Part shown: in pieces, positions 1 through 64,000 of the stretch
How positions within the stretch are numbered: position 1 is the first letter of the stretch
Layout of the letters: every line of letters begins with the position of its first letter
Assembly (NCBI GenBank): GCA_050261575.1
Contig: JBLNDL010000014.1
Coordinates: 10,054-74,053, forward strand
Source: Sphingomonadaceae bacterium
GTDB lineage: Bacteria > Chloroflexota > UBA6077
Length of the DNA: 64,000 nt
Reading direction: 5' to 3'
The notes under the pieces: model-generated
Seen by the model: only the letters and a program-made list of their open reading frames with translations
What the model was told of the DNA's origin: nothing
The model's database searches: none
Position numbers and translations under genes: made by a program

Positions 1-1
1 G

Positions 2-187
2 ATCGCCCAGCCAAACGCGGGGGTGCCCTCCGTGGAGGGCGGCAGGACGGTCTACAGCGTGGGGGCAGCGGAGATGGCCGACTTCGTGCAACAGTTCCTG
101 GATTCGGGGGTTCGGTTGATCGGGTCCTGCTGCGGCAGCTCGCCCGAGTACACCAGGGCCATCGTGCGGGTGGCAAAGGGGGGCTGA
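2..187 (+). CDS. homocysteine S-methyltransferase-domain protein, C-terminal fragment (5' end outside window)
   Basis: Frame-2 translation ends ...FLDSGVRLIGSCCGSSPEYTRAIVRVAKGG*, typical of the C-terminus of the Hcy S-methyltransferase/MetH N-domain; stop overlaps next start (TGATG). Confidence 0.5.
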   Translation: MAQPNAGVPSVEGGRTVYSVGAAEMADFVQQFLDSGVRLIGSCCGSSPEYTRAIVRVAKGG

Positions 188-1215
188 TGGAGAAAGAGCT
201 GGAGAGGTATTCTCGCCAGATCCTTTTCGCCGGCATCGGCGAGGAGGGCCAGCGGAAGCTGCGGGGCTCGAAGGTGTTGCTGGTGGGTTGCGGCGCCTTG
301 GGCAGCAACATCGCCAACACCATGGTGAGAGCGGGGGTGGGCAAGCTCACCATCGTGGACCGTGACTTCCTGGAGCTGAACAACCTGCAGAGGCAGGTGA
401 TGTTCGACGAGGAGGACGTGGCTGCCAGCCTGCCGAAGGCGGTCGCCGCAGCCAGGAAGCTGCGGAAGATCAACTCCCAGGTGGAGGTCGAGCCGCTGGT
501 GGCCGACGTCAATCCGGGGAACATCGAGGCGCTGGTGCGGGATGCGGACCTGGTGATGGATGGCACCGACAACTTCGAGACCCGCTACCTGATCAACGAC
601 GCTTGCGTGTCGCTGGGCAAACCGTGGGTCTACGGTGGCGTGCTCGCCAGCTACGGCGTCTCGATGACCATAGTGCCCCACGAGACCTCGTGCCTGCGCT
701 GCATCTTCGCGGAGAGTCCGCCGCCGGGTACCACTCCCACCTGCGACACCGCTGGGGTGCTCGCCAGCATCGCGGCGGTCGTGGCCAACATCCAGTGCGC
801 CGAGGCGCTCAAGCTGTTGACCGGCGCCAGGGATCGGATCAACAAGGGGATGATCTGGATCGACCTGTGGGAGAACAGCTTCGAGCGGCTGCTGGGCGGC
901 CAGATCGGCGAGAACTGCCCCTGCTGTGTGCAGGGCCGGTACGAGTTCCTGGAGGCCCGAGAGGGGACCCGCACGACCTCCATGTGCGGGCGGGACGCCA
1001 TCCAGGTGAGCGTGAGGGGCGGGGGCTCCGTCTCCTTCCCCGACCTGGCGGCGCGGCTTCAGGGGGCCGGCAAGGTGCAGTACAACGAGTACATGCTGCG
1101 ATTCCAGGTGGACGACTACGAGCTGATCGTCTTCCCGGATGCCCGAACCCTGGTGAAGGGGGTTACCGACGAGGCGATGGCCCGCACCCTGTTCGCCAGG
1201 TACGTCGGGGTGTAG
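187..1215 (+). CDS. ThiF/MoeB/HesA-family E1-like adenylyltransferase (MoeZ-like) with C-terminal CxxC...CxxC and extra domain
   Basis: 342 aa; RYSRQILF, Rossmann motif LLVGCGALGS, CLRC and CPCC zinc motifs; translationally coupled to upstream gene. Confidence 0.8.
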   Translation: MEKELERYSRQILFAGIGEEGQRKLRGSKVLLVGCGALGSNIANTMVRAGVGKLTIVDRDFLELNNLQRQVMFDEEDVAASLPKAVAAARKLRKINSQVEVEPLVADVNPGNIEALVRDADLVMDGTDNFETRYLINDACVSLGKPWVYGGVLASYGVSMTIVPHETSCLRCIFAESPPPGTTPTCDTAGVLASIAAVVANIQCAEALKLLTGARDRINKGMIWIDLWENSFERLLGGQIGENCPCCVQGRYEFLEAREGTRTTSMCGRDAIQVSVRGGGSVSFPDLAARLQGAGKVQYNEYMLRFQVDDYELIVFPDARTLVKGVTDEAMARTLFARYVGV

Positions 1216-1314
1216 GTCTGTCTCGCAGGGGCGGTGGCAAGCCGGAGCGCGGCGTCCTCGGGGGCGCGGCGACCTGACGGATATCCGGCCTGCCACCGCG
1301 GTTATCCCGTGGTG

Positions 1315-1531
1315 CTATCTGGTCTCCACCGGCTTCAACTGCCTCTGAACCTCTCCCCAGAGGTCCCCCTCGGACGTGTAGACCCGGTTGGGTACCCGTT
1401 CCAGGATCTCCACGACGCTCTGTGGAGCGCCCTGCTGCTTGGCCCAGTCGACCAGCGCCGGCAGCGATTCTGGCCAACCCACCTTCCTCAAGTAGGTGCG
1501 CAACTCATCCCTGGTAAGGGTCTGGGCCACA
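1315..1531 (-). CDS. small hypothetical protein (~71 aa)
   Basis: ORF with strong RBS (GGGAGGTGA) 5 nt before a GTG start; divergent from the rrf2 promoter; no recognisable family and no GG terminus. Confidence 0.3.
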
Positions 1532-1681
1532 GCGATCACCTCCCTTCAAAGGCGGTGGCCCACCCCGGCGAGGAGTGGGCCACCAAGCACCATCGCTACT
1601 GCGTGGCCGCCTGGCGCCCCCGAGGCCGGCCGATCGCAACTGGTATATAGCACCTGTAGGTTACCGATTCGCGATCAGGAT

Positions 1682-1720
1682 GTCAATGGATGTTGACAAC
1701 GGCCGCGGGCGCGCTATAAT
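1682..1720 (+). promoter_or_regulatory. near-consensus sigma70 promoter (TTGACA-16nt-TATAAT) overlapped by inverted repeat GTCAA-N6-TTGAC, upstream of the rrf2 gene
   Basis: TTGACA at 1693-1698 and TATAAT at 1715-1720; IR GTCAATGGATGTTGAC at 1682-1697; a second TTGAC direct copy at ~1734. Confidence 0.45.
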
Positions 1721-1779
1721 AGTCGGCGTGTTGTTGACTTAGGCTGTCGGAATTATCGAATATACTGGGGAGGGTCAAC

Positions 1780-2217
1780 GTGCGGATCTCGATGAAGAGC
1801 GACTACGCGTTGCGCGCCTTGATGGAGCTTGCCACGGTGCACGGCAATCGCCCCCTCCAGACCGGCGAAATCGCGGCGCGACGCTCCGTCCCGGAGTCCT
1901 ACCTGGAGCAGTTGCTCACCGCCTTGCGGAAGGCGGGCCTCGTAACCAGCGTTCGGGGGCCTCAAGGCGGGCACTCTCTGGCCGCGCCCCCCTCTCGGAT
2001 CACCGTGGGCGACGTGGTCAGGGCCCTGGAGGGGCCGGTGATAGTCATGGACTGTCTGGATTCGCCCGATGCCTGCCAGTCTCCGGATAGCTGTGTGCTG
2101 AAGGAGTTGTGGCTCGACGTGCGGAGGGCGGTAGAGGGGGCGATGGACAGGGTCACCCTCGAGGACCTGGCATCTCGCCAAGCGCTGATCGAGGGCGGCC
2201 TCATGTACCACATATGA
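1780..2217 (+). CDS. Rrf2-family transcriptional regulator (CymR/IscR-like)
   Basis: MRISMKSDYALRALMELA... winged-helix Rrf2 N-terminus; 145 aa; GTG start 5 nt after GGGGAGGG. Confidence 0.8.
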   Translation: MRISMKSDYALRALMELATVHGNRPLQTGEIAARRSVPESYLEQLLTALRKAGLVTSVRGPQGGHSLAAPPSRITVGDVVRALEGPVIVMDCLDSPDACQSPDSCVLKELWLDVRRAVEGAMDRVTLEDLASRQALIEGGLMYHI

Positions 2218-2311
2218 TCGGCGCGGCCGCGCCTGTCCTTCCAAGGCGGAGGGGGCGTGGCCTCCTGACGCGCAGCCCGGGTACCACGGAACGTGCCGGC
2301 GGCAGGGGGCA

Positions 2312-2338
2312 CGTGAGGCGAGCGAGCGCAGCCTCGCG
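2312..2338. repeat. intergenic hairpin repeat, family H (loop CGAGCGAGCGCAG), copy 1
   Basis: CGTGAGG-CGAGCGAGCGCAG-CCTCGCG; flanked by more small hairpins (2287-2365). Confidence 0.55.
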
Positions 2339-2474
2339 GTTCGGCCTGCCCCGCGGCAGGAACGAGACGCTGAACGTAGTGGCTTGGGATCTGCAATCGT
2401 CCTGGTGGGAATGCCGATGCCTGGAGCCGCATCCCGATGCGGCTTCGAGGGAGCGGGCGAAGGGGGAGATCAGG

Positions 2475-2921
2475 TTGCGGAAAGAACAGAGCGTGGTACG
2501 CCTGCCAGGTAGCTACCTGCGAGAGATCGTCGAGCACGCTCGGGATGGAAGTCCCAACGAGGTGTGCGGACTGATCGCAGGCCGCGGCGGGTATCCCGTG
2601 AAGCTGTACCGGACTACCAACGACGATCCCAACCCGCGGGTTCGGTACAACGTCGAGCCCCGGGAGCTTCTGGAAATCCACAGGGAGATCGAAGAGAACG
2701 GCTGGAGCCTGATGGCCATCTACCATTCCCATCCCGCGAGCGAGGCCTATCCATCGGAGACCGACGTTAGGCTCTCCTACTATCCAGATGCCGTCTATCT
2801 GATCTGCTCGTTAGCGGACGAGGATCCGGTGGTGAGGGCTTTCCGGATAGTCGACAGACAGGTGACGGAGCTGGCGTTGGAGGTCGAAGTGGAAACAGAG
2901 GGGCAGCGGCACGCCTCGTAG
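2475..2921 (+). CDS. JAMM/MPN+ metalloprotease (Mec+-like deubiquitinase-type)
   Basis: EVCGLIAG...HSHPASEAYPSETD matches JAMM motif E..H-x-H-x7-S-x2-D; TTG/GTG start after AAGGGGGAG; upstream part of track ORF 2109.. is not coding. Confidence 0.75.
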   Translation: MRKEQSVVRLPGSYLREIVEHARDGSPNEVCGLIAGRGGYPVKLYRTTNDDPNPRVRYNVEPRELLEIHREIEENGWSLMAIYHSHPASEAYPSETDVRLSYYPDAVYLICSLADEDPVVRAFRIVDRQVTELALEVEVETEGQRHAS

Positions 2922-2954
2922 TGGGGAGAGAGAAAGAAGAAGGAGAAGGAATCT

Positions 2955-3908
2955 ATGCGGATCGCCAACGATATCACGGAGTTGATTGGGAAGACGCCGC
3001 TGGTCAGGCTGAACAGGGTGACGGAGGGGTGCCACGCCACGGTCGTGGCGAAGATGGAGAGTTTCAATCCCCTCTCCAGCGTGAAGGACAGGATCGGCCT
3101 CAGCATGATCGACGAGGCCGAGAAGGCCGGGCTGATCCGGCCGGGCAAGACGGTGATCGTGGAGCCGACCAGCGGCAACACCGGCATCGCCCTCGCCTTC
3201 GTGTCGGCTGCTCGCGGCTACCGGTTGATCCTGACCATGCCCGAGACAATGAGCGTGGAGCGGCGTCAACTGCTGAGGGCCCTCGGTGCCGAACTGGTGC
3301 TCACGCCGGGGTCAGAGGGGATGAAGGGGGCGGTCCGCCGGGCCGAGGAGATAGCCGCGGAGATTCCCGATGGGTGGATCCCCCAGCAGTTCAAGAACCC
3401 CGCCAATCCGAAGATCCACCGCGAGACCACGGCGCTGGAGATCTGGAACGACACCGAGGGGAAGGTGGACATCCTGGTGGGTGGCGTCGGCACCGGAGGG
3501 ACGATCACCGGCATCGCCCAGGTGATCAAGGCCCGAAAGCCCGGGTTCAAGGTGGTGGCGGTGGAGCCGAAGGCCTCGCCGGTGCTATCCGGTGGTGCGC
3601 CGGGTGCCCACAAGATCCAGGGTATCGGGGCGGGCTTCGTGCCGGATGTCCTGGACCGGGAGTTGGTGGACGAGATCATCCAGGTGGAGAACGAGGACGC
3701 TTTCGAGACGGGGAGAAGGCTGGCTCGCCGGGAGGGCCTGCTGGTCGGCATCTCCTCCGGAGCTGCTGCATGGGCGGCTCTCCAGGTGGCGAGGAGACCG
3801 GAGAACGAGGGCAAGCTGATCGTCGTGATCCTTCCGGACACGGGCGAGCGCTACCTGAGCACCCCTCTCTTCCAGGAGCCACAGGGTAACGGGACGGCCA
3901 GCCTGTAG
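2955..3908 (+). CDS. cysM: PLP-dependent cysteine synthase (CysM/CysK family)
   Basis: 317 aa; SVKDRIG lysine motif, GNTG, glycine-rich TGGT loop; RBS GAAGGAGAAGGA. Confidence 0.85.
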
Positions 3909-3997
3909 GGCGTCGTTCTGCAAGTCCCATGCGGTAGGGCGGGGGTTAGTGCCCCGCCGCCCGGCTCATCGGACGCGCCTGGCGGTGGGGCACACGT

Positions 3998-4050
3998 GGC
4001 GCGAGCGTGGCCGCGAGGCGAGCGAGCACAGCCTCGCGGCCACGCGCGCC
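3998..4050. repeat. intergenic hairpin repeat, family H, copy 2 (extended ~20-bp stem)
   Basis: GGCGCGAGCGTGGCCGCGAGG-CGAGCGAGCACAG-CCTCGCGGCCACGCGCGCC. Confidence 0.55.
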
Positions 4051-4341
4051 CTACGGGCGGCGCATTCGCGGAACGGCGCAATCAGTCTGCACGCACCGCG
4101 CCGGAAGCGGCGCATACCGACGTGTGGGGCGAAGCATCGGCGCTGGGAGCCTATGGGCGCGGTGATCCCCACACGCCACGGCTTCGCCCTCGTGCCTCGG
4201 CCCGGACTCTCGGCCAGGAATCCGGAGCCGTACCCCGCCACCCCCGCTCCGGTTGTTCGCGCCCCACAACCGGCCGTATAATTAGGTTAACGTCGCATAA
4301 TACTGCGTAATCCTGGTCGTGGGGGTGGGCGATTGGGCCGG

Positions 4342-5442
4342 ATGGTGGTCGTGGCCATGAGCGGTGGGGTGGACAGCTCTGTGGCCGCCGCCCTGCTGAA
4401 CCAGCAGGGGTACGACGTCGTCGGGGTCACCCTCAACGTATGGCCCGAGAAGAGTCTGGTGGAGGCCGATACCCGCCACAACGCTTGCTGCTCCCTCGAT
4501 TCGGTGGAGGATGCCCGGCGCGTGGCGGATCTGCTGGGCATACCCCACTACACCCTCAACTTCCGGGACGTCTTCGACCGGACCGTGATCGAGGACTTCG
4601 CCCGGGAGTACCTGCGTGGCCGCACCCCCAATCCCTGCGTGCGGTGCAACCGCTTCGTCAAGTTCGACGCCCTGCTTGCGAAGTCCCGAGCGCTCGGCGC
4701 GGAGTACCTGGCGACCGGCCACTACGCTCGGGTTGCGCGCTCGGATGAGGGCCGCTACGTGCTGCGGAGGGCCGTCGACGCCTCCAAGGATCAGAGCTAC
4801 GCCCTCTACTCCCTTACCCAGGAGCAGCTTGCCCACACCCTCTTCCCCCTGGGAGAGATGGAGAAGACGGAGACGCGGCGGATTGCGGCCAGACTCGGCC
4901 TCATCACGGCGAGGAAGCCCGACAGCCAGGAGATCTGCTTCGTCCCGGACAACGACTACGCCCGCTTCCTGCGGCAGAGGATCCCCTCGGCTGCTCGGCC
5001 GGGTCCCATCCTCGATCAGCGGGGCGAAGTGCTGGGGACCCATCCCGGCATCGCCTTCTTCACGGTTGGCCAACGAAAGGGACTGGGGCTGGCCTCCAGC
5101 ACTCCGCTCTACGTGCTCGAGATAATCCCCGAGCGGAACGCCGTTGTGGTGGGGGAGCGCGACGCGCTATACTCGGCGGGCCTGATAGCCGGGGACGTCA
5201 ACTGGGTTTCGATGGAGGAGCCCTCGGGGCCGGTGCGGGTGGACGCGCGGATCCGCTACCGAGCCCCGGAGGTTCCGGCGATGGCCCGCGTGCAGGGGGA
5301 TGGAAGCCTGCTGGTGGAGTTCGACGAGCCGCAGCGCGCCGTCTCCCCCGGGCAGGCTGTGGTGCTGTACCAGGGCGATCGGGTGGTGGCCGGCGGGACG
5401 ATCGAACGAGCTGTCAGCGGCCAGCCATCGGCTGTCAACTAG
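4342..5442 (+). CDS. mnmA: tRNA-specific 2-thiouridylase MnmA
   Basis: VVVAMSGGVDSSVAA PP-loop, C..CN motif, MnmA-length protein; TATAAT-like elements ~60 nt upstream. Confidence 0.85.
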   Translation: MVVVAMSGGVDSSVAAALLNQQGYDVVGVTLNVWPEKSLVEADTRHNACCSLDSVEDARRVADLLGIPHYTLNFRDVFDRTVIEDFAREYLRGRTPNPCVRCNRFVKFDALLAKSRALGAEYLATGHYARVARSDEGRYVLRRAVDASKDQSYALYSLTQEQLAHTLFPLGEMEKTETRRIAARLGLITARKPDSQEICFVPDNDYARFLRQRIPSAARPGPILDQRGEVLGTHPGIAFFTVGQRKGLGLASSTPLYVLEIIPERNAVVVGERDALYSAGLIAGDVNWVSMEEPSGPVRVDARIRYRAPEVPAMARVQGDGSLLVEFDEPQRAVSPGQAVVLYQGDRVVAGGTIERAVSGQPSAVN

Positions 5443-5499
5443 TACACTGTCGGCCGACCGCTGTCCGCTATTGGCTGATAGCTATACGGGGGAGCCTGA

Positions 5500-6330
5500 A
5501 TGGACGAACTGCACCAGAAATACGAGAAGCTGAAGGATGCCCTGCGCTCCATGGAGAGCGTGGCGGTGGCCTACTCCGGTGGGGTGGACAGCACCTTCCT
5601 GCTGAAGGTCGCCGTCGACGTGCTGGGGCGGGATCGCGTGCTGGGCATCGTTGCCGTGTCCGAATCCTATCCCGCTCGGGAGTTGGAGGAGGCGAAGCGT
5701 CTGGCAGAGGAGATGGGAGCGCGCATCCTCCTGATCGAAACGGAGGAGCTCGCCAACCCCGAGTACGCCCGCAACCCGGTCGATCGCTGCTTCCACTGCA
5801 AGACCGAGCTGTTTACCAAGGTGTACCCTGTGGCCAAGGAGCAGGGCCTGCGAGAGGTGCTGTACGGGGTGAACGCCGACGATCTGGGGGACTTCCGCCC
5901 CGGGATCCAGGCTGCCAAGCGGATGGGGGCCAGGGGGCCTCTACAAGAGGTCGGCCTGACGAAGAACGAGATCCGGCTACTGTCCCGGGAGTTGGGGCTA
6001 CGGACCTGGGACAAGCCCGCCTACGCGTGCCTCTCCTCCAGGATCCCCTACGGGCAGAGGATCACCAAGGAGGCCCTGCACCAGGTGGACGAGGCCGAGA
6101 ACTTCCTCCACGACCTTGGTTTCCTTCAGGTGAGGGTGCGCCACCACGACAGGATCGCCCGGATCGAGCTGCCCAGGGAGCAGATGTCGAAGCTGCTGGC
6201 GGATGGGTCCGCCGAGTTGATAGTGGCCAAGCTGAAGGAACTGGGGTACCTCTACGTGACTCTGGACCTGCAGGGCTATCGGACGGGCAGCCTGAACGAG
6301 GCCATCGGGGCTGCCAAGGTCGGCGCGTAG
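5500..6330 (+). CDS. PP-loop ATP-pyrophosphatase, LarE-like sacrificial sulfur transferase family (TIGR00268)
   Basis: VAYSGGVDSTFLL PP-loop; DRCFHCK; AYACLSSRIPYG resembles the LarE Cys loop. Confidence 0.7.
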   Translation: MDELHQKYEKLKDALRSMESVAVAYSGGVDSTFLLKVAVDVLGRDRVLGIVAVSESYPARELEEAKRLAEEMGARILLIETEELANPEYARNPVDRCFHCKTELFTKVYPVAKEQGLREVLYGVNADDLGDFRPGIQAAKRMGARGPLQEVGLTKNEIRLLSRELGLRTWDKPAYACLSSRIPYGQRITKEALHQVDEAENFLHDLGFLQVRVRHHDRIARIELPREQMSKLLADGSAELIVAKLKELGYLYVTLDLQGYRTGSLNEAIGAAKVGA

Positions 6331-6403
6331 GACAGACAGCATCGGGCGCGGCGTTCCACTGGGCCGCCTTCCGCCGCGGGACTCGAATCGGACGGTTGAG
6401 GTG

Positions 6404-6440
6404 GGGCACGCGGGGCGAGCGAAAGCAGCCTCGCGTGCCC
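6404..6440. repeat. intergenic hairpin repeat, family H, copy 3
   Basis: GGGCACGCGGGG-CGAGCGAAAGCAG-CCTCGCGTGCCC. Confidence 0.5.
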
Positions 6441-6645
6441 GCTCGTGTCACCTGCCCAAGGCCACCGTGATCCCGGCACTGCGGGCCGAGTGGTTCTCCG
6501 TCGAGCAGCATCTCCGGATAGAGCACTCGTTGTCCGCAAGGAGGCCGACGCGGAATGGAGGCATCTGCTCGGGGCAGGTGAGCGGCTGCACGTGGGGCTC
6601 GATTGAGGGGCCACGCAGCACCGAGAATCGTTTGAGGTGATGACC

Positions 6646-7341
6646 ATGCCTAGGCTACCAGTTGACCTGGTCGCTTTCGACCTGATGGGAACGGTGATCG
6701 AGGATACAGGCGCAATGGACAGGGCGCTGAAGCGAACCTTGAGCCACCACAAGGTCCCCTTCAACCAGCAAGAGGTGGACGCCATGAGGGGTGCCGCCAA
6801 GGTGGAGGTCTTCCGGGCCGTGGCGGAGCGCGCACTGGGGGCCGGTGGGAGCCCCGAAGCCTGCCTTGAGCTGGCCGAGAAGATGTACCGCACCTTCAAG
6901 CAGGCGCTCAGGGATGCCTACGCGGAGACGCCCCCGGTGGAGATCCCGGGCGCTGCGGCGACCATGCGCTGGCTGAGGGAGCGAGGCGTCAAGGTCGCCG
7001 CAACCAGCGCTCTGGATACCGACCAGTTGGGGCCGATGCTGGATCGGCTGGGATGGGCCGAGGGCGTCTTCGACTGCAAGGTATCCACCTATGAAGTCCC
7101 TCGGGGACGCCCTGCACCGTACATGATATTCCAAGCGATGATGAGGACAGGCGTGGTGGACGTGCGGCGGGTCGCCGCCGTGGGCGATACCCCTTTGGAT
7201 CTGATGGCCGGCACCAATGCGGGGCTCCGGTGGGTGATAGGCGTCTTGAGTGGCGCTCACCGTCTGGAGAGCCTGGGCGTTGTCCCCCACACCCACATCC
7301 TGAACAGCGTCGCCGACCTGCCGAGGATCCTGGAGGGCTAG
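6646..7341 (+). CDS. HAD-IA family hydrolase (phosphonatase/phosphatase-like)
   Basis: VAFDLMGTVIED (DxDGT-like motif I), C-terminal GDTPLD motif; start chosen 8 nt after GAGGTGA. Confidence 0.6.
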   Translation: MPRLPVDLVAFDLMGTVIEDTGAMDRALKRTLSHHKVPFNQQEVDAMRGAAKVEVFRAVAERALGAGGSPEACLELAEKMYRTFKQALRDAYAETPPVEIPGAAATMRWLRERGVKVAATSALDTDQLGPMLDRLGWAEGVFDCKVSTYEVPRGRPAPYMIFQAMMRTGVVDVRRVAAVGDTPLDLMAGTNAGLRWVIGVLSGAHRLESLGVVPHTHILNSVADLPRILEG

Positions 7342-7421
7342 ACTCTGTCGGCCCTGGTCTCGCAGTCTTGCCTGGCACGATGCTACTATACACAGCAAGG
7401 TAGATGTCGCGGAGGAGAGGA

Positions 7422-8213
7422 ATGGGCGATCAGGACCTGGGCAACAAGCCCATGTTGAAGAAGTTCGACCTCACCGGAAGGGTGGCGCTGGTGACCGGGT
7501 CGAGCCGTGGGATTGGCGCCGCCATGGCGGTGGCGCTCGCGGAGGCGGGCGCCGACCTGGCCTTGGTGGCTCGGACGGAGGATGCCCTGCAGGGGGTGGC
7601 CGGCCGGATTCGAGAATTGGGCCGGCGGGCGCTGGTGGTCCCCACCGACGTGTCTCGGGTGCCGGCTCTCACCCAAATGGTGGATCGAGTGGTGGCCGAA
7701 TACGGTCGAGTCGACATCCTGGTAAACGCCGCCGGAGTGCAGTGCCGGAAGCCGATACTGGAGGTGACGGAGGAGGAGTGGGACTTCGTCAACGACGTCA
7801 ACCTGAAGGCGGTGTACTTCTGTTCCCAGATCGTTGCCCGGCACATGCTGAAGCAGGGGAAGGGGAAGATCATCAACATAGCTTCACTCACCTCCACCAT
7901 TGGGATCGCAAACGTCAGCATCTACACGGCCACCAAGGGCGGGGTGCTGGCGCTCACCAGGGTCATGTCAAGGGAGTGGGCGAAGCAGGGGATCAGGGTG
8001 AACGCCATCGCCCCTGGCTACTTCCACACCGAATTGACCAAGCGGTTGTACGACGATCCCGCCCTGCGTCAGTGGGTCGTCGATCGGACCCCCGTGGGTC
8101 GTTGGGGCGAGTTGGAGGACCTGATGGGCACCGCGGTGTTCCTGGCGTCCGACGCATCGGATTTCATCACAGGCGAGCTGATAAACGTGGATGGTGGGTG
8201 GTTGTCGGCGTAG
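7422..8213 (+). CDS. SDR-family oxidoreductase (gluconate/2-deoxygluconate dehydrogenase-like)
   Basis: TGSSRGIGAAMA, NAAG, YTATKGG catalytic Tyr-x3-Lys; RBS GGAGGAGAGGA. Confidence 0.8.
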   Translation: MGDQDLGNKPMLKKFDLTGRVALVTGSSRGIGAAMAVALAEAGADLALVARTEDALQGVAGRIRELGRRALVVPTDVSRVPALTQMVDRVVAEYGRVDILVNAAGVQCRKPILEVTEEEWDFVNDVNLKAVYFCSQIVARHMLKQGKGKIINIASLTSTIGIANVSIYTATKGGVLALTRVMSREWAKQGIRVNAIAPGYFHTELTKRLYDDPALRQWVVDRTPVGRWGELEDLMGTAVFLASDASDFITGELINVDGGWLSA

Positions 8214-8250
8214 TGGGTGGCTGCCGGCGCAGAGGAAAGGAGGCCGGGTG

Positions 8251-9624
8251 ATGGCAACCATCGAGGGCTTCGTCGCCGAGAACGAGAAGCGGTTTCTGGA
8301 GGAGCTTAAGGAGTTTCTCCGCATCCCCTCCATCAGTGCCCTCCCCGAGCACAGGGAGGACATGGTGCGCTGTGCCGAGTTCGGCGCCGAGGAACTCAGG
8401 CGCATCGGGATGCAGCGAGCGGAGGTGCTGCCCACCGGCGGTGCCCCCGTGATCTACGGCGAGTGGCTGGGCGCGCCCGGCCGGCCCACGGTCCTGGTGT
8501 ACGGCCACTACGACGTTCAGCCGGTGGACCCGGTGGATCAGTGGAGCAGCCCTCCCTTCGATCCTCAGGTGAGAGGGAACGAGCTGTACGCTCGTGGATC
8601 GGCCGACGACAAGGGACAGGTTTTCCTCCATTGGAAGGCCGTCGAGGCCCACATGCGGGTGAACGGCCGTCTGCCGGTGAACCTCAAGTTTCTCATCGAG
8701 GGGGAAGAGGAGATCGGCAGCGAGCACCTGGACGAGTTCCTGAAGGCCAACCGGGAGCTGCTGAGTGCCGACGCCGTGGTGGTGTCGGACACCGCGTGGT
8801 TCGACAGAGGGATTCCCTCCATCTGCTACGGGCTGCGCGGTCTCACCTACCTGCAGGTGAACCTGAAGGCCGCCGCGAGCGATCTCCACTCGGGCAGTTT
8901 CGGCGGGGCCATCGCCGACCCAATCCAGGTGCTGGCCGAGATCATCGCGGGCCTCAAGGACGACCGGGGACGGGTCGACGTGCCGGGCTTCTACGACAGG
9001 GTGCGTCCTCTTTCCTCGGATGAGCGCCGGCAGTTCGCGAGCCTGCCGTTCGACGAGGAGAAGTACCGGAGGGAGATTGGCGCCGTGGCGCTTTGGGGTG
9101 AGGAAGGCTACACCCCACTAGAGAGGGTGTGGGCCAGGCCCACCCTGGACGTCAACGGGATCTGGGGAGGCTTCACGGGAGAGGGAAGCAAGACGGTGTT
9201 GCCCGCCAGGGCGTCCGCCAAGCTGAGCTGCCGGCTGGTGCCCGACCAGGATCCTGAGGAGATCTTCCGCCTGGTGTCGGCGCGGATAAGGGAGCTGTGT
9301 CCACCCGTGGTGGAGATGGAGATCGTCCCGATGCACTCTGGGATGTGGGCCATCACCCCCCTGGAGCATCCAGCCGTTCAGGCTGCCGCGCGGGCCATGG
9401 AGCGGGCCTTCCACAGGAAGCCGGCCTTCATCAGATCCGGGGGCTCGATCCCGATCGTCGCGTCCTTCGCGGAGGTGCTGGGAGCACCCACTGTGCTGAT
9501 GGGCTTCGCCCTGCCGGACGATCACGCCCACGCGCCTGACGAGCGGCTCGACCTGGGTAACTTCTTTGGTGGTATCCGAGCCTGCGCCTTCCTGTGGGAT
9601 GAGTTGGGTGGGGAGGGCCGTTGA
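8251..9624 (+). CDS. M20-family metallopeptidase (dipeptidase/ArgE-DapE-like)
   Basis: YGHYDVQP, RGSADDKG, EGEEE metal-ligand motifs; RBS AGGAAAGGAGG. Confidence 0.75.
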   Translation: MATIEGFVAENEKRFLEELKEFLRIPSISALPEHREDMVRCAEFGAEELRRIGMQRAEVLPTGGAPVIYGEWLGAPGRPTVLVYGHYDVQPVDPVDQWSSPPFDPQVRGNELYARGSADDKGQVFLHWKAVEAHMRVNGRLPVNLKFLIEGEEEIGSEHLDEFLKANRELLSADAVVVSDTAWFDRGIPSICYGLRGLTYLQVNLKAAASDLHSGSFGGAIADPIQVLAEIIAGLKDDRGRVDVPGFYDRVRPLSSDERRQFASLPFDEEKYRREIGAVALWGEEGYTPLERVWARPTLDVNGIWGGFTGEGSKTVLPARASAKLSCRLVPDQDPEEIFRLVSARIRELCPPVVEMEIVPMHSGMWAITPLEHPAVQAAARAMERAFHRKPAFIRSGGSIPIVASFAEVLGAPTVLMGFALPDDHAHAPDERLDLGNFFGGIRACAFLWDELGGEGR

Positions 9625-10595
9625 GGCTGGGCACCGGCGGACAACTGGGGTACTACGGGCTGATCGCCCTGGCGGCGGCGATGTGGGGCACCCTCGGGGT
9701 GTTGACCAAGCATCTCTACGAATACGGCGTCAGCCCGTGGTCGCTCACCTTCCTGCGGACACTTCTGGGGTTCCTGGCCTTCGGCGGGGTGATCCTCTTC
9801 TTGGATCGATCCAGGTTCCGCGTTCGGCGGCGGGATCTGCCCTACCTCGCCCTCTTCGGGCTGATCAGTACCTCGATCTTCTACGCCCTCTACCTCTACA
9901 CGATCAGCCTTACCAGCGTGGCGGTGGCCGCCGTGCTGCTCTACACCGCGCCAGTGTTCGCTGCCATCATGGCCAGGTTCGCATTCGGCGAAGCGATCAC
10001 CCCGCCCAAGGTGGTTGCCTTGCTGCTCACCTTTGCTGGATGCGTGCTGGTGGCTGGGCTCGAATCGGGGGCGCCGGTGGTGACGCCGCTTGGGATCGGC
10101 ACGGGGCTAGGCTCCGCCCTGACCTACGCCAGTTTTGGGATCATGGGCAAGAAGGCTGGCCAGCGCAACTGCCACTGGACAATCAACTTCTATTCCATGG
10201 GATTTGCCACCCTCTTCCTGTTGCCGGTGCTGGCGCTGCCGGAGGTGTCCCTCTGGCCCTACCAGACCGAGGTCTGGCTGCTGCTGGCCGTGATGACGGC
10301 GGGGCCCACCCTGGCCTCCAGGGCGCTCTACGTGGGGGCGGTGAAGCACGTGGAGGCGAGCCGGGCGGCCATCGTCGCCACGGTGGAGCCGGTCGCCGCG
10401 GCGGCCTTTGCCTTCCTGCTGCTGGGGGAGCTACTCTCCTCTAGCCAGTTGATGGGAGGCTTCCTCGTGCTGGCGGGCTCTGTGCTCGCCCAGCAGCCGG
10501 GCCGGCCGGACGCGGAGCCACGCGACCAGGGAGGCGCGCCCGCGAAGCGGGATGTTCTGGCGTCTACCTCAGCCTCACTTCAGCAGGACAGGTAG
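9621..10595 (+). CDS. EamA/DMT-family transporter
   Basis: 10 predicted TM helices with duplicated EamA-like halves; TTG start overlapping upstream stop. Confidence 0.65.
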   Translation: MRLGTGGQLGYYGLIALAAAMWGTLGVLTKHLYEYGVSPWSLTFLRTLLGFLAFGGVILFLDRSRFRVRRRDLPYLALFGLISTSIFYALYLYTISLTSVAVAAVLLYTAPVFAAIMARFAFGEAITPPKVVALLLTFAGCVLVAGLESGAPVVTPLGIGTGLGSALTYASFGIMGKKAGQRNCHWTINFYSMGFATLFLLPVLALPEVSLWPYQTEVWLLLAVMTAGPTLASRALYVGAVKHVEASRAAIVATVEPVAAAAFAFLLLGELLSSSQLMGGFLVLAGSVLAQQPGRPDAEPRDQGGAPAKRDVLASTSASLQQDR

Positions 10596-10656
10596 TCTGG
10601 ACAGCCACACTGGTGTAGAATCATACAGATCCGATTCCTGACTCCAGGACGAGCCT

Positions 10657-13098
10657 ATGAGCGCGTCGGCGTCCAGACTGCGGCGGTGGCTGCCGACTCG
10701 GCGGGGTCGGCCGACGGCAGTCCTTCCACTCGGGCTCCAGACCAGGATCGCCCTCCTCGTGGCCTCGGGGCTGCTGGCTCTCATGACTTCGTTCGTGGTG
10801 TTGGGCCTCGCCTCGTTGCGCGAGAGTACCGAGCAGGGCACTCAGCACAGGGTCGCCCTGGCACGGACGGCTGCAGTGCATCTGGACTTCATCCTGGAGC
10901 AGGCCGCCACGATGATCCGCTTGAGCGGCCAGGAACTGGCGGCGGCTCTCCAATCCCGCGACCAAGAGGCTGTTCGGGTGTCGCTGCGGGATGCAGCGCA
11001 CCGGATGGCCACTGTCGCGGATGGCATCCTCCTCTTCGACTCATCGGGACTTCTGCTGCAGTCTGAACCCTCCGATCTCAGCTTCTCCTACCCCTCGATC
11101 GGCCCCGGGGCGTTCGCTGCCCTGGCCTCTGGAGGGGCGATGGCGGTGGACTGGGTGCGCACGCCCCTCGGCGCCGTGGCTCTCGTCGTGGTGCCGTTGC
11201 CCGGAAGCGGCGAGGCCGACGGTGGCTACCTAGCTGCCGCCGTCGACTTCTCGGGCCAGGCTGTGGGCCACTGGCTTCGACAACTGGCACTGGGCAGAAG
11301 CGGGCGCGTGGACATCGTGGACGGTGATGGCGTGGTGCTCACGACGACCGACGAGCAGGATGCCCCGAGCGCCGAGAGCCACGCGGGCTACTTCGCAGGG
11401 TTGATGGCCGAGAGGCGAGCCACCGTGTCCACCTGCTACGACTGCCACACCACCTCCCAGGGGCAGGCGAGGAGCCGCGAGGTGATGGCCTATGCCCCGC
11501 TCCGAGTGGCCGACTGGGGAGTTGTGCTGCGGCAATCCGAAGACGAGGTGCTGGAGCCGACCCACCGGCTGCAGCGACAGGTGCTGGTGCTGGGGGGCGT
11601 CTCGCTGCTGGTTGCCCTCCTGATGGTGTGGCTGACCACCAGGAGCGTGGTGGGGCCCATCCGCGCCCTGACCCAGTCGGCGCGGAGGATCGCGGATGGG
11701 CATCTGGGTGAGGCGGTGGCCGTTCACGGCTCGGACGAGGTGGGTGAGCTGGCTCGCACGCTGGACCACATGAGGGCAAGGCTCCAGCGGTCGATCGAGG
11801 AGATCAAGGCGGGCGCCGCGGAGCTGGAAAGCCGGGTTCGGGAGCGCACGGCGGAACTGGAGCGCTCCGAGGGCGAGCTTCTCCGGCGCAACCGGGAGCT
11901 CTCCACTCTGAACTCCATAGCCGTGGCCCTCAACCAGTCGTTGGACCTGGAGTCCATCCTGAACGTCGCTCTCCTGAACGCGCTGCGGCTGACGGGGATG
12001 GATGCCGGGGCGATCTACCTGCTGGACGAGCACACCGGGGAGCTGGAGTTGGCCGCGCACCACGGCCTCTCGCGAGAGGCTGCCCAGGTGGCTGCGAACC
12101 TGGGATTGAGCGCCAGCCTCTGCGCGGCGGCGGCGCAGGCGGGAGAGCCCATCCTGGTGGAGGACACACACCGCTACGCAAGGGGGGCGAAGGGGGTGCT
12201 GCGCAGCGAAAAGATGAGGTGCATGGTGCGCGTGCCCTTCAAGTCCACCCGTGGCCTGCTGGGGACGATGTGCCTCGGGTCCGGCACCAGCAGGGGCTTC
12301 TCCAAGGCGGAGATGGACCTGCTGACCTCTGTCAGCAACCAGATCGCGGTCGCGGTGCAGAACGCCCGGCTGTACGAGGAGCTGCAGCGCAAGGAGAGGA
12401 TGAGGGGCGAACTGCTGCTGAAGGTGATCACGGCGCAGGAGGCAGAGCGAAAGCGGATCGCCCGGGAGCTGCACGATCAGACCAGCCAGGCCCTTGCCGC
12501 GCTGGCGGTGGCGGTGGAGACCGCCGCCGGTCAGGCGGCCGAGGGGGGAGACGTCGTCGAGAGCCTGGCGCGAATGAAATCGCTGGCAGTGGACACGTTG
12601 GAGGAGATCCACCGCCTGATCTTCGATCTCAGGCCGACGCTGCTGGACGATCTGGGGCTGATCGCCGCGCTCAGGTGGTACGCCGAGACGAGGCTGGGCG
12701 AGGTGGGGATCAAGGTGCGGCTGGAGGTGGTGGGTGAGGAGACGCGGTTGGCACCTCAGATCGAGACGGCGCTCTACCGGGTGGTGCAGGAGGCCGTCAC
12801 CAACGTGGCGAATCACTCAGGTGCACAGAGTTTCACGGTCACGCTGGTCCTCAAACCGGACCGCCTGCAGCTCAGCATGGTGGACGACGGGTGGGGCTTC
12901 GACATGGCCGAGCTAGCCCGCTCCCGTGATCAGAAGCGGGGGCTCGGGCTGATGGGGATGAAGGAGCGGGTGGAGCTGCTGGGCGGGAGCTTTTCGATCT
13001 ATTCGGAGTTGGGTGGAGGCACGAAGATCACGGTGGAGGTTCCGCTCACTGTGGGTGGGGGAGAGGGCGGCGAGGGAGAAGCGGGGCTCGCCGGTTGA
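10657..13098 (+). CDS. sensor histidine kinase: periplasmic domain with c-type heme motif (CYDCH), HAMP, GAF, HisKA_3, HATPase_c
   Basis: TM1 ~aa30-52, periplasmic CXXCH at aa260-264 (nt 11434-11448), TM2 ~aa308-327; HAMP; GAF; ARELHDQTSQAL H-box (NarX/NarL type); C-terminal ATPase. Confidence 0.8.
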   Translation: MSASASRLRRWLPTRRGRPTAVLPLGLQTRIALLVASGLLALMTSFVVLGLASLRESTEQGTQHRVALARTAAVHLDFILEQAATMIRLSGQELAAALQSRDQEAVRVSLRDAAHRMATVADGILLFDSSGLLLQSEPSDLSFSYPSIGPGAFAALASGGAMAVDWVRTPLGAVALVVVPLPGSGEADGGYLAAAVDFSGQAVGHWLRQLALGRSGRVDIVDGDGVVLTTTDEQDAPSAESHAGYFAGLMAERRATVSTCYDCHTTSQGQARSREVMAYAPLRVADWGVVLRQSEDEVLEPTHRLQRQVLVLGGVSLLVALLMVWLTTRSVVGPIRALTQSARRIADGHLGEAVAVHGSDEVGELARTLDHMRARLQRSIEEIKAGAAELESRVRERTAELERSEGELLRRNRELSTLNSIAVALNQSLDLESILNVALLNALRLTGMDAGAIYLLDEHTGELELAAHHGLSREAAQVAANLGLSASLCAAAAQAGEPILVEDTHRYARGAKGVLRSEKMRCMVRVPFKSTRGLLGTMCLGSGTSRGFSKAEMDLLTSVSNQIAVAVQNARLYEELQRKERMRGELLLKVITAQEAERKRIARELHDQTSQALAALAVAVETAAGQAAEGGDVVESLARMKSLAVDTLEEIHRLIFDLRPTLLDDLGLIAALRWYAETRLGEVGIKVRLEVVGEETRLAPQIETALYRVVQEAVTNVANHSGAQSFTVTLVLKPDRLQLSMVDDGWGFDMAELARSRDQKRGLGLMGMKERVELLGGSFSIYSELGGGTKITVEVPLTVGGGEGGEGEAGLAG

Positions 13099-13109
13099 GG
13101 GTGAAGGGG

Positions 13110-13760
13110 ATGGGGAAGATACGGGTACTGCTGGTTGACGACCACGCGATCCTGCGGGAGGGGATACGTGCCCTGCTCGCGCTGTCCAAGGATATCGACG
13201 TGGTGGGGGAGGCTGCCGACGGGCAGACGGGCATCGAGTGCGCGCGGGAGTTGGCGCCGGACGTGGTGCTGATGGATATCGCGATGCCTGTTCTGGACGG
13301 GCTGGAGGCCACGCGCCGGATCAAGGAGCGGCAGAAGGGGACGAAGGTGCTGATCCTGACCCAGCACGAGAATCGGGAGTACGTCTACCCCATCCTGAAG
13401 GCCGGCGCCGACGGGTACGTGCTGAAGAAGGCGGCGGGCACGGAGTTGATCTCGGCCATTCGTGCGGTGCACGAGGGCGGCACCTTCCTCTATCCCTCGG
13501 TGGCGAAGGCGGTGGTGGAGGACTACCTGCGTCCGGACGGGACGGTCGCCGAGCGTCGCCACGCCAGGCTCACAGACCGGGAGGTCGAGGTGCTGAAGCT
13601 GGTGGCGGAGGGGCGCAGCAACCAGGAGATCGCCGACCTGCTCTGCCTCAGCGTCAAGACCGTGACGGGACACCGGACCAACATCATGGAGAAGCTGGAT
13701 CTCCACAGCCGCACCGAACTGGTGAAGTACGCGATTCGGACCGGCCTGGTCCAGCCCTGA
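13110..13760 (+). CDS. NarL/LuxR-family response regulator
   Basis: VLLVDDH...D receiver domain; C-terminal LuxR HTH (EVLKLVAEGRSNQEIA); RBS GAAGGGGA. Confidence 0.85.
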   Translation: MGKIRVLLVDDHAILREGIRALLALSKDIDVVGEAADGQTGIECARELAPDVVLMDIAMPVLDGLEATRRIKERQKGTKVLILTQHENREYVYPILKAGADGYVLKKAAGTELISAIRAVHEGGTFLYPSVAKAVVEDYLRPDGTVAERRHARLTDREVEVLKLVAEGRSNQEIADLLCLSVKTVTGHRTNIMEKLDLHSRTELVKYAIRTGLVQP

Positions 13761-13768
13761 CGTTCGGC

Positions 13769-13803
13769 GAACAGGGCGTTTTTCCCCCTTGGAACAGGGC
13801 GTT
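13769..13803 (+). promoter_or_regulatory. tandem direct repeat GAACAGGGCGTT (x2, 23 bp centre to centre) in the dsrA upstream region
   Basis: GAACAGGGCGTT at 13769-13780 and 13792-13803, just downstream of the RR gene and ~170 nt upstream of the dsrA ATG. Confidence 0.4.
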
Positions 13804-13974
13804 CTGCGGATATGCCCCCCACCTCTGCTCCCCTAGACTGCGGACGGTAGCTTCCGCTCCGGCACCGTTTTCCATCCGAGGTCTCGCGCGCTGTCTCCCC
13901 GCCGGCTCTGGGGTGCCGATTCGTCCGCCATCAAACCGGGACAGGGGAGCGCGGAATGCTGTGGGAGGTAGTTG

Positions 13975-15159
13975 ATGGCAGACGATTCCAAGACACCCTT
14001 GGTGGACGAACTGGAAAAGGGAAGCTGGCCCAGTTTCGCCAAAGAAATGAAGCGGCGGGCCGAGAAGAACCTGGCCGCGAAGGACTTGGTAGGCCAGCTT
14101 GAACTCTCCTACCAGGAGAAACGGGTCCACTGGAAGCACGGCGGGGTCGTGGGCGTCAGGGGCTACGGGGGTGGGGTGATCGGTCGCTACTCCGACGTTC
14201 CCGAGAAGTTCCCCAACGCCGCCGAGTTCCACACGATGCGGGTGAACCAGCCCAGTGGCTGGTTCTACACCACCGAAAGCCTCCGCAAGCTGTGCGACGT
14301 TTGGGAGAAGTACGGGACGGGCCTCACCAACATGCACGGCTCCACAGGCGACATCATCCTCCTGGGCACGCAGACGGCCAACTTGCAGGAAGCCTTCAAC
14401 GCCCTGAGCGACGCCGGGTTCGACCTGGGTGGCTCCGGCTCCGACCTACGAACCCCGAGCGCCTGCGTGGGCCCCGCTCGATGCGAGTACGCCTGCATCG
14501 ACAGCCTGGGGATCTGCCACGACATCACTACGACCTACCAGAACGAGATTCACCGGCCGATGTGGCCCTACAAGTTCAAGATCAAGGTGGCGGGTTGCGC
14601 CAACGACTGCGTCGCATCCGTCGCCAGGTCCGATTTCGCCATCATCGGCACCTGGAAGGGCCCTTTGCGGATAGACCAGGCCGCGGTGAAGGAGTACATC
14701 GCCGCGGGCTTCGACGTGAAGGGCGAGGTGGTCGATATGTGCCCCACGAGGGCGCTGTGGCTGAACCAGGATGACAGCCTGGCTCTTGTCGCCGAGGAGT
14801 GCAAGCGCTGCATGCACTGTCTCAACAAGATGCCGAAGGCGATCAAGCCCGGCAGCGAGAAGGGCGCGACGATTATGGTCGGCGGGAAGGCCCCCATCGT
14901 CCGCGGCGCCTACCTCTCGTGGGTGGTCGTGCCATTCATGAAAATGGAGCCTCCCTACACGGAGTTGAAGGAGCTGCTGGAGAAGATCTGGGAGTGGTGG
15001 GACGAGCACGGGAAGTCCAGGGAGCGGATCGGGGAGTTGATCGACCGACTCGGGATGGGCCGCTTCCTCCGCGATCTGGGACTGGAGCCCTCGCCTGCGA
15101 TGGTGTTCCAGCCGAGGTCCAACCCCTACTACTTCTGGCAGCCCGAGGAGGTGAAGTGA
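13975..15159 (+). CDS. dsrA: dissimilatory sulfite reductase alpha subunit
   Basis: ~395 aa; siroheme/FeS Cys clusters ([16 protein letters not shown]), ferredoxin-like insert (CKRCMHCLN); RBS GGAGG. Confidence 0.85.
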
Positions 15160-15160
15160 G

Positions 15161-16225
15161 ATGGCAGAGGCTAGAACCGATTTCGGGCCTCCGTACTTCA
15201 AGGACATGTTGCCTCCGGTGATGGCGGAGAACTACGGCAAGTGGGTCTACCACGAGACGCTGCGCCCCGGGGTGTTGATGCACGTGGCCGAGAGCGGGGC
15301 GGCGGTCTACACGGTGAGGGTCGGCTCGCCCCGCCTGATGAGCATAGACACCATCCGAGAGCTGTGCGACGTGGCCGATCGGTACTGCGACGGCCACCTG
15401 CGCTTCACGAGCCGGCACAACGTCGAGTTTCTGCTGACCGACCCGGGCAAGATCGAGCCGCTGATGGCCGAAATGAAGAGCCGCGGCTGGCCGGTGGGCG
15501 GGACGGGAAACTCGATCAGCAACATCGTGCACACCCAGGGGTGGATCCACTGCCACAGTGCGGCCACCGACGCCTCCGCGCTGGTGAAGTCCATCATGGA
15601 CGAGGTCCAACCCTACTTCGAGAGCATGACGCTGCCCGCGAAGGTGCGGATCGCAGTGGCCTGCTGCCTCAATATGTGTGGCGCGGTGCACTGCTCCGAC
15701 ATCGCCCTTGTGGGGATCCATCGGAAGCCGCCAAAGGTGGACGCCGAGCGGCTGGCGAAGACCTGCGAGGTGCCGAACATCATCGCGGCCTGCCCGACTG
15801 CGGCGATCCGGCCGAACCCGAAGGAGAAGGGAGTCATCATCAACGAAGAGCGATGCATGTACTGCGGCAACTGCTTCACCGTGTGCCCGGCCATGCCCAT
15901 CGCCGACCCGGAGAACGACGGGGTGGCGGTCTTCGTGGGCGGCAAGGTGTCGAACGCGAGGAGCGCTCCGATGTTCTCCCGGCTGGCGATTCCATATCTG
16001 CCCAACAACCCGCCTCGCTGGCCCGAGACGGTGGCCGCGGTGAAGACCATCGTCGAGGTGTACGCGAAGCACGCCCGCAAGGGCGAGCGGGTCGGGGAGT
16101 GGATCGAGCGGGTCGGCTGGGAGCGGTTCTTCCAGTTGACGGGCATCCCGTTCACCGACAAGCACATCGACGACTTCCGCTTCGCTCCCACCACCTTCAG
16201 GACCTCGGCTGCGTTCAAGTGGTAA
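15161..16225 (+). CDS. dsrB: dissimilatory sulfite reductase beta subunit
   Basis: 354 aa; [20 protein letters not shown] siroheme-[4Fe-4S] motif, ferredoxin insert [12 protein letters not shown]; 1-nt gap after dsrA. Confidence 0.85.
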
Positions 16226-16283
16226 AGGAGTGGGATGGTGGGGGCGGGCTCCGCCCCCACCGATCCATCGAAGGGAGTTGGCC

Positions 16284-16475
16284 ATGAGTGAGGATCTGAA
16301 GGATCGGGTGATGGCCTATCTGGCCACGGTGGAGAAGGCGAAGAACAGGGACATCGCGAACGCCCTGGGGGCGCCGAAGCCCGAGGTGGACAAGGCGGTT
16401 GGCGACCTGGCCAAGGAGGACAAGATCGAGTACATCTACATCGGCACCTCCTACGTGAAGATCAAGGGGAAGTAG
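16284..16475 (+). CDS. dsrD: DsrD-like small winged-helix protein
   Basis: 63 aa MSEDLKDRVMAYLA...IEYIYIGTSYVKIKGK; position right after dsrB and size/pattern match DsrD; RBS GGAG. Confidence 0.55.
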   Translation: MSEDLKDRVMAYLATVEKAKNRDIANALGAPKPEVDKAVGDLAKEDKIEYIYIGTSYVKIKGK

Positions 16476-16487
16476 GGGCCCTCACCC

Positions 16488-16533
16488 CGCAACGCGAGCG
16501 AGTGCAGCGTTGCGCCTCTTGCAGAAGGAGAGG
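16488..16533. repeat. compound hairpin repeat: family H copy 4 plus CCTCTT..AGAGG hairpin
   Basis: CGCAACG-CGAGCGAGTGCAG-CGTTGCG, then CCTCTTGCAGAAGGAGAGG; preceded by GCCCTCACCCC. Confidence 0.55.
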
Positions 16534-16559
16534 GGGAACTGGGGACAGCCTCTCCCGTC

Positions 16560-17099
16560 GTGAGAGGGGGCTGGCAGGTAGCGGTGCTGACGGAGTTGAT
16601 CGAGGCGAACCGAGCCACGCTGCTGAAGCGATGGTTCGAATCGATATTGGAGGGTTACCCCTCGGACGTGGCCGGCCTTCTACGTCGGGAGGCTGACCCG
16701 TTCCTGAACCCCGTCGGAAGCACGATCTCCCGGGAGATCGGGACCGTGCTGGACGAGCTTCGCCGTGGCGGGGGCGGCGCCGGGCTCTCGGCCGCGCTGG
16801 ACGCCATCGTTCAGATCCGGGCGGTGCAGGAGATGGAGCCATCCCGGGCAGTCGGGTTCGTCTTCCTGCTCAAGAGGGTGGTGAGGGAGACGGTCGACGT
16901 CGAGGGCGCGGACCCGCGGCTGCAGGCTGAACTGCAGGAGTTCGAGTCCAGGGTGGATGGTGCGGCTCTTCTCGCCTTCGACCTGTACCTGAAGCATCGG
17001 GAGAGGATCCACGAGATCCGCACGAAGGAGGTTCGGGAGAGGTCCGAACGTCTGATGGAGCGGATGAGCCGGATCTACGGGATACGGGAGCCGGTGTAG
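16560..17099 (+). CDS. dsrT: DsrT-like protein (RsbRD_N-type domain)
   Basis: 179 aa between dsrD and dsrM; LKRWFESIL..ADPFLNPVG pattern resembles the RsbRD N-domain/DsrT; start uncertain (GTG 16560 or 16584). Confidence 0.45.
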   Translation: MRGGWQVAVLTELIEANRATLLKRWFESILEGYPSDVAGLLRREADPFLNPVGSTISREIGTVLDELRRGGGGAGLSAALDAIVQIRAVQEMEPSRAVGFVFLLKRVVRETVDVEGADPRLQAELQEFESRVDGAALLAFDLYLKHRERIHEIRTKEVRERSERLMERMSRIYGIREPV

Positions 17100-17312
17100 G
17101 GGCAGGCGGGCGTGTCTGCCCGGCCGAGGTGGAAGCGCGGCGCCGTGTGTGAGGGACGAGGGCGCACCCGTGTGTGCGCCCCTGCCAGGGTGACGCCGCG
17201 TCGGTAGGGGCTGACGCGCATCGGTCTGGGCGGGCCCGAAGAGCAGTCGACGGCGAGAACGCCGAGTCGGCGGGCATGGTGGCAGGGCTGCCGGCCCCCA
17301 CGTTACCCACTC

Positions 17313-17358
17313 CACAACGCGAGCGAGCGCAGCGTTGCGCCTCTCCCAGGGGGAGAGG
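17313..17358. repeat. compound hairpin repeat: family H copy 5 plus CCTCTCCC..GGGAGAGG hairpin
   Basis: CACAACG-CGAGCGAGCGCAG-CGTTGCG, then CCTCTCCCAGGGGGAGAGG; ~70 nt upstream of dsrM. Confidence 0.55.
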
Positions 17359-17425
17359 CAGAGTAGCGGAGAGATCCAGCGAGCGAGGCATTCGTTCCGA
17401 TGGCCGTGAAGCGAGGCAGTGCTAG

Positions 17426-18430
17426 ATGAGAATCCTCTGTCCCATGCTGGCGGTCCTGGCCATCGCCCTGATCGGGCTGGCGGGCGGGAGCGTGAGCGGC
17501 CTGCGAGCCGTCTTCGGCATCGCCATTCCGTATCTGGCCCTCGGTCTCTTCGTCGTGGGGTTGGTGTGGAGGGTGGTGGACTGGGCCAGATCGCCCGTCC
17601 CCTACCGCATACCCACCACCTGCGGGCAGCAGAGATCGCTGCCCTGGCTGAGAGCCAGTAACCTGGAGAGCCCGCACGACACCCTGGGCGTCGTGGGCCG
17701 TATGGCCCTGGAGGTGCTGGCGTTCCGGTCCCTGTTCCGGAATAGCTCCGTGGAGATAAGGGGCAAGCGGCTGCTATACCGCGACCGGAAGCTGCTGTGG
17801 GTGGCCGCGATCTTCTTCCACTGGTCCATGCTGGTGGTGATCCTCCGGCACTCGCGCTTCTTCCTGGAGCCGGTGCCTGTCTTCGTCTCCCTGCTCCAAT
17901 CGTTGGACGGGTTCTTCCAGATAGGCGAGCCGGTGCTGTTCGTCACGACGGTGGGCTTCCTGGCCGGGCTGAGCTACCTGCTGGTCCGCCGGGTGGTGCT
18001 GCCGCAGGTCCGCTACATCTCGCTGCCATCGGACTACTTCCCCCTCTTCCTCCTCATTGGCATCGGGCTCACCGGTGTCCTGATGCGCCACTTCTTCCGC
18101 ACCGACGTGGCGGCGGTGAAGGATCTGACCCTGGGGTTGGTGAGCCTTCAGCCCGTGGTTCCGGACGGGGTGTCGCCCCTCTTCTTCGCCCACCTGCTTC
18201 TGGTCAGCAGCCTCTTCGCCTACTTCCCCGCGAGCAAGCTGATGCACGCGGGTGGCATCTTCCTGAGCCCGACCAGAAACCTGGCGAACGACAGCCGAGC
18301 GCGCAGGCACGTGAACCCGTGGAACCATCCGGTGCCGGTCCACAGCTACTGGGAGTGGCAACAGGAGTTCAAGGACAAGCTGGAGGCGGCGGGGCTGCCG
18401 TTGGATCCCGAGCCGAGTCGAGAAGGTTGA
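17426..18430 (+). CDS. dsrM: DsrM, membrane di-heme b subunit (NarI/HdrE-like)
   Basis: 334 aa, ~6 TM helices, conserved His in TM helices; first gene of the dsrMKJOP block. Confidence 0.8.
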   Translation: MRILCPMLAVLAIALIGLAGGSVSGLRAVFGIAIPYLALGLFVVGLVWRVVDWARSPVPYRIPTTCGQQRSLPWLRASNLESPHDTLGVVGRMALEVLAFRSLFRNSSVEIRGKRLLYRDRKLLWVAAIFFHWSMLVVILRHSRFFLEPVPVFVSLLQSLDGFFQIGEPVLFVTTVGFLAGLSYLLVRRVVLPQVRYISLPSDYFPLFLLIGIGLTGVLMRHFFRTDVAAVKDLTLGLVSLQPVVPDGVSPLFFAHLLLVSSLFAYFPASKLMHAGGIFLSPTRNLANDSRARRHVNPWNHPVPVHSYWEWQQEFKDKLEAAGLPLDPEPSREG

Positions 18431-18431
18431 G

Positions 18432-20069
18432 ATGCCGGAGAAGAAACCGACACCAGAGCAGTTGATGCAGGTGGATCACACGCCGCCCTCGCGGGACTGG
18501 ATGGACGCCCACGTCGACTTCCAGGCCAGGAGGGGCAGCTACTGCTACAGCGCGAAGCCGGAGATGCTCGAATATCTCGGCATGCCCAACCCTCGGAAGT
18601 GGCAGCCCTACGATGAGGACTGGAAGCTTCCCCCGGACTGGAGGGAGACGATCCTGGAGGGGATGAAGGAGAGGCTGGCGAAGTACCGCTCCTTCAAGCT
18701 CTTCATGGACATCTGCGTGCGATGCGGCGCTTGTGCAGACAAGTGTCACTACTTCGTCGGCTCCGGGGACCCGAAGAACATGCCCGTCCTGAGGGCTGAG
18801 CTGATGAGGTCGGTGTACAGGAGGTACTTCACCACCTCCGGGAGGCTGTTGGGACGTTTCGGGGGGGCGCGCGAGCTGACGGAGGAGGTGCTGAAGGAGT
18901 GGTTCTACTACTTCTACCAGTGCACCGAGTGCCGCCGCTGCTCCGTCTTCTGTCCCTACGGCATCGACACCGCCGAGATCACGATGATGGGGCGGGAGCT
19001 GCTCAATCTGGTGGGGGTGAACATCAACTGGATCCTGGAGCCTGCCGCCAACTGCTACCGCACCGGCAACCACCTGGGGGTCCAGCCGCACACCTTCAAG
19101 GACAACCTGGAGTTTGCCGCATCGGATCTAGAAGACATCACGGGGGTTAAGGTCGAGGCGCCGATCAACAGGAAGGGCGCCGAGGTGCTGGTGATCGTGC
19201 CCTCGGCAGACTACTTCGGGAATCCCCACTACTATACCTTCCTGGGCTACCTGGCGATCTTCCAGGAGATAGGGCTGGACTACACCTTCAGCGCGTTCGC
19301 GTCGGAGGGAGGCAACTTCGGCCTGTTCTCCTCGCACGAGATGGCGAAGCGGCTGAACGCTAAGATCTACGCGGAGGCCGAGAGGCTGAAAGTGAAGTGG
19401 ATCCTGGGGGGCGAGTGCGGCCACATGTGGAGGGTGCTGCACCAGTACATGGACACGCACAACGGCCCCGCCGACTTCTTGGAGGTGCCGGTCTCGCCGA
19501 TCACGGGAACAAGGTTCGAGCATGCCAGGTCGACGAAGATGGTGCACATCGCCGAGTTCACGGCGGACCTGCTGCGGCACGGGAAGCTGAAGCTCGACCC
19601 GAGCCGGAACGACCGCTGGCGGGTGACCTACCACGACTCCTGCAACCTCGCGCGGAGCATGGGGCTGTTCGAGGAGCCGCGCTACATCCTGAGGAGTTGC
19701 TGCAACCACTTCTACGAGATGCCGGAGAACACCATCCGGGAGAAGACCTTCTGCTGCGGGAGTGGCTCAGGATTGGGGACCGAGGAGAACCTGGAGATGA
19801 GGCTGCGGGGCGGGCTGCCCAGGGCCAACGCGGTGAAGCACGTGCACGATAAGTACGTCGTGAACCTGCTCGCCTGCATGTGTGCTATCGACAAAGCCAC
19901 TCTTCCGACGCTGATGGAGTATTGGGTGCCGGGGGTGGAGGTCGCCGGCGTGCACGAGCTGTTGGGCAACGCCCTCGTGATGACAGGCGAGAAGAAGCGG
20001 ACCACGGACCTGCGCTTCGAGCCTCTGCCGGGCGTGGAGGAGGCGGAGGGGGTGGAAGCCAATGTATGA
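18432..20069 (+). CDS. dsrK: DsrK, cytoplasmic FeS/CCG-domain subunit (HdrD-like)
   Basis: 545 aa; CVRCGACADKCH and CTECRRCSVFCP ferredoxin motifs; CCG-domain cysteines (CCGSGSG). Confidence 0.85.
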   Translation: MPEKKPTPEQLMQVDHTPPSRDWMDAHVDFQARRGSYCYSAKPEMLEYLGMPNPRKWQPYDEDWKLPPDWRETILEGMKERLAKYRSFKLFMDICVRCGACADKCHYFVGSGDPKNMPVLRAELMRSVYRRYFTTSGRLLGRFGGARELTEEVLKEWFYYFYQCTECRRCSVFCPYGIDTAEITMMGRELLNLVGVNINWILEPAANCYRTGNHLGVQPHTFKDNLEFAASDLEDITGVKVEAPINRKGAEVLVIVPSADYFGNPHYYTFLGYLAIFQEIGLDYTFSAFASEGGNFGLFSSHEMAKRLNAKIYAEAERLKVKWILGGECGHMWRVLHQYMDTHNGPADFLEVPVSPITGTRFEHARSTKMVHIAEFTADLLRHGKLKLDPSRNDRWRVTYHDSCNLARSMGLFEEPRYILRSCCNHFYEMPENTIREKTFCCGSGSGLGTEENLEMRLRGGLPRANAVKHVHDKYVVNLLACMCAIDKATLPTLMEYWVPGVEVAGVHELLGNALVMTGEKKRTTDLRFEPLPGVEEAEGVEANV

Positions 20070-20445
20070 CGGTGGGAAGATCGTCCCAGGGCTGATCCTC
20101 TTCCTGGGGTTGCTGTTGACGCCCTTCTGGTACAACGCCGGGGCGGGGCGGGCGGCTGCAAAGCCGGAGATCGTAAAGCCGGTCGACGAGAAGGCGTGCG
20201 TGGAGCCGGCGGAGTTCATGCGGGCCAACCACATGCGGCTGCTGATCGACTGGCGCGAGGACGCCGTGCGCGGCGGCGACCTGCTGTACGTGGCCGGCGA
20301 CGGGAGGAAGCACGACAAGAGCCTCAGCAACAACTGCATGAAGTGCCACTCCAACAAGGAGGAGTTCTGCGACCGGTGTCACGACTACGCCCAGGTTAAG
20401 CCTAACTGCTGGGATTGCCACACGGTCCCCAAGGAGGGGAAGTGA
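20062..20445 (+). CDS. dsrJ: DsrJ, periplasmic triheme cytochrome c
   Basis: 127 aa, N-terminal signal/TM, three CXXCH (CMKCH, CDRCH, CWDCH). Confidence 0.8.
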   Translation: MYDGGKIVPGLILFLGLLLTPFWYNAGAGRAAAKPEIVKPVDEKACVEPAEFMRANHMRLLIDWREDAVRGGDLLYVAGDGRKHDKSLSNNCMKCHSNKEEFCDRCHDYAQVKPNCWDCHTVPKEGK

Positions 20446-21245
20446 TGCGAGCGGACAGAAGGCAGTTCCTGAAGATTGCCGGGGTCGCTGTCCTGGGGCT
20501 GGGCCTCAAGGGTGGTGCGGATCTGCTGAATGGCGGCCGGCTCGTGGAGGCCTCGGTCGTCGGAGGCGTGCCGGGCCGGAGCCCCCGCGCGGGCAAGCGG
20601 TGGGCGATGGTGGTGGATCTGCCGAAGTGCTGGGAGGGCAAGGGGTGCACCGACTGCATCGACGCCTGCCACAGAGAGCACAACGTTCCCCACTTCGAGG
20701 AGCCGAAGAACGAGGTGAAGTGGGCATGGCAGGACCGTTACGAGGTCGCCTTCTCCGGCCAGGACCCGCGGCTGCTATCCCCCGGCCTCCGGGATAGGTC
20801 CGCTCTCCTGATGTGCAACCACTGCGACAACCCCCCGTGCGTCCGGGTGTGTCCGACCAGGGCAACCTGGCAGCGGGAGGACGGGATAGTGGCGACGGAC
20901 ATGCACCGTTGCATCGGCTGCCGCTACTGCATGGTGGCCTGCCCCTATGGGGCGAGGAGCTTCAACTGGATCGACCCTCGACGGGGTCTGGACATGGAGA
21001 AGGTGAACGCCGATTTCCCCACCAGGACGCGGGGGGTGGTGGAGAAGTGCACCTTCTGTGCGGAGAGGATCGACAGGGGCGGCGCCCCCGCCTGCGTCGA
21101 GGCGTGCCGGCAGAAGGCGCTGACGTTCGGCGACCTGAACGACCCAGCCTCTGAGGTGAGGAGGATCGTCGAGTCGCGGTACACCCTGGTGCGGCGGCCG
21201 GAGTTGGGGACCAGGCCGCAGGTGTACTACGTGGCCTCGCAGTGA
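20445..21245 (+). CDS. dsrO: DsrO, periplasmic Tat-exported 4x[4Fe-4S] ferredoxin-like subunit
   Basis: RRQFLK twin-arginine signal; CNHCDNPPCVRVCP, CIGCRYCMVACP, CTFCAERI FeS motifs; ATG overlaps dsrJ stop. Confidence 0.8.
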   Translation: MRADRRQFLKIAGVAVLGLGLKGGADLLNGGRLVEASVVGGVPGRSPRAGKRWAMVVDLPKCWEGKGCTDCIDACHREHNVPHFEEPKNEVKWAWQDRYEVAFSGQDPRLLSPGLRDRSALLMCNHCDNPPCVRVCPTRATWQREDGIVATDMHRCIGCRYCMVACPYGARSFNWIDPRRGLDMEKVNADFPTRTRGVVEKCTFCAERIDRGGAPACVEACRQKALTFGDLNDPASEVRRIVESRYTLVRRPELGTRPQVYYVASQ

Positions 21246-21252
21246 GGTAGAG

Positions 21253-22425
21253 ATGGTGGAGAAAGCGCTGAGGGGAAGCCGCGCGTATTGGGGCTGGCTG
21301 CTGTTCCTGCTCGCTGTGTCCGTGACAGGGCTCGGCTTCTACCTGTGGCAGGCCGCGACCGGCACCGAGGCATCGGGGCTGAGCAGGGACGTGCCGTGGG
21401 GCTTCTTCATCGCGAACTACACGTTCATGGTCGGGGTGGCAGCTTCGGCCGTCGTGGTGGTGATACCGTACTACCTCCACAGCCAGAGGGAGTTCGGCCG
21501 GATGATCGCGCTGGGGGAGTTCCTGGCCGTAGCAGCGGTGCTGACGACCCTGCTGTTCATCATGGCGGACCTGGGCCAACCCGGCAGGATGTTCAACATC
21601 CTCCTCTACCCGACGCCCAATTCCCCCTTCTTCTGGAATACCATCGTCCTGCCGGGCTACCTGCTGCTGAATCTGGTGATAGCCTGGTTCACCCTGGATG
21701 CCGAGCGGCACGACGTGCCGGTGCCCGGCTGGGTGAAGCTGCTGATCCTGGTGTCGATCCCCTGGGCGATCAGCATCCACACCCTTACGTCGTTCGTCTA
21801 CAGCGGGTTGGTGGCGAGGCCGTTCTGGAACAGCGCCATATTGACCCCCCGCTTCCTCGCCTCGGCCTTCGCCTCGGGTCCTGCGCTGCTGGTGATCCTG
21901 GCGCTGGTGGTGAGGCGTTACACCGGCTACGATCCGGGCAGCAGGGCCATAGAGAAGGTGGCGCTGATCGTCACCTACGCTGCCACCGCCAACCTGTTCC
22001 TGGTGCTGGTGGAGATCTTCGCAGTGGTGTACAGCAACGTCGCGGGGCACATGGAGCACTTCGAATACATGTTCTTCGGCCTCGAAGGGCGCGGCCAGTT
22101 GGTGCCATGGATGTGGCTCTCGGTGATCGTGGCGGTGGTGTCGGTCGCGCTGCTTATCGTCCCGCGGACTCGCAGGAACGAGAAGACGTTGCTGGCGGCC
22201 TGCGCGGGGGTGTTCTTCTCCACGTGGATCGACAAGGGACTCTGCCTCGTGGTGGGGGGATTCGTTCCCTCGACGCTCGGCAGGATCACGGAGTACCTGC
22301 CAACGGTGCAGGAGTGGGTGATCGCTGGCGCGATATACGCAGCCGCGGGGATGTTGTTGACGTTGCTGTACAAGGTGGCCATCGGCGTGAGACTGGAAGA
22401 GGAGGAGGTGCAGGAATGCCGATAA
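21253..22425 (+). CDS. dsrP: DsrP, NrfD/PsrC-type integral membrane subunit
   Basis: 390 aa, ~10 TM helices, NrfD-like topology. Confidence 0.8.
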   Translation: MVEKALRGSRAYWGWLLFLLAVSVTGLGFYLWQAATGTEASGLSRDVPWGFFIANYTFMVGVAASAVVVVIPYYLHSQREFGRMIALGEFLAVAAVLTTLLFIMADLGQPGRMFNILLYPTPNSPFFWNTIVLPGYLLLNLVIAWFTLDAERHDVPVPGWVKLLILVSIPWAISIHTLTSFVYSGLVARPFWNSAILTPRFLASAFASGPALLVILALVVRRYTGYDPGSRAIEKVALIVTYAATANLFLVLVEIFAVVYSNVAGHMEHFEYMFFGLEGRGQLVPWMWLSVIVAVVSVALLIVPRTRRNEKTLLAACAGVFFSTWIDKGLCLVVGGFVPSTLGRITEYLPTVQEWVIAGAIYAAAGMLLTLLYKVAIGVRLEEEEVQECR

Positions 22426-22733
22426 TCACTCTGAGGGGCCGGGACTTCGAGGTGGACGAGGACGGGTTCCTGGAGGATCCGACGATTTGGAACGAGGAGG
22501 TAGCTCGCTGCTTCGCCGACACCGAAGGCATCGCGGAGCTGACCGAGGATCACTGGAAGGTGATCAACTACCTGCACAACTACTACCAGCAGTACGGGAT
22601 CGCCCCGATGATCCGGAAGCTATGCAAAGACACCGGTTTCGATCTAAAATACATTTACCAGCTATTCCCCTCAGGCCCAGCCAAGGGAGCCTGCAAGCTG
22701 GCTGGTCTGCCGAAGCCCACCGGGTGCGTGTAG
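22416..22733 (+). CDS. dsrC: DsrC (TusE/DsrC family) with conserved C-terminal arm
   Basis: 105 aa ending ...GACKLAGLPKPTGCV (two conserved Cys in the flexible arm); RBS GGAGGAGG; overlaps dsrP 3' end by 10 nt. Confidence 0.85.
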   Translation: MPIITLRGRDFEVDEDGFLEDPTIWNEEVARCFADTEGIAELTEDHWKVINYLHNYYQQYGIAPMIRKLCKDTGFDLKYIYQLFPSGPAKGACKLAGLPKPTGCV

Positions 22734-22770
22734 GCCATCATTTCGGAGTTGAGGAGAACAGGGCAAGAGG

Positions 22771-22959
22771 ATGTACGTCATCACTATCAACGAGGATAAG
22801 TGTGAGGGCGACGGGGAGTGCGTGAGCACCTGCCCGGTGGAGATGTTCGAGCTGAAGAACGGCAAGGCCGTCCAGGTGGGCTCGACGGACGACTGCCTCG
22901 GCTGCGAGAGTTGCGTGAGCGTCTGCCCCAGCGGGGCGATCACGCTGCAGGAGATGTAG
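22771..22959 (+). CDS. small 2x[4Fe-4S] ferredoxin
   Basis: 62 aa; CEGDGECVSTCP and CLGCESCVSVCP. Confidence 0.7.
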   Translation: MYVITINEDKCEGDGECVSTCPVEMFELKNGKAVQVGSTDDCLGCESCVSVCPSGAITLQEM

Positions 22960-22973
22960 CCTAACGGCAACAG

Positions 22974-23000
22974 CGAAGGGGGGTGGAAGGCCCCCCTTCT
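22974..23000. terminator. GC-rich hairpin between the convergent dsr operon and the dsrMK-like operon (possible bidirectional terminator)
   Basis: CGAAGGGGGG-TGGAAGG-CCCCCCTTC followed by T-rich TTCTCGATTCC. Confidence 0.5.
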
Positions 23001-23006
23001 CGATTC

Positions 23007-24602
23007 CTACCACTCGAGATAGGGAGGGAGGTCGGACATCGCGTTCACGATCAACTCGGCCAGGCCGCCGTAGTGGAGGTTGTGTTTCTCCCCGATGCCG
23101 TAGAACTCCAGCAGCCCCCGCATCTGCCCCTTGCAGTTGGAGCAGGGGGCGCAGACGTACTTGGGGATGGATGGATCCATCTCCCCCTCGAAGGCTTCGA
23201 GTATCTGCTTCAGCTTCGTCCGGCCCGAGATCGCGTTCCGCCACTCGGGGAAGTTGAGCGCCTGCATGATTGCGAAGCCGCTGCCACCCCCGCAGCAGTA
23301 GTTCTCCACGCCGTGCGGGGCCATCTCCCGGAAGCGTGGGGCGATCCGCCGCAAGATCCTGCGCTGGGGCTCCACGATCCCCATCAGCCGCACGACGTTG
23401 CAGGGATCGTGGAGGGTCACCGGGAAGTCGTTTCGGCCGGGGTCCAACTCCAGCCTGCCGGAGGCGACGAGGCCGTCTAGCAGGGTGAGGCAGCTCTCCC
23501 TGGGCACGTTGTACTCGGCTGCGAATATGCGGTCGGCGATGACCGAGAGCGCCTTGTGGGCGTGGCCGCACTCGCCGATCACGATCTTCTTCACCTTCAG
23601 CTTCTTCGCCACCTGGGCGTGCCTGAGGGCGATGCGGGCGAACTGGACGTCGTCGTACCAGAGGCCGTAGTTGACGGCGTCGTATCCGAGCAGGTCGCTG
23701 GAGAGGGTGTAGCTTAGCCCTGCCCGTTCGAAGACGATGGCGAACGCCTCCGGGTTCTCCGGCCAGGCCACGAACTCGCCCGCATTGTGGAGCAGCAGGA
23801 TATCCGCCCCCTCCTTGTCCACCGGCCACTCGAAGCTGAGGCCGGTGCGGTCCGTGACGTCCTCCTGGAGGAACTCGATGTTGTTGGCCAGCGCGGCCGG
23901 TGTCATCCCCGTGCTGGAGCCGACCCGAAGCTGCTGGATCGTTCCCTGCTGGTGGATTTCCTTTGGGGCGATCCCCATCTCCATGCTGAACAGCTTCCTG
24001 ATCTCGTGGGCCACGAGCCCGTTGTCCACGCCGATGGGGCACGCCTGGGCACAGCGGCGGCAGAGGTTGCAGCGGTAGGCCAGCTCCGCCAGGCGGGCCA
24101 CGGTTCGCCAGTTCAGCTCGACTTCCGCGCCGGACAGCTTCGCCCTGAGCCTCCCCGCGGGGGAAAGGTACTTCCTGACGATACGGCGGAGGACCTCCGT
24201 GCGGAAGCTCGGGCGGTAGGCTGGGAGGCGGCCGCTGGCCTGGTAGACGTGGCAGGCGTCGGCGCAACTCTGGCAGCGGGCGCAGTTGTCCAGGGAGAGC
24301 ACGAGCGGCTGCCAGAAGGCCCAGTTGCTGTCGCGAGAGAGCAGCTTCCGAAGCCCTCGGAGGAAGCTCTCCACCAGCGTCCTCTCCGCCTCGGGCGAGC
24401 CCGGTTTGGGGATGGCGATGGCGGAGTAGCCATCCAGGGAGGCCTCAAGGGTCTTGCGGCGATCGGACCTGACCCCCTGCAGGGGGGGGAGTGGGGCCTC
24501 GCAGGGGAAGGGGAGCGGCATCAACCCCTCCGAGCGCGGCTGAAACAACGGGTCGGTCTCCCGACCGAAGTCCCGCTCGTTCAACTCGGGATAGCCCTCC
24601 AT
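23007..24602 (-). CDS. DsrK/HdrD-like FeS (CCG-domain) oxidoreductase, paralog 2
   Basis: CARCQSCADACH, CNLCRRCAQACP, CCGGGSGF; similar architecture to dsrK; ATG overlaps upstream stop (TGATG); RBS GGAGG. Confidence 0.75.
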   Translation of the reverse strand: MEGYPELNERDFGRETDPLFQPRSEGLMPLPFPCEAPLPPLQGVRSDRRKTLEASLDGYSAIAIPKPGSPEAERTLVESFLRGLRKLLSRDSNWAFWQPLVLSLDNCARCQSCADACHVYQASGRLPAYRPSFRTEVLRRIVRKYLSPAGRLRAKLSGAEVELNWRTVARLAELAYRCNLCRRCAQACPIGVDNGLVAHEIRKLFSMEMGIAPKEIHQQGTIQQLRVGSSTGMTPAALANNIEFLQEDVTDRTGLSFEWPVDKEGADILLLHNAGEFVAWPENPEAFAIVFERAGLSYTLSSDLLGYDAVNYGLWYDDVQFARIALRHAQVAKKLKVKKIVIGECGHAHKALSVIADRIFAAEYNVPRESCLTLLDGLVASGRLELDPGRNDFPVTLHDPCNVVRLMGIVEPQRRILRRIAPRFREMAPHGVENYCCGGGSGFAIMQALNFPEWRNAISGRTKLKQILEAFEGEMDPSIPKYVCAPCSNCKGQMRGLLEFYGIGEKHNLHYGGLAELIVNAMSDLPPYLEW

Positions 24603-25507
24603 CACTTCGCCTCCGAGGCCGCGTCGGCCCAACTCTCGTCGGGATCGATGTGGGGCGCGGACCAGCCGACCGGCCGGGCCAGGTTGGATCGCATGCGGTC
24701 CAGCATTCGGGGGTCGCCGAGGTTAGGGGCATCGTCCCAACGCACCTGGTGGTAGGTGAAGTACTTGGCGACGAAGTGGGTCATGTGAGTGAATGGCAGG
24801 TAGATCAGGAACAGGGCGGCCACGACGACCTGGGCGGCGACGGCGGGGCTCACGTGGGGCGGCGTGCCGAAGGTGAGCGCTCCCCGGAGGAACGCTCGAA
24901 GTTGGGAGAGGGAGGGGTCCGCGGTGAGCCAGGCGAACGCGGCAGAGAGGAAGACCGCGAGCAGGAAGATCAGGTTGACGTAATCCGCGCGCGTGCTGGA
25001 GTTCCTGAGCCGCGCGTCGGTGAGGCGACGGCGCAGTAGGGAGAGCGCCCCGAACGTGGCGGAGAGGAGCCCGGCGGCACCGGTGGCGTGGGTGAACCCA
25101 TCGAGGACGCTCCACCAGGGGGGCGGGTCGCCCGCGGGCTGCAGGGCGGCGCCTAGGACGAGCAGCAGGGTGAAGCCGAAGAGGAGGTAGATGCCGGCGT
25201 GGAACGGGAAGGAGGCGCACCAGTGGGGGCGATTGTGGTGCCAGAGGCTGCGGACGAGCAGCATCTCCTCCAGCATCGCCCGGATCTCTCCCGATAGGCT
25301 AGTGTCCCGGGGGCGGGTCCACCAGTCTGGATCCTCGAAGTAGGAGCCGCCGTGGTCTGCCTTGCCCTTTTCATGGGGCACGGGGTAAAGCTCCCAGCGG
25401 AGGTGCATCGGTGCGCGCGCGTACTTGGCGGCGGTCAGCGCGACGCCGGTGAAGAAGGCCAGGACCGAGATGTAGGTAAGCGCCAGCAGCAGCGACGGTC
25501 CGATCAA
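24602..25507 (-). CDS. DsrM/HdrE/NarI-like membrane heme-b protein, paralog 2
   Basis: 301 aa, 5-6 TM helices with conserved His; TTG start with RBS GGAGGA; translationally coupled to the downstream DsrK-like gene. Confidence 0.65.
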   Translation of the reverse strand: MIGPSLLLALTYISVLAFFTGVALTAAKYARAPMHLRWELYPVPHEKGKADHGGSYFEDPDWWTRPRDTSLSGEIRAMLEEMLLVRSLWHHNRPHWCASFPFHAGIYLLFGFTLLLVLGAALQPAGDPPPWWSVLDGFTHATGAAGLLSATFGALSLLRRRLTDARLRNSSTRADYVNLIFLLAVFLSAAFAWLTADPSLSQLRAFLRGALTFGTPPHVSPAVAAQVVVAALFLIYLPFTHMTHFVAKYFTYHQVRWDDAPNLGDPRMLDRMRSNLARPVGWSAPHIDPDESWADAASEAK

Positions 25508-25588
25508 TGGCTGTCCTCCGATGCTCGGTCGAGAGATGGGCTAGCGGGGGCGGAATCGGGCCACCAGAGTCAGTATACGGGGAATGGA

Positions 25589-25606
25589 GCAGCTTCGCAT
25601 GGGGCG
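25589..25606. promoter_or_regulatory. 18-bp perfect palindrome ATGGGGCGTACGCCCCAT upstream of the dsrMK-like operon
   Basis: Perfect dyad ~85 nt upstream of the TTG start at 25507, in the divergent region shared with coaX. Confidence 0.35.
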
Positions 25607-25964
25607 TACGCCCCATTTTGCGGTGGTGAGATCGCAGTATTGGCTTCGGGTAACCGGATCACGGTGGTCGACGCATGGCTTCCCCATTTACCCAGGCGTG
25701 GTCTTTCGCAGCAGTGCTCATCGAGAACGACCACCGCTGTCATCCACACGGGCTCAGCGGCGCTCCACTGCGATGCCATCGCCGGGCTTCGGCCCTCGGG
25801 GGCGGCTGTCTTCAGGTAGGCAGTGACGGCCTCTCTGACGCCGGACTCGAGTCCCAGGGGGAGAGGGGGGTGGGAGCGGGTGCCGGCCAAGTGGCGATCG
25901 AGTAGGGCTGTTGATATACTGAGATCATCTGGGGACGACGCCGTCCCGACCGGAGGACGCGAGG

Positions 25965-26756
25965 GTGCGAAGCGAGGAGAAGGACGCTTTGCTGCTGGCC
26001 GTAGACGTGGGGAACACCAACACCGTGGTAGGGGTCTTCCAGGGGGAGGAGTTGGTCGCCGATTGGCGGCTGGCCACCGACTCCCACACGATGCCGGACG
26101 AGTACGCCGTCCTGCTGTGGAGTCTGTTGGGCTACCGGGGCCTGAGCATGTCGCAGCTCGATGCCGCCATCATCGCCAGTGTGGTGCCGAAGGTGACGGC
26201 CAATCTGAGGGAGATGATCGAGAGGTACGTGCGGGTCGAGGCGCTGGTGGTTGGGCCTGGCATCGAAACGGGGGTTCGTATCGGGATCGACAACCCGAAG
26301 GAGGTTGGCGCGGACCGGATCGTGAACGCGCTGGCCGCGTACAGGCTGTACGGTGGACCCGCGATAGTCATCGACCTGGGCACAGCCACCACCTTCGATG
26401 CGGTTTCCGCCGACGGGGAGTACCAGGGAGGGGCGATCGCGCCGGGGATCCTGACCTCGGTGGAGGCGCTCGCGCGCCAGACGGCCAGGTTGCCGCGCGT
26501 GGACATGGTGAGGCCCGCGCACGCCATCGGCAGGGACACCCTGAGTGCGATGCAGTCGGGCATCATTCTCGGCCACGCCTCAATGGTGGAGGGGATGGTG
26601 CGCAGGATCGCCGCGGAGATGGAGGGCGAGCCTCGCGTCGTCGCGACCGGCGGGCTGTGCGCGGTGATGGCCGCCGAAGTGCCCCTCATCGAGGTGGCGG
26701 ACAAGAACCTCACCCTGAAGGGGCTGAGGATGATGTACGAGTTGAACAGGCGGTAG
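25965..26756 (+). CDS. coaX: type III pantothenate kinase
   Basis: LLAVDVGNTNTVVGV..., DLGTATTFD, Bvg accessory factor/CoaX family signature. Confidence 0.85.
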   Translation: MRSEEKDALLLAVDVGNTNTVVGVFQGEELVADWRLATDSHTMPDEYAVLLWSLLGYRGLSMSQLDAAIIASVVPKVTANLREMIERYVRVEALVVGPGIETGVRIGIDNPKEVGADRIVNALAAYRLYGGPAIVIDLGTATTFDAVSADGEYQGGAIAPGILTSVEALARQTARLPRVDMVRPAHAIGRDTLSAMQSGIILGHASMVEGMVRRIAAEMEGEPRVVATGGLCAVMAAEVPLIEVADKNLTLKGLRMMYELNRR

Positions 26757-26986
26757 GCAGGGCTGAGGACTGAGTGGTCCACCCCGCAGGCTCGGGGGAG
26801 CCGTCCAGTCACCCTGAGCGGGGCGAAGGGTCCCCAGTGTCGTGTGCACGCCATCCCGAGATAGCTGCCGAGGCCGAAGTACGCGTTCCCCACCGGAACG
26901 GTCGGCGTGAACAAAGGACGACTGCCCGGCAGGCGGGGCACACCACTCAGCACCCAGAACGCGAGACGACAAAGGAGTCCAGAGGC

Positions 26987-28198
26987 ATGCTGGAGGGCAA
27001 AAAGATCGTCCTGGGCGTCACGGGGAGCATTGCCGCGTACAAGGCGGCGATACTCGCCAGCAGCCTGACCCAGGCCGGCGCGGAAGTAGACGTGATCATG
27101 ACCGAGTCGGCGACGAAGCTGGTGGCTCCTCTGACGTTCCAGAGCCTCACGCGCCGGCCGGTCCACGTGGATATGTTTCGGCTGCTGGAGCAGCCCGACA
27201 TCACCCACGTCTCGCTGGGTGTCGCCGCCGACCTGCTGGTGATTGCGCCCGCGACGGCGAACATCCTGGCGAAGATGGCCTGGGGGATGGCGGACGACCT
27301 CCTCTCGACTACCGTGCTGGCGGCGCGCTGCCCCATCATCGTGGCTCCGGCCATGGACGCCGAGATGTACGAGAACCCGGCCACCAAGGAGAACGTGGCG
27401 CGTTTGCGGGATCGGGGCGTGGTGGTGGTGGAGCCAGATTTCGGACGGTTGGCGTCCGGGCTGGTGGGTCGGGGCAGGCTGGCCGACCTGGAGGAGATCC
27501 TCGGAAGGATCCGCTGGGTGCTCGGCCGCGATGGCGACCTGGCCGACGTCCACCTGCTGGTGACCGCGGGTGGCACCCAGGAGCCGCTGGACCCGGTGCG
27601 GGTGCTGACCAACCGCTCCTCCGGGAAGATGGGCTACGCCATCGCCGAGGCGGCGATGGACCGCGGCGCCCGCGTGACCCTGATCTCGGCACCCACCTCG
27701 CTGAAGCCCCCCAAGGCGGCGGAGTTCGTACCCGTCACCACCGCTACGGAAATGTGCGAAGCGGTGATGGCGAAGCTGCGGCACGCCGACGTGCTGGTGA
27801 TGGCCGCCGCCGTGGCCGACTATCGGGTGGATCAGACGGCGACCCAGAAGATGAAGAGGGCGGACAAGGCCATCCAGATCACCCTGGTGCCCAATCCGGA
27901 TATCCTGATGGAGACGGCGAAGTCTCAGGATGGCGGGAAGGCTCCGATCCGAGTTGGCTTTGCGCTCGAAAGCGAGGATCTGGAGACAGCGGCCCGAGAG
28001 AAGCTATCCCGCAAGAGACTCGACCTCATCGTGGCTAACCGCGTGGATGCCGGCGGTGGTGTGTTCGGCAGCGACCGGAACGAAGTGGTGATGCTGGACC
28101 GAACCGGGAGACGGATAGACGTTCCGCTGGCCTCGAAGGTGCAAGTCGCCCATCGCATACTGGATGAGGTGGTTCAGCTACTGAAAGAGAGGGGGTAA
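26987..28198 (+). CDS. coaBC: bifunctional phosphopantothenoylcysteine decarboxylase/phosphopantothenate-cysteine ligase
   Basis: KKIVLGVTGSIAAYKA flavoprotein N-domain plus C-terminal CoaB domain; RBS AAAGGAG; leader part of track ORF 26774.. is not coding. Confidence 0.85.
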   Translation: MLEGKKIVLGVTGSIAAYKAAILASSLTQAGAEVDVIMTESATKLVAPLTFQSLTRRPVHVDMFRLLEQPDITHVSLGVAADLLVIAPATANILAKMAWGMADDLLSTTVLAARCPIIVAPAMDAEMYENPATKENVARLRDRGVVVVEPDFGRLASGLVGRGRLADLEEILGRIRWVLGRDGDLADVHLLVTAGGTQEPLDPVRVLTNRSSGKMGYAIAEAAMDRGARVTLISAPTSLKPPKAAEFVPVTTATEMCEAVMAKLRHADVLVMAAAVADYRVDQTATQKMKRADKAIQITLVPNPDILMETAKSQDGGKAPIRVGFALESEDLETAAREKLSRKRLDLIVANRVDAGGGVFGSDRNEVVMLDRTGRRIDVPLASKVQVAHRILDEVVQLLKERG

Positions 28199-28220
28199 GA
28201 AGGGGGGGGCGACGAGCGAT

Positions 28221-28275
28221 GCCCTCACCCCGTGAACGTGCCACTGGCACGTTCACGCCTCTCCCGAGGGAGAGG
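28221..28275. repeat. compound hairpin element related to family H (different first loop) plus CCTCTCCC..GGGAGAGG hairpin
   Basis: GCCCTCACCCC then CGTGAACGTGCC-ACTG-GGCACGTTCACG then CCTCTCCCGAGGGAGAGG, 12 nt upstream of the panC ATG. Confidence 0.5.
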
Positions 28276-28287
28276 GAAAATGGTGGC

Positions 28288-29124
28288 ATGAAGCAGATAT
28301 CGACGGTCGCGGAGATGCGGCGAGCGCTGGCCGGGGTGCACGGCAGCGTGGGACTGGTTCCTACGATGGGATTCCTTCACGCCGGCCACATGGCGCTGGT
28401 GGAGAGGGCGCGTGCAGAGAACGACATCGTGGTCGTGTCCATATTCGTGAACCCCACCCAGTTTGGCCCCGGAGAGGATTTCGAAAGGTATCCTCGGGAC
28501 GAGAAACGCGATCTGGCGATGCTCCGCAAGGCCGGGGTCGATTTCGTCTTCACGCCGGAGCCTTCGGAGGTCTACCCTGAGGGGTTCTCGACCTACGTCA
28601 CTGTGGAGGGCCTGTCCGAGAAGCTGGAGGGGGCCTTCCGGCCGGGGCACTTCCGTGGGGTGGCGACTGTGGTGTCGAAGCTGTTCAACATAATCCCGGC
28701 GACGAGGGCCTACTTCGGCCAGAAGGATGCCCAGCAGGTCGTGGTGATCCGGAGGATGGCGGCGGACCTCAACTTCCCTCACGAGATCGTGGTGGTGCCG
28801 ACGGTGCGGGAGCCCGACGGCCTTGCTCTGAGCAGCCGGAACGTCTACCTGAACGCCGAGGAGAGGCAGAGCGCGCTGGTGCTATCCCGGGCGCTGTTCC
28901 TCGCCAAGGAGATGCACGAGAAGGGCGAGAGGAGCGCGGTGGAGATCCGCACTGCCATGAGGGCCATGCTGGAAGCGGAGCCCGGGGTGAAGACCGACTA
29001 CGTGACTGTGTCTGATCCAGAGACGCTGGAAGAGGTGGATCGCATCGAGGGCCGGGTGCTGGTGGCCCTGGCGGCTCGGGTGGGCAAGACTCGGCTGATA
29101 GACAACCTGGTGCTGGGAGAGTGA
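28288..29124 (+). CDS. panC: pantoate--beta-alanine ligase
   Basis: LVPTMGFLHAGHMALV HIGH-type motif; ~278 aa. Confidence 0.85.
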   Translation: MKQISTVAEMRRALAGVHGSVGLVPTMGFLHAGHMALVERARAENDIVVVSIFVNPTQFGPGEDFERYPRDEKRDLAMLRKAGVDFVFTPEPSEVYPEGFSTYVTVEGLSEKLEGAFRPGHFRGVATVVSKLFNIIPATRAYFGQKDAQQVVVIRRMAADLNFPHEIVVVPTVREPDGLALSSRNVYLNAEERQSALVLSRALFLAKEMHEKGERSAVEIRTAMRAMLEAEPGVKTDYVTVSDPETLEEVDRIEGRVLVALAARVGKTRLIDNLVLGE

Positions 29125-29163
29125 AATCCGAGGAGACCGGTTGCGCAGATAGGTCACTGAGGG

Positions 29164-29736
29164 GTGTACAGAGTGGTTGACAATGACGCGGTTGAAGAGG
29201 CGGTCCGCAGCTTGCTGCTTGCCATAGGAGAGAACCCGGAGCGAGAGGGGCTGGAGGGAACCCCGCGGCGGATTGCCGAGATGTACCGGGAGGTATTCGC
29301 CGGGATGGACCAGGATCCGCGGGAGATCCTGTCCGTGGGGTTCGAAGAGGGGCACGAGGAGATGGTGGTCGTGCGGGACATCCCGTTCTTCTCGATGTGC
29401 GAGCATCACCTTCTGCCCTTTCACGGGGTTGCCCACGTCGGGTACATCCCGAAGGGGCGGGTAGTGGGGATCAGCAAGCTGGCCAGGGCAGTCGAGGTCT
29501 TCGCGCGTCGCCCCCAGGTGCAGGAGCGGCTCACCAGCCAGATCGCCGACGCCATCATGGATGTGGCCACGCCGCACGGGGTCGGCGTGGTGATGGAGGC
29601 GGAGCACCTTTGTATGACCATGAGGGGCGTCAAGAAGCCCGGAAGCAAGGTGGTGACCTCGGCTAACCGCGGGATTTTCAGGACGAGGCCCGCTACCAGG
29701 GCGGAATTCATGGCCATCGTCACGGGCCGCAAGTAG
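29164..29736 (+). CDS. folE: GTP cyclohydrolase I
   Basis: [13 protein letters not shown]...[12 protein letters not shown] conserved FolE core. Confidence 0.85.
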
Positions 29737-29738
29737 GG

Positions 29739-30239
29739 ATGGCCGACCGGCGAACCGCCTACCTTTCTCTGGGCTCCAACGTGGGGGACCGCCTCGCCCA
29801 CCTGCGGCAGGCGGTCGATCTGTTGTCTGCGACGCCGGGCATCTCGGTCCAGCGGGTGGCCGGGGTGTACGAGACGGAGCCGGTGGGTGTGGAGGATCAG
29901 CCCTGGTTCCTCAACACAGTCGTGGAGGTGTCCACCGAGCTGGCGCCGCGCGACCTGCTGTCGGCTGTGAAGGCTGTCGAGCGCTCCGTTGGGCGGACCC
30001 CGACCTTCCGCTGGGGTCCCCGGGAGATCGACGTCGACATCGTGCTGTACGAGGGTGTCGAGGTCTCCGACGGTGACTTGACCGTGCCCCATCCCCGCAT
30101 GCGCGAGAGGCTGTTCGTGCTGCTCCCCCTGCGCGAGCTGTGCCCATCGTGGCGGGACGCCGAGGGCGTGGGGATCGACGAGTTGATAGAGAGGGCTCGG
30201 GGTACGGCCGGACTCCGGCCGTACCCCGAGCAAGTCTAA
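29739..30239 (+). CDS. folK: 2-amino-4-hydroxy-6-hydroxymethyldihydropteridine diphosphokinase
   Basis: AYLSLGSNVGDR...WGPREIDVDIVLY HPPK motifs. Confidence 0.8.
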   Translation: MADRRTAYLSLGSNVGDRLAHLRQAVDLLSATPGISVQRVAGVYETEPVGVEDQPWFLNTVVEVSTELAPRDLLSAVKAVERSVGRTPTFRWGPREIDVDIVLYEGVEVSDGDLTVPHPRMRERLFVLLPLRELCPSWRDAEGVGIDELIERARGTAGLRPYPEQV

Positions 30240-30269
30240 AGCTGATGCGGTCCCCGAACCCTGCCGGGT

Positions 30270-30296
30270 CGCAACGCGGGCGAGCGCAGCGTTGCG
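30270..30296. repeat. intergenic hairpin repeat, family H, copy 6
   Basis: CGCAACG-CGGGCGAGCGCAG-CGTTGCG between convergent folK and the aldolase gene. Confidence 0.55.
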
Positions 30297-30311
30297 TGCC
30301 CTGGACCCGCC

Positions 30312-31076
30312 TTACGACTGGCGGGCTTTCTGGAGGAAGGAGGTGGCGCCGCTCATGATGAGGCCGGCGGCACCCACGAGGACGTAGCTGGATCCCTTGT
30401 CCACGTACTGTCTCACCTCGTCGGCGTTGCGGGCGATGTTCCCCACCTTCTTGCCCGCGGCCGTGATCTCCTTCATCGCCCTGTCCACGACAGCGACCAG
30501 ATCCGGATGGTTGTACTGGGCTGGGATGCCCATGGAGTGCGACAGGTCCGAGGTCCCGATGAAGTAGACGTCGATGCCGTCCACCGCGAGCAACTCGGGC
30601 AGGTTGTGCACGGCCTGGATGTTCTCGATGTGAGCGATGATCATGCTCTCCTGGTTGGAGATCTTCACCTGCTCGCTCAACGGGCCGGCGACGCCGTAGC
30701 CGTGGGCCCTGGTGCCGGCGAGGCCCCGCTGGCCCATGGGGTGGAACTTGACCGATCGGACCGCGGTGACTGCGTCCTGTGCCGTGTTGATCTGGGGGAT
30801 GTGGAGGCCCATCGTGCCGGTGTCGACGTATCGCAGGATGTCCTGCGGAATGTTCAGGGGGCACCGGATGATAGAAGGGATCCCAGCGGCTTCGGCGGTC
30901 CTCACTAGGTTCTCGCAGGTCTCGACGGACAGGGGACCGTGCTCGGCGTCGAGGACGACGAAGTCGAAGCCGGCGTAGGCGAAGATCTCCACGAGGATCG
31001 GGGCGTTGAAGCCCATGATCGGCCCGATCACCGGCTGGCCCGCCTGGATCTTCTCTTTGACGAGGTTTTTCTTCAT
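30312..31076 (-). CDS. HpcH/HpaI-family 2-keto-3-deoxy-acid aldolase
   Basis: 254 aa, class II aldolase TIM-barrel pattern (DxEHG, PMGQRG); RBS GGAGG before ATG. Confidence 0.7.
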   Translation of the reverse strand: MKKNLVKEKIQAGQPVIGPIMGFNAPILVEIFAYAGFDFVVLDAEHGPLSVETCENLVRTAEAAGIPSIIRCPLNIPQDILRYVDTGTMGLHIPQINTAQDAVTAVRSVKFHPMGQRGLAGTRAHGYGVAGPLSEQVKISNQESMIIAHIENIQAVHNLPELLAVDGIDVYFIGTSDLSHSMGIPAQYNHPDLVAVVDRAMKEITAAGKKVGNIARNADEVRQYVDKGSSYVLVGAAGLIMSGATSFLQKARQS

Positions 31077-31167
31077 CGAATACCTCCGCGGATTGGGTGG
31101 GGCTTGGTCAGCTGGCGCATTATAGGCCGCTGCGAGCGAGCGCCGCAAATCCTGGTAGAATCAGGCC

Positions 31168-32637
31168 ATGTACGACGACACCATTGCCGCCATTTCCACT
31201 TCGGCGGGCGAAGCGGGGATCGGGATCGTCCGAATCTCGGGTCGCGACGCCGTGCCGATCCTTCGTCGGGTCTTCCGCAAGTCCGTCAGAGGGGGCGCCA
31301 CGGACGGTGGTGGCGGCTGCCTGGGGCCAGGCACCGGGGTGACGGGGGGCGACGCCACGCGGTGCGGGGCGGGAGAAGCCGGGGGGACGGCTGGTGTCCC
31401 CTTCGAGTCCCACCGGGTCTACTACGGCCAGGCAGTCGACCCCGCCACGGGTGCCCCCATCGACGAGGTGCTGGTGTTCTGCATGCTGGCCCCACGCAGC
31501 TACACCCGAGAGGACGTGGTGGAGATCCACTGCCACGGAGGGGCCGTGCCGCTGCGGCGGGTGCTTCTGGCGGTCCTGCAGGCGGGCGCCCGGCCGGCGC
31601 AGCCCGGCGAGTTCACCCTGAGGGCCTACCTGAACGGCCGGATCGACCTGGCCCAAGCCGAGGCGGTCGTGGACGTGATCCGCTCACGGACCGAGAAGGG
31701 GCTCGCTGTGGCGGTGAAGGGTCTGAGCGGCCACCTATCCGGCCGGGTGCGAGCGATTCGCAAGGAGTTGCTGAGGTTGCTCGCCTACCTCGAGGCCACG
31801 ATCGACTTCGAGGAGGACGACGTGCCCGAAGAGGACGTGGACGGCCCGCTGGCCGAGGGGCTGGACGCAGTGAGGCGGTTGCTAGCCACCGCGGATCAGG
31901 GAATCGTATGCCGGCAGGGGATCCGGGTCGCCATCGTGGGACGGCCGAACGTTGGCAAGTCCTCCCTGTTGAATGCCCTGCTGAGGAGCGACCGAGCTAT
32001 CGTCACCGAGATAGCAGGCACCACCCGGGACACGCTGGAGGAGACCGCGAACCTCGGCGGGGTTCCGGTATGCCTCGTCGACACTGCCGGTATCGCCGAG
32101 ACGCGGGACCCGGTAGAGCGGCTGGGGATCGAGAGAAGCCGCAAGGCGATCGAAGAGGCGGATCTCTGCCTGATGGTGGTCGACCGCTCCGTCCCGCTGT
32201 TGCCCGAGGATCGGTCGATAGCCGCATCAGTGGCGTGCAAGGTGACGATCCTGGTGGCCAACAAGTCCGATCTGCCCCCCGTCGTGACCCTGGAGGGGCT
32301 GCAGTCGCTCGTGCCGGGCTCGACGGTGGTGGAGACCTCCGCCGTCGGCGGGGAGGGGCTGGAGGCGCTGGTATCGTCGATCCTGGACGTCGTGTTCTCC
32401 GGACAGGTGGTCCAGAGCGACGAGCTGCTGGTATCCAATCCTCGCCACAAGGGGGTCTTGATGCGGGTGGAGACCCACCTGCGAGACGCCCTGTCCAGCC
32501 GGCACGCCCGCCTGCCGGCCGACTGCACCGCCTCCGACCTCCGCGCGGCGGTCGATGCCCTTGGGGAGATAACGGGGGAGACCGCGACGGAGGAGCTTCT
32601 GGATACCATCTTCTCCCGTTTCTGCGTCGGCAAGTAG
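31168..32637 (+). CDS. mnmE: tRNA modification GTPase MnmE (TrmE) with a Gly-rich N-domain insertion
   Basis: G-domain GRPNVGKSSLLNAL, DTAG, NKSD; C-terminal CVGK; ~40-aa Gly-rich insert at aa ~40-80. Confidence 0.8.
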   Translation: MYDDTIAAISTSAGEAGIGIVRISGRDAVPILRRVFRKSVRGGATDGGGGCLGPGTGVTGGDATRCGAGEAGGTAGVPFESHRVYYGQAVDPATGAPIDEVLVFCMLAPRSYTREDVVEIHCHGGAVPLRRVLLAVLQAGARPAQPGEFTLRAYLNGRIDLAQAEAVVDVIRSRTEKGLAVAVKGLSGHLSGRVRAIRKELLRLLAYLEATIDFEEDDVPEEDVDGPLAEGLDAVRRLLATADQGIVCRQGIRVAIVGRPNVGKSSLLNALLRSDRAIVTEIAGTTRDTLEETANLGGVPVCLVDTAGIAETRDPVERLGIERSRKAIEEADLCLMVVDRSVPLLPEDRSIAASVACKVTILVANKSDLPPVVTLEGLQSLVPGSTVVETSAVGGEGLEALVSSILDVVFSGQVVQSDELLVSNPRHKGVLMRVETHLRDALSSRHARLPADCTASDLRAAVDALGEITGETATEELLDTIFSRFCVGK

Positions 32638-32862
32638 CCGCCGGTGGCGTCCCGACGATTGCGGAAAACCTGCCAGCGAGGGTAGACACACAGGTCTGTC
32701 TCTACTGGGTTTCCGCAACCCCGAGTTCACTACCGTCCTGATGGTCGTAGCGAGTAGTGGCATGCGCCGTGCAACCCTCGGCCGATTCCGCGGTGGCGAG
32801 GAGGCCGATCTCTCCGCTTCCGAAGGGAGAGGGCCGAGTCGCGAGAAGAGCAGCAGATCCCG

Positions 32863-33972
32863 ATGGACGTGGACGGGACGGTGCGTCGTTCGATCGGCGC
32901 GGAGGTGGACGGGATGAGGAAGGGCAGGGAGATGGCGGGGCTGCCTGTGATTGCCCTGGCTCAGGCCGAGAGAGTGGGTGTGGTTCGGGACCTGGTGGTG
33001 GATTTGGGCCGCCGCGCCGTGGTGGCGCTTCTGCTCGCGGATACCGCCCAGCAGACGCCGGACAGGGAGGTTCTCTACCAATCGGTTCGGCGGGTGGGTC
33101 CCGACGCGGTGATGATAGACGATCGATCGTCGGTGACTCCTGTGCTGGAGCGTCCGCAGGCATCGACGCTGCGGGAAGGCGCGACGAAGTTGTCGGGGCT
33201 CCAGGTCCTCACCGAGGAGGGGAGGACTGTGGGCACCGTCGCCGACGTGGTGCTGGACGAGCGCTCGGGGAGGATCGAGCAGTACGAGATCTCCGCGGGG
33301 GCCCTGCGCGACGTGGTGGCGGGGCGGCTCGTCATTCCGGCATCGGCTCCCCGTGCCGTCGGCCGGGAGTACATGATCGTGCCGGAGTCGGTGCTGCCAG
33401 ATGGGAGGCGGCGGCTTGAGGAGGGGCCTCCGCTGGTGATGGAGACTCCGCCTGGCCAGTTCGTCGAGTTGCACGCGGAGGAGATGGAGCGACTGGCGGC
33501 GGAACTGGTGATCCAGCAGGAGGATCTCGTCCTTGGGATGCGGTCCTCCAAGACGATCACGAACGAGGACGCTGGCGGGACGATCTGCTTCGAGGGAGAG
33601 CCGATCACCCAGGAGATCGTCCAGCGAGCGAGGGACGCGGGGAAGCTGAATCTGCTGGTTCAGGCGGCGGGCGAGCCTGCGGTCGCGGCGATGGCTCGGG
33701 GGCTGGCAGAGCAGTACGCCCTCGTGGCTCCGGGGCGGATGGCTGCGAGAACCGTGCGCACGAGTGGGGGGGAGGTCCTGGTCTCCCAGGGAGACGTGGT
33801 CACCGAGGAGGTGGTGAGCCGTGCCCGGGAGGCGGGGGTGCTCGACCAGTTGATGGAAGCGGTGCGGACGCCTGCCGAGGAGGCGTCGGAAGAGGAAGTC
33901 CGGAGGACCGCCGCTCGGTCGATGTGGCGCCAGCTCGGTGGCAGGCTGGCCCGTCTCAGGAGAAGAGGCTGA
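32863..33972 (+). CDS. PRC-barrel domain protein (multiple repeats)
   Basis: Repeated G..V.D.VvD...g.i..l pattern typical of PRC barrels; function unknown; start uncertain. Confidence 0.45.
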   Translation: MDVDGTVRRSIGAEVDGMRKGREMAGLPVIALAQAERVGVVRDLVVDLGRRAVVALLLADTAQQTPDREVLYQSVRRVGPDAVMIDDRSSVTPVLERPQASTLREGATKLSGLQVLTEEGRTVGTVADVVLDERSGRIEQYEISAGALRDVVAGRLVIPASAPRAVGREYMIVPESVLPDGRRRLEEGPPLVMETPPGQFVELHAEEMERLAAELVIQQEDLVLGMRSSKTITNEDAGGTICFEGEPITQEIVQRARDAGKLNLLVQAAGEPAVAAMARGLAEQYALVAPGRMAARTVRTSGGEVLVSQGDVVTEEVVSRAREAGVLDQLMEAVRTPAEEASEEEVRRTAARSMWRQLGGRLARLRRRG

Positions 33973-34282
33973 AGTCGAAGCCTCGAGTGAACTGAAGCAG
34001 GGCAGCCAGCACCAGCGCGGCCATCACGATCAGGAAGGCCAGCAGCAGGCTTCCCAGACCCGAGCCCTCGGGGTTCCGGTCGACGTCGCTCGCGTTCGTT
34101 TCGTCTCCCTCGTTCTTCTCGCCGGGATCGACGCCCGGCGATGCGGATTCCACGGACGGCTGCAAGTCTAGCACGCCTGGCTAGCGGGTGCCAGGTGGCC
34201 ACAAGGGGCGGGTGGGCATAGCGATCGGAAAGGCGAGACGTACTGCGCGTGGTGGCCGGCCGTCAGGAGGACGCGGCTGCAG

Positions 34283-36832
34283 CTATCGGCGGCGCTTGGT
34301 GAACTCGAAGCCCAGGGTGGAGGTGAGGGCCACCGCGACGGCGGCCGCCCACTGGCGGGGATCGGGCGGGCTGAACTGTGCCGCGGAGGCCAGGGGATCG
34401 AGATAGAGCACGAGGCCGAGGCCCGCCAGCGTAGCCGCCACGGCCGGCAGAAGGACTCTGTTGTCCGTCAATCCCCGCCGCCAGAAGGGATCCCTGGGTG
34501 AGCGCGCCTGCAGCACGAGGACCGTCTGGGCGATCACCAGGGTGGCGATGCCCGTGGCCCGAGCCTGATCCAGTGGCACCCCGCCTGCAAGCAGCCACAG
34601 GTAGACGGCCAGGATGCCCAGGAAGATGGCGACTCCCTCCACAGCGACACGCGCGGCAGTGTCAGCGGCAAGGAAGGGTTGGCGCGGGGCGCGGGGCGGC
34701 CGTCGCATGAGGTCTTGGTCCGGTGGCTCGGCCTCGAACACCAGGGCCGCCGTGGGGTGGACTATCAATTCCAGCCACACCAGGTGGACCGGGAGGAGTA
34801 GCAGGGGGGCCCCCGACAGCGGGATGAGCAGCGCCCCCAGCACGATCGGGAGGTGGAAGGTCATCAGGTAGACGAACCCACGCTCGAGGTTGTCGAAGAC
34901 GCGCCTGCCCTGCCGCACTGCCTCCACGATGGTGCCGAAGTTGTCGTCCAGGAGGACCATAGTGGCGGCCTCACGGGCTACCTGAGTGCCCCGCTGCCCC
35001 ATGGCTATGCCGATGTCCGCGGCTCGAAGGGCGGGGGCGTCGTTTATGCCGTCTCCCGTCATGGCCACGACCTGTCCAAGGGCCTGGAGACCGCGAACGA
35101 TTCTGAGCTTCTGGGCGGGCATCATCCTGGCGAAGATGGCGACGTTGCCCAGTGTTCGGAGCAGCGACGCGTCGTCCAGCGCCGCCACCTCCTGCCCCGT
35201 CAGGATGGCCTGGTCCTCGTGGTAGAGGCCGGCGGCCTCGGCGACGGCGTGAGCGGTAAGCGGGTGGTCTCCGGTTATCATGATCACCCGAATGCCAGCC
35301 GACTGGCATTCGCCCACCGCTTCCGGCACCCCTTCCCGAAGCGGGTCCGCGAAGCCGATGAGCCCCACCAGCCCAATGCCGGCTTCGTTCGCCCATCGCT
35401 CCTGCGCGAGCCGGTCTATCGACCTCTCCGCGACGGCGATCACCCTCATGCCGCGTCCGGTCATCTCCTCAAGGGCACGCATCACCGCCTCGCGTGTGGC
35501 CCGGGGCGGGAGCGATAGATCCAGGATCCCCTCGATGGCGCCCTTAGAGCAGAGCCGGGTCTCCCCCTCGCGGGAGCGCCAGACGTGAGTCACGTACTTG
35601 CGTGCCGGGTCGAAGGGGTAATCCCTCACCATGCCCCAGTCGCGATAGAGCGCCGGAGGGCTGATCCCGCACTGCTCCGCCAGTTCTCCGATGGCCCGGT
35701 CCAGGGGGTCGATGGGGTGGGGCTCCGATGCGAGGAGGGCGTCCTCCAGGAGCCGTCTCGCCTCGGGGGTCTCGGCAGAGCACCGGCCGAGTTGGAGCGT
35801 GTGGCCGTCGTAGAATCCCTCCACCACCAGCCGACCCTGTGTGAGGGTGCCGGTCTTGTCGGTGCAGATGACGGTGGTGCTGCCGAGCGTCTCTACACCG
35901 GCCAGCCTTCGGATGAGCGCGCGACGGCGCGCCATGCGCCACGCGCCGAGGGTGAGGTAGATTGCGTAGACGATGGAAAACTCTTCGGGGATAGCGGCGA
36001 TGGCGAGGCTCACTCCGGCGAGCAGGGCATCCACCCAGCCCGCCCCGCGAGCGACCTGGAGGGCGGCGACAGCGAGGGATGCGCCGATCGCTCCCACGCC
36101 CAGCGCCGTCACCAGACCGGCGATAGATCGCTGCAGGGGCGTGGGCTGCAGCCTCGCCTCGGCCACCAGCGTTCCGATCTCCCCGTACTCGGTGGCTGCG
36201 CCCGTCGCTGTCACGATCACCGTCGCCCTTCCGGCGAGCACGGTGGTGCCGGCGAACACCCGTGACTCCCGATCCTGGAGCCGGGGGCCGAAGAGGGGCC
36301 AGCCCGCACCTCGCTTGGAGACCGGCAGGGACTCGCCGGTCAGAGCTGACTCGTCCACCAGGAAGTTGGACTCCGACTCCACGACGCCGTCGGCGGGGAC
36401 GATCTCTCCCTCCTCCAGCAGCAGCACGTCGCCCGGCACCAGTTGATCGGCCGGCAGCGACTGCTCCCTGCCGTCCCGGCGGACGGTGGCCCTGGGTGAG
36501 GCCAATTCTCGCAGCCGCTCCAGGGTTTGCTCCGCTCTGACCTCCAGCACCACGTCCACCACGATTACGGGCACTATGGCGGCCAGCATGATGGTGCCAT
36601 CCCGTCGCTCCCCGAGGGCGAAGAAGATGGCGCCCGCGACCAGTAGGATGAGCACCATCGGGTCGGTGAATGGGCGGAGGAAGCGGCGCCAGGCGATCCC
36701 GGCTTCGCGGGGGACGAGGCGGTTGGGTCCGTAGCTGGCGAGCCGGGCCTCGGCCTCACGGGCACTGAGGCCGCGGGCGGGATCGACTCGGAGGTCGGCA
36801 AGCTCGGCCTGCGCGGGGCTGGCGCGTGCCAT
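34283..36832 (-). CDS. cation-transporting P-type ATPase (P2/P3-type, Ca2+/Mg2+-like)
   Basis: DKTGTLT phosphorylation site, TGES, MITGD, VAMTGDGINDAPAL; ~10 TM helices; N-terminal cation-ATPase domain. Confidence 0.85.
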   Translation of the reverse strand: MARASPAQAELADLRVDPARGLSAREAEARLASYGPNRLVPREAGIAWRRFLRPFTDPMVLILLVAGAIFFALGERRDGTIMLAAIVPVIVVDVVLEVRAEQTLERLRELASPRATVRRDGREQSLPADQLVPGDVLLLEEGEIVPADGVVESESNFLVDESALTGESLPVSKRGAGWPLFGPRLQDRESRVFAGTTVLAGRATVIVTATGAATEYGEIGTLVAEARLQPTPLQRSIAGLVTALGVGAIGASLAVAALQVARGAGWVDALLAGVSLAIAAIPEEFSIVYAIYLTLGAWRMARRRALIRRLAGVETLGSTTVICTDKTGTLTQGRLVVEGFYDGHTLQLGRCSAETPEARRLLEDALLASEPHPIDPLDRAIGELAEQCGISPPALYRDWGMVRDYPFDPARKYVTHVWRSREGETRLCSKGAIEGILDLSLPPRATREAVMRALEEMTGRGMRVIAVAERSIDRLAQERWANEAGIGLVGLIGFADPLREGVPEAVGECQSAGIRVIMITGDHPLTAHAVAEAAGLYHEDQAILTGQEVAALDDASLLRTLGNVAIFARMMPAQKLRIVRGLQALGQVVAMTGDGINDAPALRAADIGIAMGQRGTQVAREAATMVLLDDNFGTIVEAVRQGRRVFDNLERGFVYLMTFHLPIVLGALLIPLSGAPLLLLPVHLVWLELIVHPTAALVFEAEPPDQDLMRRPPRAPRQPFLAADTAARVAVEGVAIFLGILAVYLWLLAGGVPLDQARATGIATLVIAQTVLVLQARSPRDPFWRRGLTDNRVLLPAVAATLAGLGLVLYLDPLASAAQFSPPDPRQWAAAVAVALTSTLGFEFTKRRR

Positions 36833-36959
36833 GGGACACTCCCTGGATGACGAGGCGTTAGGGGCCCTGGAGAGGCCGAGTCGGCAAGGGGCATACCAGG
36901 AATCGCGTCCGGCGGAGGCCGGGGTTTGGTGGGGTTGACAGTGGCGCGGATCGTGCGAA

Positions 36960-36982
36960 TAATTGAGACGCAGTATCAATTA
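36960..36982. promoter_or_regulatory. inverted repeat TAATTGA-N9-TCAATTA (AT-rich metalloregulator box candidate) between the divergent P-type ATPase and fur-family genes
   Basis: Perfect 7-bp arms in an otherwise GC-rich region, immediately 5' of the predicted Fur-family start. Confidence 0.4.
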
Positions 36983-36994
36983 CGCGGAGGGACA

Positions 36995-37444
36995 GTGGAC
37001 GGCCTGGGCCTGACCGTGCCGAAGGTGTTGCGAACCCTGCAGCTTGCCGGCTACAGGGCGACCGCCGCGCGTCGCGCCGTAATCGAGGCGGTGCTGGAGA
37101 AGGAGCGCCACTTCAGCGGCGCCGAGCTGCTCGCCGAGGTGGCCGCGGCGGACCGGTCGGTGGGGCGTGCCACCGTCTTCCGGACCCTCGACGTGCTGGT
37201 GGAACTGGGGGTGCTGGGTCGGGTCCACCGCCCAGAGGGCGGCCACGGCTACGTGCTGTGCGCCCGGGATCACCATCACCACCACGCGATCTGCTCGCGT
37301 TGCGGGCTGGTGGTGACGCTGCCCGGCTGTCCGATCGACTCGGTGGCGGAGAGGGACGCCGCGGCCGCGGGTTTTCGCCTCGAGGGCCACCGCCTGGAGT
37401 ATTACGGCATCTGCCTGGCCTGCCAAGGTAAGGGGGATAGCTGA
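36995..37444 (+). CDS. Fur-family metalloregulator (Fur/Zur/Nur)
   Basis: ~150 aa; HHHHH...C..C and C..C metal sites; GTG start after GGAGGGACAG; the longer track ORF would cover the AT-rich operator. Confidence 0.7.
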   Translation: MDGLGLTVPKVLRTLQLAGYRATAARRAVIEAVLEKERHFSGAELLAEVAAADRSVGRATVFRTLDVLVELGVLGRVHRPEGGHGYVLCARDHHHHHAICSRCGLVVTLPGCPIDSVAERDAAAAGFRLEGHRLEYYGICLACQGKGDS

Positions 37445-37445
37445 C

Positions 37446-38207
37446 ATGTCCCACCTTCACATTCCCGACGGGGTGCTTCCCCTGTGGCTGGCCGGCTCCG
37501 GCTGGCTTCTGCTGGCGATCCTGTTGCTCCTGGCTCTCCGCCGAATGGGCAAGGAGGACCGCGGCCGTCGGCTTCCCCTCTTGGGGGTGATGTCGGCGGT
37601 GATGCTGATCGGAATGTCCACCGAGATCGTGCCCATCGCCTACCACACCAACCTGTCGGTGCTAGCGGGCATCGTGCTGGGGCCGGCTCTTGGCTTGGTG
37701 GCGGCATTCATCGTCAACCTGATGCTGGCCCTATTCGGCCACGGCGGCATCACCGTGGTGGGCCTGAACGCCTTGGTTCTGGGCTTCGAGGCCGCACTCG
37801 GCCACTACCTCTTCCGGGGGGTGTGGTCGCTGCTGAGCCGAAGGCAGCGGTCGCCCGCGATCGCCGCGGGGATCGCGACGGTGTTAGCGCTGCTGGCGAG
37901 CAGCTCCCTCATGGTCGCCATCGTCGGGCTATCGAACCTCGATCCGGCCTCTTCGGTCGTCGGGCACGTCGAGAGCCTCGGCTTCCGGAATCCCTTCGAG
38001 CATGGGCTGGTCTCGCAGGAGCTGCTCTCCCCCCAGGCGGGACACGAGGAAGAGGGGGAGGCGGCGGGGCGAATGGACCTCTTCTCCTTCGCCAGACTGG
38101 TGTTGCTGCTCGGTGTGGCAGGCTGGGCGTTGGAGGGCGTTCTCATCGGCGCGATCGTGGGTTTCGTGCACAGGGTCCGAAGCGATCTGGTTATCGAAGG
38201 GAAGTAG
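37446..38207 (+). CDS. CbiM/NikM-like ECF transporter S-component
   Basis: Starts MSHLHIPDG (conserved N-terminal His of CbiM/NikM), 6-7 TM helices. Confidence 0.7.
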   Translation: MSHLHIPDGVLPLWLAGSGWLLLAILLLLALRRMGKEDRGRRLPLLGVMSAVMLIGMSTEIVPIAYHTNLSVLAGIVLGPALGLVAAFIVNLMLALFGHGGITVVGLNALVLGFEAALGHYLFRGVWSLLSRRQRSPAIAAGIATVLALLASSSLMVAIVGLSNLDPASSVVGHVESLGFRNPFEHGLVSQELLSPQAGHEEEGEAAGRMDLFSFARLVLLLGVAGWALEGVLIGAIVGFVHRVRSDLVIEGK

Positions 38208-38208
38208 C

Positions 38209-40020
38209 ATGGACATAGCAGCCATCGACCACTGGGCCAACAGCGGAAGCAGCGGCCTGCATCGTTCCTCGGCTCTGGCGAAGGGGGTGGCGGCCCTGGG
38301 CTTCGTAGCCGCGGCGGTGATGGCCTCCAGCCCGTTCCTGCTGGCGGCACTCTACCTGCTGCTGGCCGCCGGAGTCTTCGCGACGAGGCTTCCCGCGCGG
38401 AAGCTCTTCGCCATCGCCGCCTATCCCACCCTGTTCGCCCTGCTGTTTGCCGCCAGTCGCTGGGATGGGAGCTTGGCGGCGCCGGCCGTGATCCTGTTGA
38501 AGGCCCTGACGGCGGCTCAAGCGATGGTGCTGCTGATCGCCACCACGCCGTACACCGATCTCTTCGCCGCGGTGGGTAGGGCGATGCCCGGCCTCCTGGC
38601 GGATGGCCTCTTCGTAACGTACCGCTCCTTCTTCGTGCTGCTCCGAGAGATGGACAGGATGGTGACGGCCGCGCGGCTGCGCGGAGGGCTTCGGCCGCGG
38701 CGGATATCCTCCAACCTGGGCGTCTTCAGTCGAGCCCTGGGCACGCTCCTGGTGCGGGCCGTGGAGCTGTCGGAGCGGCTGTACGCCGTGCTGCGGGTCC
38801 GCGGGTATCGCGGGCGGCTGATGGTGGGCGATCGGTGGCGTGCTCTCTCCTCCCACGACGTGATCCCGCTATCGACCGGCGCGGCCGCGCTGACGTTGGC
38901 GGTGTTCGCCTCCCTCCGGCCGGCGCTTTGGGCATCGGTGAACGGGGTGGTTCTCGTGGGCGCGGGGCTGCTGGCGGGGACCGCATTCCTCGCCCAAAGG
39001 GGACGCGGGGACGGGGGGAACGCAGGACTGAGGACTGGGGACTGGGGACTGAGGGATGAGGGGGAAGCGATCGGCAATCAGCGATCAGCGATCGGCAGTC
39101 GCCAGCCGGGATCCAGCATCCAGGGCCAAGAACCCACCACTCGTCACTCATCGCTCGCCACTCGGCACTCCTCGGACGAGGTCGCGCGGGTGAGCTGCGT
39201 ACGCCACCTCTACCCGGATGGCACGGAGGTGAGCCTGTGCGGGCTGGACTTCGTGGCTCATCGGGGCGAGCGGGTGGTGATCCTCGGACCGAACGGTGCC
39301 GGCAAGAGCACCCTGCTGAACCACCTGCTCGGCTTGCTCAGACCGGCGGAGGGAGAGGTGGTGGTGCTGGGGCACGATCCGGCGCGGGAGTTCGGTGAGA
39401 TCCAGCCCAGGATCGGCGTGCTGCTGCAGAACGTGGAGGAGCAGTTGCTGGGGCCGACCGTAGCCGACGACGTTGCCTTCGGCGCCCGCAACGCGGGTTT
39501 CGGCGAGGCGGAAGCGCGCGCGATGGCCGAGCGGGCCATGAAACGGCTGGGTGTCTTGCATCTGGCGGATAAGGTCCCGCACTACCTGTCAGGCGGGCAG
39601 AAGAGGAAGGTTGCCCTGGCGGGCGCACTGGTGACCGATCCGGAGATGCTGGTTCTGGACGAGCCTTTCGAGGGGCTAGATCCCCGCTCACGCGGCGAAT
39701 TGGTGGCGCTGCTGAACGATCTGCACCGCGAGCGCGGGATGGCGATCGTCGTGACCACCCACCACGTCGACCTGCTTCCTCTGCTGGCGGACACCGTCTA
39801 CCTGCTGGTGGACGGGGGGAGGATCGTGGCCAGCGGGACTCCGCAGGAGGTGTTCGCACGTCCGGAGCTGCTGAAGGAGTCGTCGATCGAGCCTCCCGCC
39901 ATCACACTGCTGTTTCAGAGGCTGGCGGAGGCGGGTCTCGATGTGGGGACGCCGGCGGACGTCGAGGATGCCGCGCGGCGGCTTCTGCGCGCCTTGGCGA
40001 CGGGTCGCGCCTCGGTATAG
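38209..40020 (+). CDS. apparent EcfT (CbiQ-like)-EcfA (CbiO-like ABC ATPase) fusion joined by a low-complexity linker
   Basis: N-terminal ~270 aa is polytopic membrane protein (EcfT-like); C-terminal ~280 aa has Walker A GPNGAGKST, LSGGQKRK, Walker B LVLDEP; one uninterrupted frame through a repeat-rich linker (nt ~39000-39180). Confidence 0.55.
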   Translation: MDIAAIDHWANSGSSGLHRSSALAKGVAALGFVAAAVMASSPFLLAALYLLLAAGVFATRLPARKLFAIAAYPTLFALLFAASRWDGSLAAPAVILLKALTAAQAMVLLIATTPYTDLFAAVGRAMPGLLADGLFVTYRSFFVLLREMDRMVTAARLRGGLRPRRISSNLGVFSRALGTLLVRAVELSERLYAVLRVRGYRGRLMVGDRWRALSSHDVIPLSTGAAALTLAVFASLRPALWASVNGVVLVGAGLLAGTAFLAQRGRGDGGNAGLRTGDWGLRDEGEAIGNQRSAIGSRQPGSSIQGQEPTTRHSSLATRHSSDEVARVSCVRHLYPDGTEVSLCGLDFVAHRGERVVILGPNGAGKSTLLNHLLGLLRPAEGEVVVLGHDPAREFGEIQPRIGVLLQNVEEQLLGPTVADDVAFGARNAGFGEAEARAMAERAMKRLGVLHLADKVPHYLSGGQKRKVALAGALVTDPEMLVLDEPFEGLDPRSRGELVALLNDLHRERGMAIVVTTHHVDLLPLLADTVYLLVDGGRIVASGTPQEVFARPELLKESSIEPPAITLLFQRLAEAGLDVGTPADVEDAARRLLRALATGRASV

Positions 40021-40064
40021 TGGGGCGCGTGGGGGCGGGGAGAGAGTTTGAGGCCCTCACCCCC

Positions 40065-42185
40065 TTAGCCCACGGGCTGGACTTCCTCACGAGGCCGAAC
40101 CTCTACCGGCTGCGCGCGCCCTCCCCAGTCCGTTCTGCGTCGCCTCAGCACGACCTCGCCGCCGTCGGACGCGCCGTCCATCTGGAAGCGGGCGACGGCC
40201 GACTGCAACCGCTCTGCCATTTGGGCGAGATGCTGGGCCTGGGCCACCATCTCCTGCACCTGGGCGCTCATCTCCTCGGTGGAGGCGCTCACCTCCTGGG
40301 CCGAGGCGCTGGTCTCCTCGCTGACCGCCGCGACCTTCTCGATCGAGGTGGCGACTTGCTGGCTGGACTGGGCCATACTGCGCGCGGCGGCCCGCGATTC
40401 CTCGGCGACCGTCTCCACCGAGTCCATCGCGGCAACCACCTCCTTGGAGGCGGACTCCATCTGCTGGACCGTTCCGGCGATCTGGGTCACCTGACCTGCA
40501 GCGACCTCGACGGCGGACAGGATGTTCTTGAGTGCCTCTCCGGCCTCCTCGGCGAAACGGGACCCAAGCTCTACTTCCTTGGTGCCACGGTTCATCGCGT
40601 TGACGGCCTCCTGGGTCCCCTTCTGCACCTGCGTGATGAGGTCTGCGATCTCCCTGGTGGACTTGGCCGACCGCTCGGCCAGTTTGCGCACCTCGTCGGC
40701 CACCACCGCGAAGCCCCGCCCGTGCTCGCCTGCCCGCGCCGCCTCAATCGCCGCGTTCAGCGCCAGCAAATTGGTCTGCTCGGCTATGTCGCTGATGGTC
40801 TCCACGATGGTGCCGATCTGTTCGGAGTACGCCTCCAACTCCTGGATCTTGTCGGCGGCTCTGGTGGTGGTGGCTCTGATTGCCGCCATGCCTTTCGCCG
40901 ACTTGCGCACGGTCTCCGCTCCGGAGACCGCGGCTTCCTGGGCTGCGCGGGCGGAGGCGGACACCTCCTTCGAGGCCGATGCCACCCTGGAGATGGAGCT
41001 GTTCAATTGGCTAACCGAGGAGGATGCCCTCTCGACGGCCCGAGACTGCTCGTCGGTTCCTCTGGCAATCTGCTCGATGGAGCGGGAGAGTAGCTCCACC
41101 GAGGCGGAGGTCTCCTGGACAGCGACCGCTTGCTCCTGGTTGCCTGTGGCGACTTGCTGGATGGTGGTTGCGATCTGTTGGGTGGCGGAGCCGGCCTGGT
41201 CCGAGGCCGTCAGGAGCCGCTGGCTGGCTCCAGCCAGATCCGAGGCGGAGACGGAGACACTGCCGACCATCTCTCGCAGGTTGGCGACCATTCGGTTGAA
41301 AGCGTTCCCGAGAGCGTCCCTGTCGGAGCGGGGCACGACTTCGCGGGAGAGGTCGCCGCGAGCCAACCGCTCGGCGACTGAGACCATCTCCTTCAGATAG
41401 TCGATCAGCCGGCAGAACGCTGCAACCACCTGACCCACTTCGTCGCGGCTCCCCGCCTGGAGTTCGAGCTTCTGATCCACGTCTCCCAGGGCCAATCCTT
41501 CCGCCGCGACCTCGATGCGGCGCAACCCGCCCGTGATCGATCTAGAGAGGAGGAAGGCGATAGTCACGCTGATGACCAGGGCCAGAGTGATGAGAAGGAG
41601 CATCTGGGTGCGCGCGGCGTCGTACTGGCTGCGGGAGTCGGTGTAGGCGGCCTCGGCTTGGCGCTGCATCTGTGCCACCAGGAGGTCCATGGCCTCGATG
41701 ACTGCGGCATCGCTGGTCTGTATCTGGATGATCAGTCCCCGCATCTCCGGCAGCATCTCGACCCCGCTGGCCTGCTTGCCAGAGGCGGCGGTGCGGAGAA
41801 GGATATCGTGGAGGAACAGTCCCTTCTCTCTGGCATCGCGCACCCTGGCCAGGGCCTCCTTGCCCTCTGTCGTGCTCAGGAGGGGTTCCAGTTCCTTCAA
41901 CCTGTCTTGGAGCGCTGTGTCGGCTTTCGCCCAGTCCTGGGAGGCCTTGTCGATCGCCTCTCTGTCCGCAGCGAGGGCCGCGTCGCGAAGGGCGACACCC
42001 ATCTCGGACAGGTTCATCTTGGCATCGTTGACCTTGGAGATGCCCTGGCCTTGATTGAGGTACATCTCGTCGACCATTCGATTGACGGCGGTCATCTTGT
42101 CGATGCCGACCCAGCCCACCGCCATCATCAGAGCCAAGACCGTCGCGAACCCGGCGAGCAGCCTAAGCCGCATGGTGACTCGCAT
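40065..42185 (-). CDS. methyl-accepting chemotaxis protein (4HB-type sensor, HAMP, MCP signalling domain)
   Basis: N-terminal TM-sensor-TM, HAMP, highly conserved MCP signalling core (...[16 protein letters not shown]...); RBS AAAGGAG. Confidence 0.85.
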
Positions 42186-42411
42186 TCCCGTTGCTCCTTT
42201 CCGCTGGCCGACGACGACCAACAGCAGTACTGGACAGGTATACGTGCAATGGTCACTAGGACCCCAAGAAGTAGTATCGGCAACTCTCCGCAACCTCTGT
42301 AGAGGTAGCGGGGTTGGTTGGGAGTGGGGTTTCACCAACCTCCTTGACAGGGGGACTGTGCCGCCACAGAATGTGCGGGGGTGCACAAACTCACTCGGGG
42401 TGGTGGGAGCG

Positions 42412-43623
42412 ATGGCCAGGGGACTCACGGGGTTGCGGGTTCTCGATCTCTCACAGGCGCTGTCTGGCCCCTATGCGGGGATGATCCTGGGCGACTTGGG
42501 GGCAGAGGTCATCAAGATCGAGCCCCCGGGCGGTGAGATCTTTCGTAATCTGGGGCCCTACTATCGGGGTGGGTGGAGCAGCTACTTCGTGAGCATTCAC
42601 CGGAACAAGAAGGGGGTAGTGCTGGATCTCAAGAAGGAGGGAGGTCGCCAAGCCTTCCTGGATCTGGCCAAGGTCTCCGACGTGGTGCTGAACAATTTCA
42701 GGCCGGGGGTTCTGGAGCGGTTGGGGATCCCCTACTCGCTGATGAAGGACGTCAACCCCCGGGTGATCGTGGCCTCCATCACGGGCTACGGCTCCACCGG
42801 CAGTTGCCGCCACAAGACCGCCTTCGATCTCGCCGTGCAGGCGGCTAGTGGGGTGCTCAGCGTGACCGGTACCGAGGATGGGGAGCTGGTGAAGTGCGGC
42901 GTGCCGGTGGCGGACCTGGCGGCTGGCATGTTCGCGGTGATCGGGATCCTCACGGCGCTCCGGGAGCGGGAGGTAAGCGGCCAGGGGCAACACGTGGACG
43001 TTTCCATGTTCGACACGCAGCTATCGATGCTGAGCTACCAGATCTCCTGGTACACCTCCAGCGGGGACGTTCCGAAACCGATAGGGACGAGCCACCTCGG
43101 GTTGGAGCCATACGGGGCGTACAAGACTAAGGACGGCTACCTGGTATGGACTATCGGCACCGAGGACTTCTGGCGCCAGCTTTGCCGGGTGCTGGGGGTG
43201 CCCGATCTCGCCTTCGATCCCCGTTTCGACACCGTCAAGAACCGGCACGAGAACCGAGCCGAGTTGAAGCGGATCCTGGAGGAGATTCTATCCACCCGGA
43301 CGACGTCCGAGTGGATGGTGGTGATGGAGAAGGCGGGCATTCCGGCGGCGCCCGTGAACAACCTGGCCCAAGCGCTAGAGGAGCCCTGCGTTCGGGAGCG
43401 GCACATGCTGGTCGAGGTGGACCAGCCCGGATATGGGAAGGCTTACATTGCCGGGAATCCGGTGAAGCTCTCTCGCACCGGCGGCGAGGAGTTCACTCCC
43501 ACGCCTGCCTTGGGTGAGCACACAGTGGAGGTTCTGCGGGAAGTGGCGGGCTACTCCGCGGCCAAGATCGAGCAACTGCTGAGCGAGAAGTCCGCCGTGC
43601 AGGGTCAACTCCTCACGGTCTGA
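42412..43623 (+). CDS. family III CoA-transferase (CaiB/BaiF)
   Basis: [31 protein letters not shown]-terminus and conserved Asp region; the 5' 350 nt of track ORF 42055.. is non-coding leader. Confidence 0.8.
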
Positions 43624-43826
43624 GTGCGCAGCTTTGCCGTCGCGACTTGGAGTGATCGAAGGATGAATGGAGGGCGGGGCAGCCTCTTGCCCGCAGAGAC
43701 GCCCACACGAGCGAGCCTGTCCGGCAGTGGCGCGCCGGTTGGCAAGGGTGACGGGGGCGATGGCTGCCGTGTCGGGTTTCGGTCCCGAACCTGGCTATCG
43801 GGTCAAACCCGCGACGATGGAGAAGG

Positions 43827-43877
43827 ACAGGGAGTGGCCGGCTGGGTGCGAGCGACACCCGGCCGGCCACTCCCTGT
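43827..43877. repeat. long hairpin related to family H (loop CGAGCGA), copy 7
   Basis: ACAGGGAGTGGCCGG(CTGGGTG-CGAGCGA-CACCCGG)CCGGCCACTCCCTGT; 15-bp perfect outer stem. Confidence 0.5.
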
Positions 43878-43894
43878 TGGCGGGCACTATTCGG

Positions 43895-44134
43895 ATGGGA
43901 GGTAGGCAGTTGGGCTACATCGAGATCGAGGAGGAGCGCTGCAAGGGGTGCGAACTGTGCGGCGAGGCTTGTCCCAGGCATCTCATTCACCTCTCGTCGG
44001 CACGGATCAACCGCCTCGGCTACCGTCCCGCAGAATTCGGCCAGGAGGAGGTGAATGGCAGGGGTAAGGGGTGCACCGGTTGCGCAGTGTGCGCCCTCGT
44101 ATGTCCCGAGACAGCGATAGCAGTCTACAGGTGA
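43895..44134 (+). CDS. 2-oxoacid:ferredoxin oxidoreductase delta (ferredoxin) subunit
   Basis: CKGCELCGEACP and CTGCAVCALVCP; ~79 aa; alternative start at 43817. Confidence 0.55.
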   Translation: MGGRQLGYIEIEEERCKGCELCGEACPRHLIHLSSARINRLGYRPAEFGQEEVNGRGKGCTGCAVCALVCPETAIAVYR

Positions 44135-44252
44135 GTGCAGGGTGCTGAGTCCTCTCCCTCTCTCAAGAGGAGAGGGAGCGACTCCGGTCCCAAAAGGATC
44201 GGGGAGCCCGCTGTCTCCCAAAAGGAGAAGTGGATCGTGAAGGTGAGGGCAA

Positions 44253-45347
44253 ATGGCAGCACGACTGGAAACTGTCACGAGAACCGGGATACGCGTGCTG
44301 ATGGAGGGCAACGAGGCCATCGGCGAAGGTGCGATACGCGCCGGATGTGATGCCTACTTCGGCTACCCAATCACTCCTCAGACCGAACTGCTGGAGTACA
44401 TGGCGCGGAGGATGCCGGCACTGGGGAGGGTGTTCGTACAGGCCGAGAGCGAGGTTGCGGCGATCAACATGGTGCTCGGAGCCGCGGCGACCGGTGCCAG
44501 GGCGATGACCTCTTCCTCCAGCCCGGGCATCAGTCTGAAGCAGGAGGGCATATCCTACCTGGCCGGCAACGAGTTGCCGGCGGTCATCGTGAACGTGATG
44601 AGGGGAGGCCCGGGGCTGGGGAACGTCGCCCCCGCCCAAGGCGACTACTTCCAGGCCACCAAGGGAGGTGGCCACGGTGTCTACCATCCCATCGTTCTTG
44701 CCCCCGCTTCCGTGCAGGAGGCCATGGACCTCACGGCTCTCGCTTTCGACCTGGCGGATCGCTACCGCAATCCGGTCATGGTGCTGGCCGACGGCGTAAT
44801 CGGCCAGACGGTCGAGCCGGTCGAACTCCACGACTACCAGATGCCATCGGACCTTCCGGCGAAGGATTGGGCGCTGGGGAGCAGTGCCGGCAGGCGGAGG
44901 CGGATTCTGCAGTCGATTGGGTTGGAGCCGGAGGTGCTGGAGCCGCGAAACCAGCGGCTGGTGCGGAAGTATGAGGCGATCGAGGAGAGGGAGGTGCGCT
45001 GGGCGGGGGCCTATCTGGAGGATGCCCAGTTGGCGGTGGTGGCGTTCGGGACCCCGGCCAGGGTGGGACTGAGCGCCGTCAGGGCGGCGCGATCGGCCGG
45101 CATCCCCGCGGGCCTCTTCCGGCCGATCACGCTGTTCCCCTTCCCGGGGCGAGAGATCGCGGCGTTGGCGAGTCGTGTCCGCGGGTTGCTGGTGGTGGAG
45201 CTGAACCAGGGCCAGATGGTGGAGGACGTGCAGAGGGTGGTCGCAGGGAGGGTGCCCGTCGGCTTCGTGGGGCGTCTCGGGGGCTTCGTCGTGACGCCCG
45301 AGGAGGTGGTGTCCGCCCTGAGGGAGCTGTGGGGGGTGACGAGATGA
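44253..45347 (+). CDS. 2-oxoacid:ferredoxin oxidoreductase alpha subunit
   Basis: KorA/PorA-like: MEGNEAIGEGAIRAGC..YFGYPITPQTE conserved N-terminus. Confidence 0.8.
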   Translation: MAARLETVTRTGIRVLMEGNEAIGEGAIRAGCDAYFGYPITPQTELLEYMARRMPALGRVFVQAESEVAAINMVLGAAATGARAMTSSSSPGISLKQEGISYLAGNELPAVIVNVMRGGPGLGNVAPAQGDYFQATKGGGHGVYHPIVLAPASVQEAMDLTALAFDLADRYRNPVMVLADGVIGQTVEPVELHDYQMPSDLPAKDWALGSSAGRRRRILQSIGLEPEVLEPRNQRLVRKYEAIEEREVRWAGAYLEDAQLAVVAFGTPARVGLSAVRAARSAGIPAGLFRPITLFPFPGREIAALASRVRGLLVVELNQGQMVEDVQRVVAGRVPVGFVGRLGGFVVTPEEVVSALRELWGVTR

Positions 45348-46114
45348 GCACGACTGCAACTGCCCAGCGGGTGTTCAGCCGGCCGCGCTGCCTCTCAGCC
45401 ACCGTTACCCACTACTGCCGCGGTTGCGGCCACGGCGTGGTCCACAGGCTGGTGGCCGAGGCGATAGACGAGTTGGGGCTCCAGGAGCGTGCGCTGGGGG
45501 TCTGGCCGGTGGGGTGCAGCGTCTTCGGGTACAACTACTTCGAGTTCGACGGCTGCGAGGCCGCGCACGGGCGCGCCCCGGCGGTGGCCACCGGAATCAA
45601 GCGGGTGCATCCCGAGCTGTTCGTGTTCGCCTACCAGGGAGACGGCGACCTGGGGGCGATCGGCACAGCCGAGATCGTGCACGCGGCCGCGAGGGGGGAG
45701 AACATCACCATCGTCTTCGTGAACAACGCCGTCTACGGCATGACGGGCGGGCAGATGGCGCCGACGACCCTGCCGGGGCAACGGACCACCTCGACCCCTA
45801 CGGGGCGGGAGACGGCGAAGGCAGGGTATCCCATCCGGATCAGCGAGATGCTGGCGACCCTGGAGGGACCGCGCTACATCACACGCGTGGCTGTGCACAG
45901 TCCGGGGGCGATTCGAAGGGCTGGGGCGGCGATCCGCAGAGCCTTCAAGTGCCAGGAGGCGGGACTGGGCTTCTCTCTGGTGGAGGTGCTGTCTCCCTGC
46001 CCAACGAACTGGGGGGTGAGCCCGAAGGAGTCCCTGAAGTGGTTGGAGGAGCGGATGATGCCCTACTACCCGGTGGGTGACATCAAAGTGGTTCCGGCCG
46101 TGGACGCGTTGTGA
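45344..46114 (+). CDS. 2-oxoacid:ferredoxin oxidoreductase beta (TPP-binding) subunit
   Basis: CRGCGHG, GDGDLGAIG TPP motif; ATGA overlap with alpha subunit. Confidence 0.8.
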   Translation: MSTTATAQRVFSRPRCLSATVTHYCRGCGHGVVHRLVAEAIDELGLQERALGVWPVGCSVFGYNYFEFDGCEAAHGRAPAVATGIKRVHPELFVFAYQGDGDLGAIGTAEIVHAAARGENITIVFVNNAVYGMTGGQMAPTTLPGQRTTSTPTGRETAKAGYPIRISEMLATLEGPRYITRVAVHSPGAIRRAGAAIRRAFKCQEAGLGFSLVEVLSPCPTNWGVSPKESLKWLEERMMPYYPVGDIKVVPAVDAL

Positions 46115-46128
46115 GGGGAGGTCGTCAG

Positions 46129-46695
46129 ATGGAGCAGGACCACGAGATCATCATAGCCGGCTTCGGCGGGCAGGGTGTCCTGTTTGCCGGGATGCTGCTA
46201 GCTCATGCCGCCCTTCACTGCGACCGCAACGTGGCGTGGATCCCATCGTACGGGCCGGAGATGCGGGGGGGAACAGCCAGGTGCACCGTGATCCTCTCGC
46301 ACGAGGAGGTGGGGTCTCCTATCGTCAGCTATCCATCGTCTGCGATAGTGATGAACGAACCCTCTCTGGCGAAGTTTGGTCCGAGAGTGCGTTCGGGTGG
46401 GGTACTGGTGATCAACCGTTCCCTGGCAAAGGCCCCATTCTGCAGGGACGACATCCGCGTGCTGGAGGTCGCGGCGAACGAGATCGCCGCGCGGCTCGGG
46501 AGTGACCGGGCGGCGAACATGGTGGCATTGGGGGCCTTGCTTCGCGCCACAGGCGCCCTACCTATAGATGTGGTGGAGGCGGCGATGCCCGATGCCCTGG
46601 GGCCGGGCAAAGAGCGATTCGTCGAGTCGAACGTCGAGGCGCTGCGGACGGGTGCCGCGCTAGCAGGCGAGCTGCTGAGGGTGCCGGTCGGGTAG
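46129..46695 (+). CDS. 2-oxoacid:ferredoxin oxidoreductase gamma subunit
   Basis: IIIAGFGGQGVLFAG... gamma-subunit signature. Confidence 0.75.
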   Translation: MEQDHEIIIAGFGGQGVLFAGMLLAHAALHCDRNVAWIPSYGPEMRGGTARCTVILSHEEVGSPIVSYPSSAIVMNEPSLAKFGPRVRSGGVLVINRSLAKAPFCRDDIRVLEVAANEIAARLGSDRAANMVALGALLRATGALPIDVVEAAMPDALGPGKERFVESNVEALRTGAALAGELLRVPVG

Positions 46696-46730
46696 CGGGG
46701 CCAATCGACTGGGTGCGGAGTCGCGATGAG

Positions 46731-46766
46731 AGGGCGGCCATCCCGGAACGCCGGGATGGCCGCCCT
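46731..46766 (+). terminator. GC-rich hairpin downstream of the OFOR operon
   Basis: AGGGCGGCCATCCCGG-AACG-CCGGGATGGCCGCCCT, 16-bp perfect stem. Confidence 0.5.
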
Positions 46767-46771
46767 GTGGG

Positions 46772-46844
46772 TCTAAGCAGGTATCTCTAGTTCATGTCAA
46801 CCGTTCCGGCGGGATCTGTACTCAGTCCGGAGATACCTGCTCAG
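46772..46844 (+). mobile_element. MITE-like ~72-bp element with ~18-bp terminal inverted repeats, copy 1
   Basis: CTAAGCAGGTATCTCTAG...CCGGAGATACCTGCTCAG; right TIR supplies the TGA stop of the minus-strand MCP gene. Confidence 0.55.
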
Positions 46845-49309
46845 ACGGCGGGGACCGCACTGGCCCTGGCGCCCGCGAGTGGCTCGGGGCGAACCGGCGC
46901 GGTCCAGTCGTCTTGGCGCTGCCTGAACACCACGCCCTTCTCCTGGCTCATCCGGAAGTGGGCGATGGCGCCCTGAAGCTGTGCGGCCATGGCGGTGAGA
47001 TGCTGGGCCTGGGCCACCATCTCCTGCACCTGGGCGCTCATCTCCTCGGCGGCTGCGCTGACCTCCTCTGCGGAGGCGCTGGTTTCCTCGCTCACTGCCG
47101 CCACCCTCTCGACGGTCGACGTAACCTGCTGGCTGGAGACGACCATCTCCTGGGTAGCGGTGGCCGACGTGTCCGCCGCTGTGGAGACGCCGTTCATTAC
47201 CTGGACGACGTGCCGCGAGGCATCCTCCATCTGGCCGACGGCCGAGGCAATCTGGCTGACCTGGGTGGCGGCGGACTCCACGAGGGAGAGGATGTCCTTC
47301 AGAGCAGCGCCTGCCTCTTCGGCGAGGGCGGTGCCGGCTTCTACCTCCTTCATCCCCTCCTGGATCGCCATGACCGCCTCCTGGGTCTCCTTCTGAACCT
47401 GGCCGATCAGTTCCGCTATCTCTCTGGTTGAGCGGCTGGTGCGCTCCGCGAGCTTGCGCACTTCCTCCGCCACCACCGCGAAGCCTCGTCCGTGCTCTCC
47501 GGCGCGGGCTGCCTCGATGGCGGCATTGAGCGCGAGCAGGTTCGTCTGCTCGGCTATGTCGTCGATCGTCTCGACTATGGAGTTGATCTGCTCGGAGTAC
47601 TTGTCCAGGTCCTGGACTTCTTGGGTCGAGGCGATAGTGCGTTGCTTGATGACGGCTATCCCGTCTACCGTCTTCTCCACTGCCTTTGCCCCAGAGAGGG
47701 CGGCGCGTTGTGCTTGCTGGGTTGCCTCCGCCACCTCTCGCGAGGCCGCAGCGACCCTGGAGATGGAGTCGTTCAGTTGTGCCACTGAACCGGACGCCTT
47801 GCCGACGGCGTCCACCTGCCCCCGCGATGTGTCGGCGATCAGGTCTATTGCCCGGGACAACTGGTCGAGCGAGGATGCCGCCTCCTGGACGGAGCCGGAT
47901 TGCTCTTGGTTGCCCCGCGCCACTTCCTGAATGGTCTGGGCGATCTGGTGGGTGGCGGCGCCAGCCTGGGAAGAAGCGGAGGAGAGCGCCTCCCCTGCCT
48001 CGGCGACCCCGTTGGCCACGTCGGCCACCTGGCCTATGGCCTCGCGCAGGCCAGAGACCATCTGGGCGAAGGCGTTGCCCAGCAGGTCTCGCTCCGAGCA
48101 GGGATGTACCTCCACGGTCAAGTCGCCGCCTGCTATGGCCTCGGCCTGTCGGGATGCCCGCTTCAGGTACTCCCGGATGCCGCGGAAGGCGAGCCCTATC
48201 TGTCCGATCTCGTCCTGTCTGACGGTCTTCTTCCACTTCTTCTCGTCGGCGTGATAGGTGACGTCACCCTCGGCGGTGTGACGTGCCACGTCGGTGAGGG
48301 CTTCGAGGGGTTCGGCCACGCGCCGGGCGACGAACCAAGCCATGATCAGGACCAGCACCAGCAGCACGGCGGCCAGCGGCGCCATGCCGATCAACAGCCC
48401 ACGTGCGGGCGCCATGAACTCCGCCTCCAAGGCGGCGACTCCCACTGCCATCCCCTGGCCCTTGTAATCCCCGTCGGGCTTCACCGGGGCGAAGCCGATC
48501 AGCCTGCCAGATCCGTCCAACTGGTAGCTGCCTGCTCCGGTCTCGCCTGAGACCATCCGCTTGCCGATGGCCGCCAACTCAGGGACTTGATGCTCAGTCA
48601 GGCCGGTGGAGAGGGCGTGGGTGGAGTCTGTGCTCGCCACGATTGTGCCGGCGCGATCCACTACGAAGGCGTAGCTGTGTTCTCCTGCATTGATCTGCTG
48701 CAACTTGGCGGAGATCAGACCGTAGTCCAGGGCGCCGCCCAGAATGGCCTGCACCCGTCCCGCCTCGTCCTTCATCGGCACGGCAACGACGCTGATGAGC
48801 TGCTTGGTGACGGGCGAGGGCTTGGGCTCGCCGACGAATAGCTGACCCTCGATGGCGGGCTTGAAGAAGTCCCAGTTGGAGAAGTCCTGTCCGAGGAGTT
48901 TGCCGTCCAAGGCATCGAGGAACACCTTGCCGTCGATGCCGACCAGGAAGACGTTCTCGTACTCGCCGATCTGCAGAAGGTGCTCACCCTTCAGTTGGTC
49001 GATCGCGTTCTTGCGGGTGGCATCCTCCATGGAGCCCTTGGCCTGTTCGGCAACCGCCTTGTTCAGTAGGGCCCCGGTGCCAAGGACCATCATGGAGCGA
49101 ACCCTCTGGTTGAGGTGCTCAGAGATGAGAGCGGCTTGCTGCTCGGCCGTCCCGCTGAGCCTTTCGTACACCTGACTTCGGAGTGCGCTCTCGAAGCTTC
49201 TGTAGGACACGACCGTCGCCAGCGCCAGCGGCACGAGCGCTGTCACGAGACAGAGGGGGACCAGACTATTGCGCAAGCTTCGGGAGAAGATGCCGCGGAT
49301 CCTTCCCAT
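46841..49309 (-). CDS. methyl-accepting chemotaxis protein (Cache-type periplasmic sensor, HAMP, MCP signalling domain)
   Basis: TM, large periplasmic Cache-like domain, TM, HAMP, MCP core nearly identical to the other MCP. Confidence 0.85.
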
Positions 49310-49466
49310 CGTAGTGATCGAACCTCCTCACCTGATTGCCCCGCTCCGGGAATGGCCAATTTCGGCCCCGGCCTCGAGCAGTGATTGGTGGCCTGACACG
49401 AAGCTCCGGTTAGCCGCGTACGGTAGCACGGCCAATCCAGACAGCGGGGTTTCGCGCCGCGGTCAC

Positions 49467-49540
49467 GCTGAGCAGGTATCTCTGGTGCGTGTCAACTTCT
49501 CTGGCGGGGAACGTGTACTCGATCTGGAGATACCTGTTTA
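49467..49540 (+). mobile_element. MITE-like element, copy 2
   Basis: CTGAGCAGGTATCTCTGG...CTGGAGATACCTGTTTAG; ~160 nt upstream of the MCP start. Confidence 0.5.
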
Positions 49541-49635
49541 GTAAGATCGGCAGAACCGGAGATCTCTTTAGGGTTCGACGTGGGTAGGGCTACGATGGAG
49601 GTGGGGCTACGATCCACGGCCGGTGCAACCCGTAA

Positions 49636-49704
49636 CACCTATCTCTAGTTCATGTCACCTTCTCCGGCGGGAGACGCGTACTCCATCTGGAGATACCTGC
49701 TCAG
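49636..49704 (+). mobile_element. MITE-like element, copy 3 (left end degenerate)
   Basis: ...CACCTATCTCTAGTTCATGTCACC...CTGGAGATACCTGCTCAG; right TIR overlaps the TGA stop of ccmD. Confidence 0.5.
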
Positions 49705-49850
49705 TTGCCCTCTCGCTCGGCGAGGACTGCCTTCAGCGTCTCGATCTCCTCGCTCAGGGTCTTCTGTCGCGCGGCGATGCTGTAACTGTAGAGGAGCATC
49801 GCGAGCCAGATGATGGCGTAGGCCGCGAATAGAAACGTCAGATTGCCCAT
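49701..49850 (-). CDS. ccmD: heme exporter protein D (CcmD-like small membrane protein)
   Basis: 49 aa single-TM MGNLTFLFAAYAIIWLAMLLY..., directly downstream of ccmC; RBS GGAGG. Confidence 0.5.
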   Translation of the reverse strand: MGNLTFLFAAYAIIWLAMLLYSYSIAARQKTLSEEIETLKAVLAEREGN

Positions 49851-49933
49851 GTGGTTCCTCCGTGTACCCGATTCTGAGTCCCGAGTGTTGAGTGTTGGAT
49901 GCTGCGAGATGCCCTGTAAGGCCTGACTTCTCA

Positions 49934-50701
49934 CTACTCCTCGTAGAGCACATGGTCTCGTAGCCGGTACACCTCTTCCCTCTGCAGTTCGAGCCTCGTC
50001 CGCAGCCGGAGCAGGTGGACGAAGAGGAGGGTGAAGGCGGCCAGGCACACCACGAGGGTGGTCACCATGCGGGGATCGAGCTCCAGACTGGTGGAGGTGA
50101 TGACCACGGGGTGGATGGTACGCCACCATCTGATCGACATAAAGACGATCGGGACGTCGACGAAACCCACGATCCCTACGACGGCGGCGAGGGATGCGCG
50201 CTTGGAGGGGTTCTCCACCGCCGATCGGAGCATCAGGTAGGAGACGTAGATCAGCCACAGGATCAGGGTAGTGGTTAGCCTGGGGTCCCAGTCCCACCAG
50301 GTGCCCCACGTTGGCTTGGCCCAAATGGACCCAGTAAGGAGCGCCACCGTGGTGAAGAGGACGCCCACCTCCGCCCCGCTGGCGGCGAGGGCATCCCATC
50401 GGTGCCTCCTGGTGCGAAGCCACTGTATGCTGGCCGCGAACACCACAGCGAACGAGAGGAACCCGACCCAGGCCGCAGGCACGTGGAAGTAGAAGATGCG
50501 CTGCACGTCTCCCATCGTCGCCTCAGTTGGTGCGTAGAGAAAGGCGAAGTAGAGGGCCACCACCATCGCCGGAGCCACCGACCATCCGATGAGGTCGGGT
50601 TTGGAGCGACCGGCGATGCGGCTCAGTCCGGTCGCGTCTCTCTCGCGCGCGTCGCGCGTGGGTTTCGCCTCGGCGTCTACTGCCATCGGTTGCTCACTCA
50701 T
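49934..50701 (-). CDS. ccmC: heme exporter protein C
   Basis: CcmC family: WGTWWDWDPRL WWD motif, 6 TM helices. Confidence 0.8.
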   Translation of the reverse strand: MSEQPMAVDAEAKPTRDARERDATGLSRIAGRSKPDLIGWSVAPAMVVALYFAFLYAPTEATMGDVQRIFYFHVPAAWVGFLSFAVVFAASIQWLRTRRHRWDALAASGAEVGVLFTTVALLTGSIWAKPTWGTWWDWDPRLTTTLILWLIYVSYLMLRSAVENPSKRASLAAVVGIVGFVDVPIVFMSIRWWRTIHPVVITSTSLELDPRMVTTLVVCLAAFTLLFVHLLRLRTRLELQREEVYRLRDHVLYEE

Positions 50702-50707
50702 GGGCGG

Positions 50708-51382
50708 CTACTCCTGGAACACGTACTCGAATGTCAGGAAGGCTGCGGTAAGGAAGATAGCGTCGAAGCCGATCAGGACCGACAGCCAGGGACCGGAGCT
50801 AGCAGCAGGGGTGCTCGCCAGCGCCTCACCCGTCGCTTTGACGGCGGCGACGAGGACCGGCACCGCCACCGGTAGCAGCAGGATCGGTAGCATGATCTCC
50901 CGGGTCCGGGTGTGGACGGCAATGGCCGAGAAGAGGGTCCCCACGGCGGCGAAGCCAAGGGTTCCCAGCAGAACGATCAGCAGCAACCCGGGGCTGAAGA
51001 CCGGCAGATCGAAGAAGGCCCCGAACACCGGAAGGATGATGGCCTCCATGGTGGCCATGAAGAGCAGGTTGCCGACCATCTTGCCCAGGTAGATGGTGCC
51101 GCGATCGACGGGGCAGAGGAGGAGTCCCTCCATGCAACCCCGATCCTTCTCGGTGATGAAGGATCGGTTCAGTCCCAGCATGCCTGCGAAGACTATTGCT
51201 ACCCAGAGCACCCCGGGAGCGGCGGCCTCTTGGTTCTCCACCCTCAGGTCGAAGGCGAAGTTGAAGATCACTATGACCAGGAGGGCGAAGACGAACATGG
51301 AGCTGAGCATCTCGCGTGTGCGCAACTCCGAAACCACATCCTTGCGGACGATGGCCAGCACCTTGTCCAGGTAAGACATCAT
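50708..51382 (-). CDS. ccmB: heme exporter protein B
   Basis: 224 aa, 6 TM helices, CcmB-like; follows ccmA with 4-nt overlap. Confidence 0.7.
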   Translation of the reverse strand: MMSYLDKVLAIVRKDVVSELRTREMLSSMFVFALLVIVIFNFAFDLRVENQEAAAPGVLWVAIVFAGMLGLNRSFITEKDRGCMEGLLLCPVDRGTIYLGKMVGNLLFMATMEAIILPVFGAFFDLPVFSPGLLLIVLLGTLGFAAVGTLFSAIAVHTRTREIMLPILLLPVAVPVLVAAVKATGEALASTPAASSGPWLSVLIGFDAIFLTAAFLTFEYVFQE

Positions 51383-52143
51383 CGCCCGTTGCCCCCCCTG
51401 TGGCCTTGGGCGGTGTATCGGGAGTAGAGCTGGCGGACTGTGGTTGGATCCAGCTCCTCCGAGGGCGCCTGGAAGGCGATCCGCCCATCCACCAGGATGA
51501 CCACTCGGTCGCTGAGGGCCAGACCCAGGTCGAGGTGGTGGGTGATGACCAGCGCCGCCCTGCGGCGACCGGAGGCGGGCTCCCGCAGCAGGTCGACCAG
51601 CAGTTCGAGTGCGTCCTGGTCGAGCCCCGCCTCCGGCTCGTCCAGCATCAACACCTCCGGGTCGTGGAGAATCGCCCTCGCCATGGCGATCCGCTGCCGC
51701 ATCCCATGGGAGAAGGTGCCGACCCGATCGTCGAGTCGAGCCGTAAGCCCAACCCGCTCAACCGTCTGCGCGATCCTACGATCGAGGTTCTGGACATCGT
51801 ACATCCGGCCGTAGAAGCGGAGGTTCTCACGCGCCGTCAGGTCGTCGTACAGGTAGGAATGGTGGGAGACGACACCGATCCGCCGTCGCGCTTCGAGGGG
51901 GTCTTCTTCGGGATCGATGCCGTCTATCACCACGCGGCCGGTGGTGGGAGAGGCAACCGTGGCCAGGATGCGCATCAGAGTGGTCTTTCCGGCCCCATTG
52001 GGGCCGAAGATGGCCACCCGCTCTCCCCTTGCCAGGGAAAGGCCGATCCCCTTGAGTACCAGCCGGTGGCCGAATCGCTTCGTGACTCCCTTGGCCTCCA
52101 GGGCCAGGGCGGTCGACTCGGCCACCGTCGATCCTCCGATCAC
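51379..52143 (-). CDS. ccmA: heme exporter ATP-binding protein CcmA
   Basis: Walker A GPNGAGKTTL, signature FSHGMRQR, Walker B LMLDEP. Confidence 0.8.
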   Translation of the reverse strand: MIGGSTVAESTALALEAKGVTKRFGHRLVLKGIGLSLARGERVAIFGPNGAGKTTLMRILATVASPTTGRVVIDGIDPEEDPLEARRRIGVVSHHSYLYDDLTARENLRFYGRMYDVQNLDRRIAQTVERVGLTARLDDRVGTFSHGMRQRIAMARAILHDPEVLMLDEPEAGLDQDALELLVDLLREPASGRRRAALVITHHLDLGLALSDRVVILVDGRIAFQAPSEELDPTTVRQLYSRYTAQGHRGGNGR

Positions 52144-53591
52144 TGGTCGCCCCTGGCGGCCGCCAGCGCCTTCTGCCGGGCGACCACCTCGACCAGGCGC
52201 TTCTTCTTCTCCGCCCGCAGGCGTCCGTACTCCTCGGCGCCGATCTTCCCGCTCTCGAATTCGTCGTCCAGGCGCGCGATTGCGCCTATCAGTTCTCGCT
52301 TCTCGGCATCGAGGATCTCCTCCTCGGCCTCGATCTCGGCCTCGGTGTGCGGCGCGGCCGACGCTTCCTCAAGGCCGGATTCGGCCTCCGGCGATTCCCT
52401 GTTGCGTGCGGGGGCTGCAGGCCGAGCGGCGCCGGTGCGCCGCTTGCCGCGTCGCCTCACCAGGATGACCGCGACCACGACGACCGCCACGACGATGGCT
52501 GCCACCCCGGCTATCAGCGGCGTCTGAGACTGCTGCGCCGTGGGTGCCTGTGCCTTGGATAGCTGGTCCAGGTCGAACTTCAGCTCGGTATCGGCGGACA
52601 CGTTGTCACCGCTGAGGAGCACGAACTTCTCGCCCTGGATGTCGGGGTTGCTCCTGTTGGGGAGGTTGGACACCGAGATGCCCACCCCGTTGTCCGGCAT
52701 GAGGACGTTGACCTTGGCGGTTGCCTGGGTGACCTTCGAGACGAAGCTTGCGGAGCCGTTCGTGGCGGTGATCCGGTACCGGAAGATCCGTTGAGTGTCG
52801 CCAGGATAGAGCGGCCAGGTGTCTACCAGGCTGCCCTCGCTCTCGAACACTCGGGTTCCGACCATGCCGCCGCCGTATTCCACGTCTTGAGCGCCCTGTG
52901 GAAGGGCGAAGCGAAGGGTCTCCTTCACTCCCTCGTGGATTTCCCTGGAGCCCACGTAGGTCTTGTCGCCGCTGTTGCTGATGATGGCGATCTCGGATAC
53001 GTTGACTCCCTCGGGATCCGGCTCCAGGAGGTAGTGGCGGGCGGCCCATTTGATTGCCTGGTCGGAGGTGGTGGCGTCGAACACTTGCACCTCGGCCGTC
53101 TGCTCGGAGGAGCCCGACGGGAACGTGAGCGGCTCGGCCGCGTAGTCCACTCCCTGATACTGGACGTGCAGCAAGTAGGTGAAGTCCTGCCCGGTCTCCA
53201 GTCCTTCGAAGGCGAACTTCCCGTCCTGTCCGGCAGTGGCCGTCCGCTTGTCGGCCTGATCCTGACCCTTGAAGACGAGGAGGTTGACCTCGACCCCGGC
53301 CACGCTGCCTCCGTCCTTGGTCAGATTCACCACGCTGCCCTTGATGGTGCCCATGGCTCCCGTCGCCGCCGTTGCCGCCGGGGTGGCGGCGGGAGTAGCG
53401 GCAGGCGTGGCGGCCTGCTGGCTCTCCGCGGCCATGGCCGTGGCAGCCAGGCCCAGGAAGAAGACCGCGACGAGCGCGAGCGCAGTCAGTGTGGTAGCCC
53501 TCACCCTAGCCCGCTCCCAGAGGGAGAGGGGATTCGCCGACTGCCTCTGGGAGCGAGTCGGGGTGAGAGCCCCAGTCGATCCGTTCTCCAT
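52140..53591 (-). CDS. secreted, membrane-anchored protein with carboxypeptidase-regulatory-like beta-sandwich and C-terminal coiled-coil, embedded in the ccm operon
   Basis: Signal peptide, ATPAATPAATPA linker, GSVVNLTKDGGSVAGVEVNL (CarbopepD_reg-like), C-terminal TM plus charged helix; RBS GAGGGGG; overlaps ccmA start. Confidence 0.45.
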   Translation of the reverse strand: MENGSTGALTPTRSQRQSANPLSLWERARVRATTLTALALVAVFFLGLAATAMAAESQQAATPAATPAATPAATAATGAMGTIKGSVVNLTKDGGSVAGVEVNLLVFKGQDQADKRTATAGQDGKFAFEGLETGQDFTYLLHVQYQGVDYAAEPLTFPSGSSEQTAEVQVFDATTSDQAIKWAARHYLLEPDPEGVNVSEIAIISNSGDKTYVGSREIHEGVKETLRFALPQGAQDVEYGGGMVGTRVFESEGSLVDTWPLYPGDTQRIFRYRITATNGSASFVSKVTQATAKVNVLMPDNGVGISVSNLPNRSNPDIQGEKFVLLSGDNVSADTELKFDLDQLSKAQAPTAQQSQTPLIAGVAAIVVAVVVVAVILVRRRGKRRTGAARPAAPARNRESPEAESGLEEASAAPHTEAEIEAEEEILDAEKRELIGAIARLDDEFESGKIGAEEYGRLRAEKKKRLVEVVARQKALAAARGDQ

Positions 53592-53649
53592 GTATAGTCC
53601 CCCTCGACTCGGTATTCGACTCAAAGCTTTCCAAGACCTAACACATATT

Positions 53650-54237
53650 CTACCGCTTCGACCCGCGTCGAAGTGATGCCCCGCACCTGCTGCAGAAGGC
53701 CGCTTCGGGGTCCAGAACCCGTTGCCCGCATTCGGGGCAGAGGACCGCACTCGAGCCCTTGGAGTCCCCGCCTCTGCGGACGCTGGACCCCTTGGATCGC
53801 TTTCGGAAGGATTGGATCTCCTCCTCCAGGTCCAACTCCGAGTCCTCGACGTGGCCGCGTCCGGTATCCCCGGCCGTCGAGGGCAAGTCGGCCAGGAACT
53901 CCTCCTCGGCCTCCGGAACGCTCCTGCCCCGGAGTCTGCCGGATCGTGCGTCGTCGATTCGTTTGAGGATGGCCACCGCCTTCTTCTTGTATCGGTCCTG
54001 GAGTTCCTGGAAATCCTCCTGGGATAGGTTGCCCATCGCCAGGTCGAACTCCAACTCCTTCATGGCGGCGTACACCGTGTCTCGCTGGAAGAGCAGTCGC
54101 TGGAGCACGGGCTCGCTCGGCTCCCCACCGAGGAACTCCTCGGGTCTGGTTCGCCCGAAGAGAAGGGGCCATGCTACGAAGACCGCTGCGCCGACGGTGA
54201 TGGCCAGCATGGCCACCATGGTCCACTGGAACGACAT
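53650..54237 (-). CDS. membrane-anchored protein with C-terminal zinc-ribbon (CPECG...CSRCG)
   Basis: N-terminal TM, acidic helical region, C-terminal C-P-x-C-G/C-x-R-C-G pair; between ccmH-like and the unknown secreted gene. Confidence 0.4.
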   Translation of the reverse strand: MSFQWTMVAMLAITVGAAVFVAWPLLFGRTRPEEFLGGEPSEPVLQRLLFQRDTVYAAMKELEFDLAMGNLSQEDFQELQDRYKKKAVAILKRIDDARSGRLRGRSVPEAEEEFLADLPSTAGDTGRGHVEDSELDLEEEIQSFRKRSKGSSVRRGGDSKGSSAVLCPECGQRVLDPEAAFCSRCGASLRRGSKR

Positions 54238-54257
54238 TCTCGCCTCAACCTCCCGTG

Positions 54258-54815
54258 CTATTCGAACTGCTGCAGATCTCTCGAGAGTTGGGACTCGTAC
54301 CGTCGCAACTCTTCTTCACTCAGATCCCTGGCCACCTCGGCGTTCAGGTAGGCATCGTGCCACCTGCGCTCCCTCAACCAGGCGGTCAGCAGGTACCCCA
54401 GGAGGGCAGCCCCGCCGAAAATGGTGGCGAAGGGGGTGATCCAGGCCGCCAGGCTGAAGCCCTGCTTGGAGGGCGCCGGCAGGATGCGCTCGCCGTACTG
54501 GCGAACCAAGGTGTCCACGATCCTCTGACGTGGCCAGCCTTCGGCCGTCTTGGCTCGGATGAACGATCTCATCCACGCGGCCTCGGGTGTGTTGGACGTG
54601 CGCAGCGGCCGCGAACTGGCCGCCGAAGGGCACCTCAACTCGTCGATCAGTTCATCCGCCGGGTCGGTTGCCCCCAGCGGTGCAGTCAGCCAGAGTACCA
54701 CGACCCCGGCCGACAGCAACGCGACGAGGATAAGCCGCAGGGCAGGCGAATGGCTCTCTCCACGGTGAGGGAGAGCCCGCCTCGTCGTCAACATCGCATT
54801 ACGGATCCACCGCAT
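54258..54815 (-). CDS. ccmH: CcmH/NrfF-like cytochrome c biogenesis protein (LRCP motif, single Cys)
   Basis: Signal/TM, LIDELRCPSAAS where the canonical family has LRCxxC; C-terminal TM; TPR-less short form. Confidence 0.5.
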   Translation of the reverse strand: MRWIRNAMLTTRRALPHRGESHSPALRLILVALLSAGVVVLWLTAPLGATDPADELIDELRCPSAASSRPLRTSNTPEAAWMRSFIRAKTAEGWPRQRIVDTLVRQYGERILPAPSKQGFSLAAWITPFATIFGGAALLGYLLTAWLRERRWHDAYLNAEVARDLSEEELRRYESQLSRDLQQFE

Positions 54816-54899
54816 CGTGAATCAGACTTCCGGTCAGCCCGAGCTCCGCAGGTGGCGAAGTCCTCCATATCCCTGCCTTGGTGATCCGAGCAGGTTCGG

Positions 54900-56903
54900 C
54901 TACGCATCGACCGGCTGAAGCACTTCTGCCGTTGGACGCTCGGCGGCCAGCCACGCCGCCTCTCGACGCCTCTCCTTCGCGTCCGGCCAGATGGCGATGA
55001 AGCCGCCCAGCATCAGCAGGTAGCCTCCGGCCCATATCCACGCCACCAGGGGGTTGATCACGAGTCTCAGTGAGGCGCTCTGGCCGGTCCAGGAGTTGAG
55101 TATGAGATAGAGGTCCTCCGCCGCAGTGCTTCGGATGGCCACCTCTGTGTTGGGCTGATCCCAGCCCTGGTAGAACTCCTTGGTGGGGGTCATCGTCCCC
55201 AGCAACTGGTCGCCGGAGTACATGGTGATGTTCGCCGCCACGATCTCCTTCCGACCCTCCCTAGAATCGGAGAGACCCTGGTAGACCAGGCGGTAGCCGC
55301 CGATGGTGGCCTCCTGGCCCGGGGCAAGGGTGACGTCTTTCTCCGTCTTGAAGCCGCTGGAGCCCACTACGCCGATGGCCAGCACGACGATGCCGAGATG
55401 AACCAGGTAGCCGCCGTAGCGAGGCTTGTTTCCCCAGACCAGCGGGCCCAGCGCGAGCAGGGGGTTGCGGTTCAGTATGCGAGCTTGGGCGCGCGCCCCG
55501 CGCCAGAACTCCAGGGCTATGGTGCCCAGCACGAAGCCGCACGAGGCGAACGCCACCAGTGCGTAGAGCTGGCGGACGTTGAGGAAGAGGGCGATCGCCG
55601 TGGCGATCAGCCCAGCCAGGACCGGAGCGCGGAAGTTCCTCAGGAGGTTGTCCATCGAGGCTCGCCGCCAGCCGATGATGGGGCAGATCCCCATGAGAAC
55701 GACGATGGCGAGCAGAATGGGACCGACCACCTGGTTGAAGAACGGCGCGTTGACTGTGACCTTGACACCGCGGATCGCCTCGGAGATCAGCGGGAACATC
55801 GTGCCCCAGAGGACGGCGAAGGCGCCGCCCACCAGGAGAAGGTTGTTCAGCAGGAAGCTAGACTCCCTGGAGACCAGGGAGTCCAGTTCGTTCTCCCCCT
55901 GCAGAAGCGGAAGCCGGTCCCAGATGAGCGCGACGGAGACGGTGATGGTCACGAGCATCATCGCCACGAACATGGGCCCGACGTTGGTTTCCCCGAAGGT
56001 GTGCACTGAGGAGAGGATATCGCTTCTCGTGAGGAAGGTGCCGAAGACGGTGAGGAGGAAGGTGGCGATGATCAGCGCGAGGTTCCACACCTTCAGCATG
56101 CCGCGGCGGCGCTGGATCATGATGGAGTGGAGGAAAGCGGTGCCGGTGAGCCACGGCATGAAGGAGGAGTTCTCCACCGGGTCCCAGCCCCAGTAGCCGC
56201 CCCATCCCAGCTCCACGTAGGCCCACTGGGCGCCCAGCAGGTTGCCGATGCCCAGGAAGACCCACGCGAAGAGCGTCCATCGCCTGGTGATCTGGATCCA
56301 CTCGTTGCCCAGTTGTCCAGTGATGAGCGCAGCCAGGGCGAAGGCGAAGGGCACCGTGAACGCGACGTAGCCCAGGTAGAGGGCGGGCGGGTGGAACAGC
56401 ATGCCCACGTTTTGGAGCAACGGGTTCAGGCCCTGGCCGTCGGGAGGCGGAGCCGGCAGACGGATGAAGGGGTCGGAGAAGAACACCAGCAGTGATAGGA
56501 AGAAGGTCGAGACGAAGCCCATCACGGAGGTGACCCAGGGCATGAGGGTCTTGTGCCGCCCCCGGTTCTGGAGTGTGACGATCAGCAGCATCATCACGAC
56601 GCCCCAGGCCCACATGAGCAACGAGCCTTCTTGGCTGGCGTAGGCCCCGGAGAGGCTGTAGACGAGGTCGATGTCGCGGCTGTTGTAGCGCGCGACGGTC
56701 TGCAGGGAGAAGTCGTGGGTCGCGAAGGCGTACAGCAGCACCCCCCAGGCAAGGGAGACCAGCGCGGCCGCGGCGTAAACCGCATTGCGTGCGCTGGCCA
56801 GCAGATCCGCCTCGCGCCGCGTGATGCCGATTGCCGAAATCACCGTCAGGTAGGAGGTGATGACGAAGGCTACAACCAGTGAGATGCGTCCGATTTCTGC
56901 CAT
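54900..56903 (-). CDS. ccmF: cytochrome c-type biogenesis protein CcmF (heme lyase)
   Basis: 667 aa, ~15 TM helices, WGGYWGWDPVEN WWD motif. Confidence 0.85.
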   Translation of the reverse strand: MAEIGRISLVVAFVITSYLTVISAIGITRREADLLASARNAVYAAAALVSLAWGVLLYAFATHDFSLQTVARYNSRDIDLVYSLSGAYASQEGSLLMWAWGVVMMLLIVTLQNRGRHKTLMPWVTSVMGFVSTFFLSLLVFFSDPFIRLPAPPPDGQGLNPLLQNVGMLFHPPALYLGYVAFTVPFAFALAALITGQLGNEWIQITRRWTLFAWVFLGIGNLLGAQWAYVELGWGGYWGWDPVENSSFMPWLTGTAFLHSIMIQRRRGMLKVWNLALIIATFLLTVFGTFLTRSDILSSVHTFGETNVGPMFVAMMLVTITVSVALIWDRLPLLQGENELDSLVSRESSFLLNNLLLVGGAFAVLWGTMFPLISEAIRGVKVTVNAPFFNQVVGPILLAIVVLMGICPIIGWRRASMDNLLRNFRAPVLAGLIATAIALFLNVRQLYALVAFASCGFVLGTIALEFWRGARAQARILNRNPLLALGPLVWGNKPRYGGYLVHLGIVVLAIGVVGSSGFKTEKDVTLAPGQEATIGGYRLVYQGLSDSREGRKEIVAANITMYSGDQLLGTMTPTKEFYQGWDQPNTEVAIRSTAAEDLYLILNSWTGQSASLRLVINPLVAWIWAGGYLLMLGGFIAIWPDAKERRREAAWLAAERPTAEVLQPVDA

Positions 56904-57051
56904 GTGGTCCGGCTATCCTCGCTTTCGGGCCCGCGCCGTTCTCCGCGCGGGTGTGGATCTGGGCCTCGGGACGCTGGCTTGCAGGGCGCGGGAGAGCGGA
57001 CGCTCGTTCCCCGCGGAAGGGGGACGAGGCGCCCGTGCCCGGCGGCTACCG

Positions 57052-57525
57052 CTACTGGGTAGCCGGCGTGTACTTGGAGGCGCACTTGGCCAGGAGCGTG
57101 GAGGCCTGGAACTGGCCATCGACCCCCAGCTTGCCCTCGACGATCACGTCGGTCCCCTCCTGGAAGCTGTCGGGGACGACCCCCGTGTAGGTGATCGGCA
57201 GGGTTTCCTTGCCGTCGGTGAGACTGAAGGACACGGTGCTGGTCCCCTTCTCCCACTGCACGGAGCCCTCGACCACCCGTCCTCCCAGCTTGGTCTGCTG
57301 GCCGATGGCCTTCTCCCCCATCGCCTTGAGCTCGCCGGTGGTGACGAAGTACTCGGACCCGCTCTGGGTGGCCGCGTAGATCATGTAGGCTATGGCGGCC
57401 ACGATCACGAGCCCCGCCACCACGAACCGCAACTTGGTGCGGGGGCGACGGCGGCTCGAACCCCTGCTGGACGCTCTTGCCGTCGCGACTCGCGAGCCGG
57501 TCCTGACGGTGTCCTCTGTCAGCAT
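57052..57525 (-). CDS. ccmE: heme chaperone CcmE, Cys-type variant (LAKCASKY)
   Basis: N-terminal TM, OB-fold core, C-terminal LAKCASKY where the canonical protein has LAKHDENY (Cys replaces the heme-binding His). Confidence 0.75.
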   Translation of the reverse strand: MLTEDTVRTGSRVATARASSRGSSRRRPRTKLRFVVAGLVIVAAIAYMIYAATQSGSEYFVTTGELKAMGEKAIGQQTKLGGRVVEGSVQWEKGTSTVSFSLTDGKETLPITYTGVVPDSFQEGTDVIVEGKLGVDGQFQASTLLAKCASKYTPATQ

Positions 57526-57703
57526 CGACCTCTCTCCTCTCTTGGGTCAGACCGCTCGGCCTCTTACCCGATGCGCGCCGCCCCTGCGGCTGGCCGGCCC
57601 GACTCAGGAAGGCTCGGACGACGCTGCACCCGCTCGCGTCGCGCCTCTGGCACGCGGGCGGAGTGGACAGGGCCGGCTCCTCGTCGTCGGCGCGGGACAA
57701 CCG

Positions 57704-58108
57704 CTACCACGGAAGCCAGTAACGGTGGGTCGAAGACTCCACGATCAGTCTGCCCCGGTAGATGCCCATCTCCGAGGTAAACAGATACTCTCCCCGTGGG
57801 GGCTGCGGCAATTCGATGCAGGTGGTCCTATACGCCGGCAACCGTCTGTCGACCCCGAGTTCTGAGAAGATCACCCGGCTGGAGCACTCCTCGTTCTCCA
57901 GACGGGTAAACCTCAGCCTCAAGGGGATCCCCTCGCGCGCAATAGCCACGTCAGGGGTGTATCCCCCCAGCACCACTATCTCCATCTCCTGCACCCCATC
58001 CGGCCCCAGCCGCGCCTCCCGGCGGCGCCGGTCGTTGCGCCGAACGAGAAGGAGGGCCACAACCGCTGGAAGCCCGAAGAGGGTGGCCAGTACAGCGAAT
58101 TGGTCCAT
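57704..58108 (-). CDS. membrane-anchored cupredoxin-like domain protein (tentative)
   Basis: N-terminal TM then ~100-aa beta-rich domain (EIVVLGGYTPDVAIAREGIPLRLRF) resembling a cupredoxin_1-type fold; low confidence. Confidence 0.3.
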   Translation of the reverse strand: MDQFAVLATLFGLPAVVALLLVRRNDRRRREARLGPDGVQEMEIVVLGGYTPDVAIAREGIPLRLRFTRLENEECSSRVIFSELGVDRRLPAYRTTCIELPQPPRGEYLFTSEMGIYRGRLIVESSTHRYWLPW

Positions 58109-58251
58109 GACGACGCCTGCCTAGCGGTCCGCCGGCAGCGGACGGCAGCCAGCCGCCAACTGGGCGTTCTGTAGATGATACCGCGCGGGCCGAAGCTGGG
58201 GGCGGGAGAAATATTAGACTAGGATAAGAATTGCGATGGGCCATCGGCCAA

Positions 58252-58322
58252 ACCTGGTGTCTCCAGTTCTTGTCAACTTCCCCGGCGGGAAACGTGTACT
58301 CTATGCAGAGATACCCGCTTAG
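58252..58322 (+). mobile_element. MITE-like element, copy 4
   Basis: ACCTGGTGTCTCCAGTTCTTGTCAACTTCCCCGGCGGGAAACGTGTACTC...GAGATACCCGCTTAG; right TIR supplies the TAA stop of the histidine kinase gene. Confidence 0.5.
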
Positions 58323-59701
58323 ACTGCGGGCAGGCGGACGGTGAAAGTGGTTCCCTGTCCCGGGTCGCTGCTAGCCTCGATCTCGCCCCCGTGCTCCTCT
58401 GCGATCCAACGGGCGATGGCCAGTCCCAACCCGGTGCCCCCTTCGTCACGGGCCCTGGCCTTGTCCGCCCGATAGAAGCGCTGGAAGATGTGTGGCAGGT
58501 CCTCCGGCGCGATCCCCATGCCGGTATCCTTCACCCGGAGCACGGCCATCCCGTCCTCGCGCTGCAGGGACAGCGTGACGGTCCCGCCGCGAGGCGTGTA
58601 CTTGAAGGCGTTCTCCAGGAGTATCAGCAGCAACTGCTTGAGCCAGGTGGCGCTCGCGCGGACCGCCACTGGCTGGACCGAGTCCATCATCAGCGCCACG
58701 CCGTGCTCGTTGCCCTGCCGCGTGCGATAGGTGTCGGCCAGCAGTTCGTCCAGGTCGACTCTCTCCATGTCGATCTTGTGGCCTGCGTCGGCCTTGGCCA
58801 GCAGCAGCAGGTCGGAGGTTAGCCGGCTCATTCGCTCGACCTCCGCTGCCACGTCGTCCAGGGCCTCCGCCCGATCCTCTTTCGGTGCGTCCAGGGCTCG
58901 CTGCAGGAACTCGATGTTGCTTCGGATGGAGGTGAGAGGGGAGCGCAGCTCGTGGGAGGCATCGGATACGAACCGCCGCTGGGCGTCGTAGGCCGCGTCG
59001 AGGCTGGAGAGCATCTCGTTGAAGGTGATCGCCAGCCGCCCGACCTCGTCTCGCGACCTGCCCACCTTTAGCCTCCGCCCAAAGCCGCGGGACAGGGCGA
59101 TTGCTCGGGCGGTTTGGGTGATCTCCTCGATCGGTTTCAGCCCGTTGCGGGCGATCAGCCAGCCGACCGCCACCGCCACCAGTAGGCCGAAGGCGTTGCC
59201 GGCCAGCAACAGTGCCCTCACGCGGGCCAGGGCGGCATCCACATCCCGAAGGGAGCTGAGCACTAGGACGAACCCCCTGGGCTCTCCCGTGCCGCGGATG
59301 GGCGCGAGTAGGGCTCGGTATCTTTGCCCCTGCATTGCGGCGGTGTAGCTGGCCGGTGTTCCCCACCAAGCTGTGGCGAAGGCATCGTCGGGAATGGGGA
59401 AGGTCTCGCCAGCCAGGTTGGATGAGCTGGCGACGGGGCGGCCGTTGGGGTCCAGTATCTCCACCGACACGCCAGGGGATGCGAAGGGCTCGAGTGCTCC
59501 CTCCTGGACCGTGATGGGAGCGGAGGGGTCTGGGCTGCTCCTGAGGGATTGGCGCACCTGTTCGCTGAATGGGGCGAGCCAGCGGTCCGCCTGCAGCAGC
59601 AGTTCGCGCTCCAGGGTGAGGTAGACCAGGGGCGCGAAGATCAGGAACATGAGGGCCAGGAGGGCCGTGTACCAGAGAGCCAGACGGAGGCGGATGGACA
59701 C
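58319..59701 (-). CDS. sensor histidine kinase (HAMP-HisKA-HATPase_c, OmpR-partner type)
   Basis: Two TM helices, HAMP, H-box SHELRSPL, N/G1/G2 boxes. Confidence 0.85.
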   Translation of the reverse strand: MSIRLRLALWYTALLALMFLIFAPLVYLTLERELLLQADRWLAPFSEQVRQSLRSSPDPSAPITVQEGALEPFASPGVSVEILDPNGRPVASSSNLAGETFPIPDDAFATAWWGTPASYTAAMQGQRYRALLAPIRGTGEPRGFVLVLSSLRDVDAALARVRALLLAGNAFGLLVAVAVGWLIARNGLKPIEEITQTARAIALSRGFGRRLKVGRSRDEVGRLAITFNEMLSSLDAAYDAQRRFVSDASHELRSPLTSIRSNIEFLQRALDAPKEDRAEALDDVAAEVERMSRLTSDLLLLAKADAGHKIDMERVDLDELLADTYRTRQGNEHGVALMMDSVQPVAVRASATWLKQLLLILLENAFKYTPRGGTVTLSLQREDGMAVLRVKDTGMGIAPEDLPHIFQRFYRADKARARDEGGTGLGLAIARWIAEEHGGEIEASSDPGQGTTFTVRLPAV

Positions 59702-59705
59702 GCGG

Positions 59706-60401
59706 TCACTCCCTCAGAACGTATCCCGCTCCCCGAACGGTGTGGATCAGCCGCGGCTCGCCCTCCGCCTCCAGCTTGGTCCGGAGGTAGCGGATGTAGA
59801 CCTCGAGGACGTTGGACTCGCTCTCGAAGTCGTAACCCCACACCTTCTCGAGGATGACGTGCCGCGGTACCACCTCGCCCGGGCGACCCAAGAAGAACTC
59901 CAGCAGCCTGTACTCGGTGGTGGTCAGATCGATCCTCCGCTCGCCACGGCGCGCGGTCCTGGAGCGGGCGTCGAGGTGGAGGTCCTGGTAGATCAGCTCG
60001 GTGCGAGGCTGGGGCTCCCTGCGGCGCAGCAGCGCACGTACGCGCGCGAGCAACTCCTCGAAGGCGAACGGCTTGACCAGATAGTCGTCGGCTCCGGCGT
60101 CCAGGCCGGCGACCCGGCTGGCCACCTCGTCCTTGGCGGTAAGCATCAGTATGGGAACGTCGCTGGTCCGGCGAAAGAGCCGACACACCTCCATCCCGTC
60201 GATGCCGGGCATCATGATGTCCAGCACCACTAGGTCTGGCGCGGGGTCTCTGGCCCTCGTGAGGGCCTCGGCGCCGCTGTTGGCGACGTCCACCGCGTAC
60301 CCCTCGTAGGTGAGGCCGCGGCGGAGCGCGCCGGTGATCTTCCGGTCGTCGTCAACGACGAGTATGCGCGGGCTGGTCTGGGGGTGGCCATTCACTTCCA
60401 T
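59706..60401 (-). CDS. OmpR-family response regulator
   Basis: ILVVDDD...D receiver and winged-helix trans_reg_C ([24 protein letters not shown]). Confidence 0.85.
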
Positions 60402-60487
60402 AGTGACTGATTATACCACCGGGCGGATGCCTCGAGGCGCTGGGACAGTAAGGCGCAGCCTCACCGCGGTCTCGTGGACGGCCACCT

Positions 60488-61570
60488 CTACTCGACACCG
60501 CTGGAGAAGAAGGCACCTCCATCCTGGTTGAACCCTGCGGCACGACTCGGGGACGACGCCATGGGGCTTCCGCAGGAGCCAGCCACGATGAGGGGTGCAT
60601 CGAGGAGTACCGACTGGGGGCTGTCGGGTCCCCTACCCTCCAGCCGCGATACCAAGAGCTCGGCGGCCACGCGCCCGAGATCCAATGAGGGGACTGAGAT
60701 CCTGGTCAACGGTGGATCGACCAAGTCGTTCCACGGGTCGCTTCCCATGCCCACGAGCGCAACGTCGTCCGGCACGCGTATGCCCTTCTCCCTCAGGAAA
60801 CGGACGACCTCGTACGACAACTGGGCATGGGCAACAACCAGGGCTGTCGGTCGGGGCGACCCAGATAGCAGGCGAGTCATCCCCAGCCGTACCTCGTGGG
60901 GCTCGGGCTGGATCTCACATATGAGTCTGTCCTGCAATGGGATCCCATGTGACAGGAGCGCCTGGGAGTACCCAGTCCGGCGGGCGGTGAACATGGCGCG
61001 CGGGCTCGCCCTTCCGACGAATCCGATGCGCCGGTGGCCGAGCGACAGCAGATGCTCCGTAGCCCTCTTCACGGCCAGCTCATCGTCGATGTCGACGCAA
61101 TCGACAGTCGCCGAAGCGGGATGGCAGTGAACCAATACGACCGGGAATTCGGTGAAACCTGCCATCTTGTTGACGAACATCTCGGAGCACCCGATCGCCA
61201 GCAGCCCGTCTACACGCAGATCCGTCAGGGTGCGGATGGCGTTCAACTCAAACGAAGACTGCAGGTGCGTGCAGGAGAGGATGGGCGAGTACCCATGCGC
61301 AACCAGCACCTCCTCGGCACCCGTCACCAAGACACCGACGGACGGGACACGAACGTGGGAAACAAGACACCCAACAGTGTTCGTTCGCTTCGTCTTCAAC
61401 CCGCGAGCAAGTCTGTTGGGGCGGTATCCGATCTGCTCCGCCACGGCCAGCACTCGCTCTCGAGTCTCCGGTTTTACGTGGCGAGTACCGTGTATGGCGT
61501 GGGAGACGGTACAGACCGAGAGTCCGGTGAGTTCGGCTACATCCTTAATGGTGGGCACTGGCTGCTTCAT
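60488..61570 (-). CDS. LacI-family transcriptional regulator
   Basis: N-terminal HTH TIKDVAELTGLSVCTVSHAI..., periplasmic-binding-fold C-domain. Confidence 0.8.
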   Translation of the reverse strand: MKQPVPTIKDVAELTGLSVCTVSHAIHGTRHVKPETRERVLAVAEQIGYRPNRLARGLKTKRTNTVGCLVSHVRVPSVGVLVTGAEEVLVAHGYSPILSCTHLQSSFELNAIRTLTDLRVDGLLAIGCSEMFVNKMAGFTEFPVVLVHCHPASATVDCVDIDDELAVKRATEHLLSLGHRRIGFVGRASPRAMFTARRTGYSQALLSHGIPLQDRLICEIQPEPHEVRLGMTRLLSGSPRPTALVVAHAQLSYEVVRFLREKGIRVPDDVALVGMGSDPWNDLVDPPLTRISVPSLDLGRVAAELLVSRLEGRGPDSPQSVLLDAPLIVAGSCGSPMASSPSRAAGFNQDGGAFFSSGVE

Positions 61571-61732
61571 CCAAAGGTCGAGTTCTCCATGGAGGGGCGC
61601 TGAGACCTAAGGCAGCACTGTCTCGGCGTCTATGATAGCAGATGATGAGCAGGCCAACGACCAAGGTATGGCCCACGTGGCGGGGTGGGAGGTGGGACAG
61701 GGCACACCGACGGAAGTGGGATCCCGCTACCG

Positions 61733-62725
61733 CTAGATCTTGAAGCTCTCCCGGGTGTTAGGCGCGAACAGTTCCTCGGGGTTCAGTCGGCGCGGTGTCA
61801 GCCCCTGGTCCCAGAGGTAATCCATCAGGGTCTGGAGCGTTCGCTGGTTGGGGCTGAGCCCATCCGGCCATGGATCTTCGCCCATGAGGTTGACCATCTC
61901 CTCCACGTCGGCGACCATCCACGGAAGCAGGTAGCGGAGTGACGTGGGATTGGCGATCGACTGGTAGCAGAGCCGTTTCGCCTGGATGAATGCCTTGAGA
62001 AGGCTGGGGGCCACCCACGGGTACTGCTGGTAGACACCCTTCCTGATGACGATCGTGTGCATGATCGGGAAGATTCCCGTTTGGCCGAAGTACTCCTTCT
62101 CCACCTTCCGACAGTCTCGGAACAACCGTCTTATCTCACCGCTTCTCGTGCGAAAGATGGAGGGGGTACGGGCTGCCAGCAGCGCAGCAATCTCACCGTC
62201 GAGGAGCATATCGTTCAGGGATCTACCGGGAGGAGCCTGCTCGATGTGAACCCCAGGAGGCGACTGAAGCGGGATCTTCTCTTTTCGATCGGGCTGTTCC
62301 TGTCCGCCGGTCACCCACTCGATTTGTTCGGGACCGACGCCGTATTGGTCTTTCAGGATGCCCCTTACCCATACCGCCGCGGTGATCTGGTACTCTGGTA
62401 CACCAACCCGTCTCCCAATGAGGTCCGCCGGCTGTTCGATGCCCGAATCCTGTCGAACGTAGAGCGACGAATGCCGGAACATCCGAGAGGGGAACACTGG
62501 GATAGCCACGAAGGGCGAGGCGTTTCGAGCGCACTCCATGGCATACATGGCAAGCGACATCTCGGAGACGTCGAACTCCTGGTGACGGATCATTCGCCAG
62601 AAGGTCTCTTCCGGCTCGAGGGGCAGGTAGTTCAAGTCGATGCCCTCCGGTGTCACCCGCCCGTCCAGCAGTGCCCGAGTGCGGTCGTAGTCACCACAGG
62701 CAAGGGTGATCCTGACTTTTGCCAT
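61733..62725 (-). CDS. SsuA/THI5-fold protein, 4,5-dihydroxyphthalate decarboxylase-like family
   Basis: MAKVRITLACGDYDRTRALLDGRVTPEGIDL N-terminus typical of this family; RBS GAGG 7 nt before ATG 62725. Confidence 0.45.
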   Translation of the reverse strand: MAKVRITLACGDYDRTRALLDGRVTPEGIDLNYLPLEPEETFWRMIRHQEFDVSEMSLAMYAMECARNASPFVAIPVFPSRMFRHSSLYVRQDSGIEQPADLIGRRVGVPEYQITAAVWVRGILKDQYGVGPEQIEWVTGGQEQPDRKEKIPLQSPPGVHIEQAPPGRSLNDMLLDGEIAALLAARTPSIFRTRSGEIRRLFRDCRKVEKEYFGQTGIFPIMHTIVIRKGVYQQYPWVAPSLLKAFIQAKRLCYQSIANPTSLRYLLPWMVADVEEMVNLMGEDPWPDGLSPNQRTLQTLMDYLWDQGLTPRRLNPEELFAPNTRESFKI

Positions 62726-62848
62726 GGTTTGCCTCATTCCTTGGTGATCTCAGGTGCCGATCGTCGCTGGGGTCTCTGGTTCCGTGGGGCGATGGCCGCT
62801 TGCCAGCGAGGACGAACGTATTCCTCGTCCTCACTGGCCCCGCAGCCT

Positions 62849-63550
62849 CTACCTGGAAGCGGGAAGAGACCGGAGATAATCCATCACCTCCGCCACCTTC
62901 ATGACGTCCGCATACTTCGCGTTCATGTCGAACAGGTTGATCTTGTGGGAAACCTCACCCCGGTCGAAGGTGCACTCCTCGATGACGCCAACCTTGAAAT
63001 TGTAGGAGAAGGCATCGATGACCGTCGCGCGCACACATCCGCTTGTCGTAGTGCCGCAGACCAAGACCGTGTCAACGTTGTGATATATGAGGTAGCTCAG
63101 CAATGGTGTCGCGAAGAAGAGAGAAGGTTTCTCTTTTGGGATGATGATGTCGTCCGGCCCGGGAGCGATTTCGGCCACTATCTGGTTGCCGTCGCCCTCT
63201 CCGGGCTCGCCAGTGCGGCGGTTCTTGGCCGCCCACTGACCGGCGAAGATCCGTTGCGCTCCACTCCTGGGTTTCCCTGTAGAGTAGAAGATCGGGACCT
63301 TCCGCTCCCTCGCGAGGGGTAGGACCTGCTGCAGCCCTCGCACCGCATCCCACCCTGCCTCGCCACAGGACATGTGGAACCGCTTGATCGATTCCAGGAT
63401 CGGTTCGGGCTTGTCCCCCACGAAGTTGTAGTTCACGTCGATTATGATAATCGCCGGCTTACGGCCGAGTCCACCACGTTGACCATAGCCAGCCGCCTCG
63501 TATACCAGCTTGTCCTTCTCAGTGAGGACGTCGTCCCAGACTCTTCCCAT
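62849..63550 (-). CDS. isochorismatase-family cysteine hydrolase
   Basis: AIIIIDVNYNF (Asp), K, and VLVCGTTTSGCVRAT (catalytic Cys) triad pattern. Confidence 0.75.
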   Translation of the reverse strand: MGRVWDDVLTEKDKLVYEAAGYGQRGGLGRKPAIIIIDVNYNFVGDKPEPILESIKRFHMSCGEAGWDAVRGLQQVLPLARERKVPIFYSTGKPRSGAQRIFAGQWAAKNRRTGEPGEGDGNQIVAEIAPGPDDIIIPKEKPSLFFATPLLSYLIYHNVDTVLVCGTTTSGCVRATVIDAFSYNFKVGVIEECTFDRGEVSHKINLFDMNAKYADVMKVAEVMDYLRSLPASR

Positions 63551-63773
63551 CGCTCATCCTCTCGACTGCGAAATCCTCGAGCAAGATCATCTTGTTGGGT
63601 TGGTGGCGACCCGTCCGCTGGAGAGGTCGAGATCGGAATCGGCGATCTCTGAGGTGGGCTACCCTCTCCGGCGACACGAGCCGCCGCCACGCAAGAACTC
63701 GGCTACCGACAGCGCTTAACGCAGCCCGTGCAGGGGCGGACCTATGTGGCCGCCCCTACGGGTACTGTCAGGA

Positions 63774-63843
63774 TCTAAGCAGGTCTCTCCAGATAGTACA
63801 CGCTTCTCGACAGAGAAGTAGACGTGAACTAGAAGCCTGCTCA
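63774..63843 (-). mobile_element. MITE-like element, copy 5 (inverted orientation)
   Basis: CTAAGCAGGTCTCTCCAG...CTAGAAGCCTGCTCAG; reverse complement aligns with copies 1-4; abuts the stop of the following gene. Confidence 0.5.
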
Positions 63844-63847
63844 GGCT

Positions 63848-64000
63848 ACTGGGAATTGGCCATCATCGGCTTGATTATGGCCTCGGTTTCGTTCCAGTAG
63901 GCGCCGTACGCTGCAGCATCCATGTACTTGAGGGGCAGAGAGGCTTCCTTGATCTTCTTCTTGTGCTCCTCGTTGTTGATCGCCTTCTTGAATGCGGCAT
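63848..64000 (-). CDS. TctC/Bug-family tripartite tricarboxylate transporter substrate-binding protein, C-terminal fragment (5' end outside window)
   Basis: Minus-strand translation ...AAFKKAINNEEHKKKIKEASLPLKYMDAAAYGAYWNETEAIIKPMMANSQ* matches the TctC C-terminal consensus. Confidence 0.4.

Follow-up and report, generated by a model that had tools for sequence, protein, structure and literature searches.

The short repeats that bracket a chemoreceptor (MCP) gene in the window analyzed here, a stretch of 64,000 nucleotides, are very probably copies of a non-autonomous DNA transposon (MITE) that are old and in decay, and the gene itself is very probably native to its position and was not moved by them. 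The MITE family is previously undescribed and is seen in one uncultured Chloroflexota-like MAG only, with five copies. In the 64-kb window these five copies are accompanied by two relics.

The chemoreceptor gene and its neighbourhood in relatives

The MCP gene (46841-49309, minus strand) encodes a protein of 822 aa with dCache_1, HAMP and MCPsignal domains (Pfam) in a genome with a GC content of 66%. On one side it converges with the gene for an OFOR gamma subunit (46111-46695, plus strand; PF01558, NF006323). The two are separated by a GC-rich hairpin (GGGCGGCCATCCCGG / CCGGGATGGCCGCCC; 46732-46765, strand unassigned) that probably terminates transcription from both directions. The opposite flank is occupied by ccmD (49701-49850, minus strand; 49 aa), with which the ccmABCD cluster ends and which was called with TIGR04391 at 38.5 bits against a cut-off of 24. 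No record identical in sequence was found for the MCP, OFOR alpha or OFOR gamma proteins. As stated in the initial annotation, the MCP gene is flanked by three element copies, one on its stop codon and two upstream; the latter (copies 2 and 3) lie in the spacer between ccmD and MCP, which measures 391 bp.

This bracketing by repeats of the same family had been taken to suggest that the receptor gene was mobilised as cargo of a composite transposon, i.e. that copy 1 on one side and copies 2 and 3 on the other formed the two termini of a compound element that brought the gene to its place between OFOR and ccmD. The synteny comparison bearing on this claim was made with L020 (22 kb) and with L026-L029, which belong to other species and are not near-isogenic (protein identity 58-82%; the CcmC of L026-L029 is 82% identical to that of the window). 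In L026-L029, ccmD is followed by an MCP remnant, then by an MCP with the C-terminal end ...PAV*, the terminator hairpin and the convergent OFOR gamma, beta and alpha genes; in L026 the hairpin is kept at 10403-10450. In L020, ccmD is directly followed by an orthologous dCache MCP, which is 58% identical and likewise 822 aa in length; the C-terminal PAV* is common to the MCPs of the window, L020 and L026. No MITE copy was detected at E<=1 in the 22 kb of L020 or in L026-L029, and when hairpin elements related to the MITE were sought in the contigs of the relatives, unrelated palindromes only were found.

Thus, the adjacency of ccmD and MCP is kept in L020 and L026-L029, and that of MCP, terminator and OFOR gamma in L026, in each case with zero elements. 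The 7.7 kb of other genes that separate MCP from OFOR in L020 do indicate that this junction is evolutionarily unstable, as would suit a mobilised gene. However, the L020 ortholog agrees with the MCP of the window in length and C-terminus, and a conserved promoter block between copies 3 and 2 (see below) marks the DNA there as native. Every copy is explained by a separate insertion where it stands, further copies adjoin unrelated genes, and the elements, 66-68 bp in length, encode nothing, none of the flanking ones being an IS that could supply a transposase. Transport of the receptor gene as composite-transposon cargo is therefore highly improbable.

A dispersed family of short inverted-repeat elements

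The recognition of the repeats as MITE-like in the initial annotation was justified: they are small, non-coding and dispersed, and they carry inverted repeats. Copy 1 (46773-46844, plus strand) separates the MCP stop from the terminator hairpin. Its body of 66 nt (46776-46841) is flanked by the dinucleotides TA and CA, and the MCP stop TGA (46841-46843, minus strand) consists of the flanking dinucleotide and the terminal base of the element. Copy 2 (49468-49541, plus strand), with a body of 68 nt (49471-49538) flanked by TG and TA, lies upstream of the MCP gene where no ORF ends. The start of copy 3 (49631-49704, plus strand) is 163 bp from that of copy 2. Copies 1-3 share one orientation. The left arm of copy 3 is degenerate and the copy overlaps the ccmD stop TGA (49701-49703, minus strand), again composed of the flanking dinucleotide and the terminal base.

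Two further copies, which had been overlooked, show that the family is dispersed and that these copies also adjoin gene ends. Copy 4 (58249-58322, plus strand) is found between the stop of a histidine-kinase gene and the cupredoxin-ccm operon, and the histidine-kinase stop TAA (58319-58321, minus strand) is made up of the TA flank and the terminal base of the copy. Copy 5 (63773-63846, minus strand; profile match at E = 7e-12) is oriented opposite to the others and begins 2 nt past the stop (TAG) of a gene of the TctC family and precedes a GC-rich hairpin. More tightly delimited, copies 1-5 span 46774-46843, 49469-49540, 49632-49703, 58250-58321 and 63776-63843, respectively. Four of the five copies are accordingly located 0-2 nt from a stop codon. 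The nhmmer profile was made from four copies, which it recovers at E = 1e-23 to 8e-25. It also detects a degenerate intergenic relic (6509-6574, minus strand; E = 2.5e-5) and a fragmentary one upstream of coaBC that consists of the interior and one arm (~26843-26920, strand unassigned; E = 6.6e-4). In contigs of the same strain from Logan, which were reached via CcmC and two edge genes, copies 2-5 are essentially the same, with equal coordinates and near-identical nhmmer scores, and about 14 kb of further Logan contig DNA of this strain contained no additional copy.

The body of the element measures 64-68 bp, with a non-coding interior of about 40 nt and terminal inverted repeats of about 15 nt (consensus A(G/A)CAGGTATCTCYAG ... 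CYGGAGATACCTGCT). The arm motif GGAGATACCTG, with one mismatch allowed, occurs six times against 0.95 expected, and none of 100 shuffles reached six. By inspection, the arms are complementary at 13 of 15 positions in copy 1, 12 of 15 in copy 2, 11 of 15 in copy 3 and 9 of 15 in copy 4. Pairwise identity among the copies, flanks included, ranges from 64 to 74%.

The elements are imperfect palindromes about 70 nt long whose beginning coincides with, or falls within, the stop of the preceding gene, and three follow one another in the same orientation. In this they are also reminiscent of site-specific recombination sites of the attC type, which would mark gene cassettes by their palindromic ends. 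Against this stand the lack of an integrase among the annotated genes of the window, which constitute a conserved ccm operon and its neighbours, and the position of copy 2, which follows no ORF. Relatives devoid of the sites have an identical gene order. Furthermore, the arm ends (CTNAGCAGG), judged by eye, fit neither the core nor the inverse-core consensus of attC (RYYYAAC and GTTRRRY). An integron-like origin is thus extremely improbable.

Several known families of short repeats resemble the MITE in part. Correia elements (CREE) of Neisseria are short inverted-repeat elements that duplicate TA, adjoin genes and are co-transcribed with them, and they can alter promoter context, mRNA processing or mRNA stability. 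They are about 100-155 bp long, occur in hundreds of near-identical copies and bring their own promoter-like and IHF-binding sequences; the element of the window, in contrast, shows no such sequences and no sequence similarity to them. REP and BIME sequences are intergenic palindromes at gene 3' ends that can stabilise mRNA as hairpins. REPs are only 20-40 nt in length, have a GTAG or CGTC tag, are mobilised by RAYTs and do not duplicate their target, whereas the MITE of the window is about 70 nt long, with distinct terminal repeats, TA duplication and no GTAG or CGTC tag. In Coxiella burnetii, QMITE1 and QMITE2 extend by 1-50 bp into functional ORFs at their 3' ends, and they can provide or displace stop codons and add stable stems to the mRNA (PMC5896051). 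QMITE1 and QMITE2 are larger than the present element (150-400 bp), their direct repeats are variable and not TA, and no preference for CTAG is reported for them.

Outside the MAG, a scan of 185,579 species genomes with the exact pattern returned 17 single hits in unrelated taxa, none of them with the arm motif, and the corresponding metagenome scan gave two chance hits. Of 31 hits in a viral collection, none was confirmed by the profile. BLAST against plasmids gave no match to the MITE, and a literature search on the arm sequence and on MITEs of Chloroflexi returned nothing relevant.

Empty sites and target preference

L026/L027 show empty sites for copies 1, 2 and 4, and L020 shows them for copies 1, 3 and 4. 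The cleanest is that of copy 2. In L026/L027 it has the form GCCGATGTTAC-TA-GCGTAACC (in L026, TTAC-TA-GCGTAACC), compared with GCCGATCTTAC-TA-[68 nt]-CA-GCGTGACC in the window (TTAC-TA-[element]-CA-GCGTGACC). A single TA in L026, where the empty site reads TTACTAGCGT, thus corresponds to TA...CA around the element in the window, i.e. to a duplication of TA at CTAG. Duplications of 3 bp (TNA), 4 bp (CTAG) or 6 bp (NCTAGN) were also considered for this site and were rejected, as each requires more mutations than the 2-bp duplication of TA. At the site of copy 1, ...GTATAAGCCCCCCAGGGCGGCC in L026 is matched by ...GTC-TG-[66 nt]-TA-GACCCACAGGGCGGCC in the window; in L026 the conserved terminator hairpin directly follows the MCP stop with no element in between. 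Copy 4 is absent from L027, L028 and L020, with the intergenic flank AATTCTTATCC... conserved. The blocks GCGGTCTG and AATTCTTATCC are contiguous in L027, and in the window the same blocks are split by the element and 17 extra nt. With respect to copy 3, the ccmD of the window is 4 codons shorter than that of L026 and one codon longer than that of L020.

Of the ten dinucleotides that flank the five copies, four are TA, five are one step from TA, and one is GT (two steps, in register). The outer flanking base is C in all five copies on one side and G in all five on the other, in a register that counts the flank of copy 3 as GT; a shift by 1 nt gives TA there, with G outside in four of five. As CTAG is palindromic, the flanks alone are also compatible with a longer inverted repeat, and the two readings are separated solely by the empty site of copy 2 and, less cleanly, by that of copy 1. 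Judged from these alignments, the copies appear to be insertions at TA, preferentially inside CTAG, with duplication of TA, cleanly resolved at copy 2 only.

The most likely mover of the MITE would be a TA-duplicating DDE transposase of the IS630/Tc1-mariner type acting in trans. Some IS5-family subgroups are reported to duplicate 2-4 bp at CTAG-like sites as well, so this assignment is not unique. The window, the about 14 kb of extra DNA of the same strain, the relatives and the public scans yielded neither an autonomous element nor a transposase with ends like those of the MITE. Both IS630-family and Tc1/mariner elements take TA as their target and duplicate it, with CTAG favoured by IS630 (PMC2170065, citing Tenzen & Ohtsubo 1991). 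For IS630 and ISY100, TA insertion and duplication are documented (PMC2170065); here they are seen inside CTAG at one cleanly resolved site. The MITEs of this group, i.e. the Stowaway type of eukaryotes and those of IS630/ISY100 in bacteria, are likewise small, non-coding and multi-copy, with terminal inverted repeats of about 15 nt, and are likewise present or absent between related genomes. The family described here differs from them in that neither a transposase partner nor a full-length IS sharing its ends is seen and that its copies are old (~70% identical), with duplications that are partly eroded. With 64-68 bp it stands at the short end of the MITE size range.

The target preference offers a simple explanation for the overlap of the MITE with stop codons. 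CTAG is rare in the window, where 41 occurrences were counted, whereas base composition predicts 202 (a five-fold depletion) and a Markov model 100. Thirty-eight of these sites lie outside the elements, and 13 of the 38 are intergenic or at stop codons. Outside ORF interiors, CTAG persists mainly at C/TAG stops and in promoter or terminator DNA, and tolerated insertions therefore gather at gene boundaries. On insertion into a C/TAG stop, the first base of the element, an A, rebuilds the stop (TA+A, later TGA) and so leaves the protein unchanged, as is evident from comparison with the relatives for the MCP and for the histidine kinase, whose C-terminus is ...LPAV* in both the window and L027. 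A rare target combined with a stop-recreating first base may thus account for the location of these copies.

Structure and promoter context of the copies

The stop-codon association could also be read in another way, namely that the repeats are selected cis-acting structures, similar to REPs or UTR hairpins, that end transcription or stabilise mRNA ends, and not neutral remains of a transposon. In line with this, the folding of copies 1 and 2 is far more stable than that of shuffled sequences (z = -5 to -6), the copy 2 stem-loop folds independently within the predicted MCP leader, at the predicted 5' end of the mRNA, and the five copies do not vary in the right arm or at several interior positions, although their overall identity is only about 70%. 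However, no copies are present at the homologous sites of the relatives, and copies 3 and 4, whose stem is lost, fold no better than shuffled sequence (plus strand, z = -1.1 and -0.1; minus strand, z = -1.2 and -0.8). Compensatory base pairs are absent on both strands (RNAalifold), and copy 5 is inverted relative to its gene. Copies 1 and 5 precede pre-existing terminator hairpins, so that a terminator is unneeded there, and the proximity to stop codons is explained by the CTAG target. With Rfam 15 no match at the gathering score was obtained over the whole window; at E<=10 the region 46600-49900 yielded only an irrelevant miRNA model inside coding sequence. No tRNA or tmRNA genes were found. 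Overall, selection for a structured element is quite unlikely as the origin of the repeats, and we regard them as transposon remains.

Upstream of the MCP gene, a sigma-28 (FliA)-like promoter candidate, TAAA-N15-GCCGATCT, was recognised from its sequence (49544-49570, minus strand). The block is about 77% identical in L026/L027 (AAAA-N15-GCCGATGT) and has the counterpart GCCGATAA in L020; a TAAA-N15-GCCGAT block is thus conserved in three lineages. In all three the distance from promoter to ATG is 153-164 nt once copy 2 is removed. A similar sigma-28-like motif is found upstream of a second MCP and of the L026 ortholog of that gene, and a scan of the MCP upstream region for a sigma-70-like promoter gave no match. 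The direct repeat GGGCTACGAT noted in the initial annotation was confirmed (49587-49596 and 49604-49613, plus strand). It has a 17-bp period and is located 17-43 nt upstream of the -35 element. It occurs exactly twice in the window and nowhere else there, falls under the TRF threshold and was not found in L026 or L020.

The proposal that the regulatory region had been remodelled by the elements holds, as copies 2 and 3 both prove to be insertions when compared with the relatives. An effect on the promoter is possible as well, since copy 2 lies exactly 5 nt downstream of the conserved -10 box of the putative promoter. Given this spacing, the initial ~70 nt of the receptor transcript would stem from copy 2, which probably makes up the 5' end of this mRNA as a 5'-terminal stem-loop. 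Copy 1 would add a hairpin-forming segment to the 3' UTR before the conserved terminator, and copy 3 resides on the ccmD stop codon. A more far-reaching proposal is that the MITE possesses a built-in safe landing, with C/TAG as target and the first base A restoring the stop, and that some copies have been co-opted, copy 2 being kept as a protective 5' stem-loop of the sigma-28-driven mRNA and copy 3 insulating the promoter from ccm read-through. We consider this unlikely; if true, it would constitute documented MITE rewiring of chemoreceptor expression in Chloroflexota.

Overall, the results presented here remove a false lead, as the chemoreceptor gene is very probably an ancestral neighbour of the ccm operon and not cargo of a mobile element. 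They add a new MITE family from a lineage that has received little study, and three of its insertions can be resolved by comparison with relatives. The only testable biological consequence is whether copy 2 alters how stable or how abundant the receptor mRNA is. In annotating this genome, the MITE should be kept in mind wherever gene ends or 3' UTR 'motifs' are interpreted.

Copies of the element and its RNA-folding potential

The chemoreceptor (MCP) gene at 46841-49309 on the minus strand encodes a protein of 822 aa with dCache_1, HAMP and MCPsignal domains. It is convergent with the OFOR alpha/beta/gamma cluster (ending at 46695) on its 3' side, and a spacer of 391 bp separates its 5' side from ccmD, the last gene of ccmABCD, which encodes a 49-aa CcmD (TIGR04391). 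Repeat finding and alignment bore out the initial annotation in placing three copies of a short inverted-repeat, MITE-like element beside this gene. Copy 1 (46773-46844) contains the MCP stop codon, and both copy 2 (49468-49541) and copy 3 (49631-49704, containing the ccmD stop codon) lie in the spacer; the three have a common orientation and a length of roughly 72-74 nt. Copy 4 (58249-58322) overlaps the stop codon of a gene for a histidine kinase. With a profile of four copies, we detected an inverted copy 5 (63773-63846, E = 7e-12), which starts 2 nt past the TAG that ends a TctC-family gene, as well as two degenerate relics at 6509-6574 and ~26843-26920. The arm motif occurs six times against 0.95 expected, and none of the shuffles reached six; the repeats are not due to chance. 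The five copies are old, as any two of them are only 64-74% identical, short flanks counted in. Since the family is dispersed beyond the MCP locus, the bracketing is not special to this gene. All five intact copies fall inside 17 kb (46.7-63.9 kb) of the ~78 kb of same-strain DNA examined (p about 0.01 by our own rough scan-statistic estimate), a pattern compatible with local hopping or with a regional surplus of tolerated CTAG sites.

Exact-pattern scans of collections of species genomes, metagenomes and viruses, and a BLAST search of plasmids, gave chance matches only; neither the arm motif nor the profile upheld any of them. A reading of the element as a structured RNA was also considered. 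Folding is far superior to that of shuffled sequences for copies 1 and 2 but no better for copy 3 (z = -1.1 on the plus and -1.2 on the minus strand) and copy 4 (z = -0.1 and -0.8, respectively), and consensus folding of both strands contained no compensatory pairs; these results speak against this reading. No Rfam family matches the element and no tRNA-like gene is present. The independent decay of the arms is the behaviour of a dying inverted repeat, unlike that of a selected RNA stem.

Another repeat family in the window, unrelated to the first, consists of 27-nt hairpins (2312-2338, 4012-4038, 6409-6435, 16488-16514, 17313-17339 and 30270-30296), all apparently intergenic, with a conserved loop GAGCGAGYGCA, stems that vary complementarily (CGCGAGGC/GCCTCGCG versus CGCAACGC/GCGTTGCG) and longer flanking similarity in repeat families D6 and D13.

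Gene order in relatives

The MCP protein has a 100% identical counterpart encoded on a 112-kb contig of an NCBI MAG. The best other full-length MCP homolog (58% identity, likewise 822 aa) is encoded on L020, a JGI contig of a more distant relative. There the order of response regulator, histidine kinase, cupredoxin, ccmE-F-H, ccmA-B-C-D and MCP is that of the window, and 7.7 kb of other genes lie between the MCP gene and the convergent OFOR cluster. These extra genes (12879-20152 of L020) encode GntR, TctC, an FAD oxidoreductase, a protein without Pfam match, DUF362 and a Fer4 protein; the stretch between MCP and OFOR gamma is missing from the window and from L026, and its junction coincides with where copy 1 lies in the window. 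The contigs of a closer lineage (L026-L029, CcmC 82% identical, labelled Chloroflexota) have an unchanged gene order through ccmD. In this lineage, ccmD is followed by a 331-aa dCache MCP remnant, in which residues 1-60 are fused to the signalling domain, then by a 4HB-type MCP, which over its cytoplasmic half shares 65% identity with the window's dCache MCP, and, after a 62-bp spacer, by the convergent OFOR gamma-beta-alpha cluster. From the comparison of this region (7193-10394 of L026) with window positions 46841-49309 and 40065-42428, MCP paralogs have evidently recombined around the OFOR cluster. In the window, the 4HB MCP is found on the opposite side of that cluster.

A profile search of the whole contigs detected no element copy at E<=1 in L020 or L026-L029; in same-strain Logan contigs, copies 2-5 were recovered at identical coordinates with near-identical scores. 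The initial annotation had proposed that composite-transposon-like bracketing mobilised the MCP gene and had named synteny as the check. This comparison revealed conserved synteny in the element-free relatives, which refutes the composite-transposon interpretation.

L026 also carries, between pta and ackA (14266-14354), a 26-nt inverted repeat (TGTAGCCGCAGGCTTCAGCCTGCGCG / CGCGCACCCTGAAGGGTGCGGCTACA); this palindrome is REP-like, carries a GTAG tag and is not related to the MITE. The source MAG is labelled 'Sphingomonadaceae bacterium' at NCBI (P0001, P0093), and all close relatives of its CcmC (82%) and MCP (55-58%) are labelled Chloroflexota or Thermomicrobiales; the former label is probably due to mis-binning or mislabelling.

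Empty sites, target and stop codons

For copy 2, L026 and L027 contain the empty site GCCGATGTTAC-TA-GCGTAACC, and the window reads GCCGATCTTAC-TA-[68 nt]-CA-GCGTGACC; the single TA of the relatives' CTAG thus corresponds to an element flanked by TA and CA. At the site of copy 1, a hairpin AGGGCGGCCGTCC...GGACGGCCGCCCT directly follows the MCP stop codon in L026, and in the window GTC-TG-[66 nt]-TA-GACCCAC precedes the same hairpin. In L027 the histidine-kinase gene ends ...CCCGCGGTCTGA, immediately followed by AATTCTTATCC; in the window the element (copy 4) and 17 nt separate these two blocks. The additional ~17 nt (58228-58248, GGCCGATGGCCCATCGC on the minus strand) form a small palindrome that is absent from the otherwise well-conserved kinase-cupredoxin spacer of L027 and L028. 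Across the five copies, the flanking dinucleotide is TA in 4 of 10 cases and one substitution from TA in 5 of 10; the distal flank of copy 3 is GT, which differs from TA at both positions if no 1-nt shift is permitted. In the register counting that flank as GT, the outer base is C in 5/5 on one side and G in 5/5 on the other.

A 2-bp TA duplication at CTAG is documented for IS630, ISY100 and Tc1/mariner targets (PMC2170065, citing Tenzen & Ohtsubo 1991 for CTAG). The copy 2 junction is less well explained by duplications of 3, 4 or 6 bp. We therefore interpret the element as a MITE that was moved by a DDE transposase of a TA-duplicating kind. Going by target data alone, some IS5-family subgroups are also compatible. 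No mobilising transposase was found in the window, in ~14 kb of additional same-strain DNA or in the relatives.

The window has 41 CTAG sites, where base composition predicts 202 and a Markov model 100. Three sites lie inside elements; by a crude gene map, the other 38 comprise 25 in ORFs, where insertion would be disruptive, 10 intergenic sites and 3 TAG stop codons preceded by C. Several intergenic sites (25541, 34181, 37662) have the common context GCTAGCGGG. On the same crude map, TAG is the commonest stop codon (25/55, with 24 TGA and 6 TAA) despite the five-fold CTAG depletion. Because the first base of the element body is A, an element that inserts at the TA of TAG would recreate a stop (TA+A). 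The present stops of MCP (TGA), ccmD (TGA) and the kinase (TAA) each consist of the flanking dinucleotide plus the first element base. The C-terminus ...PAV* of MCP is common to the window, L020 and L026, and ...LPAV* of the kinase to the window and L027; the predicted MCP and kinase proteins are unaltered by the insertions. ccmD has four codons fewer than its counterpart in L026 and one more than that in L020, so copy 3 may have shortened it a little. Overlap of MITEs with ORF 3' ends by a few bases is already known in bacteria, e.g. in Coxiella (PMC5896051).

The MCP upstream region

On the strand of the gene, the spacer consists of the ccmD stop, copy 3, ~60 nt including a repeat of 17-bp period, TAAA-N15-GCCGATCT, TAC, copy 2, ~160 nt and the ATG. 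The direct repeat reported by the initial annotation was confirmed: the window has exactly two occurrences of GGGCTACGAT, spaced 17 bp apart, and the repeat is lineage-specific. The sequence TAAA-N15-GCCGAT agrees with the consensus for FliA/sigma-28 promoters, TAAA-N15-GCCGATAA. This block is ~77% identical to its counterpart in L026/L027 (AAAA-N15-GCCGATGT), the rest of the spacer not being alignable, and L020 has GCCGATAA at the equivalent position. If copy 2 is left out of the count, 164, 159 and 153 nt separate the -10 box from the ATG in the three lineages. No sigma-70-like promoter was found in this region. A similar sigma-28-like motif lies upstream both of the window's second MCP gene, whose true start is near 42185, and of the L026 counterpart of that gene. 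As called mechanically, the ORF of this second MCP (40065-42428, minus strand) is ~81 codons too long; its alignment to L026 begins at residue 82 (MRVTMRL...), and the motif, TACA-N16-GCCGATAC at 42301-42274, lies within the false N-terminal extension.

Copy 2 replaced DNA starting 5 nt downstream of the -10 box and left the promoter hexamers intact. From this position, it probably forms the first ~70 nt of the MCP mRNA; in the predicted leader its stem-loop is independent and is present in both the minimum-energy and centroid structures. The earlier, weaker suggestion of a remodelled upstream region is literally correct.

Overall, the element represents a new but ordinary MITE family of an uncultured, probably Chloroflexota genome. 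Its interest is modest: the empty sites are clean, the stop codon restores itself, and one copy is inserted right after a conserved sigma-28-like promoter.

Follow-up and report, generated by a model that had tools for sequence, protein, structure and literature searches.

Cytochrome c maturation by System I relies on CcmE, a heme chaperone. In canonical CcmE the heme-binding residue is the histidine of an HXXXY motif, as in the proteins of Escherichia coli (PDB 1sr3 and 8ce8) and Shewanella (1j6q). A second form, in which this histidine is replaced by cysteine, has been known from the literature since 2006. According to the accounts given in PMC3601427 and PMC9084895, the system based on Cys-CcmE, termed System I*, was defined by Allen (2006) and Goddard (2010). 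In a 2011 review, delta-proteobacteria provide most of the bacterial Cys-CcmE cases, with chloroflexi and firmicutes also featuring, and CPSKY is the majority motif (PMC3601427). CcmH occurs in about one third of the bacteria that have Cys-CcmE, and its absence is not characteristic of System I* (PMC3601427).

The stretch of DNA analysed here, 64 kb in length and referred to below as the window, contains a ccmE gene of this second type. By analogy with the characterized members of the subclass, the product of this gene is very probably a functional periplasmic heme chaperone with a membrane anchor, acting in a complete System I (Ccm) operon. The residual interest of the locus lies in a CcmH-like protein with a single cysteine and in the accessory genes next to it, not in CcmE.

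The ccmE gene and the spread of its Cys motif

The gene and its motif are located as follows.

57052..57525, minus strand: ccmE, Cys-type heme chaperone, 157 aa (ORF, PF03100, AlphaFold model, Foldseek)
57070..57093, minus strand: LAKCASKY motif, CcmE residues 145-152 (alignments to 8ce8_E, 1sr3_A, 1j6q_A and 2kct_A; codons checked)

The ORF runs on the minus strand from an ATG at 57523-57525 to a stop codon, included, at 57052, which are exactly the bounds at which the sequence-only reading had placed a CcmE variant with cysteine instead of the heme-binding histidine in LAKCASKY. A Shine-Dalgarno-like AAGAGAGGAGAGAGG is found 3 nt upstream of the ATG. The third-position GC of 0.92 is typical of the real genes of the window, whose overall GC is 65.6%. 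The protein matches the Pfam profile PF03100 (CcmE) with 109.4 bits (cut-off 24.6, E 1.2e-31), over profile positions 2-98 of 99.

The AlphaFold model, based on a 47-sequence alignment, has a pLDDT of 87.3. It predicts a cytoplasmic N-terminal tail, a transmembrane helix (residues 30-56), a further helix (63-73), a five-strand OB barrel (77-146) and a flexible C-terminal tail, with low confidence from about residue 147 onwards. The top five Foldseek matches of this model in the PDB (8ce8_E, 1sr3, 1lm0, 1j6q and 2kct) are all CcmE structures, and 2kct superposes on it at 1.6 A over 77 columns. The eight NCBIfam CcmE equivalog models (including NF009727 and NF009638) all remain below their cut-offs, the best score being 103 against a required 126, and therefore appear not to cover the Cys subclass. 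An annotation pipeline using NCBIfam equivalogs alone would probably leave Cys-type CcmE proteins unnamed.

A phmmer search of PDB sequences matched CcmE chains only. The segment LAKCASKYTP aligns without gaps with LAKHDENYTP of E. coli CcmE (8ce8_E and 1sr3_A), placing Cys148 (codon TGC, 57082-57084) and Tyr152 (codon TAC, 57070-57072) column for column on His130 and Tyr134. Cys148 also falls over the cysteine of Desulfovibrio vulgaris CcmE (2kct) in the phmmer alignment. In the model Cys148 forms the root of the flexible tail, two residues past the last barrel strand, as does His130 in the E. coli protein. A 12-sequence alignment with identities down to 31% shows no variation at Cys148, Ser150 or Tyr152. 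The ORF, the PF03100 match, the codons and the alignments thus confirm the variant as it had been described, with the cysteine at the His130-equivalent position relative to both the E. coli and the D. vulgaris chains and not displaced from it. The motif, which had been likened to the CXXXY form of archaea and sulfate reducers, indeed matches the form described for archaea and Desulfovibrio (PMC9084895, PMC3601427).

The Cys form is widespread. The pattern C-[AP]-S-[KR]-Y is present in all 75 homologues found in a search of 5.8 billion proteins; few of these have a source name, and those named are Chloroflexota and one Deltaproteobacteria. A HMMER search of 1.84 billion cluster representatives (50% identity) gave 4,490 matches, of which the best 150 were typed. 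Among these best 150, the motif position is occupied by cysteine in about 130 and by histidine in 9, and is unresolved in 11; by motif, 111 are of the CP type and 23 of the CA type. In a rough neighbour-joining tree of the CcmE barrel alone, with the motif columns removed, seven of the eight His-types are placed close together at one end and the window protein nests among the Cys-types. Since this nesting is obtained without the motif columns, it suggests that the cysteine was inherited and is not a recent substitution.

A scan for related loci, covering one genome per GTDB species and using peptide patterns from a 7-sequence CcmE alignment, found 58 loci. These span Chloroflexota/Dehalococcoidia, Spirochaetota, Latescibacterota, Acidobacteriota (Vicinamibacterales), Bdellovibrionota (Bacteriovoracaceae), Myxococcota, Calditrichota, Thermodesulfobacteriota, Desulfovibrionaceae, Mucispirillum and Thermoleophilia. 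CASKY, with alanine for proline, is a minor sub-variant common to Bacteriovoracaceae and others. Judged by its sequence, the window CcmE is an ordinary member of a large and widespread family in which the Cys form is a lineage trait. This form dominates the metagenomic sequence neighbourhood of the window protein and is not a curiosity of archaea or sulfate reducers. For CcmE itself little changes, as the locus extends a well-documented variant to a further uncultured, Chloroflexota-like lineage. Neither the variant nor its occurrence in Chloroflexota is new, chloroflexi being already listed in PMC3601427.

The ccm operon, its surroundings and its clients

The ccmE gene heads a minus-strand operon with the order ccmE-F-H-(I-like)-x-A-B-C-D. 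The following genes belong to the operon or lie directly upstream of it; the genes between ccmF and ccmA are listed further below.

59706-60401, minus strand: OmpR-type response regulator, upstream of the ccm operon (ORF; synteny with Pfam labels)
58319-59701, minus strand: HAMP histidine kinase, upstream of the ccm operon (ORF; synteny with Pfam labels)
57704..58108, minus strand: membrane-anchored cupredoxin-like protein, directly upstream of ccmE (PF13473, 39.6 bits)
54900..56903, minus strand: ccmF, heme lyase, 667 aa (PF01578 and PF16327)
51379..52143, minus strand: ccmA, ABC ATPase (PF00005; TIGR01189, 130.2 bits against a cut-off of 131.6)
50708..51382, minus strand: ccmB (PF03379, 122.5 bits)
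49934..50701, minus strand: ccmC (PF01578; TIGR01191, 170.5 bits)
49701..49850, minus strand: ccmD-family small membrane protein, 49 aa (TIGR04391 CcmD_alt_fam, 38.6 bits against a cut-off of 24)

CcmF of the window can be aligned over its whole length with Thermus thermophilus CcmF (6zmq; 375 bits). It has the WWD motif (WGGYWGWDPVEN) and four conserved histidines, read by eye in FHPP, FLHS, SVHTF and LVHLG. CcmC likewise has a WWD motif (WGTWWDWDPR), with histidines in FYFHVP and RTIHP. The cluster is a complete ccm operon, and its host is a Chloroflexota-like sulfite reducer. The same gene order recurs in the ENA contigs L001 and L002, in L003 and L007 (Chloroflexi bacterium UBA6077) and in the Chloroflexota MAGs L005 and L006; in L001, L003, L005 and L006 the operon is intact and syntenic. 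The order response regulator, histidine kinase, cupredoxin-like gene and ccmE recurs in L001 and L003, and the cupredoxin-like gene has the same place in L005 and L006. No thioredoxin/CcmG or CcdA homologue was found within the 64-kb window or within +/-10 kb in L001, L003, L005 and L006.

Two further observations concern these surroundings. The cupredoxin-like protein of the window apparently lacks the usual Cys/His copper ligands (FTSEMGIYRG, by eye); that of L003 also seems, by eye, to be without them, and a cysteine is kept in L001. The CcmH-like protein of the window, read from its ATG, is 100% identical to P0224, a protein from a MAG labelled 'Sphingomonadaceae bacterium' by NCBI. All close relatives of the ccm operon that have a genome title are Chloroflexota, which in view of this label suggests that the contig may be mis-binned or mislabelled.

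The window also contains the following genes of dissimilatory sulfite reduction on the plus strand.

13972-16225, plus strand: dsrAB
16284-16475, plus strand: DsrD-like ORF, 63 aa
17426-22425, plus strand: dsrMKJOP
20062..20445, plus strand: dsrJ, triheme cytochrome c with CMKCH, CDRCH and CWDCH (CXXCH scan; within dsrMKJOP)

The dsrJ gene is about 35 kb from ccmE. With its three CXXCH motifs, DsrJ provides the Ccm operon with a plausible local client and is likely to be matured by the Ccm system of the window. The DsrD-like ORF suggests a dsr system of the reductive type. A protein with an RsbRD_N domain is encoded among the dsr genes (13972-22425), and a second DsrMK-like pair (a NarI-like and a CCG-domain protein) lies on the opposite strand to them (23007-25507, minus strand). 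Just upstream of dsrAB, a GAF/HAMP histidine kinase (10657-13098, plus strand) is paired with a LuxR-type regulator (13095-13760). The predicted extracytoplasmic sensor domain of this kinase, between two hydrophobic segments and before HAMP, contains CYDCH (residues 260-264). The kinase may be a heme c-binding sensor and hence another client of the Ccm system.

The sequence-only reading had regarded the Cys form as fitting the dsr context. This holds in so far as dsrAB, a DsrD-like ORF and dsrMKJOP are all present in the window. However, the argument is weak, as the same type of CcmE occurs in Vicinamibacterales, Bacteriovoracaceae, Thermoleophilia and Spirochaetota. The Cys form was also considered as a marker of sulfate reducers and rejected as such, given its occurrence in numerous lineages that are not usually counted among the sulfate reducers. 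This occurrence, together with its presence throughout the clade whatever the neighbouring genes, suggests that Cys-CcmE is inherited with the lineage and is not tied to sulfate reduction. The association of this protein with sulfate reduction is historical, the earliest bacterial case having come from Desulfovibrio, and not mechanistic.

A CcmH-like protein with a single cysteine and two accessory genes

It is an open question in the field whether the cysteines of CcmH deliver reductant or whether CcmH acts mainly as an apocytochrome chaperone. The cysteines of E. coli CcmH are not essential under all conditions (PMC3420020). The sequence-only reading had proposed a survey of short CcmH forms accompanying CcmE of the CXXXY type. 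This survey revealed a CcmH in the operon of the window ccmE, with a single cysteine, followed by two accessory genes.

54258..54815, minus strand: ccmH-like, 185 aa (178 aa from the ATG at 54794; PF03918, 61.8 bits against a cut-off of 25)
53650..54237, minus strand: CcmI-like protein with a transmembrane anchor, a cytoplasmic helix like the N-terminal part of CcmI (KELEFDLAMGNLSQEDF) and a C-terminal zinc ribbon (Zn_Ribbon_1; TIGR03142)
52140..53591, minus strand: 483-aa membrane protein, between the CcmI-like gene and ccmA (PF13620, 26.4 bits, below cut-off)

In the CcmH-like protein the first cysteine of the LRCxxC motif is kept (Cys62, 54630-54632) and the second is replaced by alanine (Ala65, 54621-54623), giving LRCPSA. 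In the alignment to CcmH of Pseudomonas aeruginosa and E. coli (2hl7 and 2kw0) this motif falls over LRCPKC. The protein ends with a hydrophobic segment followed by a cytoplasmic helix. Cys62 is its only cysteine, which makes an intramolecular CXXC disulfide impossible. Of the homologues in which the motif is covered, 34 in number and 55-100% identical, none has the second cysteine, the pattern being L-x-C-P-x-[S/A/P/T/V]. A sequencing or frameshift error behind the missing cysteine was considered and rejected, the same pattern being found in these 34 independent homologues; its loss is therefore a fixed trait of the lineage. A literature search of titles and abstracts returned no description of a natural CcmH with a single cysteine or lacking CXXC.

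Other Cys-CcmE loci have different forms of CcmH. The canonical CPxC form is found in the Chloroflexota loci L004, L017 and L022. In two of these three, L004 (2228-4999) and L017 (4726-5925), a thioredoxin gene lies directly beside ccmH, and in L004 two CcdA/DsbD_TM genes also adjoin it. In this small sample, no adjoining thioredoxin or CcdA gene was found in L022 or near the single-Cys ccmH loci. Fusions of CcmF and CcmH (825-847 aa) with Cys-rich motifs occur in Vicinamibacterales and other Acidobacteriota. A multi-Cys CcmH of the CQCGC type (LVCQCGCG...NC..C) is found in Spirochaetota and in one Chloroflexi MAG. In Bacteriovoracaceae and other Bdellovibrionota, CcmH is encoded upstream of ccmE and has the motif WSPYCKG, in which the first cysteine is replaced by serine. 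No CcmH was found in the sampled Cys-CcmE loci of Desulfovibrionaceae and Thermodesulfobacteriota. The loci concerned are the following.

L025 10567-13059, L027 10501-12993, L045-L047, L049, L057, L058: CcmF-CcmH fusions
L009 12458-12991, L010, L014, L021: CQCGC-type CcmH
L029, L030, L033, L034, L038, L042, L043, L048, L051, L054: SPYC-type CcmH

The window clade therefore offers a natural, lineage-wide CcmH that is incapable of forming a CXXC disulfide, and sister lineages with CXXC keep an adjacent thioredoxin.

The CcmI-like protein of the window scores 14.3 bits with TIGR03142 (CcmI; cut-off 29.3, E 0.037). In the family to which it belongs, 16 of 35 members match this model at E <= 0.1, the best at E 4.8e-6. 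The family consists of small transmembrane proteins with a KELEFD..G.LS.EDY helix, many of them with a terminal zinc ribbon, and their genes closely follow ccmF or ccmH at the Cys-CcmE loci of several phyla. A search of the PDB with the family profile returned zinc ribbons only, with no solved N-terminal domain of CcmI among the matches. Members of the family were located elsewhere at these positions.

L009, 13006-13623: CcmI-like protein
L013, 13156-13458: CcmI-like protein
L046, 12973-13617: CcmI-like protein
L059, 12445-12720: CcmI-like protein

The 483-aa protein has a weak CarboxypepD_reg-like domain, a C-terminal transmembrane segment and a cytoplasmic helix, and its length matches the call in Logan contigs. 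Orthologues of 430-480 aa occupy the same position of the operon in L001 (13721-15157), L003 (13456-14754), L005 and L006, and the protein was detected only in the Chloroflexota clade of the window. Judged by eye, there is a resemblance between its cytoplasmic tail (ARLDDEFESGKIGAEEYGRLR) and the helix of the CcmI-like protein.

It seems possible, and is put forward tentatively, that a third version of System I operates in this Chloroflexota clade, combining Cys-CcmE, a CcmH without its second cysteine, a CcmI-like zinc-ribbon protein devoid of TPR and the clade-specific 483-aa protein. CcmH would then not be a dithiol reductant. Its lone thiol could form an intermolecular mixed disulfide with the apocytochrome or with holo-CcmE, or could be idle, in which case CcmH would serve purely as a chaperone. 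On this view the altered chemistry of CcmE and the loss of the CcmH dithiol would be functionally linked. No description of such a system was found in the literature searched.

Proposed heme transfer and comparison with known systems

In the proposed pathway, CcmC would present heme on its WWD domain and the thiol of Cys148 would add to a heme vinyl group, generating covalent holo-CcmE, most likely through a thioether. Tyr152 would supply an axial ligand to the heme. CcmAB with CcmD would release holo-CcmE, which would dock on CcmF, a protein that keeps its WWD motif and four conserved histidines, and heme would pass there to the CXXCH sites of DsrJ and other apocytochromes. We infer the covalent attachment through Cys148, and its chemistry, from the CcmE proteins of Desulfovibrio and Methanosarcina. 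The thioether that the sequence-only reading had proposed in place of the His-vinyl bond is likewise put forward in PMC3601427, where the heme-Cys bond is argued by analogy, for the model organisms as well. In E. coli, CcmE H130C takes up heme but is unable to hand it over (PMC9084895), which implies that the partner proteins in the window system must be adapted to cysteine.

Alternatively, the binding of heme by Cys148 could be purely non-covalent, the residue serving as an iron ligand or making a transient contact, and the hand-over would involve neither a thioether nor a covalent intermediate. In an NMR study of D. vulgaris CcmE (PDB 2kct), the isolated soluble domain is said to show Cys-dependent but non-covalent heme binding in vitro. 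However, that domain was separated from CcmC, without which the attachment step does not take place. A thioether would also be unusually stable for a transfer intermediate and is expected to be hard to break (PMC3601427). On the other hand, Cys-CcmE of Desulfovibrio desulfuricans, when produced in E. coli, is reported to carry covalent heme in vivo and to support cytochrome c synthesis (PMC3601427). Moreover, the heme-stained CcmE band of Methanosarcina acetivorans depends on C120, and the heme of CcmE disappears, together with the holocytochromes, in both C120A and C120H (PMC9084895). A purely non-covalent role of Cys148 is accordingly considered unlikely.

A dedicated Nrf-like lyase module (NrfE/NrfF type), serving a special heme motif and not general maturation, would be a different reading of the whole operon. 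CcmF scores about equally with TIGR00353 (CcmF/NrfE family, 467.7 bits) and TIGR03145 (NrfE, 455.9 bits), both below their cut-offs, and the sole NCBIfam match of the CcmH-like protein is NrfF (30.3 bits, also below cut-off). The operon nevertheless has its own ccmABCD and ccmE, unlike Nrf modules, there is no adjacent nrfA, and the CXXCK motifs of the window occur only in non-cytochrome proteins. As the same full operon is, in addition, the sole ccm cluster seen in the related loci, specialization of this kind is highly improbable. Finally, a neutral or degenerate cysteine in a decaying, non-functional ccmE has nothing in its favour beyond the departure from the textbook histidine and can be practically dismissed in view of the intact ORF with its good ribosome-binding site and third-position GC, the invariance of C, S and Y of the motif across phyla and the synteny of the whole operon.

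The preferred reading, a Cys-type chaperone acting in a complete System I operon, can be set against the described systems. The window CcmE shares with the System I* proteins of D. desulfuricans, D. vulgaris (2kct) and archaea such as M. acetivorans the cysteine at the His130 position with a tyrosine four residues on, the OB barrel with its flexible tail, the consensus C-[PA]-S-K-Y and an operon with ccmABC(D) and ccmF. It differs in having CASKY instead of the majority motif CPSKY, and at the sequence level it is only distantly identical to 2kct (32.6 bits). The original definition of System I* excluded CcmH, whereas the window has a PF03918 CcmH-like gene after ccmF. System I* is also described as having no CcmG or other partner for thiol reduction; for the window genome, the search for such genes covered the 64 kb of the window and found none. 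Unlike the archaeal systems, in which CcmH is absent (PMC9084895), its operon includes both this gene and CcmD.

The CcmH-like protein resembles CcmH, whose N-CcmH domain is a three-helix-bundle thiol-disulfide oxidoreductase with LRCXXC (2hl7 and 2kw0), in its LRCP start, in the SN.P..A..R and YG signatures, in its place directly after ccmF and in its hydrophobic C-terminal segment. It differs in the replacement of the second cysteine by alanine and in a one-residue insertion after the motif. In CcmI, an N-terminal domain (TIGR03142) is combined with a TPR domain. The CcmI-like protein of the window is, in contrast, without the periplasmic TPR domain: no TPR family was matched in it, and its C-terminus is a zinc ribbon.

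Canonical HXXXY CcmE (E. coli 1sr3 and 8ce8; Shewanella 1j6q) has the same fold, topology, length, operon partners and tyrosine as the window protein, and the best-scoring solved relative of the latter is E. coli CcmE (62 bits). The two nevertheless differ at the very position that binds heme, where histidine is replaced by cysteine, and in the residues that follow, where DENY becomes ASKY with loss of the acidic residues; the window protein also falls below the NCBIfam equivalog cut-offs.
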